Positions 1 through 64,000 of a stretch of 64,000 nt of DNA are shown piece after piece. How positions within the stretch are numbered: position 1 is the stretch's first letter; each line of letters begins with the position of its first letter. Origin of the DNA: Dendrobates tinctorius (taxonomy: Eukaryota); assembly GCF_039654945.1 (NCBI RefSeq), contig NW_027361863.1, positions 9,362,001 to 9,426,000 of the forward strand, in the 5' to 3' direction. The notes under the pieces were generated by a model. That model worked only from the letters and a program-made list of their open reading frames with translations. It was not told the origin of the DNA and searched no databases. The position numbers and the translations under genes are program-made.

Positions 1-597
1 GACTGGCACAAGGTAGAGGCCTTGGTGTAACGATTGGTGAGGAATATGATCCTGGCTGCAGCATTCAAGACAGATTGGAGGGGAGAGTTTGGTAAGAGGG
101 AGACCGATTAGAAGAGAGTTACAATAGTCGAGACGAGAATGAATAAGAGAAACAGTAAGAGTTTTTGCGGAGTCAAAAGTAAGAAAAGGTCGAATTCTAG
201 AAATGTTTTTGAGGTGCAGATAACAAGAGCGAGCCAGTGATCGAATGTGGGGGGCAAAGGAAAGCTCGGAGTCAAGTATGACCCCAAGACAGCGGGCATG
301 TTGCTGGAGAGTAATAGTGGAGCCACACACGGAAATGGCAATGTCGGGTATAGGTACATTAGTAGCGGGAGAAACACAAGGAGTTCAGTCTTTGACAGGT
401 TCAGTTTCAGATATAGTGAGGACATGATGTTAGACACAGCGTTTAGACAATCGCCGGTGTTTTCTAGAAAGGCTGGCGTGATGTCAGGAGAGGAAGCGTA
501 TAATTGGGTGTCATCAGCATAGAAATGGTACTGGAAACCAAATCTACTGATTGTATACTGCCCCTATTGGTCAAACAAAGAGAAGAGGAGGGGGCCT
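1..597 (-). mobile_element. L2 (CR1/L2 clade) LINE fragment, RT region, runs off window start
   Basis: Reverse complement is near-identical to ~7591-8190 of the L2 copy below (YADDTQLY...[11 protein letters not shown]...SRLDYCN region). Confidence 0.9.
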
Positions 598-803
598 CTT
601 TTCTGGCCACTGTGCATCCCCCACTGCTTGCCAGAATGACGAACCTGTGTGAGGAGTTGAACAAAAAAGGTCACCCCTTTCAGGCAATCGGTGGGGGGTC
701 GAGTGGATAGTTCGTAATTTATGTAAATCAGAATACACTTTTACACTTGATTTACACAAGTCTGGACAATCACTAAGAATGACTCCACAAGGTAAGAAAA
801 GTA

Positions 804-1008
804 CAGGGTGGGCCATTTATATGGATACACCTGGGTGGGCCATTTATAAAGTTGGATCCAAAATGGCCGACTTCAAAATGGCCGCCATGGTCACCACCCA
901 TCTTCCAAAGTTTTCCCCTCCCATATACTAATGTGCCACAAACAGGAAGTTGATATCACCAACCATTCCCATTTTATTTAGGTGTATCCATATAAATGGC
1001 CCACCCTG
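804..1008. mobile_element. Tc1/mariner-type MITE
   Basis: TIRs cagggtgggccatttatatggatacacc / ggtgtatccatataaatggcccaccctg; TA on both sides. Confidence 0.85.
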
Positions 1009-1255
1009 TACGCAGAGCGTCTAGGCGAGACAATATATAAGACCCAAAAATTATGGAGGTTGATAAACGTAAAGGATTATCCACCTAGGAAAAAGTATTT
1101 TAAAATCACAATGTTATAAAATACCAATTGAAGTCCTTCTAAGGCTGGTTTCACACTAGCGTTTTATCGCGCGGCGCACGCGATTTGAGTAAACAATGTC
1201 TAGACACTTGTTTAAACCTCCCCTAAACAAGCAACATTGTTTGGGAGGAGTGTTA

Positions 1256-1498
1256 GGCCTGTTTCACACTTCCGTTTTTGTGTCCGCCAAACGGATCCGT
1301 TTCCGTTTTTTTGACGGAAACTGATGCAAACGGATCCGTTTTAAAAAAACGGATCCGTTTTTTTGACGGATCCGCGGTAACCGCTAATGGAAGTCTATGG
1401 GACAAAAAAACGGATCCTGCAAAAAATGGCGGATCCGTTTTTTTACGGAAACCAACGGATTTTGACGGATTTGAAAAAACGGAAGTGTGAAACAGGCC
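1256..1498. mobile_element. Harbinger-type MITE (palindromic, aacggatccgtt internal repeats)
   Basis: TIR ggcctgtttcacacttccg / cggaagtgtgaaacaggcc; TTA TSD on both sides. Confidence 0.9.
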
Positions 1499-1689
1499 TT
1501 AATAAGAAGGTGTCTTCAGGGCCAGACCAATACTCTACAGACAGCCTTGAAGAGACCAGACAAGAACATAGAAGAGACTTCCAACTGTGGATTCAAGCTT
1601 CAGCAGCCAAAATGTGAGTATTCTTCAACATGTCTGTGTGTCCTGTACAATTTATTATGTACTAATGTATTTTTTGTTTAAATTTCAGC

Positions 1690-3910
1690 ATGTCTTCTTC
1701 TGGATCGACCTATTCGCCATCTCGGCAAGAAGTGGCCCAAGCAGATCGAGAGGTGAGACTCTTGCTGCCTTTGGGTAAGTTTAGCTGCTGCATCTAGAAA
1801 TGTGTAATAATTTTTTTTTCTTTACAGACATCGGGCAGTGAAGGTGAAGTGCGGGAGCAGTCTGAGCGGGAGCAGGCTAGCCAAGTCGCGGCGAGGAGAC
1901 GCAATGTAAGTATAGAGTCATTCAAATTTTTTTTTTTCTGTCTTTATTTTCATCTTCTATATTGCTTCTTCTCAGTTTCTTTTTCTATCTTTTTCATTCT
2001 CCAAAATTACAAAGATTCTAATTTTTTTTTTATTTTTTTCTATGTATCACAACGGGATGACGAAGACGTTTACATCGACAACGAGCACCTGATCCGCCTT
2101 GTTGAGGAGCGTATCCCGTTGTGGGACAGCCGTGACCAGCAGTACAAATACACAGTGGTGTCCCGGCAGCTCGGTAATAAGGTGGCCGCAGAGATGATGG
2201 ATGGCTGGGACAGCGCCTCTGCAGCTTCAAAAAGGGCGTTCAGTAAGTATAAAGATGCTCTGTGATACTGCATTTTATTTTTGGTCCTGATGGTAGTGGT
2301 GTGTTTGTTGCAAGATATATTCTTGCATCAAACACACCAATGCCTTCTGGAAAAACAGTGATTGCTTTGTGTATTGAACTGCTGTCTTGAATCTGGTTTT
2401 ATTTTTGGTCCTGATGGTACAGGTGTGTTTGTGGCAAGATATATTCTTGCATCAAACACACCAATGTCTTCTGGAAAAACAGTGTTTGCTTTGTGTATTG
2501 AACTGCTGTCTTGAATCTGGTTTTATTTTTGGTCCTGATGGTACAGGTGTGTTTGTGACAAGATATATTCTTACATCAAACACACCAATGCCTTCTGGAA
2601 AAACAGTGATTGCTTTGTGTATTGAACTGCAGTATTGATCTTGCTTTCACTCTTGCTCCTGATGATACTGTTGTGTTTGCTGCTAGATATATTCTATATT
2701 CCAGCGGCAGAGGGCCTTGGACAGGCCTGTCTTGCACCAGTTTATGCACTTGAGCGAGGCCTTTCATGCCAGCCTCAAGTCGCTGTCCGACAGAGTGGAA
2801 GGCGGTTTTTCACTCATGGAACATGGTTTTAACCACATGGAACACCGCTTCCACTCTGTCGACCAGCATTTCGAGCGTCTGGAGGCCGACCTCAACAGAC
2901 CAGCGCACCATTTTTTCAGTAAAATTGAACAGGGCATGGCGGAACACCTTAGTCATGAGCAACAGCTGCGTGTGTTTCAGGCCTGCAACACTGCTTACTT
3001 GCAGGCTATGCAGCAGAATCGGTATGTGCAGCAGTCAGTGGTTTCATTTCCAACAGTGCCACCGCTGACTCGCTACACCTCCCTACCGACTTCTGCTGCA
3101 TACCACTGCACGGCCACCTGCATTCCCAGCGGAGCCGGACACCACTACACCACCCCAAGTCCGAATGCTGCCGGACACTCCGCCGCCGCCACCACCACTA
3201 CGGCAAGCGCTGCTCCTGTATGGAGCACCACCACCGCCACTGCACCACCTGCTTGGAGCAATGCCACCACAGAACCTGCTTGGGCTACCAACACCTATTA
3301 TTATGTTCAGAGTACTGCCACCATTTCTCCGTCTAGGAGCACCGACACCACCACTCAACATCATCAAAGGAGCACCGCCAGCACTACTCATCAAAGGAGC
3401 ACAGCCAGCACTCCTCATCAAAGGAGCACAGCCAGCACTCCTCATCAAAGGAGCACCGCCACCACTCCTCATCCAAAGAGCACCGCCACCAATTCTTCTC
3501 CTAGGAGTCCTGCCAGAACCTCTCCTGCTCGGATCACCGACACGTATCCTCCTTCTAGGAGCACGGACACGACTTTGTCTCCAAAGATCACCGCCACCGC
3601 GACTTCTTTGAGCACCGACACGAGTTTGTCTCCTTGTATCACCTCCACCGCCGCCACTTCTATGAGCACCGACACAACTTTGTCTCCTTCTAGGAGCACC
3701 GCCACTGCCACTCCTAGGAGCACCGCCACCGCAGAGCATCAGAGGGGTGACCCACATTCCCTTTTTCAGGTCAACGCCACGGTCCACCAGCTCAAGGAGG
3801 TCGAGCAATGTAAGGCGGTCACACAGTGGAAGTCGGTCCAGTCAGGATACTCCTACGCCAAAGAAAAAAAAAAAAAAGACTTTGTTTGTCCATCCACCCT
3901 CTCCTCTTAA
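1690..3910 (+). pseudogene. Harbinger accessory Myb/SANT-like (MADF) gene, multi-exon, decayed
   Basis: Exons 1690-1752, 1828-1905 and ~2044-2243 (IDNEHLIRLVEERIPLWDSRD, MADF N-terminus; its acceptor reads tat instead of tag), then a last exon from ~2705 with a Thr/Ser/Pro-rich tail. The exon carrying the WxSxRDRF helix appears to be missing. Confidence 0.7.
2273..2635. repeat. ~124-bp tandem repeat, about 3 copies, in the MADF intron
   Basis: ttttggtcctgatggta...gtattgaactgc recurs three times. Confidence 0.85.
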
Positions 3911-4183
3911 TGTGTCTCAACCTGCCTCCATGTCCATTGCAGAGCTCCCTTCCCCCAATACTTTCGTCGCCCCTTCTTCGAGAACCCCTTCCTCAACCTC
4001 CAGCCGTTCCTCGTCTCTCCACACCCCCAAAGTATCCCAATCCCCCCCCAAATGTCATTCCTAATAAAATCTTTTCTTTTTTTTTTTTTTGTGGAAAAAT
4101 AAATGTGCAATTCTGCTTTCAAAAAATTTGGTTTGATTACTGTGTCAATCGCCGACTACACACACTGCGCCGTACACTTAGCG

Positions 4184-4862
4184 TTTTTGACACCAGATAT
4201 CTCCATTACTGAGACATGTTTCTTGTGTCAGTCTTGGAGATATGTGTGTTGTCAAAAAAACAAATCTATATGACTTGTATTTTCCACAACAGTCTCTACA
4301 TTCTTCTAATATTGCACAGACTGGATCCAGCAGGGTTCCCCAAATCCAGTCCTCAAGGTCCAACAAAAGATCATGTTGTAAGGAAATCCATTTTTTTGGC
4401 TCATGTGAAGCAGTTATCAACGGAGCAATGGAATTCCATACAACATGATCTGTTGGTGGTCCTTGAGGACTGGATTTGGGGAACCCTGCTCGATTCAGTC
4501 TGTGCAATATTAGAATAATGTAGAGACTGGTGTGGAAAATACAAGTCATATAGATTTGTTTTTTTGACAACAAATATGCCCAAGACTGACACAAGAAACA
4601 TGTCTCAGTAATGGAGATATCTGGTGTCAAAAAACAAATCTATGTGACTTGTATTTTCAGCACCAGTCTCTTCAGTCATATAATATTGTACAGACTGAAT
4701 CGAGCAGGGTTCCCCAACTCCAGTCCTCAAGGCCAACAAACAAATCATGTTTTAAGGAATTCCATTAGTCCGGTGATAACTGCTTCACCTGACCCAAAAA
4801 AAAGAAAATCCTTAAAACATGATCTGTTGGTGGACATTTAGGAATAGATTTTGGAAACCCTG
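4184..4862. repeat. ~450-bp palindrome centred on an hAT-like MITE (4331-4488), plus a partial tandem copy
   Basis: tttttgacaccagatatctcc...ggagatatctggtgtcaaaaa; core cagggttccccaaatcc...ggggaaccctg. Confidence 0.8.
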
Positions 4863-6074
4863 GCATAGAGGATGGTGTTGAGTGCAAGGCATATCTATTG
4901 TTACCTTGCCATTTTTTTTTTGTTACCATCATCATTTAACTATTTTTGAGACAAGGCAAGGGGATTGTAGATATACCTAGTAATTAACAACATACTCTAT
5001 TTAAGTGTGTGGAATAAACTGATGACCTGATGGTGAAAATAAATGTTATATTTACTTCACCAATACCCTGGCCTTGTATCATCATCACTATCACACCTGG
5101 GCAGGTGAATACACATGAGTTTTAACCTGCAGCGTTGCTTAAGTCTCCATATATTTGAAGCAGACTGTATAGATGCTGCAGTTTAAGTAATATGTGTATT
5201 GTAATGCCCATGCGTGATAACTTTGTGAACTCAATATGCGTTATACACCAGGCCTAGGTATGGTAGAAGTTGTATAAACTCTATTATGTCTCCAGTGTGC
5301 GTTCAAACTCAAGCCACAGTGGTGATCCTACAAATAATATTGTTAGGAATGACGGAACGCACTAAATAAAAATAATAAAGTGCGTTCGCCGCTCGGGGTC
5401 CACCGTGCAGTAGGTGATATATAACCGCTGCTAAGTGGTGACAGGAGCAATATGGCGGAAAAGCGCTCAGGGTTAAACTTCACCCAAGTGCGCAGAGCAA
5501 TCTCAGTTAATTCACAGAGATGCCAAATAAGTACAAACCCAAAAGACTGAGCATGTTGAGGTCACAGTACTCAGTAAAAACGCATACATGGTATCAGGTC
5601 ACAGGAGTAGCCCAAGACGGCGGCACTACGTCCGTCTAGACCTACCGTCTGTGCGGCGTCGCAACTGCGGACGCAAAGGGGCTGCTACTGCAGCGCGGCG
5701 TGGACAATGCCGCTAAACGACAAAGCTATGACGCAAGCGCAATGTCGGACGCTAGCAGCTCCTCATGTTGCAGCAGAGGAGCGCTGGCTCTAACTCAGTC
5801 CCTAACCACATACGTAATATCAGAGGGAAGGGGTTTTTTAATGAGTTATTGACCAGAATCATACATCCGTCCTCATACACACAGCAGCAAGTAAGTCTAT
5901 ACTAGTGCATGGCGGAACAGCCATGCACGCCTTTTATAGCAGCCGGGACCTTCCACAAGCTTCCAGATCTCTGAGATGGACCAATGAGATCTGGAGTGGG
6001 ACCTGAGCACGACTCCCGATCTCCAATGGGAGATCGTCCCATGAGCATGCTCAATAGGAGGACAGAAGGACTTA

Positions 6075-9019
6075 AGCCCCAGTTACACATAGCGATATCG
6101 CTAGCAATATCGCTATAAAGTCACCGATTTTGTGACGTAGCAGCGATATTGCTAGCGATATCGCTACATGTGATACTTACCCCCGACAGGCTCCCCCGCT
6201 GGTTATCGCTGATCGCGCGAAAACGTCCTGGACCATTTCTCGTCGTCAGCTTCCTGCTGGGCTTCCTGTGGCGCCGACGAGCGACGCGAGGACGTCAGGA
6301 TCGCCGCATCTGACGCATCATTGGGGGACACAGCACCCTCCCATGTTTTACAGCTCCTGTTCTTACTTTGGTTGAATGGTTACAGTTGAGTTGTTTATGT
6401 TGTCAACCTATTCTGTTACTTCTCCTACTGCTTTCTCACTAACCGAGGAATTCTCTGCCGGTCGGTGGGGTGTACACTGCGGAGGAGGAGCTAACCTTTT
6501 TTTGTGCATAGTGTCAGCCTCCTAGTGGCAGCAGCATACACATACTTACACACAGACGGCGACAACCCTGGCACACGGTGCAAACACGTTTCCTGCAGCG
6601 GTGCTCCAGGTGCGCCGAACGTCTGTGGAGAAAATCCAATCTACACGAAGATTTCATCCATTTTAAGTTTATACTTAGAACATACAACACTGCCCTTTAC
6701 CTCTCCAAACAAACCTATTTCAACACCCTCATCACCTCACTGTCCAATAACCCGAAACGTCTCTTTGACACTTTTCATTCTCTACTCAATCCAAGAGTAC
6801 AGGCCCCAACCACGGAGCTCCGAGCTGACGATCTGGCCAATTACTTCAAAGAAAAAATTGACCAGATCCGACAGGAAATTATCTCCAAATCCCCTCATAC
6901 CATGCACTGTCCTCCCTCCACCACTGCATCTAACTCACTCTCTGATTTTGAACCAGTCACAGAAGAAGAAGTAAGCAGGCTCCTTGCATCTTCTCGCCCA
7001 ACTACTTGCACCAGTGACCCATTTCCGTCACATCTCCTCCAGTCCCTTTCCCCTGCTGTCACCCCTCACCTAACTAAAATATTTAACCTCTCTCTCTCTT
7101 CTGGTATTTTTCCCTCCTCATTTAAGCATGCCATCATACATCCACTACTTAAAAAACCATCCCTCGACCAAAACTGTGCCGCTAACTATAGACCTGTCTC
7201 TAATCTTCCCTTCATGTCTAAACTCCTGGAACGCCTTATCCACTCCCGTCTTATCCGCTATCTCTCAGAAAACTCTGTTCTCGACCCTCTCCAATCCGGT
7301 TTCCGCTCTTTACACTCCACTGAAACTGCCCTCACTAAAGTCTTTAATGATCTGCTAACAGCTAAATCAAATGGTCATTACTCCATGCTAATTCTCTTGG
7401 ATCTCTCTGCAGCATTCGACACTGTGGATCATCAGCTCCTCCTCACTATGCTCCATTCCATTGGCCTCAAGGACACCGTTCTCTCCTGGTTCTCCTCCTA
7501 TCTCTCCGACCGCTCCTTTACTGTTTCTTTTGCCGGTTCCTCCTCCTCTCACCTTCCCCTTACTGTTGGGGTTCCTCAAGGATCGGTTCTAGGCCCCCTC
7601 CTCTTCTCCTTGTACACTGCCCCTATTGGTCAAACAATCAGTAGATTTGGTTTCCAGTACCATCTCTATGCTGATGACACCCAATTATACGCTTCTTCTC
7701 CTGACATCACGCCAGCCTTTCTAGAAAACACTGGCGATTGTGTAAACGCTGTGTCTAACATCATGTCCTCACTATATCTGAAACTGAACCTGTCAAAGAC
7801 TGAACTCCTGGTGTTTCCTCCCTCTACTAATGTACCTATACCCGACATTGCTATTTCTGTGTGTGGTTCCACTATTACTCCCCAGCAACAGGCCCGCTGT
7901 CTTGGGGTCATACTTGATTCCGAGCTTTCCTTTGCCCCCCACATTCGATCACTGGCTTGCTCTTGTCATCTGCACCTCAAAAACATTTCTAGAATTCGAC
8001 CTTTTCTTACTTTTGACTCTGCAAAAACTCTTACTGTTTCTCTTATTCATTCTCGTCTCGACTATTGTAACTCTCTTCTAATCGGTCTCCCTCTTACCAA
8101 ACTCTCCCCTCTCCAATCTGTCTTGAATGCTGCAGCCAGGATCATATTCCTCACCAATCGTTACACCGATGCCTCTACCTTGTGCCAGTCATTACACTGG
8201 CTACCCATCCACTCCAGAATTCAGTATAAACTTATTACCCTCACCCACAAAGCCCTCCATGGCTCAGCACCACCCTACATCTTATCCCTTGTTTCAGTAT
8301 ACCACCCTACCCGCGCCCTCCGTTCTGCTGATGACCTGAGGTTGGTATCCTCAATAGTCAGAACCTCCCACTCCCGTCTCCAAGACTTTACACGTGCCGC
8401 GCCAATTCTTTGGAATGCACATCCCAGGTCAATACGATTAGTCCCCAATCCCCACAATTTTAAGCGTGTCCTGAAAACGCATTTATTCAGACTGGCCTAT
8501 CGCCTCAACACATTAACCTAACCTATCCCTGTGTGGCAGAGCCAAAAGTTTTACCATAACCAGGTTCCCAGCATCATGTTCCCACATGCTTTATGCATCC
8601 ATTAGCCCTCTGTGTCTGTACTGTTACACACTTAACATTATGGCTGGTCCATACAATCAGCGCAACTGTTACCACCCACCTTTCGTGTCTACCTCTTTCC
8701 TTATAGACTGTAAGCTTGCGAGCAGGGCCCTCATTCCTCTTGTTATTTGTTATAATCTACTGTACGTGATTATTGTTATGCTGTAATGTCTATTGTCTGT
8801 ACAAATCCCCTCTGAAATGTAAAGTGCTGCGGAATATGTCGGCGCTATAAAAATAAAATGTATTATTATTATCTGACAGGTAAGTAGCGACCACCGACCC
8901 CAGCGATGTCGCTGGTGAGATCTGCCTGTGTGGCAGCTCACTAGCGACCACTTAGCGATGCACCAGGGATCCATATCGTTGTCGGGATCGCTGGTGCATC
9001 GCTAATTGTAACGGTACCC
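6075..9019. mobile_element. Harbinger-type MITE (agcgatatcgct family) interrupted by an L2 insertion
   Basis: TTA TSD; collinear with the copy at 30197-31219. Confidence 0.8.
6545..8870 (+). mobile_element. 5'-truncated L2 LINE with an open 647-aa RT frame (6578-8521), 3' UTR and (TAT)n tail
   Basis: [35 protein letters not shown] and SRLDYCN motifs; L2-type 3' end aaagtgctgcggaatatgtcggcgctata followed by tattattatt. Confidence 0.95.
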
Positions 9020-9493
9020 TTAACCTCAGGAGAGATTTGCTGCAAGACAATCTCCTCTGCAGTAGATAAACAGCAGGAGACTGCAGAATGTGAGGATCTG
9101 GATCCCTGCGGAGTAAACGCAGAAATCCGACACCTAACAAATATTTATAGTCACATGCTTTGGTGTAATAAAAAGTAAAGGATGCCAGTGCATCAACAAT
9201 TTTTTTTTTTTTTTTAAATTGGCCCATGTGACAAAAATATTAGTTGTATTTTCTCCACCGTCGCTGCTAATTGAACACACTGTCGAGATGATACCGGTCA
9301 TACAACTTGTGTGTGTATGTATAGTCACCTGGTCAGGAGTACTAGTAAATTCATGATGCACAAAACACAGCATCATAATTTCACTGGTACACCTGGCGAG
9401 TTGATAATACTATTGGGAGTGTAAAAAGACATAATGCACTCAGGACAGGTATCAAAACATTGTTTTATTAACCCAACAACAAGAAATTTTTTT

Positions 9494-10460
9494 TTATACC
9501 ATTTGCTCTTGCCATTCCACCCGGCCTACATCCAAGATGAAGTAGGCCGCAAATTGGTCCCTCATTTGGCCAACTTCAACCGATGACCTGAGAGGGTGCT
9601 GAGTAAATTCACGCAATGGGTTAGGAGCAACATCATCAAGATCTAAGTTCGGGTGCTCTCTAACCATGACAAAATTATGTAGAACCACACAGGCCTTCAC
9701 CACCTCATCCACTCTTTCCAGTTTTAGATTAATGGCTGTGGCGAGAATGCGCCATCTGGAGACAAGAATATCGAAGGCACACTCTACTGTTCTTGTGGCC
9801 CTGGTCAGCCTGTAATTAAAAATTCTTTTGGTGTGGTCCAAGTTCCGGCTGGAGTAGGGCTTGAGCATGTTTTGGCAAATCTGGAATGCTTCATCACCAA
9901 CCATTACAAAGGGCTGTGGCGGACCTTCGGTGTTGGGAAGACGCCGTGGCATGGGAAAATTAAATTGGTTGCCGTACAATCTCCTGCCCATGTCAGAGTT
10001 CTTAAAGGCCTGGGAGTCATTCCCACGGCCAAACGCCCCAATGTCCACTGCTACAAACATACAGTCTGCAACCGAAATGGCCATGAGTACTGTAGAAAAG
10101 TACTTTTTATAGTTGTAGTACTCCGATCCAGTTCTTTTGGATGTGTTTCCCATCCACCGCTCCCAAACAGTTGGGGAAATTGCAGACTGTCCAGAATTTT
10201 TCGGCGATTTCCAACCACTTTTCTGCGGTGGGCAGGGGCATGAATTCTGGACAAAGAACGCTACAATTACAGACAAGGTGGATATTCCAATACGGTACTG
10301 GAAGTGGAGTGAAGAGAGGGTCTCTCCAGTAGCCAGGAATCTGGGAAACAAAGAAAAAACAACAATTATTACTTCTGTATATGGATTTTTAAAACACCAA
10401 CAATAAATAAAAAAAAAAAGTTAATAAAAATTCATCTGCAGCCTTTTGTTCATTGCATGC

Positions 10461-10495
<35 letters not shown>

Positions 10496-10950
10496 GCAGC
10501 TCTTTGTTAGATACATGGCAGAACTATAATTCTGCCAGATTTGTAATAGTACATGTCACAACAAAGAAAATTCTGCAGGCATTGGTTTTGCAATACTATG
10601 TACCGTAATGTAACCAGTAGCCGTTCCTCAGGAGGAATCGCACGCCGGAGCTGCGTGTCCTGTCTCCGGATGACTTCTTGGACCCGACCAAGCAAATCGT
10701 TAAAGCTTTGTTGGGTCGTCCGGGTATAATCTGTAAATTTCTCCGGGTTTGTGTGTAGCTCACTGTAGAGGGTGTGGTACGCTCCACGTTTCTCCCGGAG
10801 TTCAAGAATCGGATGTATCCACAAAAGCCACCGCTGCCGTCTTCGCTGCCTCTTTCTCTCCCTCTGTTCATGGCAAGCAACGGCATAAACCTGAGCCGTC
10901 CTCATGTCCAGATCCAAGTCAAAGTAAAAACTCTTCCAGCGCAGATCCAT
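9494..10950 (-). pseudogene. Harbinger (HARBI1-like) DDE transposase, 2 exons (10950-10604, 10340-9494), disrupted
   Basis: LRRAIPPEERLLVTLR/FLATGE, YYNYKKYFS, VGDEAF, FNYRL.RA.RTVECAF motifs; GT-AG intron in phase 2; the DGKH region is frameshifted or deleted. Confidence 0.9.
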
Positions 10951-12517
10951 GTTTCTCAAGGAAAATGCAAGCAAATGTGAAGAATTCAGCTGTAAACAGG
11001 GGCTAGATAAAGAATTTCCATAAGACACGCCCACTGCTGTCCCATTGGTGGAGTGTGTTGCAAGAATTTTTCAAGGATTTTTTCTCCTGTGAAAGTGACA
11101 TCATTGCGCATAAAAAATGCAAACGCATAAAAACGCTGCGATTTTTTGTCGTGATGCGCAGAAAAATGCTACAAAAAAACAGTGTTTGCACGTGCTTTTG
11201 ACATGCGTTTCATGTGCGCTCGATACGTTGCGCAAAAAAAGGCGCAAGTGTGAAAGTAGCCTTACTCCAACAGTCCCCGTCACTCCTATGGCGACTTTTT
11301 TTGAGCTCCTTGCTAGTCTCTACTTTGTGGTCTCTGTAGACATAAATATGTGACTGCTGCTGGAAGTTAATTGGCTGCAGCGCTGCAGTGATTGGCTGCA
11401 GCGCTTATATGTCTGGGTCAACAAGTCATTGCAGCGTGGAGTGGAGTGTTGGTGAAGAATTAAAAGGCTGAAAATTCAAATCCCGCAGATCACTTGAAAT
11501 TTGTCAGAAAATTGGAATTGTAGCAAATTGTTTCAGTGTAAATTACATTTATATAAAAAAAACCTCCAGACCTTAGAGCATAATAAAAGTAAAACTAAGA
11601 AAATTTACACCTTTCTCTGGCTCTCACCTTGTTTGCACAGCTCCCCCCACTTGGTCGTTCTTGTCTTCATTCACAGGCGGATGGTATTTTTCACCTTGGG
11701 GTCTGCCAGGTTTTCAACACTTCTGGGCCCGGTGGCACAAGCGATGTAATGATCCCGCATCAAGCTTAGACTGGTTAGATGATGACTGTGGAGAAAAGAG
11801 TACTGATTTTTTTTTTTTTTTTAACCTCTTTCTGAACACAGCAAAATTGCATCCGGGTGATGTTTTGCTGCATCTGTGAGAATGGAAAAAAAAAAATTGG
11901 ATTCCAGTGAATGCTATTTTTTGTAAAATACATGGAAGAATTTGATTCGCTGATCTCCACTAGCTGAGTCTGTCTTCATTGATTATTTTTTATCATTCTC
12001 AGAGGTTTTCAGAATCGTTTTCCGGCTGGACGACCCGATAAATCTGTGCATGAACCATCGTCCTCATGGTGGGCTGAGAAGCAATTCAGGGGTCACATTG
12101 ATCTGTGATGTTATAAAGGAGCTAAGTGTTCTGGTAATTACTCTTTCATGTCTTGCTTTTTAATCGTTCTGACAAACTACACTTGATTTTACGAGTACAA
12201 ACACATGGGCCATGCACACAGCAAACATGTCGGTAGGACAGTGTTCACACCACCAAGAGACTGAAACACAGAGAAACACAGTACAACAAACGTGAAAAAA
12301 CACTCTGATGTAAAAAAAAAAAAATCTAACAGTAAACAGCCAGTGCTAGTAAAAAGATGATAACAAAACGGTATTTACTTGATACATTTTTTGCTAATAA
12401 TGTATACTAAGCCACTCTACCAGATATCAAGGTATACCCATCAGAGCAGTTCGATCCAATGTATTTAAAACCTGACCATGTGAATAGTACCTATAAACAA
12501 ACAGAATAAACGAGTTA

Positions 12518-12953
12518 GGCAGGAGTCACACTAGCGAAAAAATCGGACGAATGCAATGCAAAAAAAAATCGCATTGCATTCGTCCCAATGTTATTCTATG
12601 GTGCAGCTCCCATCATCCGATTTTTTTGTCGGAACATTTCCTCGGACCGAGACAATCGCAGCATGCTGCTGATCGGACTCGCCAATGCAAGTCTATGAGT
12701 GCGATTAAAAATCGGATTACAAATACAAACAGACCACAAGTGTGACTTGCGATAAAATCGCAAGACTTCTCCAGGTCAACAGGAAAGAGCATCAGGCATT
12801 GGCATTGGATGTCAATTGGATGCTTACATGCGAATAAAATCGGTTCATCGCCGGAAATTCGGATGACAGATGGATCCCTGGACAAGAATTCTTTGTGCGA
12901 TTTCGTACCGTAAAAATCGGATTGATTTTTAATGGTTGTGTGTGACTCCGGCC
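12518..12953. mobile_element. Harbinger-type MITE
   Basis: ggcaggagtcacac / gtgtgactccggcc; TTA/TAA flanks. Confidence 0.75.
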
Positions 12954-13095
12954 TAACGAGGAAGGAACTGAAACTGTGAAAATGCTCTATATTGTGAATG
13001 AAACCTTCATCAAGTTGTGTGCCCGCTATTGACTATACATTATTCCCACCATTTTCCACCCCTCTCGTGAGCCATGCACATATAAAGACGTCTTA

Positions 13096-13526
13096 GGCTA
13101 GTTTCACATTAGCGTTTACGGCCGCGTCGGGCTTCGCACGGCCGCAGCTAAGCCCTGCCCCCCTGCTGCGCCTCCGCCGGTAGCTCCGCCTACGGGCGCA
13201 CGACGCTGCATGCGTCGTGCGCCCCCTATCTTTAGCACTGGGGACGCAGGCCGTGCGCAGTATGCTTTGGCGGCGCGTGCGTCCTTTTGACAGTGCACCG
13301 AGCGCACCAAATTGCTACAGGTTGCGTTTGGCGCTGGTCGGCGCACCGTCAAAAGGACGCATGCGCCACCAAACGCTGGCCTGCGTCCCCAGTGCTAAAG
13401 ATAGGGGACGCAGGATGCATGCAGCGTCTTGCGCCCGTAGGCGAAGCTACCGGCGGAGGCGTGGGGCTTAGCAGCGGCCGTGCGCAGCCCGATGCTGCGG
13501 CCGTAAACGCTAATGTGAAACTAGCC
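13096..13526. mobile_element. Harbinger-type MITE, palindromic over almost its full length
   Basis: ggctagtttcacattagcgtttacggccgc / gcggccgtaaacgctaatgtgaaactagcc; TTA TSD. Confidence 0.9.
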
Positions 13527-13949
13527 TTACACAGCGTGTCCACATCAGACATTATCTTTCTGAATCCTGCTCATATAGGTACTGTTCACATGGTCAGGTT
13601 TTAAATACATTGGTTAGGACTGCTCTGAGATGTGTATACCTTGATGTTTGGTAGAGTGGCTTAGTATACATTTTTTTTTGCAAAAAACGTATCAACTAAA
13701 TACCCTGCTTTGTTATCTTTTTACTAGCACTTGCTGTTTATTGTTAGATATTTTTTTACAGGAGAGTATTTTTTCAAGTTTGTTGTACTGTGTTTCTCTG
13801 TTTCACTTGATTTTAAGAGCAGACAGAAATTTTTGACCGGAAACAGATGAGAAATGAGTACACCTGTCTACAACAGCAGAACATACTGTACTGAGATATG
13901 TGATCAGCAAGAACATAAAGGTATTCACTGGGAGGGAACAACTGTATAC

Positions 13950-14165
13950 CAGCCGTCCATAGAACTGACGGGTGAAGTAAAAGAACGACAATCAGGTGAC
14001 AATGGCCCGTGTCAGGGGTGGGACATAAGCATTTGAGGTGTTGGGGAAAACTGAGCAAGAGCAAAAGACTGAGTGACCGCGACAAGGGGCAAATTATTAT
14101 GTCTAGAAGACCGGGTCAACGAGTAACCAAAAGGGTAGATCTTGTGGGGTGTCCCCGTTATACGG
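13950..14165 (+). mobile_element. Decayed Tc1-like transposon 5' end (transposase N-terminal HTH)
   Basis: Translates K.LSDRDKGQIIMSRRPGQRVTKRVDLVGCPRY, matching the Tc1-type N-terminus ([32 protein letters not shown]). Confidence 0.8.
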
Positions 14166-17100
14166 CAGGTCTTGTGGGGTGTTCCCGGTATACGGCAGGT
14201 CTTGTAGGGTGTTCCCAGTATATGGCAGGTCTTGAACGGTATTCCCGGTATACGGCAGGTCTTGTGGGGTGTTCCCGGTATACGACAGGTCTTGTACGGT
14301 ATTCCCGGTATATGGCAGGTCTTGTGGGGTGTTCCCGGTATATGGCAGGTCTTGTACGGTATTCCCGGTATATGGCAGGTCTTGTGGGGTGTTCCCAGTA
14401 TATGGCAGGTCTTGTACGGTATTCCCGGTATATGGCAGGTCTTGTGGGGTGTTCCCGGTGTACGGCAGGTCTTGTGGGGTGTTCCCGGTGTACGGCAGGT
14501 CTTGTGGGGTGTTCCCGGTATACAACAGGTCATGTGGGGTGTTCCCTGTATACGGCAGGTCTTGTGGGGTGTTCCCAGTGTATGGCAGGTCTTGTGGGGT
14601 GTTCCCAGTACATGACAGGTCTTGTGGGGTGTTCCCGGTATACGACAGGTCTTGTGGGGTGTTCCCGGTATACGGCAGGTCTTGTAGGGTGTTCCCGGTA
14701 TACGGCAGGTCATGTGGGGTGTTCTCGGTGTACGGCAGGTCTTGTGGGGTGTTTCCGGATACGACAGGTCTTGTGGGGTGTTCCCTGTATACGGCAGGTC
14801 TTGTAGGGTGTTCCCTGTATACGGCAGGTCTTGTGGGGTGTTCCCGGTATATGGCAGGTCTTGTGGGGTGTTTCCGGATACGACAGGTCTTGTGAGGTGT
14901 TCCCTGTATACGGCAGGTCTTGTGGGGTGTTCCCGGTATCCGGCAGGTCTTGTGGGGGTGTTTCCGGTATACGGCAGGTCTTGTGGGGTGTTCCCGGTAT
15001 ATGGCAGGTCTTGTGGGGTGTTCCCTGTATACGGCAGGTCTTGTGGGGTGTTCCCTGTATACGGCAGGTCTTGTGGGGTGTTCCCTGTATACGGCAGGTC
15101 TCGTGGGGTGTTTCCTGTATATGGCAGGTCTCGTGGGGTGTTCCCGGTATATGGCAGGTCTTGTACGGTATTCCCGGTATATGGCAGGTCTTGTGGGGTG
15201 TTCCCAGTATATGGCAGGTCTTGTACGGTATTCCCGGTATATTGCAGGTCTTTTGGGGTGTTCCCGGTGTACGGCATGTCTTGTGGGGTGTTCCCGGTAT
15301 ACAACAGGTCATGTGGGGTGTTCCCTGTATACGGCAGGTCTTGTGGGGTGTTCCCAGTGTATGGCAGGTCTTGTGGGGTGTTCCCGGTATACGACAGGTC
15401 TTGTGGGGTGTTCCCGGTATACGACAGGTCTTGTGGGGTGTTCCCGGTATACGGCAGGTCATGTGGGGTGTTCCCGGTATACGACAGGTCTTGTGGGGTG
15501 TTCCCTGTATATGGCAGGTCTTGTGGGGTGTTTCCGGTATATAGCAGGTCTTGTGGGGTGTTCCCTGTATACGGCAGGTCTTGTGGTGTGTTTCCGGTAT
15601 ACGGCAGGTCTTGTGGGGTGTTCCCTGTATACGGCAGGTCTTGTGGGGTGTTCCCTGTATACTGCAGGTCTTGTGGGGTGTTCCCTGTATACGACAGGTC
15701 TTGTGGGGTGTTCCCGGTATACGACAGGTCTTGTGGGGTGTTCCCGGTATACGGCAGGTCATGTGGGGTGTTCCCTGTATACGGCAGATCTTGTGGGGTG
15801 CTCCCTGTATACGGCAGGTCTTGTGGGGTGTTTCCGGTATATGGCAAGTCTTGTGGGGTGTTCCCTGTATACGGCAGGTCTTGTGGGGTGTTTCCGGTAT
15901 ATGGCAAGTCTTGTGGGGTGTTCCCTGTATACGGCAGGTCTTGTGGGGTGTTCCCTGTATACGGCAGGTCTTGTGGGGTGTTCCCTGTATACGGCAGGTC
16001 TTGTGGGGTTTTTCTGGTATATGGCAGGTCTTGTGGGGTGTTTCCGGTATATGGCAGGTCTGGGGGGAGTTCCCGGTATATGGCGAGTCTTGTGGGGTGT
16101 TCCCTGTATAAGGCAGGTCTTGTGGGGTGCTTCCGGTATACGGCAGGTCTTGTGGGGTGTTTCCGGTATATGGCAGGTCTGGGAGGAATTCCCGGTATAT
16201 GGCGAGTCTTGTGGGGTGTTCCCTGTATACGGCAGGTCTTGTGGGGTGCTTCCGGTATACGGCAGGTCTTGTGGGGTGTTTCCGGTATATGGCAGGTCTG
16301 GGAGGAATTCCCGGTATATGGCGAGTCTTGTGGGGTGTTCCCTGTATACGGCAGGTCTTATGGGGTGTTCCCTGTATACGGCAGGTCTTGTGGGGTGTTC
16401 CCTGTATACGGCAGGTCTTGTGGGGTGTTTCCAGTATACGGCAGGTCTTGTGGGGTGTTTCCGGTATATGGCAGGTCTTCTGGGGTGTTTCCGGTATATG
16501 GCAGGTCTGGGGGGAGTTCCCGGTATATGGCGAGTCTTGTGGGGTGTTTCCGGTATACGGCAGGTCTTGTGGGGTGTTTCCGGTATACGGCAGGTCTTGT
16601 GGGGTGTTTCCGGTATATGGCAGGCCTTGTGGGGCGTTCCCTGTACATGGCAGGTCTTGTGGGATGTTTCCGGTATACGGCAGGTCTTGTGGGGTGTTCC
16701 CTGTATACGGCAGGCCTTGTGGGGTGTTTCCGGTATACGGCAGGTCTTGTGGGGTGTTTCCGGTATACGGCAGGTCTTGTGGGGTGTTTCCGGTATACGG
16801 CAGGTCTTGTGGGGTGTTCCCGGTATACGGCAGGCCTTGTGGGGTGTTTCCGGTATACGGCAGGCCTTGTGGGGTGTTTCCGGTATACGGCAGGTCTTGT
16901 GGGGTGTTTCCGGTATACGGCAGGTCTTGTGGGGTGTTCCCTGTATACGGCAGGCCTTGTGGGGTGTTTCCGGTATACGGCAGGCCTTGTGGGGTGTTTC
17001 CGGTATACGGCAGGTCTTGTGGGGTGTTTCCGGTATACGGCAGGTCTTGTGGGGTGTTTCCGGTATACGGCAGGTCTTGTGGGGTGTTTCCGGTATACGG

Positions 17101-17506
17101 CAGGTCTTGTGGGGTGTTTCCGGTATACGGCAGGTCTTGTGGGGTGTTCCCTGTATACGGCAGGCCTTGTGGGGTGTTTCCGGTATACGGCAGGCCTTGT
17201 GGGGTGTTTCCGGTATACGGCAGGTCTTGTGGGGTGTTTCCGGTATACGGCAGGTCTTGTGGGGTGTTCCCAGTATACGGCAGGTCTTGTGGGGTGTTTC
17301 CGGTATACGGCAGGTCTTGTGGGTTGTTCCCTGTATACGGCAGGTCTTGTGGGGTGTTTCCGGTATACGGCAGGCCTTGTGGGGTGTTTCCGGTATACGG
17401 CAGGCCTTGTGGGGTGTTTCCGGTATACGGCAGGTCTTGTGGGGTTTTCCCTGTATACGGCAGGTCTTGTGGGGTTTTCCCTGTATACGGCAGGTCTTGT
17501 GGGGTG
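14139..17506. repeat. 30-bp minisatellite, ~110 units (acggcaggtcttgtggggtgttcccggtat)
   Basis: Direct inspection; it produces the long repetitive ORFs ([20 protein letters not shown]). Confidence 0.98.
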
Positions 17507-17739
17507 GTACAGGAGATGTGTGGTAATGGACGTGTATACAGTGTACGGGGTTACTGCCGCCGTGTTACTCATATACCGGGATACACGGCATTCTCCATGC
17601 TTTGTACATCGCACACAGCGGCCAGTCACTGGCTTGGCTTCCTGAGCTCCGCAGTCCGACGCACACGTGTCTGCAGCAGCTCTCGCAGGTCGCGAGAATC
17701 CATCTCCGGTCTGAGGGACTCCATCTACACAGAGCCCGC

Positions 17740-17860
17740 ATGTCCCGCCCTCTATCGCGAGGATATTCAAATTGGCCAATCAGAAATGAGAGGAAGAAGA
17801 CGGTCAACCAATAGGGGAGTAAAGAGGCGTGGCCGACTGGGCGGCGGATGATTTGAAAAC
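17740..17860 (+). promoter_or_regulatory. arhgap19: ARHGAP19 TATA-less promoter: GC box, CCAAT boxes (17776, 17808), CDE (17843-17847) and CHR (17852-17857)
   Basis: CpG-rich; cccgccc; attggccaatca and ccaatag 32 bp apart; GGCGG-atga-TTTGAA just upstream of the ATG. Confidence 0.8.
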
Positions 17861-17863
17861 AAG

Positions 17864-17910
17864 ATGGCAGAAATGGAGGGTGCGGGTGACAGAGAGCCGG
17901 GAATAAGGCG
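17864..17910 (+). CDS. arhgap19: ARHGAP19 coding exon 1 (MAEMEGAGDREPGIR-R)
   Basis: Kozak-like aagATGg; donor CG|gtgagt in phase 2, which joins exon 2 in frame; length similar to the mammalian N-terminus preceding D-A-I-C. Confidence 0.8.
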
Positions 17911-18163
17911 GTGAGTACCGAGTTGGAGCATGGCTGCCTGCCGGGTATGAGATTTCCCGTCATGGAAAGCGTTACGCAGCCGGTTACTGGAGACGTGCAT
18001 AGCGAACTGTGACACTGAAGAAAAACGCCTATAGCAGCCAATTAGAGAGCAGCTTTCATTTTTCTATAGCAGAATCGGAAATTAAAGCTGCTTTCTGACT
18101 GGCTGCGACTGGAAATAAAGTGCAGCGTTTTTCCTTATGGCATTTTTGTATTAATCTCAGTGC

Positions 18164-19095
18164 TGTGGTGACATTTCGTCTTGTGTGGTGGTGTTGTGTC
18201 GTCCTGCGCGGTAATGTGGTGACATGTCGTCTTGTGTGGCGGTGTTGTCGTCCTGCGCGGTAATGTGGTGACATGTCGTCTTGTGTGGCGGTGTTGTCGT
18301 CCTGCGCGGTAATGTGGTGACATGTCGTCTTGTGTGGTGGTGTTGTGTCGTCCTGCGCGGTAATGTGGTGACATGTCGTCTTGTGTGGCGGTGTTGTGTC
18401 GTCCTGTGTGGTAATGTGGTGACATGTCGTCTTGTGTGGCGGTGTTGTAATGTGGTGGCATGTCGTCTTGTGTGGTAATGTGGTGGCATGTCGTCTTGTG
18501 TGGCGGTGTTGTGTCGTCCTGTGCGGTTATGTGGTGACATTTCGTCTTGTGTGGTGGTGTTGTGTCGTCCTGTGTGGTAATGTGGTGACATGTCGTCTTG
18601 TGTGGCGGTGTTGTGTGGTAATGTGGTGGCATGTCGTCTTGTGTGGCGGTGTTGTGTGGTAATGTGGTGGCATGTCGTCTTGTGTGGCGGTGTTGTGTCG
18701 TCCTGCGCGGTAATGTGGTGACGTGTCGTCCTGCACGGTAATGTGGTGACGTGTTGTCTTGTGTGGCGGTGTTGTGTCGTCCTGCGCGGTAATGTGGTGA
18801 CGTGTTGTCTTGTGTGGCGGTGTTGTGTCGTCCTGCGCGGTAATGTGGTGACATGTCGTCTTGTGTGGCGGTGTTGTGTCGTCCTGCGCGGTAATGTGGT
18901 GACATGTCGTCTTGTGTGGCGGTGTTGTGTCGTCCTGCGTGGTAATGTGGTGACATGTCGTCTTGTGTGGCGGTGTTGTGTCGTCCTGCGCGGTAATGTG
19001 GTGACGTGTCGTCTTGTGTGGTGGTGTTGTGTCGTCCTGCGTGGTAATGTGGTGACATGTCGTCCTGCATGATAATGTGATGATGCGTCGTCTTG
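18164..19095. repeat. ~51-bp GT-rich minisatellite at the start of intron 1
   Basis: Unit gtaatgtggtgacatgtcgtcttgtgtggcggtgttgtgtcgtcctgcgcg with internal deletion variants. Confidence 0.95.
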
Positions 19096-20289
19096 TCTAG
19101 CAGTGGTCACGTGACTGCGCCATTCATTGCCTCACAGGACAGCGGGGGTTCCCGGTCTGCATCATGTACCTGTTGTGCCGCAGGATATTACCATGGTTAG
19201 CGCATAAAGCTAATTTCAGATTTGCGTCTTTTTGCGCAGCGCATCGTTCGCAAGTAGAAATGCACATGCGTTTTTGCACGAGTTTGCATTTTTTTTATGC
19301 GCTTGCGTTTTAACCAGTTTCTAGCCATGTTTACTCTTAAAACGCCTGCGTTCCCATAGACTGTAATGTGGTGTTTTTGATGCATTCTGTGCGCAAGGGA
19401 ATGCATGGTTTTTTTTTTTTTTTTTTTTTTAACGCCTTTGGACGGTTTCAAATCCGCAGAAAGAATTGACATGTCACTTCTTTTCTGCGGATTCCGCTGT
19501 GGTTTGCCTTCTCCTCCATTGTGGAGGTGAGAAACCGCAGGGTTAAACCGCAGGTCTTTTGACCTGCGGATTGTGCAAAATCCGTGGGTGAATCCGCACC
19601 GTGTGCACGTAGCCTAAAATGTCCCCAGTTTGTAGCCTGGTCTGGTATCTGTTTATTTTCATGAATAAGGCTACTTTCACACACCAGGTTTTCGTCGTCA
19701 GGCGCGATCCGGCGTCGTGCCGGATCCGGCAAATGTTTAGTAAAACCTGATGTGCCGGATCCGGTTTTCTGCCGGATCCGTCTTGTTCTTGACAGACAAA
19801 ACCGGATCCGTCTCATCCGGTTCATCCGTTTTTCTATCCGTTTTTCGACGGATTACGCCGTATCTGGTTTTTAAAATTGAACCTTGTGGCCTTCCGAACG
19901 GGATTGGCTACTGGAAAACTATATATAGCATGTTCCTACAGCCCTTCTTTGACAGGTTGTAGAGGAGAAAGTGCAGGTTGGAGAGAAGAGCAAGTTACTG
20001 GCGAAGATGGATGTTGTCATTGGAAATATTACCACTAGAAGTTCTGTGACGGTTTCAGTAATGAGGGACAATTTTCCACTATACTTTGTCACCTCAAGGC
20101 AGAGTACACTGGCAGGATGACAGAGTGTGAAAGATTTGTGCCCTAAAACTTGTGTACCTTCTGGACCAACAGTATATACCTTTACCTTTTTTTTGTAAAC
20201 TGTTTTTAAAGTTAAAAAAACTTTTTTAATAAAGGTTTGAAACCAACAGGGCATTTTTATTACAAAACACATCATAAATCTGTGTAGTG

Positions 20290-22710
20290 TGGGGTGGAAA
20301 TACTGCTGGAGGGGATGCGGGACACTTCGACAATGGGAGTGTGGAGAGAGGACTGGGATCGTGATGGTGTGGAAAAAGCTACAGAATTTGGTGGACATGT
20401 GGGAGGCAGAAGAGGTGGTGGGCGGTGGAGTGGAGGGTTGGGCAGGGACTGTAGGAGCAGATGATGTTGATGGAAAGTTGTATGGGGAAGGAGTTTGGTA
20501 CGGGGCAGGTTGCTGGAAGTGGGGAGGTTGCTGGTACTGGGAAGGTTGCTGGTACTGGTGAGGTTGCTGGTATGTAATAGGAGGGGGAGGATGGAAAGTG
20601 GCTGGAGGGGGTGCAGATGTAATAGGAGGGGGAGGATGGAAAGTGGCTGGAGGGGGTGCAGGTGGAGGAACTACAGTGGTGGGAGGTGGAGGTTGGGAGG
20701 TAACCTGCTGTAGAGCACCGTGGCACGAATGCATTACATGCATCTGCTGGGTAGGAGATAGTGTTGCCATGCGCTCCACAACAGACCTGAAAAAGGTGTG
20801 GTTTGGCGAAGATCTTGCTTCTGAATGCATGGTTTGCAGAAGTGTCTTCACCTCCAGAATGCTGGAGTTGATCTGCTGAAAGCCTGCGGAGATTTGCTCT
20901 GACAAGACTTTTAGACAGTTCTGGAAAGATGCATTCAGATGCAAGAACTCTGGCGCATAACTCTTTTCCTGACCCCTCTGCCGCCCAGTACCCGCAGGTG
21001 TACTAGAGGTGGCAGGGGCAGAAGGGTGGGGTAAAGGGAAAGCGATCTCCTCACCAGCAGCTTCATGTAATGTAGGCGGCCACGATGCTCCTGTGTTGGT
21101 GGATGGGACAGATGGGTCGAATGTGTGGGAAGGCTGGGAAGGTGCCGATGTACCGGGACGGTCGAAGTGTCCCTCGGTGCCGGTCTCCTCAGGGATCGCC
21201 TCAGAAGGGTCCAATCGTGCAGGCTCCCGAGTGCTGCTCACCGTGCTGTGGAATAAAGAGAAAAAAAAACAATTAAAATACTGACATGGTATGGCCCTGG
21301 CTGAAAAAAAAAGTTACATTTTTTTAACATGTGGTGTGTAATATTTACCTTCTAGTGACCATTGTTTCCCGGAGGAACGACAGGGCTTGTGCGTACTTGT
21401 ACTTGCTCCTGCGTCCTCCAGATCCACTCGGGGCCCGCATCTCTTTATTGAACTCCTTCTTGAAACGATCCCTCACAGACCGCCACCAATTCACAATTCT
21501 GTTCCCTGAAACGAGAAAGGAGTGGTTAGTATACAACATCAGTGTTTCACAAACTCCAGTCCTCATGGTCCCCAGGGGTCATGTTTTCAGGATTTCCATA
21601 GTAAATTGAAATCCTGAACACATGATCCGTGGGGACCACGAGGACTGGAGTTCGGGAAACACTGGTTTACATCAAGCAACCGGTACTGTATATACTTACG
21701 CTCTTTAATCTGGGCCCGAACATCGAGGTCCTCCCAGCGGCCCACAAGGAGCGAACAGATTTCCTCCCAGAGTCGTTGGGTAACGATAAGGTCAGCATGG
21801 CGGCGGTCAGCCATATTCCAGAGCGGCTCCCTTTCTCTGACGAGATCGATGAGGTGGTCCACATCGAGTCCTCCGTCCTCACCGTCAGTCGGGAGCACGC
21901 TGTGAAGGCTGTTAAAGAAAAAGACAAAAATAACATAATTAGCCTCCACAAAAGAAATGAAATAAAAAGTGCAAAAAAAAAAGCAAAAATATTTATACTT
22001 ACACGCTGGTGACCGCCGCGTTGCTGTCGCCGACGACCCTGGGAGGCACTGCGAGGACCTCTTGGCCGAGCACCAGATTGGGAAGACTAGAGAAGAAAAC
22101 AAAAAATGTTATGTCTTTGGATGTAGGCATTTGTTTGCTGTGTGTGGTCTGCAGAACATTGTTTTCTATGTGTTGTGTGTAGTGTGATGTTGTGTTTCTG
22201 CGTTTGATGCAAAAAACTTACCAATTGTGAGCCCACTCCAAGTGTCTGTCCACCCCTTCCTTCTTCTTCTGGGAGCTCCTCTTCATCTTGTGAATCCTGT
22301 TTTGAAATAAAAGACAATGAATAGACATGTATTACAGAGATGATGGATTTTGGAAATAAAAACTTACCGTCAAACGCTGACGATGCGAGGGAGGGCTCCC
22401 AGAAGAAGATGTGCTGTCTTCCTGATGGCCAGACTCCATGGCTGTGGGTGGTGTTCCAGCTGCTGCCATTGCTGCTGCTGCTGCATCTATTGGGCGGCTG
22501 TTGAATAAAGAGAGACAAAGGGCCAATGAATATCTTGATATTCAATAGCCCTAGTTTGGAGGAATGGGGGATTTGATAATTACCGTCTCTCATCTGCTGC
22601 TGGCCTCCCCTCCTCAGCATGTTCCATTTGCTGCTCCATTTGGGGTGGTGGTGGTGCTGATGGTGCTGCAGTGGTCTCCTGCTGCGCTTGGTTGCTTTCT
22701 TGGGTGGCAT
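20290..22710 (-). pseudogene. Harbinger MADF (Myb/SANT-like) gene, ~7 exons, with apparent frameshifts
   Basis: LDVDHLIDLVREREPLWNMADRRH...LWEEIC (~21700-21905) and WRSVRDRFKKE...YKYAQALSFL (~21350-21505); GT-AG introns; Pro/Gln-rich last exon. Confidence 0.8.
21540..21664. mobile_element. Small hAT-like MITE in a MADF intron
   Basis: cagtgtttcacaaactccagtcctc / gaggactggagttcgggaaacactg. Confidence 0.7.
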
Positions 22711-23371
22711 GTTGGGTGTGGCTGTGGGTCCCACTGTCTTGCTTTTATATATGTCTTGTGGGCAGAGCTACTGAGCATGCTCAGACCAAAAAAAAACGGA
22801 TCCGGCCACCGGATCCGGCTTTCGCCGGATCAGGCGCATTGCGGCGCTCATAGGCTTTCATTGTGTGAAAAAGCCGGACGTGCCGGATCCGGCGTGTCCG
22901 GCTTTTTCGCCGGAGACAAAAAACGTTACAGTAGCCGTTTTTTCCAGACGCCTAATTGAGACACATTGCCGGATCCGGCGAAAACCGGATGAAACGCATG
23001 GCCATCCGGCCCGATCCGGCGCAAATGCAAGTCAATGGGGGGGAAACCGGATCCGGCATTGCATTTCGCCGGATCCGGTTTCTGTCAAAAGCGCCGGATC
23101 GCGCCTGATGGCGAAAACTTGATGTGTGAAAGAGGTCTTAGAAATCCTAAACCATCCGACATTTCTTTCCCATCTCAAAAAATGAATAGGAGTCAGAGCG
23201 GCCACTTAACTTTTTTTTTTTTTTTAAATAATCGTCTATGGGACATTTGAAATGGTTTGGATATGTGGCTATGATAACGGCACGTGTCCCCCTCCACTTT
23301 GTTTTAAACAAAACTGTTATACACCCTTCCCAGGTCCAGCATTCAGTTTCTGCCGCCGTTCTCTGTTTGGG

Positions 23372-25024
23372 TAAGTTCACACTGGGGGTGTGTGGGTTTT
23401 TTTTTTTTTTTTTTTTTTCAGCAAAACCTGATCTCTTGGCAGGAAAGAAGCTGCAGAAAAAAAAGCATGTTTTTCATGGCAATTTGATGCGTGTTTTATG
23501 ATGGTTTTACACTTGTCCATTGTGCATGCTTATAAAGTTTAGTATTGGAAAAAAAGTAGTCTTATTCCGAAGAATGAGGTGTTGGCACAAAAAAAAAAAA
23601 AAATGATGCCTGCATTTTTTCACCACCCATACAAGTCAACGGGTGAAAACACTTTAAGGAGTGACATGCTCTATTTGTGAAGTCTCGTAGACTTTCCTTG
23701 CACTGTAAAAACCAGATGAAAATTAGTATTAAAAAGCAGTAAAAACACCCAGTGTGAACTTAGGCTATGTGCCCACTTTGCAGAAATGCTGCGGAAAAGT
23801 CTGTAGCATTTCCGCAACTCCCTGCCGCGGGTAAAACGCATGCAGAATTCGCATGCGTTTTCCCCAAAAACACAAGCGTTTTTAGCTTGCAGAATGCTTG
23901 CGCTTTTCCAAGCAACTTGAAGCATCGCTTGGTAAAGTGATTGACAGGTTGGTCACACTCGTCAAACATAGTGCTTGACAAGTGTGACCAACTTTTTATT
24001 ATTTATTTATATAGCGCCATTAATTCCATGGTGCTGTACATGAGACGGGGGATTTAAATTTGCCATAGGCTAGAATGATACTGTACATCACCTGCAGTTC
24101 TGCTGCGGATCCGCAGCAGAATCCGCACCGTGTGCACATAGCCTAAGGACGCTGCAAGTGTTTTATTTCTGTTTTATCCTCTGCAAAAGGATCTAATCAT
24201 GGAAATAAATACCAGACATGTGAACACCGCCTCAGACACAGGAGGACCTCTGTAATTCAACGGGGGAGGTAAAGAATCGTAAAATCAATGTTGGCGGATG
24301 CAGAGTCATTCAGGTGGAGCAGATTTGTGCAGCTTTTATTTATTCTTAATTCTTCCACCCCGTCATTCTGTGAAGTCATGGCGGAATGACAGGGTTAGGC
24401 TGGTTTCACATTAGCGTTTTTTAGTGCAGCGCATCGTGCGCATACGTACCTATGTTTAACATGGTGTACGCATGGTCTTGCGTTTGTATGTGTTTTCGTA
24501 CGCATGCGTTTTTTCAAGGTGCGTGTCTAGAAACGCCAGACTTCACCACAGTCCAGTCAATGGAAAAAAAAGTCAGTCACCCCGTCGTCTGGGAAACTTG
24601 GCTGCAGTCATAGTGGTATAGGGAGACCCTGGACTGTGGTGAAGTATTTGTATATTTATTTTTGCCTTTGAGCCATCAGCTCTTTAGGGTATGTGCACAC
24701 GTTGCAGAAAATTTCTGCACAAAAACCTGAATCCCTTCCCAGAAACCGCACCTATTTTTCCGCGGCGGTTTTTGCGCTGTTTTGATGCGTTTTTTACCGC
24801 AGCGGTTTCTAAAAGCATGGGAGAAGCCTAAACCGCGGAAAAAAATGCAAAATTAATGTGCATGCTGCGGTTTTTACCGCGATGCGGTTTTTTTCGCGGT
24901 AAAAAAACGCATCAATGTGCACAAAGTGCAAAATGCATTGAAATGACTGCACCTTATTTTTAGCGGTTTTATAGTGAAAACCGCGGTAAAAACCGCTAAA
25001 AAAACGCTGTGTGTGAACACAGCC
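23372..25024. mobile_element. Cluster of Harbinger-type MITEs (e.g. 23763-24143, 24687-25024)
   Basis: ggctatgtgcccac...gtgtgcacatagcc and gggtatgtgcacac...gtgtgaacacagcc termini with TTA/TAA flanks. Confidence 0.7.
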
Positions 25025-25399
25025 TTAAACAACATGAGCTACTCCTACCTTAGGACTTCTGGGAATATGTGTGTCAGGGGCTTATTTAGAGACTAACATC
25101 TACTGACTTTGTATTTCTACTTATGCCTCTAAACTGTGTCTCTGTTTGATTATGTATATGGGTCCGTGATATTTGAACTAGAGGTCCAGTAGGATACTAT
25201 GAGTGGCTCTAGTGATTCACTCATATGTCATTGATCAGTCCTGTGCTTTATTTCTGTCTACTGGGTCACATTAGCAGTTTGACTATATGATATTTCTCTT
25301 TTTGAGTGCCAAAATATAATTATCTTGCAGCTAGTGGACATTTAAATCTGACCATCTTTCATGTATTTTTTGGGGAACATGCTGGTCTCCAATCACTGT

Positions 25400-28300
25400 T
25401 TTTAAACTGTGTGGTGTTTTTTGCAACCAATAAAATAAATTTTCATATAATTTGTATTTGGTGTGGTGATCCTACATATATGCATGGAGCTTCTTAGTGT
25501 ATCACTGCAATATTCTTCTACGTCGTGGATCCCAAACAATTCAAAGGATGTCTTTGTTTTACTTGTAACAAAATCGCTGAGGTCTTTTCCTTTCAAAAAC
25601 TAGGTTTTTACCTTCCAACCATTTTCAGTTCCTTTTTCTTTGCAGGTTTCAGTCTTAAATTTTCAAACATCTTTTCCTTCTCAGCCTGATCGTTCATCCA
25701 AAAATGCCAATCCTATGTTAGTTTCTGACAGATACCAAATGTATCCCTTAGCAACTGTGAGGACACTTTCTCTGTCATCTTTATCTGGATAATATTGCAA
25801 AAGCTGTAGCATCTCCAAATCATTCTTTGGATCCCATCGACTTACAACTGCCTCGTGCCAAAAGCGGACATATATTAGACAGACAAAACGTGCTACTTTT
25901 CTTATTCCTTTCAATTCGGTATTAGAAATATGCAATTGTTTAGTAAATGGCACAATTTTGATTACATACCGTATATACTCGTGTATAAGCCGACACCACC
26001 CCCCCCCAATTTTGCCACAAAAAACTGGGTAAACTTATTGACTTGTGTATAAGCGTAGGGTTAATTGGTGGTCCAAGAAGATGCTCCATAGATAACCCCA
26101 CACCCCAATATCCTGCTGAACAAGGGTTAATGCTGCCCCATTAATACCCCCCATAGGCTGCTCCACAAGGGTTAATGCTGCCCCATAAGATGCTCAATAA
26201 ATACCCCCCATAGGCTGCTCCGCAAGGGTTAATGCTGCCCCATACGATGCTCCATAAATACCCGTTATTTGCTGCTGCTGCAATTAAAAAAAAAAAAAAA
26301 AAAAAATATGACATACTCACCTCTTCGTCACTGGGGGCCAGGTTTCGGTGTCCTGAGCCCCTGGCAGTGGAGATATTCACCTGTCCCCATTCCAAGTTGT
26401 CCACCGCTCTGTCTCCCGGATCTCTACATTGACAGCAGAGGGCGCGCACTGACTACGTCATCGCGCCCTCTGCCGTCACAGCAGGAGGACCCGGAGACAC
26501 AGAGGTGCACGGCTTGGAACGGGGACAGGTGAATATTACTCTGGCCCCGTCATACTCGCCCCTCCTAGCACAAGGTCTTCTCTGCAGCTGCAGCCCCTGC
26601 TTCTCCCTCTGCCGTCTGCTTCTTGCATTCAGCTGGTCACGTGGTACTGCTCATTAAACTAATAAATATGCGCATATTCATGAGTCTAATGAGCGGTACC
26701 ACGTGACCGCTGAATGCAGGAAGCAGACGGCAGAGGGAGGCGCAGGGGCTGCAGAGAAGTGCCAGGAGAGGTGAGTATGGTCTCTGACACCCTCGCTCCC
26801 CCTCCCCCGCCCACCCCCCGTATATGACTCTCGTATAAGCCGAGAGGGGGACTTTCAGCCCAAAATAATGGGCTGAAAATCTCGGCTTATATACGGTATA
26901 TGGCCTTTGCCATCCACCTTTCTTCAGTCAGAGCCCCTGGAACCATAAATTCAAAATTGTTTTCATCCCAGCCAACAAAGTATAGAAGTGATAGTTGTAT
27001 TAGCTCTTTGTAATATTCTCTTGGATGACTGCCATCTTTCAAGACATTGTTGAGGTAGTTCACCATTTTCACACGTTGTTCTTCTAGAAAACCTTGAATG
27101 GGATTTTCTTCATCTAACCTTGTGGAATAGGACTTCTTATCAACTGAATTCCACTGATTTTGGAACTTTCGGAAAGTCTGGATGTCAGGACCACTTGATG
27201 GTATGTTACAACAGTTACCAAACACTCCTTTCAAGATTAATTCGTGGGTGTGGTGGCGGCAAGCCAACCACAACAATGGTCGCCCAAATTCAGTTTCAAT
27301 TCTGATACATGCTCCTTGGATCATTCCTGTATTAGATGCAGTTGTATTGAAAGATATACCAATGATACGGTCACGTAGCGCGAATCGGTCCACCTCCTGA
27401 ATAACAACTTCAGCCCTTAGCTCACCAGTACCTTTCTGGGCAACAGGTACACAAAGCAAATGCTCAAAATCTTTTCCAGTTACAAGAACAGCATCTCTAT
27501 CTTCTAGAGTTTTGACACTTCCACAGGCAACCGAGGTCAACAATTTACTATCCCAATGTAAGACTAAATGAAGAGGATCTTCAAACAGTGACTCTTCCAT
27601 GTTCTCAGCTATTTGTCTTCTGTTAATCACCCGAGCTTGGAAAACGGTAGATGGAGATATGGAAATGCATGAAACATCGTGACCAAGGCTTTTTGCAGTT
27701 GCAATAAATGAAGTACTTGCTTGTCGAATGGAGAGTTGTTCTCAATCCCATGTAGCCATGAGTGTGTGAGCAAGAGGTTTTAAGGCCCCATCACACACAG
27801 CGATCTCGCCAGCGAGATCGCTGGCTGTGACGGGGATCAGCGACCGGCCCCCCTGCCGGGTATCGCTGATCGTCCTCGATCAGCCTGGGCCGTTTTTCGA
27901 TCGCTGGTCTCCTGCTGGCCAGCACGCATCGCTGCGTGTGGCAGCGAGAGACCAGCGATCAGCGACGCTGGTTTCTAATGTAAACATCGGGTAAAATTCG
28001 TCCTCTTCGTGAATTGATGATGGGGATGAGACTGAGTGTTCCACTATACCTGTCTTGTTCATTTTGGCGATTTCTTTATAATATTACATCTTGTATGCCT
28101 CCTTTTTTTTCTATATTTATTTGAGGCAAGAACCTTATGTACACCACTCACTGATGAACTCATACGATCCTCTCATTGTGACATAAGGAATGCTTTATCG
28201 TCGGCAATATCAAATAGCTCAACAAGATAACCTTTCCAAATCTCCCGCTTCATATTTGCTTTCAGTGTTTCTTGATATCTCTTTACCCAGATGTTGATGT

Positions 28301-28778
28301 TCCTTGTATAACTTCTGTATACAAATTTGAATATTCTCCTCTGTCATGACAGGGATACTTGCTTTCTTCCACACTTCCTGTAGTTTAACACTTGTGGATT
28401 TAGCAGCACACGAAAGTGTTTCTTTCATTTCCTTGTGATAGTAAATAAACTAAAAGCACTTGTTTCTGGGAAGGGAGTTGAGCTCCCAAAAATTCACCAC
28501 CAGGCACCTTTTCAAGTAACCAAATTCCCTTTCTAGTACTCATTTTCAGTTTAACTGCCTGCAAAACATAATAGAAACACAACATACACATTAGTGTGAT
28601 CTCGATGATACATTTTCATGAATTTCAGTACTTTCAGATAAAAGTGATCAAAGTGTGCAACTCCTAAATATTAATCGAATTCGCTAATATTTTTTACATG
28701 GATGTTTTAGATGACTCAGACGAAGGATTCAAGCAAAGTCACATGAAAATCATAACTTCGGAAAAATGAAACACCCTA
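25400..28778 (-). mobile_element. Decayed hAT-superfamily transposon, probably hATm group; transposase fragments ~25495-28545
   Basis: VLHWDSKLL, FNTTASNTG...GAC, LLWLACRHH.HEL, RWMAKAIY and WYLSE motifs; 5' terminus TAGGGTGTTTC at 28778. The other terminus was not found. Confidence 0.65.
25969..26896. mobile_element. Tc1/mariner (Tc2/pogo-like, CCGTA-ended) non-autonomous element inserted in the hATm transposase
   Basis: TA-ccgtatatactcgtgtataagccg...cggcttatatacgg-TA; removing it rejoins the frame MAKAIY|VIKIVPF. Confidence 0.85.
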
Positions 28779-30196
28779 ATGGACATGCTATTCAAGGAGT
28801 TTGGAAGCAAACGGGAGCAGTGATATGGGGCGAGAGCTAGGCATAGCAGTTGGGTCAAAGTTTGTTTTTTTTTTTTTTAATTTTTTTTTTTTGTTTTTTT
28901 TTTAGGATGGGTGTTATGGTGGCAAGTTTGAAGGCAGAGGGGAAGGTACCAGAAGTTAGGGATAGGTTGAAGAGATGTGTTAGAGCTGGAGTGATCATGT
29001 TAGTGAGGTTGGGGAGCAGGTGTGAAGGGATGGGGTCAAGTGCACAGGTGGTGAGGCGTGATTTGGAAAGGAGATGAGTAAGCTCTCCTTCAGTGATGTT
29101 GGAGAGGGAGGTTATTAGGGTTGTGGGATAATGAAGAGACAAGGTTTGTGAAATAGGTCTGTTTAGCAGAGGTGAGGGCTGATTTTAAAGGCAAGTGTAG
29201 CTTGTTTGAAAGCAGTGAAGTCATCTGGCAGGCGTGTTTTCTTCCAACGCTGCTCTGCGACCCTGGATGCTTGTCAAAGTTTTTTGGTGAGGTTGTAGTG
29301 CCAGGTTTGTCTATTGGTTTGTTGCACTTTGCCATGCATGAGAGGAGCGACTGAGTCTATGGCTGATGTGAAGGTGGAGTTGTAGAAAGTGGTGGCACTG
29401 TCCGTGTTGTGGAGTGAAGATATGGAGGACAGAGGTAGAAGAGAGTCTGAGAGTCTGTGGAGGTTTCTTCGAGGATGTGCTAGTGGCTGGACATTGGGGG
29501 CAGGTGAGAAGGACAAGGCTGAGAAGATGAGTAGATGATGGTTAGATGGGGGGAGGGAGAGGTTGTGAGATTAGATAGGGACCAGATGTGGGTGAAGATG
29601 AGGTCTAATGTATGTCCATCTGTGTGGGTGGCTGTGGAGGACCACTGAGTAAGTCCAAAGGATGAGGTAAGTGACAGGAGTTTGGAGGCTGCTGGCTGGG
29701 GGGTGTCAGTGGGCATGTTGAAGTCCCCATGATGATGTGGGGATGTCAGCAGAGAGAAAGTGGAGGAGCCAAGTGGAGAATTGGTCGATGAAGGCAGTGG
29801 CTGAGCCCGGTGGTCGGTATATGACAGCACTTTGGAGATTAGAGGGAGAGTAAATACGGACAGAGTGAACCTCGAAATAAGGGAGGGTGGGGGTTGGCTA
29901 GGGTTGAAAGAGCAGTTTTTAGAAAGGAGGAAACCCACTCCTCTACCTTGTCTGTTGCCAGGGCGAGGAGTGTGGGTAAAGTGGAGGCTGCCATAACTCA
30001 GTGCGGGCGGGGAGGCAGTGTCAGGGGGTGTCAGCCAGGTCTCGGTGAGGGCCAGGAAGGCTGCGGGAGGTAAAGAGGTCGTGGAGCTTGTTGCAGATGG
30101 CGCGAGCATTCCAAAGTGCTCCAGAAAGAGGGTGCGGAAGTGAGGGGGGTCAGTGGCACAGGTTTTAAGTGTGAGGGATTGCGGTAGTTTGTCTTA

Positions 30197-31219
30197 AGGG
30201 CATGTCACACTAAGAGATATCGCTATAACTAGCAGGGCTGTGGAGTCGGTAAACCAAACCTGCGACTCCGACTCCGACTCCTCAATTTCCCTTACACCGA
30301 CTCCAACTCCGACTCCACGACTCCGACTCCGACTCCCACACATATTGATTATATTTAAGTGAAAAATTTATTGTAGTACAATGTGAACCTCAGACATTTA
30401 ATCATTTTTATGATCCAATAATCAAGATATTTAGATAGAACAGAATATATATTGGTGTACTACCCGGTTTTCATTCTTTTTGGTACAGATACGATATGGA
30501 TAGAGCAGATTTCTAATCTGCTTTTGCTATTGAGTAACATTATCTATGAGCTCAAAAACCTTTCAGGTGATGCAGTTTTTTAAAAAGATGATCAACTTTT
30601 GCAGCTGAAAAACGTATCCTCAAAAAACACAGGAAAAACGCTGTGTGTGAATGTAGCCTTAGATCAGGAATAGAACAGCCATTTATAGGACATTTCATAA
30701 CTTTCCCAAACTCCTATGAAAAAATATTCAGCACATCCTGCATTGAATTACTGTACCCAATTTATTATATATTTTAGGAGTCGGAGTCGGTCCATTTTAT
30801 ACCGACTCCGACTCCACCAAAATGAGCACCGACTCCGACTCCACGACTCCGACTCCACATCCCTGATAACTAGTGACGTTATAGCGATATTGCTAGCGAT
30901 ATCTCTGTGTGATACTTACCTCCGACCGGCTCCCCCGCTGGTTATCGCTGATCGCGCGAGAACATCCAGGACTGTTTCTCGTCGTCAGCTTCCTGCGGCG
31001 CTTCCTGCTGAGAGGACGAGCGACGCGTGGAGCCGGGCGGGAGGACGCAGGATCGCCTGGTGTGACAGGTAAGTAGCGATCCCCGTCCCCAGCGATGTCG
31101 CTAGTGAGATCTGCCTGTGTGGCAGCTCACTAGCGACCACTTAGCGATATACCAGCGATCCTGACCGCGTCATATCGCTGGTCAGGATCGCTGGTACATC
31201 GCTAAGTGTGACAGTACCT
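30197..31219. mobile_element. Harbinger-type MITE in the L2, itself containing an hAT MITE
   Basis: agggcatgtcacac / gtgtgacagtacct; TTA TSD. Confidence 0.8.
30233..30865. mobile_element. hAT MITE with (gactcc)n subterminal repeats
   Basis: cagggctgtggagtcgg / ccgactccacatccctg; perfect 8-bp TSD ATAACTAG. Confidence 0.9.
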
Positions 31220-34200
31220 TTAGTGTGTGAAAGATAGGGATGGGGATTAGTGGGATGTATGAGGCTGAGGGGGGGGCCAGGATTGGGGGATATGTCACCA
31301 GCTGTGAGAAGAAGCAGAGAAAGGGAAAGCAGCCGGGTGAAGGAGAATGATCGTCTTGTATTGTATTTTAGTAGGAGAGGTCTGAGGTCTTTACTATTGA
31401 TGCTGCCTATGCAGCATCAGTAGTAAAAGAGAGGATATTAAAAAAAAAAAAAAAAAAAAAAAAATAGGGATATACTTGCCCTCCGTCGGCCCCCTGAGTC
31501 ATCCCGCCCCTCATTGGCGCTGCCGGCAACTTCCGTTCCCAGGGATGCATTGCGCGAATGACCTCTGATGTAGCGGTCACGTGAGACGGCGACGTCATCA
31601 GAGGTCATTCGCGCAATGCATTCCTGGGAACGGAAGATGCTTGCAGCGTGGCTGAGAGGCGGGAGGACTCCGAGGGCCATCAGAAGGTGAGCATATCCGT
31701 ATTTTTTATTTTTATTCTATTTTTCAAAGGATTATGGTACCCAGGGCCTGGAGGAGAGTCTCCTCTCCTCCAGACCCTGGGTACCATCCGCACTATGAAG
31801 CGCTCGCTTACGCATGGTGGGAAAAGTGAGCGTTTCAATGCAATCCTATGGCGGCGGAATCGCCGCAATTCCACAGAAATAATGAACATGCTGCGGATTT
31901 TACCGCTATGCGATTCCGCAGCGGTAAAATCCGCAGTATGACCACAGCAATTGCAGAATCCCATAAGATTGCATGGGGGTGCGTTTTATTAGTGTTTCCG
32001 CAGCGGCGGAAACGCATAAAAAAAACACAACGTGGGGACACAGCCTTAGGGTGTGTGCACACGATCAGGAATTCCTTAGGATTTGACGCAGGTGAAATCT
32101 GCATCTGAGGTCACTGGCAGGTCATCTGCGTGTTTGCGTTTTTTCCGCATGCGTTTTTGATGCATTTTTCATTGCATGCGTGTTTTTTTGGGGGGGGCCA
32201 CTTGAAATAAAGCTAATTGAAAGTTGGGTTCTGGGAAGGAAAAAAAACTGATTTCCTGTTTGCAAATATATTTGGGTATGTTCCCATGGTCAGTAAACGC
32301 TGCAGGGTGGATGCAGCAACTGTTACAGCATAGTGGATGGGATTTTATGAAATCCCATGCCCACTATGCGTGCACAGACGCCCGCGGATCACTCGCAGAG
32401 ATGGACATGCGGCACATCTTTCCAGACCGCAACATGTTAATTTATGTAGCTGCGTAAATTACCCATTCACTATCATTAGATGCGGTAAAACCACATTATC
32501 TTCCTAGTCACATGCGTATTAAGTGTGGGAACACAGCTTACTATGTATGTGTACTAATTTAAATAATGTACACGACACAGGAAGTGAAGGAAAGCACAGA
32601 GAGGTCCCCTCCTTTTTAATATATAATAAAAAAAAAAAAAAATGGCGTCGGGTCCCCCTCTATTTGTTAGCTAGCCAGAGTAAAGCAGACTACTGGGACT
32701 GGTATTTCAGGCTGGTAAGGATCCAATATCTATGAGCCTTACTAGCCAGATGATACCAGGCCGCGGCTGTCTGCTTACCTTGGATGGTTAGCACAAATAG
32801 TGGGATCCACTCCAAAAAAAAAAGTGTGGGTCCACATATTTTTGTTAACCAGCCAAGGAAAAGCAGACAACTGCAGCCTGGTGTTCTCAGACTGGCAAGG
32901 CCCATGGATTTTGGCCCTCACCAGCTTAAAAATAGCAGACACACACACACTTGGCGCATCTTTGGATGCGCCAATTGTGGCACTTTACCCATCTCTTCCC
33001 ACTTGCCCTTTAGCGGTGGCAAGTGGGGTAATATTTGTGGGGTTGATGTCACCTATTGTCCGGTGACATCAAGTCCATAGCTTAGTAATGGTGAAGCGTC
33101 TGTAAGACACCTATCCACTAATCCTATAGTTACATGGTAAATAAAGACAGCCAGAATAAAGTCCTTTAATTGAAATAATGACAGACTCCTTTAATAATCT
33201 TAATTAAACCATACTTACTACATCGCCTATTCCACTGATGCCCTCGTCTCCTGGAAGAGAAATAAAATAAAAAAGCTACAATATCCTTACCTGTCCGCCG
33301 AGAAGATATACATAGTGTCCCACAATGGGTCCAACTCTGCTACCTCTGGATGCCTTTGGCTGAACGGTGGCATTAAGCTACCATCCAGCCTGATATTCAG
33401 ACACAGCGGAGCTTTAAGCTGATGACCAGAGGTAACTCGGTCCCTGGCGGTCACGTCCACGGCAGTTCTCGTGGTCCGCTCAGCTCATCGCTAACTTCCG
33501 GCTGAAACAAGGTAAGATGTTTTTTAAATTAGGACACATGCATAGTAAGGTGCGTTCCCGCACTTAGTATGCATGTGACTAAGAAAATAATACATTTTTA
33601 CCGCATCTAATGATAGCAGCATGTCTATTTCCCATACACTATCTGGAAAGATGCGCCACATGTCCTTTTATGCATGGATGTTATACCATTACTTATCGCT
33701 AGAACCCCATGATCAAGGCTTTGGAATCTGAGAACTGAGTACCTCCTGTCTTGATTGCAGTAGAGCGACTTCCTTTCAAACCATCGTCTATGGGGTTGAT
33801 GGAAATAGCGCAGCATCGTAGTCAGCTTTCTCTAGCCGTCCGATATTTTGGCGGCTCATTCTCATGATTGGTGGGGATGCTGCTGGTCAGACCCCGCAGT
33901 GATAAGGAAGTTGTCCCTTATCCACTAACGATGGCAATGGACACCATGGTGAGTCTCCAGTTTGCCCCAATGGCAGTCTGCCGGGCACCATTGATCTGTG
34001 ATGGTGAAATCTCTTGTCTACGGCGATGGTCTCCAGCTGTGACGAAACTTTGTCTATCAGTATAGCTATAGAATGAGGGCCTGGGAAACATGGCAGCATC
34101 TGATGATAAAATCTATATGATTACACAGCTCTCCTTTACAGCTACCATATTCCTGTAAAAAATAGAATTAAAATAGGGATATACTTATCCTCTGTCGGCC

Positions 34201-36122
34201 CCCGGAGTCCTCAGCGGCGCTGCCGGTAAGCTCCGTTCCTAGGTGTGCGTTGCGAGAATGACCTCTGATGACGTAGCGGTCATGCGACCGTGACGTCACA
34301 AAGGTCATTCTCGCAAAGCACGCCTGGGAACGGGACTTGCCGGCAGCGCCGTTGAGGACCGGGATCACCACTGAGGAGATCCGCGGCCGCTAGGAGGTGA
34401 GTATATCCATATTTTTTTATTATTTTTAACATTCTATCTTTTACTCTTGATGCAGCATCAATAGTAAAAAGTTGGTCACATTTGTCAAGCACTATGCTTG
34501 ACAAGTGTGACCAACCTGTCAATCACTTTTCCAAGCGATGCTACAAATCGCTTGGAAAGCGCTAGCATTCTGCAAGGTAAAAACGCTTGTGTTTTGCGGG
34601 AAAACACATGCGAATTCCACATGTGTTTTACCCACGGGGAGTTGCGGAAATGCTGCGGACAATTCTGCAGCATTTCTGCAACGTGGACACGTAGCCTTAG
34701 TATACACTACACAGGTGATGGCATGCTGCTGCAATAACCCAGATCAGTACAGGTTAGGTAATGTATGGCTCCACCAGCAGAAGAGTGAGTGCAGCTCTGG
34801 AACAGAATAAAAGGATAAGTACCGTAACGTAACATACAGTGGCATGTAAAAGCTTGGGCACCCCTGGTGAAATTACTGTCATTGTGAACAGTTAGGCAAG
34901 TTGAAGATGAAATGATCTCTAAAATGCCTAATGAGAATAATATATATATAATTAGTGTATATATATTAGTGAGTGCAGCTCTGGGGTGTAATGCAGGATG
35001 TAACTCGGGATCATTAGGAATGCATTCATCACCTCGTATATCCTCATTGGTAAATGGTGAAGAAGCCCAGTTATATGCTAAAAGCTTCTCTATTTCCATA
35101 GCTGTGGTACAATAGAAAGTTATAATACACTCCCCCTTAATTCAGCTGTAATATACAGAGTTCACTACATGATGGATGTACAATGTTCTTTTGTGCAGAG
35201 CAGTATGCCAGGAATTTGCAGGGGTTGTATGAGCTCCTGTCTGTAGCACACAGCCCCACTTGCATCCATTTCCAGCCCCGTTAATGCCGCTCCAGAAGGT
35301 TTCTGCACTCTTGTAAGCTTCTTTTTTTTTTTTTATTGTGTCTTTTCGTTAATTCCTAGACATTGGCGTATGCCGCCTGATATAATCGCAGTGTTAGCTC
35401 TGGGCACAATACGTGGCGTTTGCTTTCTGCGCACTTGCTGTAATGTGATCTGTGTTTTATACTCTTGGTATAGCACTTCACAAATGACATGTAAAAGGTC
35501 AAGTTGTTTGTGATGATCTCGTCTTGTGGCGTCTACCCATGTATTGTGCGGAGTAAACCTGGCGTAACGCTTTATCATCCTCTTCAGTGGAGCGGTAGAA
35601 AGTAATGCCGCCTGTCAGACAGGATCCGAGGCGTCTAGTGTTGATGTCAGAACGTGCTCGTGAAGGGTGATGGGGCGTTAGAGACACTTAATCGCACGCT
35701 TTCATTCATTTGTCATGTGTTTTTTATATTGTTGTTTTTCCTCTTCATTGCACCAAAATATAGACTAACCGCATCGCCCCAATGACTTGCGGCGTTATCG
35801 ACTCGCTGCTCAGTTTCAGGATACTGTTAAAGGTTTTTTTTTTTTCTTTTCATGTTCTTTAATGGGTAAAATTGCGAAGTCCTTGTAAAAACATGCAACG
35901 TTACTGTTTACGTTTTATTAAAAATCCTGTCTGTTCTGAGTGGAGTGATTTTTGTTTGGCCACCTCTGCAGTGTAGCAGCGGTGGCCCAAAATGCGCAGT
36001 GTTTACAAGCTCTTTCCAATAAAGATTGTAAGTGCTGCTGTGAAGCTGGCGAGATCGAGCCCCCCTTTTCAGGAAATGAGGAGTGGCGTGGTGCACTGCG
36101 GCAGAAGGGGAGACACTCCTTT

Positions 36123-36459
36123 AGGCCCTGTGTACACGGTGCGGCTCCGCAGCAGATTTGCCGCTGCGGATCTGCAGCGGAACTGCAGGTGATGTACAGT
36201 ACCATTATAGCCAATGGGGGGAAAAAAATCCGCTGTGGATTTTTCCGTTCGGTTTTTGAGCGGTAAAAAAAAAGCAGCATGTGACTTCTTTTGTGCAGTT
36301 TTGCTGCAGTTTTCCACCTGCTCCATTCTACAAAACCGCACAAAAACCGCAAAGAAAAGGAAGAAATTTGTAGGAAAAATGCAAGTCATTTGACCTGCGG
36401 ATGTCTTAAAACCTGAGCGGAAAAATCCGCGGGAGGATCTGCACCGTGTGCACATAGCC
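36123..36459. mobile_element. Harbinger-type MITE
   Basis: ggccctgtgtacacgg / ccgtgtgcacatagcc. Confidence 0.7.
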
Positions 36460-37097
36460 TCAAAGAGATTTTATACCCCAAACTAACAGCTTGTATGTAA
36501 AGGTGCTATAATGATGATTGAACACTTACCATTCTTGTATGCTAAAGAACTGCAAGTGCATTGGGTGGGGCCTGCACTTGCAGTTCCCCTGCCTTCTCTT
36601 GCTGTTCCCTGCTGCCTGCCTGCCTTCTATCTCTGACACAGGTGCCTCATGTTCCAGAGACAGGAATCAGGCATTGGGTGGGGCTATAATGAGAGAAGGC
36701 AGCAGGGTTTACTCCGCAATAAAGCGCCAATAGTTTGAGATATAAAATCCTGATGATGGGCTCTCTTTCAGGATCAGGTTAAATTGTGGGTGGGGGATAG
36801 GAAGGAAGTTAAATTCAGGTTGATGTAACTTGTTCAGAATTTTTAGTTTGGGGTCAAATGCGGGCAAATTGGTATTGAGTTGTACAGCTAATCGTTGGCA
36901 TGATTCTCAAAATGTGTATGTCATGTTTTTGGACCCATAGCAATAACAGAGCAGGTGCTTGCCCTCCAGGTCTTGCTCTCTGACATTGCTGGGGTTTCTG
37001 TGCTTTGGCTGCAGCAGGGACATCACCGCAGCGGCTAAATCCGGGGAGGGCTCTGTTATTTTACATGTATCAAAGCATTTGGGAACTGCCACTGTTG

Positions 37098-37677
37098 GGG
37101 TGTGTGCACACGTTGCGGATTCGTCTGCCGATTAGCAGCAGTTTTCCGAGGGATGTACAGTACCCTGTTATCCTATGGAAAACAAAAACCGCTGTGCACA
37201 TGCTGCGGAAAAATCTGCGTGGAAACAGCGGTTTATTTTCTGCAGCATGTCAATTCTTTGTGCGGATTCCGCAGCGTTTTTACACCTATTCCATTCTAGG
37301 AATCCGCAGGTGTAAAAACGCAGGTAAAGTGCAGGCATTTTGACCTGTGGATTCTGCAGATTCCGCACGGAAAAATCCGCACATGAATCCACAACGTATG
37401 CGGATTTTTCCGTGCAGAATCCGCAAGTCAAAATGCCTGCTGATTTCAACTGCATTTTTACACCTGTGGATTCCTATAATGGAATAGGTGTAAAAATGCT
37501 GCGGAAACCGCACAAAGAATAGACATGCTGTGGAAAAGAAACCGCTGTGTTTCTGCACTGAATTTTCCGCAGCATGTGCACAGCAGTTTTTGTTTTCCAT
37601 AGGATAACATGGTACTGTACATCCCTCGGAAAACTGCTGCTGATCCACAGGCGAATGCGCAACGTGTGCACATACCC
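37098..37677. mobile_element. Harbinger-type MITE, long palindrome
   Basis: gggtgtgtgcacacgttgcg / cgcaacgtgtgcacataccc; the arms are reverse-complementary throughout. Confidence 0.85.
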
Positions 37678-38413
37678 TAACAGTGGAAAACTCCTTTTAA
37701 TTATTAGGTTACTTGTGAGTCTGATAATTCTATAGCATCAGCTCCCCCTAGTGGTGACTGGAGGCAGCCAGTATTTTATCATTGATGTGAAAAATCTCTG
37801 AACGAGGAGCAGTCCTGATGTATATAGGAAATGTTATTCATACTATTCCTGACATAGTATTGTTCCTCCTGATCAGCATGTCTATAAGGTGAGGAAGCAG
37901 GGGATTGAGCCAAGACCCACATTTATTTGAACTGGTGTTTCTTAGGAGTATCTAGGGAAAATGATGGTTGCGGTGATTTGCATTAAATTTCTTTACACCC
38001 ACACACCTCCTGGTGTACATTGAACAGTCTATAAGCTGGTGTGTCTATGGCAACAATTTTTGTTAAATTATGGTTAATCTGTATTTTAACCATATTCCGT
38101 CAAAATAAATCTTTCCTCTCCAAATCTGGTGCGTCCCAGTGAAATTTGCAAATCTAGCATTTGTTCTCGTCCAATTTTTTTCTTTAATCTGATCTGTGCT
38201 GTTTAGGTGTATTTGTCGGTGCCTCTGTTACGTCGCCGCTGCCTTTGTTTCTTTGCTCTGTGCCTTCTGTCTCATGATGGCCATTGCATACAAAAAGGTT
38301 TAGTCCTATTGTGGGTAGAGGGTCGCTTTAATAAATGGTCTTTAGCCTTCAGATATTTATTGGTAAGCAGGTTTAGCAATTAATTTATTGATATATTTTT
38401 CCTTCCCTTTCAG

Positions 38414-38679
38414 TGAGGCGCTGTGCAACATAGTGATCTGTAATGATGCCTCCCTGCGGAGTCAGCCAGTTATCTACAACCCGGACTTCTTTGTGGAAAA
38501 GCTCCGACACGAGAATCCAGAAGTATTCACCGAGCTGTTGGTCAGTAACATCACAAGGTTGATAGACCTGCCCGGGACGGAGTTCGCCGAGCTCATGGGA
38601 GAAGCGGAGCCAAAACTGCCGGGACAGAACGGAGCAGCTGCTTCCTTCTTCAAGTCGCTCAACTTCCTGAAGCGTAAAG
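38414..38679 (+). CDS. arhgap19: ARHGAP19 (Rho GTPase-activating protein 19) coding exon 2
   Basis: EALCNIVICNDASLRSQPVIYNPDFFVEKLRHENPEVFTELLVSNITRLIDLPGTE...FFKSLNFLKRK matches the ARHGAP19 N-terminal region; acceptor cctttcag, donor G|gtctgt. Confidence 0.95.
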
Positions 38680-38744
38680 GTCTGTACAAATATACAGCCG
38701 TGTTAATAAAATATATACGTGGTGGGGAAAATATGCATTTCATA

Positions 38745-39290
38745 TACTGACGACTTTGCAAGTTTTCCCACCTACAAAGAACGGAGAGGTCTGTAAATTT
38801 TATCGTAGGTACACTTCACCTGCAGAAAATCACATTATATGATTTTTACAAAATTAATTAGCAGTTTATTGTTTGAAATAAGTATTTGATACAATAGAAA
38901 AACAGAACTCAATATTTGGTACAGAAACTTTTTTTTGCAATTACAGAGGTCAGACGTTTCCTATGGTTCTTGACCAAGTTTGCACACAATGCAGCAGGGA
39001 TTTTGGACCCCTCCTCCATACAGGTCTTCCTCAGATGTTTCGGGGCTGTCGCTGGACAACATTGAGTTTCAGCTCCTCCAAAGATTTTCTATCAGGTTCA
39101 GGTCTGGAGTCTGGCCAGGCCTCTCCGGGACCTTGAAATGCTTCTTATGGAACCACTCCTTAGTTGCCCTGGTTGTGTTTCTGGTCATTGTCATGCTGGA
39201 AGACCCAGCCACGACCCTTCTTCAATGCTTAAAGTGAGGGAAGGAGGTTGTTGGCCAAAATCTCAGGATACATGAGATGTGGCCATGTAT
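38745..39290 (-). mobile_element. Tc1-like transposon 3' fragment
   Basis: Tc1-type 3' sequence (degenerate SPDLN..ENL equivalent, aaataagtatttga direct-repeat motif). Confidence 0.6.
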
Positions 39291-41076
39291 CGTGAGATTT
39301 TGGCAAACATCCTCCTCCTTCACAGGGGTGTGATAACGTGCTAACTGGGCCGACTAGTCTTTGGACAGTAATTCATGAAATCACTGCACACGTACAAATA
39401 GGAAATATGCTTCAAGTGAAGATTTATTTATAGTGGTTGGTGAAGCAACAGGCAAGTGACGTTTCGGCCAGATAATGGCCTTGATCACATAGTTGCTAGA
39501 AAAAATAGAAATATATACAATAAAGAAAATTAGAACATACAGTACATACTTTCTATATTTACAATGTATATAAACACAAAGCAGTAAAAGAACATGTCTA
39601 AGGTGTCAATGGAAAAACAATGTGTAGCTGCCAAAGGATACATATCACATTCATAGAGAGGCATCTTCAGAGGAAGAGGATATTAGCATGGTATAGTTTG
39701 GTACAATGAGATATAAGTCTGGTCTAATAAAATATCAGTTTATAAGCTTACCTACCCCTTTTATTGAAGCATCATAGGAAAAAAGAGAGATTAAGTCCCT
39801 GTAATGCTAATGCGGTATATCATATAATGAGATATATCCTGTAAGGTATAATACAGGGAAAAAAAAATGTTAGCCAGGATGAGACTAGATGACAATATCC
39901 AAATGCAGTCAATATGTTGAGAAACATTATTCTAAATGTGAGTATGAGTAGCATAGATCACCATATAGAAGGGATATAAGTGATTCAGATAAAGGGTACC
40001 TTAGATTACCAAATAAGAGGGATGTAAGTGATGGTTGTATCACATGAATACAAATAGTAGATGTATTACAATCTGTATAAATATGGAGAATGGTAATCAG
40101 CACGAATCATTAAAGTTGATATAGTATAAGCTTTGTGTAGCTGAACAGGCGACTAGTGTATATTATAATGACTGATATTGTATAATCAATATACAATACA
40201 TACCAAGATGGACATACCAAGGCATAGACATACCAAGATATGTGCGTCAATCTTATGTGGAAGGATGCAATCTGAGCATTGATTCCTATGTTGGTACTGG
40301 AATAAAGATAAGGGTAAGATATTCTAAGAACAGAGACAGCTCCTGATGATGATGGGTTCTGGAAAAAAAAAAGGGGGATATAATAATTACCCTGCATGAG
40401 GAGAGTGTTGCCAGGGTTCTGTTCCTAGATACAGCTAGACTAGGTACCACATAGCAAGTTTTAGTGTGGGACAAACACTCTGAAAACCAAAACAAGCGGT
40501 ATCACTATAGACTCTCGGGCACCTATAGACGCTGCATGTACTTATCTTGGATAGAAAGGGCTCTCACATCTGATGGCGGCACCATGGAGAATGCTGACAC
40601 ATCAGTGTCTGAACGAAGAGTGGCGCTGAATACCGTTAAGCGCTGCTAATGTAGAGCGCTAATGAGTCACGTTACCGGGGATGACGTGGAACGCTGGCGC
40701 ATGCGCAGATGTATTGTTGACATGAACATATTCATGGCGCTTGGTGGTGTGTATGTTGTCATGGGGTTGTGAGTCGGCGCTAGCCTCTAGCTATCGCAGG
40801 GTAGAGCCTGGATGGATGGACTGGAGAGCGTTGAATAGGAAAGGGGGAAGCAATGCAATAGTGTTATGAAAAGTGGAAGACTCCAACTTCTACTTAAACG
40901 GTTTGTTTGTAGGTAATTAGATGAAGTTGGGATGTATTGTAGAACACCTAATATGGTTGTGCCATGGTGTATATAAGCAATTTATACAAATATGTATATG
41001 ACATTCGCAATACATAGGAAAAAAATAGATGAAAAACCCACCAATCAGGGAACAATGGAAAAACATAAGAAATACA

Positions 41077-42643
41077 TAGTCATATGTTGAAGTTTGGGCA
41101 CCCCTATTAATGTTAACCTTTTTTCTTTATACCAATTATGTTTTTTGCAACAGCGATTTCAATTTCATATATCTAATAACTGATGGACTCAATTATATTT
41201 CTGGATTCAAATGAGGTTCATTGTACTAACAGAAAATGTGAATCTGAATTTTAACAAAATTTGACCGGTGCAAAAGTATGGGCACCTCAACATAAAAGTG
41301 ACATTAATATTTCGTAGATCCTCCTTTTGCAAAAATAACAGCCTCTAGTCGCTTCCTGTAGCTATTGATGAGTTCCTTGATCCTGGATGAAGGTATTTGT
41401 GACCATTCCTGTTTACAAAACAATTCCAATTCAGTTAAGTTTGATGGTCGCCGAGCATGGACAGCCCGCTTCACATCATCCCACAGATGTTCAATGATAT
41501 TCAGGTCTGGGGACTGGGATGGCCATTCCAGAACATGGTAATTGTTCTTCAACTTCGTCACTGATTCTTGCACATTATTGTCAAGAATCTGCTGATACTG
41601 AGTTGAATCCATGCGACCCTCAACTTTAACAAGAATCCCGGTGCCGGCATTGGCCACACAGCCCCAAAGCATGATGGAACCTCCACCAAATTTTACTGTG
41701 GGTAGCAAGTGTTTTTCTTGGAATGCTGTGTTTTTTAGCCTCCATGCATAACGCCTTTTTGTATGACCAAACAACTCAATCTTTGTTTCATCAGTCCACA
41801 GGACCTTCTTCCAAAATGTAACTGGCTTGTCCAAATGTGCTTTTGCATACCTCAGGCGACTCTGTTTGTGGCGTGCTTGCAGAAACGGCTTCTTTCGCAT
41901 CACTCTCCCATACAGCTTCTCCTTGTGCAAAGTGCGCTGTATTGTTGACCGATGCACAGTGACACCATCTGCAGCAAGATGCAGGTGGTCTGTGGATTGT
42001 CCTTGACTGTTCTCACCATTCTTCTTCTCTGCCTTTCTGATATTTTTCTTGGCCTGCCACTTCTGGGTTTAACAAGAACTGTACCTGTGTTTTTCCATTT
42101 CCTTACTATGTTCCTCACAGTGTTCCTCACAGTGGAAACTGACAGGTTAAATCTCTGAGGCAACTTTTTGTATCCTTCCCCTGAAAAGCTATGTTGAATA
42201 ATCTTTGTTTTCAGATCATTTGAGAGTTGTTTTGAGGAGCCCATGATGCCACTCTTCATAGGAGAATCAAATAGGAGAACTACTTGCAAGTGGCCACCTT
42301 AAATACCTTTTCTCATGATTTGATACACCTGGCTATGAAGTTCAAAGCTCAATGAGGTTACAAAACCAATTTAGTGCTTCAGGAAGTCAGTAAAAAGTAG
42401 TTAGGAGTGTTCAAATCAAGAAAATGATAAGGGTGCCCATACTTTTGCACCGGTCAAATTTTGTTTAAATGCAGATTGCACATTTTCTGTTAGTACAATA
42501 AACCTCATTTGAATCCAGAAATATAACGGAGTCCATCAGATATTAGATATATGAAACTGAAATAGCTGTTGCAAAAACCAAAATTGTTATAAAGAAAAAA
42601 GGGTTAACATTAATAGGGGTGCCCAAACTTTAACATATGACTG
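41077..42643 (-). mobile_element. Tc1 transposon (long IR/DR-type TIRs); transposase ~42244-41304, frameshifted and partly deleted
   Basis: ~210-bp TIRs (agtcatatgtt.aagtttgggcacccct); MGSSKQLS, VLWTDETKIELFG and WPSQSPDLNIIEHLW; the second catalytic Asp region is deleted. Confidence 0.9.
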
Positions 42644-42748
42644 TAAAAAAAAAAAAACCCAAAAAGGATATTTAAGTAGGAGTCCAAACTAAATGAAAAA
42701 GGAGGGGGGTTTAAAAAGGAAACTTAAGATAGCTCATACATGATTTAT

Positions 42749-45700
42749 TGTTATGATTGAGTCACCGTAGGAGGCAAAAATAGTAATGCTAGCTAAGTCC
42801 AGAACACCAGAGAAGTTGGCAGCTATCGGATTGCAGACCCCTGAACCTATCAACACAACTAGCAGTAGCCGTGGGGGGCTCCTACGATGCCCTAGGCCCC
42901 TCGATCACAGCCGGAGGACTACATAGCCTAAAGACAGAAAAGGGAAATCTAAACTGCCCCAGAGCAGACCCCAAAGTAAAAGGCAGCCCCCAACATATAA
43001 TGACGGTGAAGCAAGAAGAAAGACTGAGCAAAGATGGGGCCCACGCTAGCTTAGATAGGAAAGGACAGGAAGGCTGCTGTCTGCAATCCATGAAAAGCCC
43101 TATGAAAATAAGAGCCAACAAACTGACAGCAAAAAAGGCCCTGAAGACGCTAGGCTTCAAAAAAGCTATGTCAGTACTCAGGAATATTCTGAAGACAGAG
43201 CAACAGGCAAAAGGAGATTCAGCTCACCCCAGCAGGGAATGGCAGAATCCAGAAAAGCAAGGAAAACAAAACACTAATGCAAAAAGGCAAAGCAGAAATC
43301 TTAGCTTTAGATGAGCAGGAATCAGACTGGTTTCCTAGAAGTCCACAGAGAAATCACCCGCAGGCCAGAAGGGCGTCGGCAGCCTTATATCCAGTCATCA
43401 ACTCCACTCAGCCAGTCATCATCATCAGCCCCATGTGTTTGACAATCAGGCTCACTACCTTTCTTCACCAGAAGAGGGAGTTCCTCGGGCCTCAGTAGTG
43501 AAGGGGAAAATGAACTCGCAACAGTACCTCCCCCTTGAGGAGGGGTCACCGAACCCTCAACCACGCCACCAGGGCGATCAGGGTGAGCCCGATGAAAGGC
43601 ACGCACCAATCTTTTGGCATGAACATCAGAGGCAGAGACCCAGGAATTATCCTCCTGACCATAACCCTTCCACTTAACCAAATACTGGAGTCTCCGTCTA
43701 GCCAGACGGGAATCCAGTACTTTCTCTACCTCATATTCCATGTTACCTTCAACCAATACAGGGTCTGGAGCTGCAACCCCCGGAACAACAGGTTCAACAA
43801 ACCTCTTCAACAAAGATTTATGGAACACATTATGGATTTTAAATGTGACAGGAAGAGCCAAACGAAAAGAGACCGGATTAATAATCTCCAAAATCTTGTA
43901 AGGTCCAATAAATCTAGGCTTAAACTTAGGAGAAGCCACCTTCATAGCAATATTTTTTGATGATAACCACACCATATCACCAACCTTAAATTGGGGACCA
44001 ATGGTCCTATGTCGGTTGGAAAACCGCTGGGCCTTTTCCTGGGAGAGAGATAACTTATCCACCACATGGTCCCAGATCTGGTGCATTCTCTCCACCACAG
44101 TGTCAACCCCTGGGCAGGCAGAGGGCTCCACCTGCCCTGAAGAAAATCGAGGATGAAACCCAAAGTTACAAAAAAAAGGAGACCTCAAAGTGGCAGAACT
44201 AGCTCTACTATTTAAAGCAAATTCGGCCAAGGGCAAAAATGAAACCCAATCCTCCTGATCAGCAGAAATAAAACATCTCAAATATGACTCCAAGGTCTGG
44301 TTTGTTCTCTGTCTGCACATTGGTCTGAGGGTGAAAAGCAGAGGAGAAGGACAACTGAATTTCCAGCTTGGAACAGAAAGTTCTCCAAAATCTAGACACA
44401 AACTGGACTCCTCTGTCAGATACAATGTTTTCAGGAATCCCGTGCAAGCGAACCACCTGTTGTAAAAACAGGGGCACCAATTCAGAGGAAGAAGGCAACT
44501 TGGGGAGTGGTACAAGATGAACCATCTTAGAGAACCTATCACAAATCACCCAAATAACAGTCATCCTTTGAGAGACAGGCATATCAGAGATGAAATCCAT
44601 TGAAATATGGGTCCATGGCCTCTTGGGGACAGGCAAAGGCATCAACAACCCACTAGAGCGAGAACACGATTTAGACCGGGAGCACGTCCCACAGGACTGC
44701 ACAAAATTCCTGACATCACGAGACAAGGAGGGCCACCAAAAAGACCGACTCACCAGATCTCTAGTACCAAAAATACCTGGATGACCAGCCAATGCAGAGC
44801 AATGAACTTCAGACATCACTCTCTTCTTCCACTGGTCAGGAACGTACAACTTTCCACTGGGACAATGCTCAGGTTTGTCCTCCTGGAACTCTTCCAGAGC
44901 ACGTCTCAAATCGGGCGAGATGGCAGAAAGAACTACCCCTTCGCCTAAGATGGTAGCAGGCTTGGTCACCACAGGAGAATCAGCAAAGAAGCTCCTAGAG
45001 AGGGCGTCCGCCTTGACATTCTTAGTTCCAGGAAGAAAAGAAACCGCAAAATCAAAACGTGTAAAAAAACAAGGCCCACCTAGCCTGTCTAGGGTTCAAG
45101 CGCTTAGCCGACTCTAGGTAAATCAAATTCTTGTGGTCAGTGAGGACCACGACTTGATGTTTAGCTCCCTCCAACCAATGTCTCCACTCCTCAAATGCCC
45201 ATTTCATGGCTAACAGTTCCCGATTCCCCACATCATAGTTACGTTCAGATGGAGAGAACTTTCGGGAAAAGAAAGCACAGGGATTCATTTTAGATGTTAC
45301 AGGATCCTTTTGGGACAAAACAGCTCCTGCACCAATCTCAGAAGCGTCCACCTCTACCTGGAACGGAAGTGAGACATCAGGTTGCCGCAAAACCGGGGCG
45401 GAGGTGAATCTTCGCTTCAGCTCCTGAAAGGAAGAAACGGCCTCCGGAGACCAATTTAACACATCAGCACCCTTCTTAGTCAAATCAGTCAATGGCTTGG
45501 CAATACTAGAAAATTTTGCTATAAATTTCCGATAAAAATTAGCAAAACCCAAAAACTTCTAGAGGGCCTTCAAAGAAGTGGGCTGAACCCAATCGTAAAT
45601 GGCCTGTACCTTGGCCGGGTCCATTTCAATAGTTGACGGAGACAAAATAAATCCCAAAAAAGAAATCCTCTGTACTCCAAAAAGGCATTTAGATCCTTTG

Positions 45701-48480
45701 ACATACAGGGAATTCTCCCTCAAGATCCGGAACACAGTCCGAATATGTTCCACATGAGAATCCCAATCCTTGGAGAAGATCAAAATATCATCCAGATAGA
45801 TAATCAAAAATTCATCGACAAAATCTCGGAAAATATCGTTCATGAAGCACTGGAAGACAGAAGGGGCATTAGTGAGCCCAAAAGGCATCACCAGGTACTC
45901 AATGTCCCTCCGGAGTATTAAACGCCACCTTCCATTCATCCCCATGCTTAATGCGAATAAGATTATACGCCCCCCTGAGGTCAAGCTTGGTAAACCAGCA
46001 AGCACCTTTAACTCTGGAGAATAGATCAGAAATCAGGGGTAACGGATACTGATATTTAACAGTAATTTTGTTGAGAGCACGATAATCGATACAAGGTCTT
46101 AATGATCCATCCTTATTGTCTACAAAAAAAAAAAACCGGCACCTAAGGGTGACGAGGATGGTCTAATATGACCCTTCTCCAACGCCTCCTTAATATAGGA
46201 TCGCATAGCCTCGTGCTCGGGTACAGATAAATTGAAGAGCCGACCCTTGGGAAATTTACACCCCGGGCTCAGTTCAATAGCACAGTCATAACTCCTATGA
46301 GGAGGCAGAGACGCAGACTCATTCTCACTAAATACATCATAAAAGTCCGCCAAATAATCAGGAACATCATGCGACTGAGGAGAGGTGGAAAACACCGGAG
46401 CCTCACTAAAGGCACACCGACAACCCCAACTCGCCACAGACACAGATTTCCAATCCAAAACTGGATTATGAATTTGTAACCAGGGAAACCCCAGAACAAT
46501 AGTATCATGCAGATTATGCAACACCAAAAATCTGCAATTTTCTTGATGGTCTGGGGCGACCCGCATTACCACCTGGGTCCAAAACTGAGGTTTATTTTTA
46601 GCCAAAGGAGTAGCATCAATCCCCCTCAAAGGGATAGGCGTCTGCAGAGGTGTCATCGGAAATCCACAACGTTTAGCAAAATCCAAGTCCATTAGGTTTA
46701 GAGCTGCTCCCGAATCCACAAAAGCCTTGGCGGAAAATGTGGACAGGGAGCAGATCAGAGTAATAGCCAGAAGAAGCTTAGGTTGAACACCACCAACAGA
46801 AAACGTGTGTGCAAAGCTTTTCTCGCGTTTAGGACAGACAGAAATAATATGCGAGGCATCTCCAAAGAAAAAACACAACTTATTACGCCTTCTGAACTCC
46901 TGACGCTGCTCTCTGGAAAAAACTCTATCACATTGCATAGGTTCAGACATCTGTTCAACAGGTGGCAACACCTCTCGTGCAGCTCTGCGTTCGCGTAAAC
47001 GCCGATCAACCTGAATAGCTAATGACATAGAATCGTCAAGACCAGAGGGAACAGGAAATCCCACCATAGTATCTTTTACGGCTTCTGACAACCCCTTCCA
47101 AAAGAGAGCGGCCAAGGCACTATCATTCCAGGTAGTAAGTACCGCCCACTTTCGGAACTTTTGACAGTACAACTCTGCAGAATCACGACCCTGGTTCAAT
47201 GCCAGCAGGGTCTCTTCAGCCTGATCAATGGCATTAGGTTCGTCATACAACAACCCCAAGGCCTGAAAAAATGCGTTCACATTAGTCAGAATAGGATCAT
47301 CTGGTTTCAAAGAAAACGCCCAATCCTGGGGATCGCCACGCAACAAAGAGATGACAATTTTAACCTGCTGCGCGGAGCTCCCTGACGAGTTAGGCTTAAA
47401 GGCAAAAAATAATTTACAATTATTTTTGAAATTCAAAAATTTAGACCGATCCCCCAAAAAATACATCAGGTGTCGGAATCTTTGGTTCAGCAGCATGTGA
47501 ATGAGCAAGGTAGGCGGAAATTCCCCGCACTTCCGCAGCGAGCTGCTCCACACTATCAGACAATTGCTTTTTCTCCATTGAGAGAAAAAAAAATTCCCCC
47601 TACGGCCTCAGATATAGAGGAAAAAATATACACTTTTTTTTTTTTTTTTTTATACAATTCTTTCCTGCTATTGAGTACCCTAGAATCTGCGGTATGGCGG
47701 GTGATTGTTATGATTGAGTCACCGTAGGAGGCAAAAATAGTAATGCTAGCTAAGTCCAGAAAACCAGAGAAGTTGGCAGCTATCAGATTGCAGACCCCTG
47801 AACCTATCAACACAACTAGCAGTAGCCGTGGGGGGCTCCTACGATGCCCTAGGCCCCTCGATCACAGCCGGAGGACTACATAGCCTAAAGACAGAAAAGG
47901 GAAATCTAAACTGCCCCAGAGCAGACCCCAAAGTAAAAGGCAGCCCCCAACATATAATGACGGTGAAGCAAGAAGAAAGACTGAGCAAAGATGGGGCCCA
48001 CGCTAGCTTAGATAGGAAAGGACAGGAAGGCTGCTGTCTGCAATCCATGAAAAGCCCTATGAAAATAAGAGCCAACAAACTGACAGCAAAAAAGGCCCTG
48101 AAGACGCTAGGCTTCAAAAAAGCTATGTCAGTACTCAGGAATATTCTGAAGACAGAGCAACAGGCCAAAGGAGATTCAGCTCACCCCAGCAGGGAATGGC
48201 AGAATCCAGAAAAGCAAGGAAAACAAAACACTAATGCAAAAAGGCAAAGCAGAAATCTTAGCTTTAGATGAGCAGGAATCAGACTGGTTTCCTAGAAGTC
48301 CACAGAGAAATCACCCGCAGGCCAGAAGGGCGTCGGCAGCCTTATATCCAGTCATCAACTCCACTCAGCCAGTCATCATCATCAGCCCCATGTGTTTGAC
48401 AATCAGGCTCACTACCTTTCTTCACCAGAAGAGGGAGTTCCTCGGGCCTCAGTAGTGAAGGGGAAAATGAACTCACAACA
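42749..48480 (-). mobile_element. Gypsy/chromovirus (Tf1/sushi-like) LTR retrotransposon, near full length
   Basis: 775-bp LTRs (47706-48480 is 5', 42749-43523 is 3') with ~4 differences seen; TG...CA ends; PPT; gag (LRGDPQDWA), protease (VDSGA), RT (YLDD), RNase H (DAS), integrase (HISMDF, GPY) and chromodomain (YEVEKVLD...YLVKWKGY); ORFs frameshifted; flanked by ATTTAT on both sides. Confidence 0.95.
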
Positions 48481-49495
48481 ATTTATATAAGGTCTTACTG
48501 CCTTGACCAAGTATATTGCCGTGACAATATGTGCAAAAGATCAATGGGTCTAGGGAAAGAAATGCATTGGATAACTTAATCTATTTAACGATTTAAGGCC
48601 TCTAGGGCTGAGGGCATCTAATGTATAATTCCAATGCGTCTCACTTTGTTTAAGCAACTGGATATGGTTTGGCCTCCTTAAAGTGTGAAGGTAGTGGAAG
48701 CCATGTTTTTTTCACACCTACTGGTGGATTTGTGGCTGGAGATCCTGTCTCTGATGGCTTGGGTGGTCTCACCCACATGTAGCAATCCATATGGACACTT
48801 TATGATGTAAACCACAAAGTTAGATTCACAGGTATAGAAGTCGTTAATTGGGTAAGATTTGCCTGTGTGTGTGGAAGGATAACTTAATTTCCCTTGATAA
48901 CAACTCATACAATTTAGACAGGGAAAAGTCCCGGTCCCCCTCTGTCCAGTCAGTCCTTGTTAGTGTTTGTTTCTGTGACCCCCCCCCCCCCCAAATCCGC
49001 CCTGACTAACATCAGGGACATAAACCCAATCCCGGTACAGGGATTGGGTTTATGTCAACACAATACATCTGTGCATGCGCTAGTGTTCCACGTCACCCCC
49101 GGTCACGTGACCCATCAGCGCTCTGCATTAGCAGCGCTTACCGGTATTCGGCGCCACTCTTCGCTCAGACACTGTGTCAGCATTCACCATGGTGCCACCA
49201 ACAGATGTGAGAGCCCTTTCTATCTAAGATAAGTACATGCAGCGTCTATAGTGATACCGCTTGTTTTGGTTTTCAGAGTGTTTGCCCCACACTAACACTT
49301 GCTATGTGGTACCTAGTCTAGCTGTATCTAGGAACAGAACCCTGGAAACACTCTCCTCATGCAAGGTAATTATTATATCCCCCTTTTTTTTTCCAGAACC
49401 CATCATCATCAGGAGCTGTCTCTGTTCTTAGGAATCAAAGATAAGGTTAAGATATACTATGTTGGTACTGGAATAATGCTCAGATTGCATCCTTC

Positions 49496-51030
49496 TGTGG
49501 CGCCCCTGAGGGTTCAGTCGCCACAGAGGTACTGCACCTCCTCCTGAGGTGTGGTACCCCACCATCCAGGTAAGGTGGAGACACCTGACCACACTCCAAC
49601 ACCTGCACCCCACACCACAAAGTAGTGTAGCAAAGCACCTTCGGCGGCTCTCTGCTTGGAGTGTAGCAAAGCACCCCTTGGTGGCTCCCTGCTTGGAACA
49701 CAAAACGTGCTGGGTGGAGTTTAGTTCCCACCAAAAGAGCAGGAAGAGTTGAGGTTAGTCAGTCAGTCTTTCATTCAGTCAGTGAAGATGTAGAAGGACA
49801 GAGTGTAAGACAGAGAAGATCCCCGGGAGAGGGATGGAAGAGGGAAGTTTTCAGCAGGCCACAGTGATCTGGGTCTGCTGGCACAGGAAAGAGACAGAGG
49901 AAGGAAGCTTGATTCTCCATTGGGAAGAAGGATTAGCACGGAACGTGAGGAGAATAAGAGAACAAGGACCAGGGTTATAGGAGAACCCTTTTCAAGTTCT
50001 AAGCGCAAGGCCGGGGTCCGGTCCCCGAGGTTGTACGGATACTAATGGTCCTGCAGCAGATACCGGTGGAATAGAAGTGGGCCGCCCTCCCAGGGCTGTG
50101 GGGTACTCGGTACCAGGCCGGTGTCAGGGGGAATGTGTCACAGCAGTGGCGGTGACCCGGTCCGTGGCCCTGGGCACCCAATATATAAGTGATGATTTTT
50201 GTGGTTAATGGAATAGTTTCTGACGCCACCTGTGGTGTTTGGCAAGTAAGATGTTAAGCCAACGCTGCGTGCAGATCCGCTGGGACTGATGGTGTGATGC
50301 AGCAAAGATGGTGGAGCTGTAGTCCCAGGGCAGTGTAGGTGCAATGGATCTGGTGAAGTGCAGGATGGTGTGGATGCTGGTACCCAGATGTAGCGGTGCT
50401 GAAGGTGTTAGCAATGAATGAATGAAGGACACCAGAGCTTGCAGTTTCAAAGCTTTACTCACAGTTCGTGGTACACACTGGTGCCTGCCTCTGTGCCGTG
50501 TCCTCCGGGGTAAAGACTCAATCAACCTCCCGGGCAAGTCAGGGCTCTCTTCTCCAACACTCCGCCAACATGTTCCTTTCCTGAACGACGACTCCGGAGG
50601 ACACGGCACGGATGCGGGCACCTGTTAGTACAACAGACTGTGAATAAAGCTTTGGAGCTACAAGCCCTGGTGTCCTCCACTTACTCCTGCGCCAACCTGC
50701 CCAGCACTGCTACATCCCTTGCGCCTGACACTACACCATCTACGTGTCACTTCACCCACACTGCCCTGGGACTACAGCCCTGCCTGTGGAGGGCTATAAC
50801 ATCACTGCTGCACCACACCATCTGTCCCAGAGGATCTGTCTGCAGCGTCGGCTTACATCTCTATTGCCGAACACCACAGGTGGCGTCACGAATCACTCAT
50901 CATAAGCACAGTGAACATTTCCCTTTTACAATGGGTGCCCAGGGCCACGGGCTGGGTCCCAGCTGCCGTGACATCTCCCATTGAAGATCATTGGGCCCGG
51001 TACCGAGTACCCCACAGCCCTGGGAGGGCA
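49496..51030. mobile_element. Rearranged LTR-like element (tgtggcgcccctgagg family) with an internal inverted duplication
   Basis: Homologous to 55191-56489; ~50080-50625 is the reverse complement of the following ~50600-51030 type sequence. Confidence 0.6.
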
Positions 51031-51652
51031 ACCCACATCCACATAAGATTGACGCACATATCTTGGTATGTTTATTATACAATATCAATCATTATAACTT
51101 GTACTAGTCGCCTGTTCAGCTGCACATAGATTATACTATATCAACTTTAATGATTTGTGCTGATTACCATTCTCCATATTTATACAGATTGTAATACATC
51201 TACTATGTGTATTCATGTGATACAACCATCACTTACATCCCTCTTATTTGGTAATATAAGGTACCCTTTATCTGAATCACTTATATCCCTTCTATATGGT
51301 GATCTATGCTACTCATGCTCACATTTAGAATAATGTTTCTCAACATATTGACTGCATTTGGATATTGTCATCTAGTCTCATCCTGGCTAACATTTTTTTT
51401 CCTGTATTATACCTTACAGGATATATCTCATATGATATACCGCATTACAGGGACTTAATCTCTCTTTTTTCCTATGATGCTTCAATAAAAGGGGTAGGTA
51501 AGCTTATAAACTGATATTTTATTAGACCAGACTTATCTCATTGTACCAAACTATACCGTACCAATAACCAATATCCTCTTCAGATGCCTCTATGAATGTG
51601 ATATGTATCCTTTGGCAGCTACACATTGTTTTTCCATTGACACCTTAGACAT

Positions 51653-51815
51653 NNNNNNNNNNNNNNNNNNNNNNNNNNNNNNNNNNNNNNNNNNNNNNNN
51701 NNNNNNNNNNNNNNNNNNNNNNNNNNNNNNNNNNNNNNNNNNNNNNNNNNNNNNNNNNNNNNNNNNNNNNNNNNNNNNNNNNNNNNNNNNNNNNNNNNNN
51801 NNNNNNNNNNNNNNN
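51653..51815. other. Assembly gap (163 N)
   Basis: Run of N. Confidence 1.
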
Positions 51816-52299
51816 TTGTGATCAAGGCCATTATCTGGCCGAAAGGTCACTTGCCTGTCGCTTCACCAACCACTATAAATAAATCTTCACTTGAAGCATA
51901 TTTCTCATTTGTACGTGTGCAGTGATTTCATGAATTACTGTTGATCGGACCATTAGCTCCTTAAAGGGGCAATGTCACAGCATCGGTGACCTGGTCCGTG
52001 GCCCTGGGTGTCCAATGAATTGGAAGAATGTTTACAAGGGGATGAGCAGTAAAGGAGTTTTTGTATTAAGTGTTTGTGACGCCACCTGTGGTATCTGATC
52101 ATTAGTGACCAGCGCTGCAGTGCAGATCCTCTGGGTCTGATGGTATGATGCAGCAGTGTTGGAAAAGCTCTCCACAGGCAGAGATGTTGTCCCAGGGCAG
52201 TGGTGATTGGTTGAAGATGTAATGACTGCTGATGTTAGATGCAGCAGTCCTGATTGAGGATAGAGTACAGTTCCAAAGCTTTACTCAGTTTTTGGTAGT

Positions 52300-52510
52300 A
52301 GTAGTAATAATGATAAAATTTACTTCTATTGTGCCAACATATTGCGCAGCACATTACATTTCAGAGGGGACTTGTACAGACAACAGACATTACAGCATAA
52401 CAATAATAGATACCAAGAGGAATGAGGGCCCTGCTCGCAAGCTTACAATCTATGAGGGGGGGAAAAAAAAAAGGTAGCCACAAAAGGTGGGTGGTAACAA
52501 TTGCCCTGAT
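52300..52510 (-). mobile_element. L2 3'-end fragment
   Basis: Reverse complement of the 8660-8860 L2 tail (gagggccctgctcgcaagcttac). Confidence 0.8.
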
Positions 52511-52524
52511 TGTTTGGACTGGTC

Positions 52525-53510
52525 ACCGATGGGTCGGCATGACAACCAGAGGGCTCCTGCAGACCTCTATAGTTGTCAATGCCTGATCGCTATGAGCATC
52601 GCCTGGTGGTCGGCGCTCATAGTAAGTCAGCAACTCTGCTACATACAGGTGATCTGATTTTCGGCTTTATCTATGTAGGAGAGCAGATCGGGTTATGGTA
52701 GCATCTAGTCTTCCGTGGAGACTATTGAAGCATGCCAAAAGTGTAAAAAAAAAAAAAAAAAAAAATATAGATGTTCAAATCGTCCCCCTTTCCGCCCCAT
52801 TCAAAATAAAACAATAGAAAAAAATGAAACATGCACATATTTATCACCGCATTCAGAATCGCCCGATCTATCAATATAAGAAAATAGTTTAACCCAATTG
52901 CTGAATGGCGTAACGAGAAAAAAAAATTAAACGCCAGAATTCCTTTTTTTTAGTTGCTGCAACATTGCATTAAAATGCAATAACGGGCGATCAAAAGAAC
53001 ATATCTGCACCATAATGGTATCATTAAAAAACGTTGGCTAGGCGCACAAAAAATGAGCCCTCACCCAACCTGAAATCACAAAAAATGGAGACACTACAGG
53101 TATCGGAAAATGGCGCAATTTTTTATTTTTAACAAACTTTGGAATTATTTTTTCACCACTTAAATAATAAAGAACCTAGACATGTTTGATGTCTATGAAC
53201 TCGTAATGACCTGGAGAATCATAATGGCAGGTCAGTTTTAGCATTTGGAGAACATGGTGAAAACCCCACCTAAAAAAAAAAAACTGTAGGATTGCACTTT
53301 TTTTTGCAATTTCATCACACTTGGAATTTTTTTGTCCCGTTTTCGAGTACACGACATTGTAACACCAATGGTGTCGTTCAAAAGTACAAGTCGTCCTGCA
53401 AAAAAAACCCTCACATAGTCATTGATTGAAAAATAGTTATGGCTCTGGGTAGAAGGGGAGCGAAAAATTAAAATGCAAAACCAAAAATAGCTCTGGGCGT
53501 TAAGGGGTTA
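52525..53510. mobile_element. piggyBac-like non-autonomous element fragment
   Basis: Ends in ggggttaa; shares sequence with 61100-61427. Confidence 0.5.
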
Positions 53511-53566
53511 ACTGCATTTTTGTGAAGTGTGGTGATCAAAAAGACTGTTTTTGTTTTTCTGTACAG

Positions 53567-53805
53567 GTGGCTTAGTGGTTAGTGCTCTTGCTTTGCAGTG
53601 TTGAAATTCGGAGTTCAAATCCTACCCAGGATAACAACTGCAAGGAGTTTCTATGTTCTCCCCATGTTTGTGTGAAGTTTCTCCGGTTTCCTCCCACACT
53701 CCAAAGACATCCTGATAGGGAATCCAGATTGTGAGCCTCAATGGGGACAGTGATGTCTGTAAAGTGTTGTAGAATATGATGGCTCTATATAAGCAAGCAA
53801 AATAA
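53567..53805 (+). mobile_element. tRNA-derived SINE (V-SINE-like) with L2-derived tail
   Basis: A box tggcttagtgg, B box gttcaaatcc, body ggtttcctcccacactccaaagacat; 3' tail similar to the L2 end at 8820-8860. Confidence 0.8.
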
Positions 53806-55190
53806 ATACCGGTACATTACACTAGTCTTTTTACTATTGCATTTAGGGGAAAAGGGAGTGAGTAAAACTAAAATATTAATATATTTAATATTATTACACT
53901 TTAAATTTTTTTTTTTTTTATTATTTACATAATCTGTTTCAATCATTTGATCACTTATAATGCTATACTATAGTTCTGCAGCGCATAGGAAAAACAATGA
54001 TCTGCAGTGTCACTGTGATGAAGTCCAGTACAAGGACAAGCACCTTCAGGAGGCCCCGGCTGCTATCAACCCATTGGCACCCCACAATTGTTAGCGTACT
54101 TGGTTATTACGACCATTTAAATGCAAATGTCCGATTGACTCTGGCATCTAAATTGTTAAAGTGGTTGTCATTGTGCGCTGCGGGGATTCACCGGTTTCTG
54201 AGCCGCCGGCAGCAGGTATGTATGAGTTAGTTATACATACTCCCAGGCAGAACAGACTAGTGTGCGCAGCCTCGCTCCATGCACTTATATTGAGTGATGC
54301 TGCTCCCCATCTAGTGACACGGCTGTCCAGTGGGCGCAGCCACGCTCAGTACAGGTGGAGCGAGTCTGCGCCCACTGGTCGGTTCTGCCTGGGAGTATGT
54401 ATTAAGCATACTTTACCGCCGGACCTGGCACTGAAACCGGCTAATCTTCACCTGCCCACCGCACACACTACATGTGCTGGGGGGATTCATAAACCTTCAG
54501 TCACATAGAGGGACTGCAGACTTATTTTGGACCGGACAACCCCTCTAAAGTACCCTGGGTGTAGTAACACACCATTAGAGGCAGGTGTCTTGTGAATCAG
54601 GCAGCTGGCGCCCGTCGTGTGGAGAGTGTCCAGCTCCCGACCCTCCTCAATGTAGCCAATGGGGACATAGATGTACATCCTTCATCAGGAGACCATACAT
54701 ATTTGATGAATTGCTGCCTTTACAGGGTTCTGCCAAATGTCGAATGTCTACTACAAAAAAAGGCCCACACCCCTTCAGTATTAAAGGGTTTGTCCACGAA
54801 GACAACCCCTTCTCAATCTTTGTTTCCTTCCCAGTAGAACAATAACGCACATTTGCCTCCAGTGTCAGCACTGGCTCTTTCGGGCTCATGTGACATCGTC
54901 ATGTGATCCCTGAGGCCAATCAGCGCTACCTTCGCTTTCCCCTTCTTGCGTTTTTGACTTTTACAGCAATAGCGGAGTTCATGCGTTCATTAGTCTTTTC
55001 TTCCAGAGCAAATATAGAGGAAAAGACATCTTGAAAATGTCTGCTCCTTTTTTTTTTTCAGTGGGTATGTGAAGTACAGTATTCAGATGTACGGGACATC
55101 TTGTTCTCCAGACCTCCATTTTTGTGCTTGCGACACCATTTTGTTTTACGAGTTAAATTTTGTAACTAGGTGAAAGTTCGCGGTTGCTTT

Positions 55191-56489
55191 TGTGGCGCCC
55201 CTGAGGTTTCAGTCGCCACAGAGGTACTGCACCTCCTCCTGAGGTGTGGTGCCCACCATCCAGGTAAGGTGGGAACTCCTAACCACGCTCCAACACCTGC
55301 ATCCCACACAACACGGTAGTTCAGCAAAGCCACATTGGGGCTCCTTGCTTGGAGAGTAGCAGAGCACCTTTGGTGGTTCCCTGCTTGGAACACGAAATGT
55401 GCTGGGAGGCGGGTGGAGTTTAGAATACATAAAGAGCGGGACGAGTCAGTCAGAGAGTGGGAGAGAGTGACTCAGATAGGAGTGAGGATCCCTGGAAGAG
55501 GGATGGAGGAAGGAGTGCTGGAGCTGGCTCAGTGATCTGAGCCAGCTGGCACAGGAAAGGAAAGAAGGAGAAAGACATTAGACTGAAACCTGACCTTCTA
55601 TGAGAGAGAGTGATTAGTACGGAACGTAGGAGTAAAAGGGAACAGAGGACGTGGGTTAGAGGAAGAACCCTGCCTAGAAGTTCTAAGCGCAAGGCTGGGG
55701 CCCAGTCCCAGAGGTTGTATGGACACTAATGGTTCTACAGCAGACACCGGTGGCGTAGTGGGCTGTAAATGCACTACTCCCATCTAAGACTTGGGGGCAC
55801 AACAGCAACTTGGATAGTGAGCCGGGACTCAGGAGTAAGAAGTCCCCGAAGCAGGCTACAGCTGTCTGACGTACAAGTAGAGTTCTTGGGAATATCTGTC
55901 AGGAGGCACTCCAGTGTAACTCAGTACTAGGAGTACTTCACTTAAAGGCGCTATAGAGGAGACGTTCAGAAAGGTACATGTTGGCGGAGTGTTGGAAGGG
56001 AGCATCCTATCTTGCCTGGAGGTTGACTGAGCCCAGGACCCGGAGGACACAGCACGGAGGCAGGCATCTGTGTGAACTGCAGACTGTGAGTAAAGGTTTT
56101 TAACTACATGCCCTGGTGTCCTCCACTTATTCCCGCATCACTACACCCCGCACTACAACATCTGGGCACCGGCCTCTACAAAGCCTGTGCCTCTCCTCCA
56201 TTGCTACATCTACACTGCCCTGGGACTACAGCTCCACCTGTGGGGAGCTTCACCATCTTGGCTGCAACACACCACTAGTCCCAGAGGATCTGCATGCAGC
56301 GTCGGCCTAACACCTCACTTGCCGAACACCACGGGTGGCGTCACGAACTATTCATAAACTTAATTTCATTGTTCATTCATCCCCTTTTTTTTGCCATGGA
56401 GCCCCAGGGCCACAGACCGGGTCACAGCTTCCGTGACAACTCCCATTGAGATCAACGGGCCCGGTACAGAGTACCCTGGTGGGGCGCTC
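55191..56489. mobile_element. Solo LTR-like element
   Basis: tgtggcgcccc...ggggcgctcca termini; homologous to the 49496 copy; no clear TSD. Confidence 0.6.
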
Positions 56490-57684
56490 CACTATGAAAC
56501 CAGACTGTCCCAGTCCGAACAAGATATGAGATATGAGACCCTGAAGAATGTGCTATTGTTCTATTCTCTACGTCACGTAACTAGGGACATATTCCGATTT
56601 TCTTGCAATGCTATTGGCTTATAAAGTAAATGTGTCACGACGATGCTATTGGTAGCTATGTACTTTGCATAATTAAAATACTATAAAAAGGTGACATAAT
56701 AAACGGGGTTAGTGATCTGCCTTGATCCTCCCATACAGAGGCATACGTCTCCGTCTGGTCATTCCCAGTTGCTAGCAACGCCCTGTGGATTAATTTGGAA
56801 ATCACTTGGTCAACCATGAAGGGTTAATTTAGTCCTCCCTCAATAGCTACCTCGACAGCTATAAGTCTCTCCCCTTGTTCTATCAATACACATGTGCAAG
56901 TATCTAAAGTGTATGCCCAGCTTCACTCTGCGGACCACTGATCCATACTTGTTATGGCGCCCCCTGCTGTTTTGATTTTCTCCACGTCCACCTTGTGCCC
57001 AGTGTCCGGTGGTCACAGATGCTCAGTATCGCCAGACCGGTACTCTTGTACACTGGCCGTGTAGTGGCTTCTGCCATTGTGCACTACGAGCCGCAGGGTA
57101 TAATTATTTTTATATTTTTCCTGTCCTTTTTATATTAAATGTCTCATGTTTCTTCCAGTTATTATGGAAACGCTAGAAATATATAACACAATCCATTTAC
57201 ACTCTGGAATCACTGCTGTGACAAAGAATGGCTTCTTATATTACAAAATGGTATTTTAATTGGAGCTACATTAATATACCACACTTTCGAGTTAAAGGCA
57301 GGCACAGAAATTGCTGCCATGTAGGGAAATGCCTACTTCGCATCCGCGCAGAATTTAATCAGACACGACTTCCATTCACAGGGAGTTTCTGTTACAATGT
57401 AGGATTGTTTCATCCATAGAGTAAAGGATGTAAAGGGCAAGATTAACATATCATTTTTCCACCATTTGTGACGTGTTCTGCCTCTCGTTCCTACTGTTTC
57501 CAACACCGTATAGATTTCTTCTTTGTGATTTTTGATGTTGGACTGAATGGCAGAGAGTTGCTGGATTTTGGAAGCTTCATTTTTGGGGAGGTATGTTCTC
57601 TCCCTGTATAGGATTTGAACACCTTTTTGGGGACATTTAATAATTTTTGTTACTGGGCTTAAATAAAAATGTGGCAGTGTTTTA

Positions 57685-57723
<39 letters not shown>

Positions 57724-59261
57724 CCCCCCTTCACATTAAGGTCTGCAGAATGAGTTAGAGAACTTTTAATTTAAAAAAAAATAAAAAATTCATTTTTTGC
57801 ATTCTAAACGAGCCACATTATGATATAGTGGCTGAAGAGGGTTTTGGTTTTAATTTTTTCATCTCCTGTACTACCCCCTACATGAAGTTGGCCAATTATA
57901 AGCAGGAGCCATCATGCAGGGACGAAAAGAACACACCCTCCTTTCCTGACCTGTGCAGAAATACAGCAGAGCTTAGTTATCATTACAAATACTTCCAGAC
58001 CTCCTCTCCCAGCAGTCAGTGGGGGGGGGGGGAGAGTGAGAGCCGATGGCAATGTGGCTAAGGTCTGGAAGTGTTTGGCTGCATAGTTTTGCATCATTAC
58101 ATTGTGTAGATATATAACAAGCTGAGTTGCGCATCATTACAAACACTTCCAGATTTAATCTCGCAGTGCTGTTAGCTTTCACCCCCTCACACTGCTGTGA
58201 GATGAAGTCTGAAAGTGTTTGTAATGGTGCATAACTCAGCTCTGTTGTATCTGTAGACAAGAGCTGCAGACTTTAGTCGCTCTCTGCGGAAGCGAGTGAC
58301 TAGAAATGTGCGTCGGGGTAGTGAGATAGCTTGGTGGACTTTGCTATGGGTTATTTGTTCTGATTTACTTTTCATTACTTTACATGTATAGGTGCAACTC
58401 TGTATCAGTTGCACATTTGTGGGTACTATTACAAGTATAAAGCTTGCACCTGTTATGTGGTTGTAGATGTTCCTAGGAGCAACTAGTTAGTATCATGTGA
58501 TTCATTATATCCCTGATACTTATAAAGTCGTGATATTAGATTATAGATGTAAATCATAAGCTGATATCATTTATAAGTTTTCTCTGATTTATGAGATATG
58601 AGCCATCTGGATAACATTTGATATAGTTAATCCACATGTAAAAAAATATATAAGGACCTTATGGTGTAAACAAAACAAATATACCAATTCATGAGACAAC
58701 CCCTTTAACCCTTTCACGACATGCGCCGTACTTGTATGGCGCATGTTAGGACCTCCCTTTTGATGTGGGCTCCGGCGATGAGCCCACATCTTTTCCAGCA
58801 CGTGTCGGCTGACTTCATCAGCAGACATGTGCCCCTAACAGCTGCAGGTGGCATCACGATCCACCCACTGCTCTTAACATGTTAAATGCCACTGTCATTC
58901 TGCTCTGTGTAGAACAGATGATCAAAACATGGTATCGATTTTATATATTAAAAAAAAAAAAAGCAGCTCTGCGTATATATACTCGAGTGTAAGTCGACCC
59001 GAGTATAAGCCGAGGCAACGAATTTGGCCATGAAAAACTGGGTGGTAAACTTATTGATCTGAGCATAAGCCAGGTATGTATTGTTCCCTCATCCTTATCC
59101 TGGTATGCATGGCTCCAAATCCCCTATCCTATCCGTGTATGCACGGTTCCGAAAAAAAAAAAAAAATCCTACTTAACGTGCCTGTGCTCCCTTGCTGCAT
59201 CTCGTTCGTTCCGGTACCAGCAGCTCTTCCTGCTGAGCAATCACGTGGCCCCGCTCATTAA

Positions 59262-60868
59262 AGGGAATCTGTCACCCCATTTTTCGAAAATCAGCTGCCA
59301 GCACCGCCATCAGTGGCTTATCTACAGCATTCAGTAATGCTGTAGAAAGCCCCTGATGTAACCTGAAAAGAAGAAAAACGAATTATATTATACTAACCCA
59401 GGGGCGGTCCGCGTCCGGTTTTGGTCCGATGGGTCTAGCCGTCCGGTGCCTCCCATCTTCTAACGGTGACGTCCTCCTCTTTGCTTCCCGTTGCGGCTCC
59501 GGCGCACTCTGCTCTGCCCTGTTGAGAGCAGAGTACTGCAGTGCGCAGGTGCTGGACCAGGTCAGATAGGTCCGGCACCTGTGTAATAAATGTGCAGGGA
59601 TGAGTATGTCACCACGGAATAGACGGACCAACAGTTATAGGGGAGGTTTATTTACAGGGAATAATACAGGCAAAATAACGGTGAAGTATTGATATGAGAA
59701 CAAACACTGGAAACAGTCACAAAAGGAATAAACAGGATTTGACAATCTTATCAGTTTTCCTATGAAGGCACTTATCAGTCTGAAGAGGTCTTGATTGAAG
59801 GGTCACTCTTCTCCCACGTTGGTGCTGAATCACCAGCAGCGCTTATCGTCTGTAGTCCTTCTGTACTCTGAGTCTACATTCCTCCACTGGGATCTCAAGG
59901 GTTAATGCTGGAGGCGGAGGGGGTACTGGGCAAACGGGGTCCCCTCTGCGCTGAGTCCTTTATCTAAGCACAACAGCCTCTCCCAGGGGAAACAACACTC
60001 CGTCACCTGTTAGATCTCTCAGCACGGATCACTGACTCTGCACGTGCTGCTGTCTTCGCACGTGCTGCTGTCTTCGCACGTGCTGCTGTCTTCGCACGTG
60101 CTGCTGTCTTCGCACGTGCTGCTGTCTTTGTACTGGACACAGACTTCACATGGGGAACAGGACACACCTCATCTGTCACCGCAGACTCCAGCTTTCGTAG
60201 TCATGGGCTACGGTCTCTGCTCTGGCCTCAGTCTCTATACAGGCCTCCGCTTCTGTGCGGGTCTCAGTCTGTCCACAGGGGTCATGGCGCACCTTTGCTG
60301 TCTCCGCAGTACACAGTCTCGCATATTCACGGTCTGCTGTCTCTGTGAGCGGTACCCCAATCTTTACTCTGTGACCCGGAGCTCTGTCTCTCCCAGTCTG
60401 CGTCAGCGTCCTCCCCCGTCTGCTGCCCAGGCTGCTCTGAGGAAATTAGCACCCTGTTTTCCCGCTCTCTGCTCTGCTGGCTTCCTGTCCTCGGGCCCTT
60501 CTCTGTCCCCCGGGGAACCTGCTTCCGTGTTCAAGGTTTCCGGACATGGAGCAGAGGAGGCAGCCGTCCCTTGGCTCTTCCTGCACTTCACCCCCTTACA
60601 CCTGCGCACTCAGTACTTTACTATGCCCTCAACAGGTCAGATAAAGTGCGCCTGCTCCGGAGCCCCGACGGGAAGCAAAGAAGAGGACGTCACCGCTACA
60701 AGATGGGAGGCACCGGACTGCCTCCCTGGGTGAGTATAATATAACTCGTTTTTCTTCTCTTTCAGGTTACGTCGGGGGCTTATCTACAGCATTACAGAAT
60801 GCTGTAGATAAGCCCCTGATGGCGGTGCCGGCAGCTGATAGTCCAAAAAATGGGGTGACAGATTCCCC
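59262..60868. mobile_element. Kolobok/T2-type MITE
   Basis: TTAA-agggaatctgtcacccc / ggggtgacagattcccc-TTAA with long inverted arms. Confidence 0.85.
59582..60600. mobile_element. Solo LTR inside the T2 MITE (contains an 18-bp tandem repeat, ~5 copies, at ~60040-60127)
   Basis: TGTAA...TTACA termini; 4-bp TSD CCTG. Confidence 0.75.
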
Positions 60869-61445
60869 TTAAGGTAATGAATATTGACTCCATGCTTGCG
60901 TGAGTATGAGTAAGTAGGATGTGTGCTTGAAGCCGGCAGCTGTCACTGTGCGTTATTACAGAGAAATGAATATTCATTTCTCTTTAGCATCAGCACAGGC
61001 TTTAGCCACAGCCGCCGTGACGTGCTGCTCCCCCCCCCGCTGTCTTTCTGGGCCAACTGACTTGTGTATAAGCCGAGGGGGGTATATATATGTTATTTTT
61101 ACCACTTAAAGAACCTAGACATACTTGGCATCTACGAACTCGTAACGGCACGTCAGTTTTAGCATTTGGTGAACATGGTTAAAAAAAAAAAAATTGGAAT
61201 TGTAATTTTTTTGCAATTTCACTGCACTTGCAATTTTTTTCCCCTCGTTTTCCAGTACATTATATGGTAAAATAATTGGTGTCATTCAAAAGTACAACTC
61301 TCCCTGCAAATATCAAGCCCCCACATGGCCATATTGATGGAAAAATAAAAAAAGTTATGGCTCTGGGAAGAAGGGGAGCGAAAAACAGAAATGCAAAAAC
61401 TGGAAATGGCCCAGAGATGAAGGGGTAAGCAACCTACTAAATAAC

Positions 61446-61631
61446 CAGGGCTGTGGAGTCGGTAAGCCACACCGCCGACCTCCATTTCCCCAATTTCACA
61501 TACCGCTTCACTACTGAGCATATACATAAAGTGCAGCACTGATTCATCTCAGCTAAAAGCCGAGATTCTTAGATCAGGAACAGACATTTATAGTCCTTCC
61601 ATTTTATACTGACTCCGACTCCACAGCCCTG
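61446..61631. mobile_element. hAT MITE (same family as 30233)
   Basis: cagggctgtggagtcgg / ccgactccacagccctg; near-identical 8-bp TSD taaataac / taagtaac. Confidence 0.85.
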
Positions 61632-63109
61632 TAAGTAACCCAGCGCTGCAATCTCCGTCTCTGCCCCAGTATTGTGGTGCTGTCCGATGAGATGGCAAGA
61701 ACCTTGTTACAAAGTCTCAATTATTTTTCATATATAGTTTGAATAAAGACCTCAGTCCATCAGGTTCAACCATTCTCCACCAATTGTACATTTGATCGCT
61801 AATTTAACTATAACCCACGATGTTACTGCGTTAATTTTTTATTTTTTTTTTCGTGTGTGTGTGTAAATTTGTGACACAAATATTGTTTTGACTGATTTTG
61901 GCTTCACATCTTTTAACATGGTAGCTGAAAAAACAAGACCCACGCTCCTTGTAATCAAACTTACTCTATAGTATAGATTCTATAGTAACGTGCCCTCGCC
62001 CACTACTGCCTCATTATATCGGCCGAGCAGTAATAAATAATAGTAAATGGCTATATGTGTGACCCTCAGTGGATATAATGGCCTATTTCGTGTGCCCTCC
62101 CTGACCTGCTGACCCTTGGGTCTTCTAAGATGAGGTTTCTGTGATCCTGCTGCAGTTGCAGTAATTCCTCTTGTTTAGTTGATGGTTCGTGTAAAAATGT
62201 GATTCCAAAGAAACTACAGTTCAGCTTAGGGTTGGGCGGCACAGCCACAAAATAAAATTGAGACATGTACGGGTATGTTCACACTGGGCGTTTTTGCAGC
62301 ATTTTTTTTTTTTTTTTTCTATGCCAATTTTCCGTTGCTTTTTACAGTACCAGCAAAGCCTATGTGAGTTCAGAAATCTCATACACATTGTTTGTTTTTG
62401 TTTTTTTTTTTTGTTTTTTTTTTTGTTTGCCATCAGGATTTTGTGCTTTGCAGCATTTTTTTTTTTTTGACACAGAGCGTGTCACTTCTTTCAGCGTTTT
62501 TCACCCATTGACTTGAATGGATGGTGAAAACGCTGCAAATACTCAGGTTGACTTTTTTTGCAGCGTATTTGCTGCAGAAAAGTCAAGGACAGCCGGATGT
62601 GACCTCAGTCGGCTCCGCTACATCTAGATGGCAGGCTGCTTGATGCGTCCATACGGCCTGTCATCCAGCAGAGCGGACCTGAACCCCATTCACTTGAATG
62701 GGGGGCCCAACAATACAGTGTTTGACACGCTGTTATATGCATGACAGCGCAGCAAACACCGCTTCTGATTGCCGGGAAATCATCCCTGCCAGTCACTTCT
62801 TCACTGGCATAATCCCACGGTTCAGAGGTCGCCGCAATTCAGGCTGGTAGGGATCGCAGGCTCAGTGACGTCACTGATAGTCACTGACTCTTCACCCACA
62901 GCATCTCATTCACCAATGGTTTTCAGCTGAGACGGTCGCATCTTGGCACCGTCCAAATTGAAAACTGTATATATCCCCCAGATATGGATTACGGCATGGG
63001 ACACAACGATGGACAGGTATGTATATTGTTGCTTTTTTATTTTACTTTAATTACAGGAGATTGAGGGCTTCGCCGGAATTATATATTCGCGCGCGCACAC
63101 ACACAGCTC

Positions 63110-64000
63110 TTTATAGGTATATTTTTGCGTAAAATGTAAATTGCTCTTTTATTCTATAAACTACTAACATGTCTTCGAATTTCCAAGCACTAAATTTTGT
63201 ATTTATTTTCAGAAAATGAGAAATGGTCAAAATAACAAAAAAAAAAATGCAGAGTGCTTGCAGACCTCAAATAATGCTAAGAAAACAAGTCCATAATCAT
63301 TTAGAAACAACAATACTAATGTTTTAACTCAGGAAGAGTTCAGAAATCAATATTTTGTGGAATAACCATGATTGTTAATCACAGCTTTCATGCGTCTTGG
63401 CATGTTTTCCACCAGTCTTTCACTTCTTTTGGGTGACCTTATGCCACTCCTGGTACACAAATGTAAGCAGTTCTTCTTTGTTTGATGGCTTGTGACTATC
63501 CATCTTCCTCTTTATTCCATTCCAGAAGTTTTCAATGGGGTTCAGGTCTGGAGATTGGGCTGGCCATGATAAGGTCTTGATGTGGTGGTCCTTCATCCAC
63601 ACATTGACGAAGCTGTGTGGCATGGCGAATTGTCCTGCTGGAAAAAACAGTCCTCAGAGTTGGGGAACATTGCCTGAGCAGAAGGAATCAACTGTTATTC
63701 CAGGATAACCTTGTATGCTGCTTGATTCATACGTCCTTCGCATAGATTAACTTGCCCAATTCCAGCCTTGCTAAAGCATCCCCAGATCATCCCTGATCCT
63801 CCACCAAATTTCACAGTGGGTGCAAGACAATGTGGCTTGTACACCTCTCCAGGTCTAACCATTAGACAACCAGGTGTTGGGCAAAGCTGAAAATTAGACT
63901 CAGAGAAGATTACTTTACTCAAGTCCTCTATGGTCCAATCCTTATGGTATTTGGCAAACTTCAGCCTGGCTCTCCTTTGCTTCTCATTGATGAAAGACTT
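63110..64000 (-). mobile_element. Tc1 transposon fragment, runs off window end
   Basis: TVKFGGGSGMIWGCF and WPAQSPDLNPIENFW motifs. Confidence 0.9.

What the first reader, a model, noticed from the sequence alone, without database searches (positions are those of the whole stretch)
13950..17506. Promoter-adjacent 3.4-kb minisatellite that appears to have grown out of a Tc1 transposase HTH segment
Seen: a decayed Tc1 5' end reads in frame (DKGQIIMSRRPGQ...VDLVGCPRY) directly into ~110 tandem 30-bp units. Each unit encodes [10 protein letters not shown], which I recognise as the turn and recognition-helix start of a Tc1 N-terminal HTH. The rest of the transposon is absent, and the array stops ~350 bp upstream of the ARHGAP19 ATG. 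Unit variants are polarised: heterogeneous at the 5' end, a homogeneous gtttccgg variant near the promoter. Each unit carries about 2 CpGs and a GGGG run. Inference: a 10-codon transposase segment expanded into a VNTR that may affect methylation, G-quadruplex formation or expression of a cell-cycle gene.
Basis: partly seen in the sequence, partly recalled or inferred. Interest (0 to 1): 0.75.

Follow-up and report, generated by a model that had tools for sequence, protein, structure and literature searches.

The report
Tc1-transposase-derived dispersed frog minisatellite
A real 3.4-kb tandem repeat upstream of a poison-frog ARHGAP19 gene is built from a 30-base piece of a Tc1 "jumping gene" enzyme's coding sequence, but it is one copy of a repeat family spread through several frog genomes, and nothing shows that it controls the gene.

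Summary
A 30-bp-period array of about 113 units lies at 14140-17506, with a last degenerate unit to 17523. It runs on, in register, from the decayed 5' end of a Tc1-like transposon.

The unit encodes [10 protein letters not shown]. This string occurs verbatim in a Tc1-like transposase N-terminus (P0005), inside its HTH_23 match, and the unit DNA is 27-28/30 identical to real Tc1 copies.

ARHGAP19 is confirmed. An RNA contig joins exon 1 (ATG at 17865) to exon 2 at 38414.

The "local birth at this promoter" reading is only partly right. The same unit in the same phase forms arrays elsewhere:
- In Ranitomeya imitator an array ends 54 bp before a Tc1 3' terminal repeat.
- Summed contig depth on the unit is thousands-fold above the single-copy flank in two species.

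The array therefore most likely arose once inside a Tc1 derivative, was dispersed, and grew here by unequal exchange. There is no canonical G-quadruplex motif, the mean is 1.4 CpG per unit, and there is no evidence of function. This is a new example of a known kind, transposon-derived satellites. An earlier, unchecked note of this scan reports another Tc1-derived satellite elsewhere in this genome.

The parts
13895..13925 (+). Decayed 5' terminal inverted repeat of a Tc1-like transposon. The core TGATCAGCAAGAACATAA lies at 13901-13918.
   Evidence: This is the only match in the 64-kb window to the family's terminal-repeat core (3 mismatches; 0.06 expected by chance). It aligns to the reverse complement of the L001 3' repeat (1/500 shuffles reach the score) and to the L004 5' end (7/500). 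The repeat pair of an internally deleted copy, L005 3853-3885 / 4969-5001, defines the motif.
13926..14050 (+). Remnant of the Tc1 5' untranslated region, carrying an internal deletion of about 27 nt.
   Evidence: In alignment A1, window 13975-14050 is collinear with the 5' UTRs of L003, L004 and L005.
14051..14161 (+). First 37 codons of the Tc1-like transposase. The start codon has changed from ATG to CTG at 14051. The stretch includes the boundary 'proto-unit' at 14132-14161, which differs from the array consensus at 5 of 30 positions.
   Evidence: phmmer hits P0003 and P0005-P0016. Protein alignment A2. blastn 72-75% identity, E 1e-11 to 1e-15, to L002-L005.
14140..17523 (+). 30-bp minisatellite of about 113 units, consensus TCTTGTGGGGTGTTCCCGGTATACGGCAGG. 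The last, degenerate unit is at 17495-17523.
   Evidence: TRF; unit-by-unit segmentation; composition and variant statistics.
14324..15386 (+). Internal segmental duplication of about 26-27 units. Exact repeats of 110 and 108 nt lie at offsets of 809 and 779 bp.
   Evidence: Exact-repeat scan; the same unit-variant strings recur (units 5-17 and 36-42).
16059..16535 (+). Four-unit (119-bp) higher-order repeat containing a 29-bp unit.
   Evidence: 129-nt exact repeat at offset 119.
16386..17494 (+). Homogeneous promoter-proximal third, rich in the TGTTTCCGG variant, with 4- to 7-unit higher-order blocks.
   Evidence: 26/37 units carry T at position 15 and there are 13 distinct unit types. A 193-nt exact repeat lies at an offset of 7 units.
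17524..17770 (+). Unique spacer between the array and the core promoter. It has no Tc1 homology and carries a 20-bp indel at 17688-17707 in an independent individual.
   Evidence: no homology, table 4 (indel in X5).
17771..17857 (+). Putative core promoter: ATTGG/CCAAT at 17771-17780, CCAAT at 17808-17812, and TTTGAA at 17852-17857.
   Evidence: Motif positions. The two CCAAT pentamers and the TTTGAA are unchanged in organism B, while the surrounding sequence differs at 28 of 227 positions; the ATTGG half carries a G>A at 17775 (table 3).
17865..17910 (+). Coding part of ARHGAP19 exon 1 (MAEMEGAGDREPGIR plus 2 nt). The GT donor is at 17911.
   Evidence: An RNA contig of X5 covers 17470-17910 and continues with 30 letters identical to 38414-38443.
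38414..38680 (+). ARHGAP19 exon 2 (end approximate), preceded by an AG acceptor.
   Evidence: The ORF 38388-38750 hits proteins named Rho GTPase-activating protein 19 at E 1e-35 to 1e-37.

Best explanation
This is one locus of a dispersed minisatellite family of poison frogs. Its 30-bp unit is a 10-codon piece (T28-Y37 of relatives such as P0005) of the first helix-turn-helix coding segment of a Tc1-like transposase.

Shown:
- At this locus the array is still joined in register to the decayed 5' end of its parent element, namely the terminal repeat, the 5' UTR and 37 codons. The 3' part of the element is missing.
- The unit's own consensus is closer to intact Tc1 copies (27-28/30) than the boundary proto-unit is (25/30).
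- The same unit in the same phase forms arrays at another locus in Ranitomeya imitator, where the array ends 54 bp before a Tc1 3' terminal repeat.
- Summed contig depth on the unit is thousands of times that of the single-copy flank.

Inferred:
- A short tandem duplication arose once in a young Tc1 copy or an internally deleted derivative. The duplicated segment is bounded by only 2-4 nt of microhomology.
- The array-bearing derivative was spread, most simply by transposition in trans.
- Each array then evolved locally by replication slippage and unequal exchange. Here this left large internal block duplications and a recently homogenised third next to the gene.
- A deletion or truncation removed the 3' end and left the array 342-358 bp from the ARHGAP19 start codon.
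- The array is most likely neutral repetitive DNA, probably methylated in the germline, since 44 of 226 unit variants are CpG to TpG/CpA changes.
For: - Array and structure.
- Tc1 homology of flank and unit: one search gave 13 Tc1-like N-termini at E 3e-5 to 5.6e-4 against 1.84e9 proteins. One search shows P0005 carries [10 protein letters not shown]. One search gives alignment A2. One search shows, for P0005, HTH_23 at residues 10-52 (28.6 bits, cut-off 24.6) and HTH_32 above their curated cut-offs, with HTH_Tnp_Tc3_2 below cut-off (27.6 bits, cut-off 31.5), and DDE_3 for P0012. Searches give DNA identity of 72-75% at E down to 1e-15, with a following unit hit separately by L002 at 90%. One search shows collinearity with the 5' UTRs.
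- Terminal repeat.
- Second locus: (P0004 = R. imitator CAJ0949330.1, locus L001). Searches show arrays at 9912-10601 and 11362-12031 with identical unit phase. One search finds an exact terminal-repeat core at 12085-12102 on the minus strand. One search finds 0/500 shuffles reaching the score against the L005 3' repeat. Flanks are otherwise unrelated to the window.
- Abundance and species spread: table 2, summed depth on the last unit is 35,884 against 4.92 single-copy in X1, and 508,124 against 20.5 in X6. In one search, organisms B-G hold 0.2-0.27 of the sampled words.
- Absence of the Tc1 3' part.
- Junction reality: an X1 contig matches 17477-18160 with 0 differences, and an independent X5 contig covers 17470-17910.
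Against: - Only two loci could be read, and neither has both terminal repeats around the array. Mobilisation as a Tc1 derivative is therefore inferred, not shown.
- The summed-depth ratio is explicitly not a copy number, so it gives only an order of magnitude.
- The interior of the array could not be checked against reads. The reads tool turns away long repeats, so only the 3' junction was laid.
- This locus could in principle be the founder.
- An RNA contig runs from the last array unit through the promoter into exon 2. Some transcription across the boundary, and hence some influence on the gene, is not excluded.
Confidence: 0.75

Rival explanations
1. Local birth. The 10-codon segment of this particular Tc1 insertion expanded in place upstream of ARHGAP19. 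Arrays elsewhere are either descendants of this locus or independent expansions.
For: The array is in perfect register with the parental coding sequence here. The boundary unit is the most diverged, as expected for an old in-place array.
Against: - An array with the same unit phase lies in R. imitator next to the opposite Tc1 end, with unrelated flanks.
- The depth excess is thousands-fold in two species.
- The units lack the private substitutions of this copy's flank: the proto-unit differs at 5/30 positions, while the unit consensus is 27-28/30 identical to other Tc1 copies.
- Independent expansions would not share the same junction.
Confidence: 0.1
2. Functional promoter-proximal repeat. 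Array length or methylation tunes ARHGAP19 transcription. One route would be the TTTCCGG variant (CCGGAA on the other strand, an ETS-type core), which is repeated 35 times and concentrated next to the promoter.
For: - The array ends about 250 bp from the first CCAAT box.
- The variant is enriched in the proximal third, and CpG observed/expected rises from about 0.5-0.6 mid-array to 0.87-0.88 at 17000-17400, near the promoter.
- An RNA contig is continuous from the last unit into the spliced exons.
Against: - No expression, methylation or polymorphism data are available.
- The family is dispersed, so its position here is probably incidental.
- In organism B the 106 nt upstream of the homologue of 17532 did not lay on the array end (contig 26). 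The adjacency may therefore be lineage-specific.
- There is no canonical G-quadruplex motif.
- Homogenisation near one edge is what unequal exchange alone produces.
Confidence: 0.07
3. Assembly artefact. The array, or most of its length, results from mis-assembly of a dispersed repeat.
For: The unit is highly repeated genome-wide, which makes mis-joins possible. The interior could not be checked with reads.
Against: - The 3' junction is present in contigs of the probable source sample (0 differences over 17477-18160) and of an independent individual.
- The 5' junction is a biologically coherent continuation of Tc1 coding sequence.
- The array has an ordered internal structure of variant blocks and higher-order repeats rather than collapsed identical units.
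Confidence: 0.03

Closest known systems
miDNA4 of Xenopus (Scalvenzi and Pollet), as summarised in PMC12628747 and PMC9659126
   Same: It is a frog Tc1/mariner-type non-autonomous element that carries an internal satellite present as one to many tandem copies, so that arrays are dispersed with the element.
   Different: [quoted passage not shown] Here the unit is a piece of the transposase's own coding sequence. No copy with both terminal repeats around the array was seen here.
Satellite DNAs derived from transposable-element coding regions, listed in PMC9659126 Table 1. Examples are CficCl-61-40 from the CACTA element Jozin Tnp2 transposase, PROsat and Pvc20 from LINE-1 ORF2, and HinfI from CR1 ORF2.
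   Same: A fragment of a mobile element's open reading frame became the monomer of a tandem array.
   Different: Those monomers are mostly longer and come from other superfamilies. In the papers I could search I found no Tc1 HTH-coding segment reported as a minisatellite unit.
Satellite-like arrays carried by non-autonomous Helentrons in the Pacific oyster (PMC7492417), and the Tetris foldback element of Drosophila virilis (PMC4079207)
   Same: Short tandem arrays are dispersed through a genome because they ride inside DNA transposons, and they can later expand.
   Different: The transposon superfamily and mechanism differ. Here transposon-borne spread is inferred from two half-elements only.

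Membership tests
Tc1/mariner (Tc1-like) DNA transposon | Terminal inverted repeat of the family at the element's end | tested here: met
   The window has a single hit at 13901-13918 (3 mismatches; 0.06 expected by chance), placed just upstream of the UTR homology. The motif is defined by the L005 repeat pair.
Tc1/mariner (Tc1-like) DNA transposon | Transposase with an N-terminal paired-like HTH | tested here: met
   The first 37 codons align to 13 Tc1-like N-termini. The relatives carry HTH_23 and HTH_32 above cut-off, HTH_Tnp_Tc3_2 below cut-off, and DDE_3. The window fragment itself is too short for Pfam.
Tc1/mariner (Tc1-like) DNA transposon | DDE catalytic domain and a 3' terminal repeat | tested here: not met
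   There is no Tc1 homology after the array or elsewhere nearby. This is a 5' fragment, not an element.
Tc1/mariner (Tc1-like) DNA transposon | TA target-site duplication | tested here: inconclusive
   A TA lies at 13895-13896 next to the repeat remnant, but with no 3' end there is nothing to pair it with.
Transposon-derived minisatellite / satellite DNA | Head-to-tail array of a 10-100 bp unit | tested here: met
   Period 30, 112.4 copies, 90% matches.
Transposon-derived minisatellite / satellite DNA | Unit homologous to an internal segment of a defined transposon | tested here: met
   The unit is 27/30 identical to L002 and 28/30 to L004 at the homologous position. [10 protein letters not shown] is verbatim in P0005.
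Transposon-derived minisatellite / satellite DNA | Physical continuity with the parent element | tested here: met
   blastn alignments run from 14044 into the first unit (to 14163).
Satellite-carrying non-autonomous Tc1 element (miDNA4-like) | Array enclosed by both terminal repeats in one copy, with a target duplication | tested here: not met
   The window has only the 5' end, and L001 only the 3' end, 54 bp after the array. A genome-wide census was not possible with these tools.
Satellite-carrying non-autonomous Tc1 element (miDNA4-like) | Many dispersed copies | tested here: inconclusive
   Depth excess of about 7,000-fold (X1) and 25,000-fold (X6) over single copy, and a second locus in another species. 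However, summed depth is not a copy number, and the flanks of other copies were not seen.
Regulatory promoter VNTR / G-quadruplex repeat | Canonical G-quadruplex motif (four runs of G3 or more, loops up to 7-12) | tested here: not met
   There are 0 matches in the array. Only weak two-tetrad G2 patterns occur.
Regulatory promoter VNTR / G-quadruplex repeat | Length polymorphism linked to expression or methylation | not testable with these tools
   Runs are held as k-mer contigs that cannot span the array, and the reads tool does not accept long repeats.

The most novel reading that the evidence does not exclude
The promoter-proximal third of the array has been homogenised for a unit variant (TGTTTCCGG) that creates an ETS-type CCGGAA core on the opposite strand. 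This gives about 35 evenly spaced sites within 1.1 kb of a CCAAT/CHR-type cell-cycle promoter. On this reading the array acts as a length-variable transcription-factor platform, or as a methylation buffer, for ARHGAP19.
Probability: 0.05. Interest if true: 0.6.

Novelty: new member of a known kind. Interest (0 to 1): 0.3.

Why it matters
It is a clean, sequence-level example of how a minisatellite family is born. The parent element, the exact 10-codon segment, the boundary proto-unit and later block duplications are all still readable, and the family appears to have been spread through poison-frog genomes. Such cases help explain why these very large frog genomes are so rich in minisatellites. 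As it stands it does not bear on ARHGAP19 regulation. It also exposes an annotation artefact: an R. imitator gene model whose C-terminus is translated minisatellite.

Tried and rejected
- Pfam on the window fragment gave no family.
- The word-index protein search gave nothing with the flank and nothing with the 265-aa array ORF.
- Two top phmmer hits (P0001, P0002) are low-complexity repeats unrelated to Tc1 and were discarded.
- A possible 3' terminal repeat after the array was tested. The inverted match 13941-13960 / 17526-17546 is reached by 11/300 shuffles. The 3' flank does not match the L001 or L005 3' ends or any Tc1 locus. Rejected.
- Degenerate units beyond 17523 or before 14110 score no better than shuffles. 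Rejected.
- My first placement of the terminal repeat at about 13924, taken from the MAFFT alignment, was wrong. Searches place it at 13901-13918.
- A metagenome scan for the exact two-unit pattern gave 0 hits.
- A PDB sequence search with P0005 gave nothing meaningful.
- AlphaFold on P0005 with a 12-row alignment gave an N-terminus at pLDDT below 50, so helix positions were not obtained.
- The findings index by sequence was blank.
- Supplements of the CHR paper are not held.
Only 17470-18160 was laid.
- Exons were searched singly by reference.
Full report
**1. What is there**

Tandem Repeats Finder reports a single array at 14140-17506 with period 30, 112.4 copies, 90% matches and consensus TCTTGTGGGGTGTTCCCGGTATACGGCAGG. 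A wrap-around alignment to that consensus resolves about 113 units and a last degenerate unit at 17495-17523. Eight one-base indels (seven deletions and one insertion) shift the register, so the 'reading frame' is not kept and the array has no coding potential. The unit does not occur elsewhere in the window. No degenerate units lie beyond either edge.

**2. Variant structure**

By thirds of the array:
- The TGTTTCCGG variant occurs in 4/37, 10/38 and 26/37 units.
- Distinct unit types number 24, 23 and 13.

Growth was by blocks:
- Exact repeats of 110 and 108 nt lie 26-27 units apart in the 5' half.
- A four-unit, 119-bp higher-order repeat lies at 16059-16535.
- A 193-nt exact repeat lies at an offset of seven units in the 3' third.

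Composition:
- The consensus unit has two CpGs, but the mean is 1.43 per unit, with CpG observed/expected 0.68.
- 79 of 226 differences from consensus fall on the four CpG positions, and 44 of them are CpG to TpG/CpA.
- GGGG runs number 98.
- There is no canonical G-quadruplex motif.

**3. Origin of the unit**

Frame +1 upstream reads GKLSKSKRLSDRDKGQIIMSRRPGQRVTKRVDLVGCPRY and then [10 protein letters not shown] units. Pfam and the word-index search saw nothing in this short, decayed piece.

An exhaustive phmmer search of 1.84 billion representatives with window:14045-14191 gave 16 hits at E below 1e-3:
- Two are unrelated low-complexity proteins.
- Thirteen are N-termini of the type MGK.[35 protein letters not shown].YQKW.
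- One, P0004, is discussed in section 5.

P0005 contains [10 protein letters not shown] verbatim at residues 28-37, inside its Pfam HTH_23 match (residues 10-52; 28.6 bits against a cut-off of 24.6). P0005 also matches HTH_32 above its cut-off and HTH_Tnp_Tc3_2 below it (27.6 bits against 31.5). P0012 carries DDE_3. These are therefore Tc1-like transposases.

At the DNA level, window 14044-14163 aligns to four independent copies (L002-L005) at 72-75% identity, with E 1e-11 to 1e-15, and the alignments run into the first unit. The unit consensus is 27/30 identical to L002 and 28/30 to L004 at the homologous place. The start codon of the remnant is CTG at 14051.

It could not be verified here, because the AlphaFold model of P0005 has pLDDT below 50 over residues 1-42.

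**4. Extent of the parent element**

Alignment A1 shows collinearity of 13975-14050 with the 5' UTRs of L003-L005. An internally deleted copy in L005 has the terminal repeat pair 3853-3885 / 4969-5001. The core of that repeat (TGATCAGCCATAACATTA) has exactly one match in the window, at 13901-13918 on the + strand. It has three mismatches, and 0.06 matches are expected by chance. It aligns to the other copies' ends better than nearly all shuffles do.

After the array there is no Tc1 sequence. A candidate inverted match was not significant.

**5. The array is not private to this locus**

The sixteenth phmmer hit, P0004, is a Ranitomeya imitator gene model (CAJ0949330.1). It is named a gypsy integrase-like protein, and its C-terminal ~130 residues are this minisatellite translated. 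Its locus L001 has arrays at 9912-10601 and 11362-12031 with the same unit and the same unit junction. A 760-bp insertion splits them.

The flanks of L001 are unrelated to the window's. However, 54 bp after the array lies an exact copy of the terminal-repeat core in 3' orientation, at 12085-12102 on the minus strand. It matches the L005 3' repeat better than 500/500 shuffles. Two loci in two species thus keep opposite ends of a Tc1 element next to the same array.

Contigs of public runs laid on 17470-18160 give, for the last array unit, a summed depth far above that of the adjacent single-copy DNA:
- X1 (organism A): 35,884 against 4.92.
- X6 (organism B): 508,124 against 20.5.

The tool warns that this is not a copy number. 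Even so, 113 local units cannot give a ratio of thousands. Six further organism labels hold 0.2-0.27 of the sampled words of the stretch, of which 71% is array.

Earlier notes of this scan call the genome that of the dyeing poison frog. I did not check this, but it fits the R. imitator relative.

**6. Interpretation**

The shared unit phase means the tandem duplication happened once. The units lack the private substitutions of this copy's flank: the boundary proto-unit differs from the consensus at 5/30 positions. The array therefore formed while the Tc1 sequence was still near its family consensus.

The most economical history is as follows:
- A duplication of a 30-bp segment arose in a young Tc1 or an internally deleted derivative. 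The borders share only AC.G-type microhomology in L004-like sequence. This is inference.
- The derivative was dispersed.
- Each array was then remodelled locally by slippage and unequal exchange.
- At this locus the 3' end was lost, leaving the array 342-358 bp from the ARHGAP19 start codon.

Mobilisation by transposase in trans is inferred. No copy with both ends was seen.

**7. The neighbouring gene**

An RNA contig of an independent sample of the same organism (X5, depth 228) covers 17470-17910 and continues with 30 letters identical to 38414-38443, which follow an AG acceptor. Exon 1 (ATG at 17865, donor at 17911) and exon 2 are therefore spliced across a 20.5-kb intron.

The exon-2 ORF hits proteins named Rho GTPase-activating protein 19 at E about 1e-37.

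The core promoter has an ATTGG/CCAAT pair at 17771-17780, a second CCAAT at 17808, and TTTGAA at 17852. Both CCAAT pentamers and the TTTGAA are unchanged in organism B, although 28 of 227 surrounding positions differ; the ATTGG half has one change (G>A at 17775). From my own knowledge this is the CCAAT-plus-CHR layout of G2/M genes described in PMC3287175 and PMC4176359.

The X5 contig reaches the last array unit. Because contigs cannot show RNA starts, this does not place the transcription start.

In organism B, the 106 nt upstream of the homologue of 17532 did not lay on the array end (contig 26). This hints that the adjacency is lineage-specific, but it does not prove it.

**8. Assembly check**

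A contig of the probable source sample matches 17477-18160 without a difference. The independent X5 contig also crosses the junction, with a 20-bp indel at 17688-17707. The interior length remains unverified.

**9. Comparison with what is known**

Reviews list many satellites derived from mobile elements, including from coding regions, and a frog Tc1/mariner MITE (miDNA4) that carries a variable satellite (PMC9659126; PMC12628747). Dispersal of short arrays by DNA transposons is described for oyster Helentrons (PMC7492417). I found no paper describing this unit or a Tc1 HTH-derived minisatellite, but the library is partial.

An unchecked first-reader note of this scan (s1-389146) reports a satellite grown from the last codons of a Tc1 transposase elsewhere in this genome.

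**10. Verdict**

The 'promoter VNTR born here' reading is weakened, and function is unsupported. This is a new member of a known kind, of moderate-to-low interest.

Noticed in passing
window 18164-19083: A second minisatellite lies in ARHGAP19 intron 1. Its period is 51 bp (28-bp sub-period) and it has three blocks at 84-96% matches. Its CpG observed/expected is unusually high, at 1.07-1.43.
   Followed up: partly
window 12263-13801: A fold-back-like element with long inverted arms (12263-12495 / 13574-13801, 90-93% complementary) encloses two nested palindromic elements (about 12514-12957 and 13090-13532). It sits directly upstream of the Tc1 remnant.
   Followed up: partly
window 17771-17857: The ARHGAP19 core promoter has two CCAAT boxes 32 bp apart and a TTTGAA (CHR-like) 8 bp before the ATG. 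Both CCAAT pentamers and the TTTGAA are unchanged in a second species despite 12% divergence around them.
   Followed up: partly
window 17688-17707: A 20-bp indel distinguishes the assembly from an independent individual's RNA contig, upstream of the core promoter.
   Followed up: no
window 17470-17910: An RNA contig (X5) runs uninterrupted from the last array unit through the promoter into spliced exon 2. Whether this reflects upstream transcription starts or read-through, or only low-level background joined by the assembler, is unexplained.
   Followed up: partly
L001 6001-10754 (R. imitator CAUEEQ010030008.1): The gene model CAJ0949330.1 ('Gypsy retrotransposon integrase-like protein 1') ends in about 130 residues of translated minisatellite. 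This is probably an annotation artefact.
   Followed up: partly
L001 7795-8868, 12761-13638, 13636-15699, 16455-16751: The R. imitator array sits in a cluster of unrelated minisatellites (periods 35, 25, 29 and 12/24 bp). A 760-bp insertion (10602-11361) splits the 30-bp array.
   Followed up: no
window 6578-8521, 9494-10351, 43385-44542, 46120-47553: Other mobile-element ORFs are present: a reverse transcriptase (RVT_1), a DDE_Tnp_4 (Harbinger-type) transposase, a chromodomain integrase, and a gag-protease of a Gypsy-type element.
   Followed up: partly
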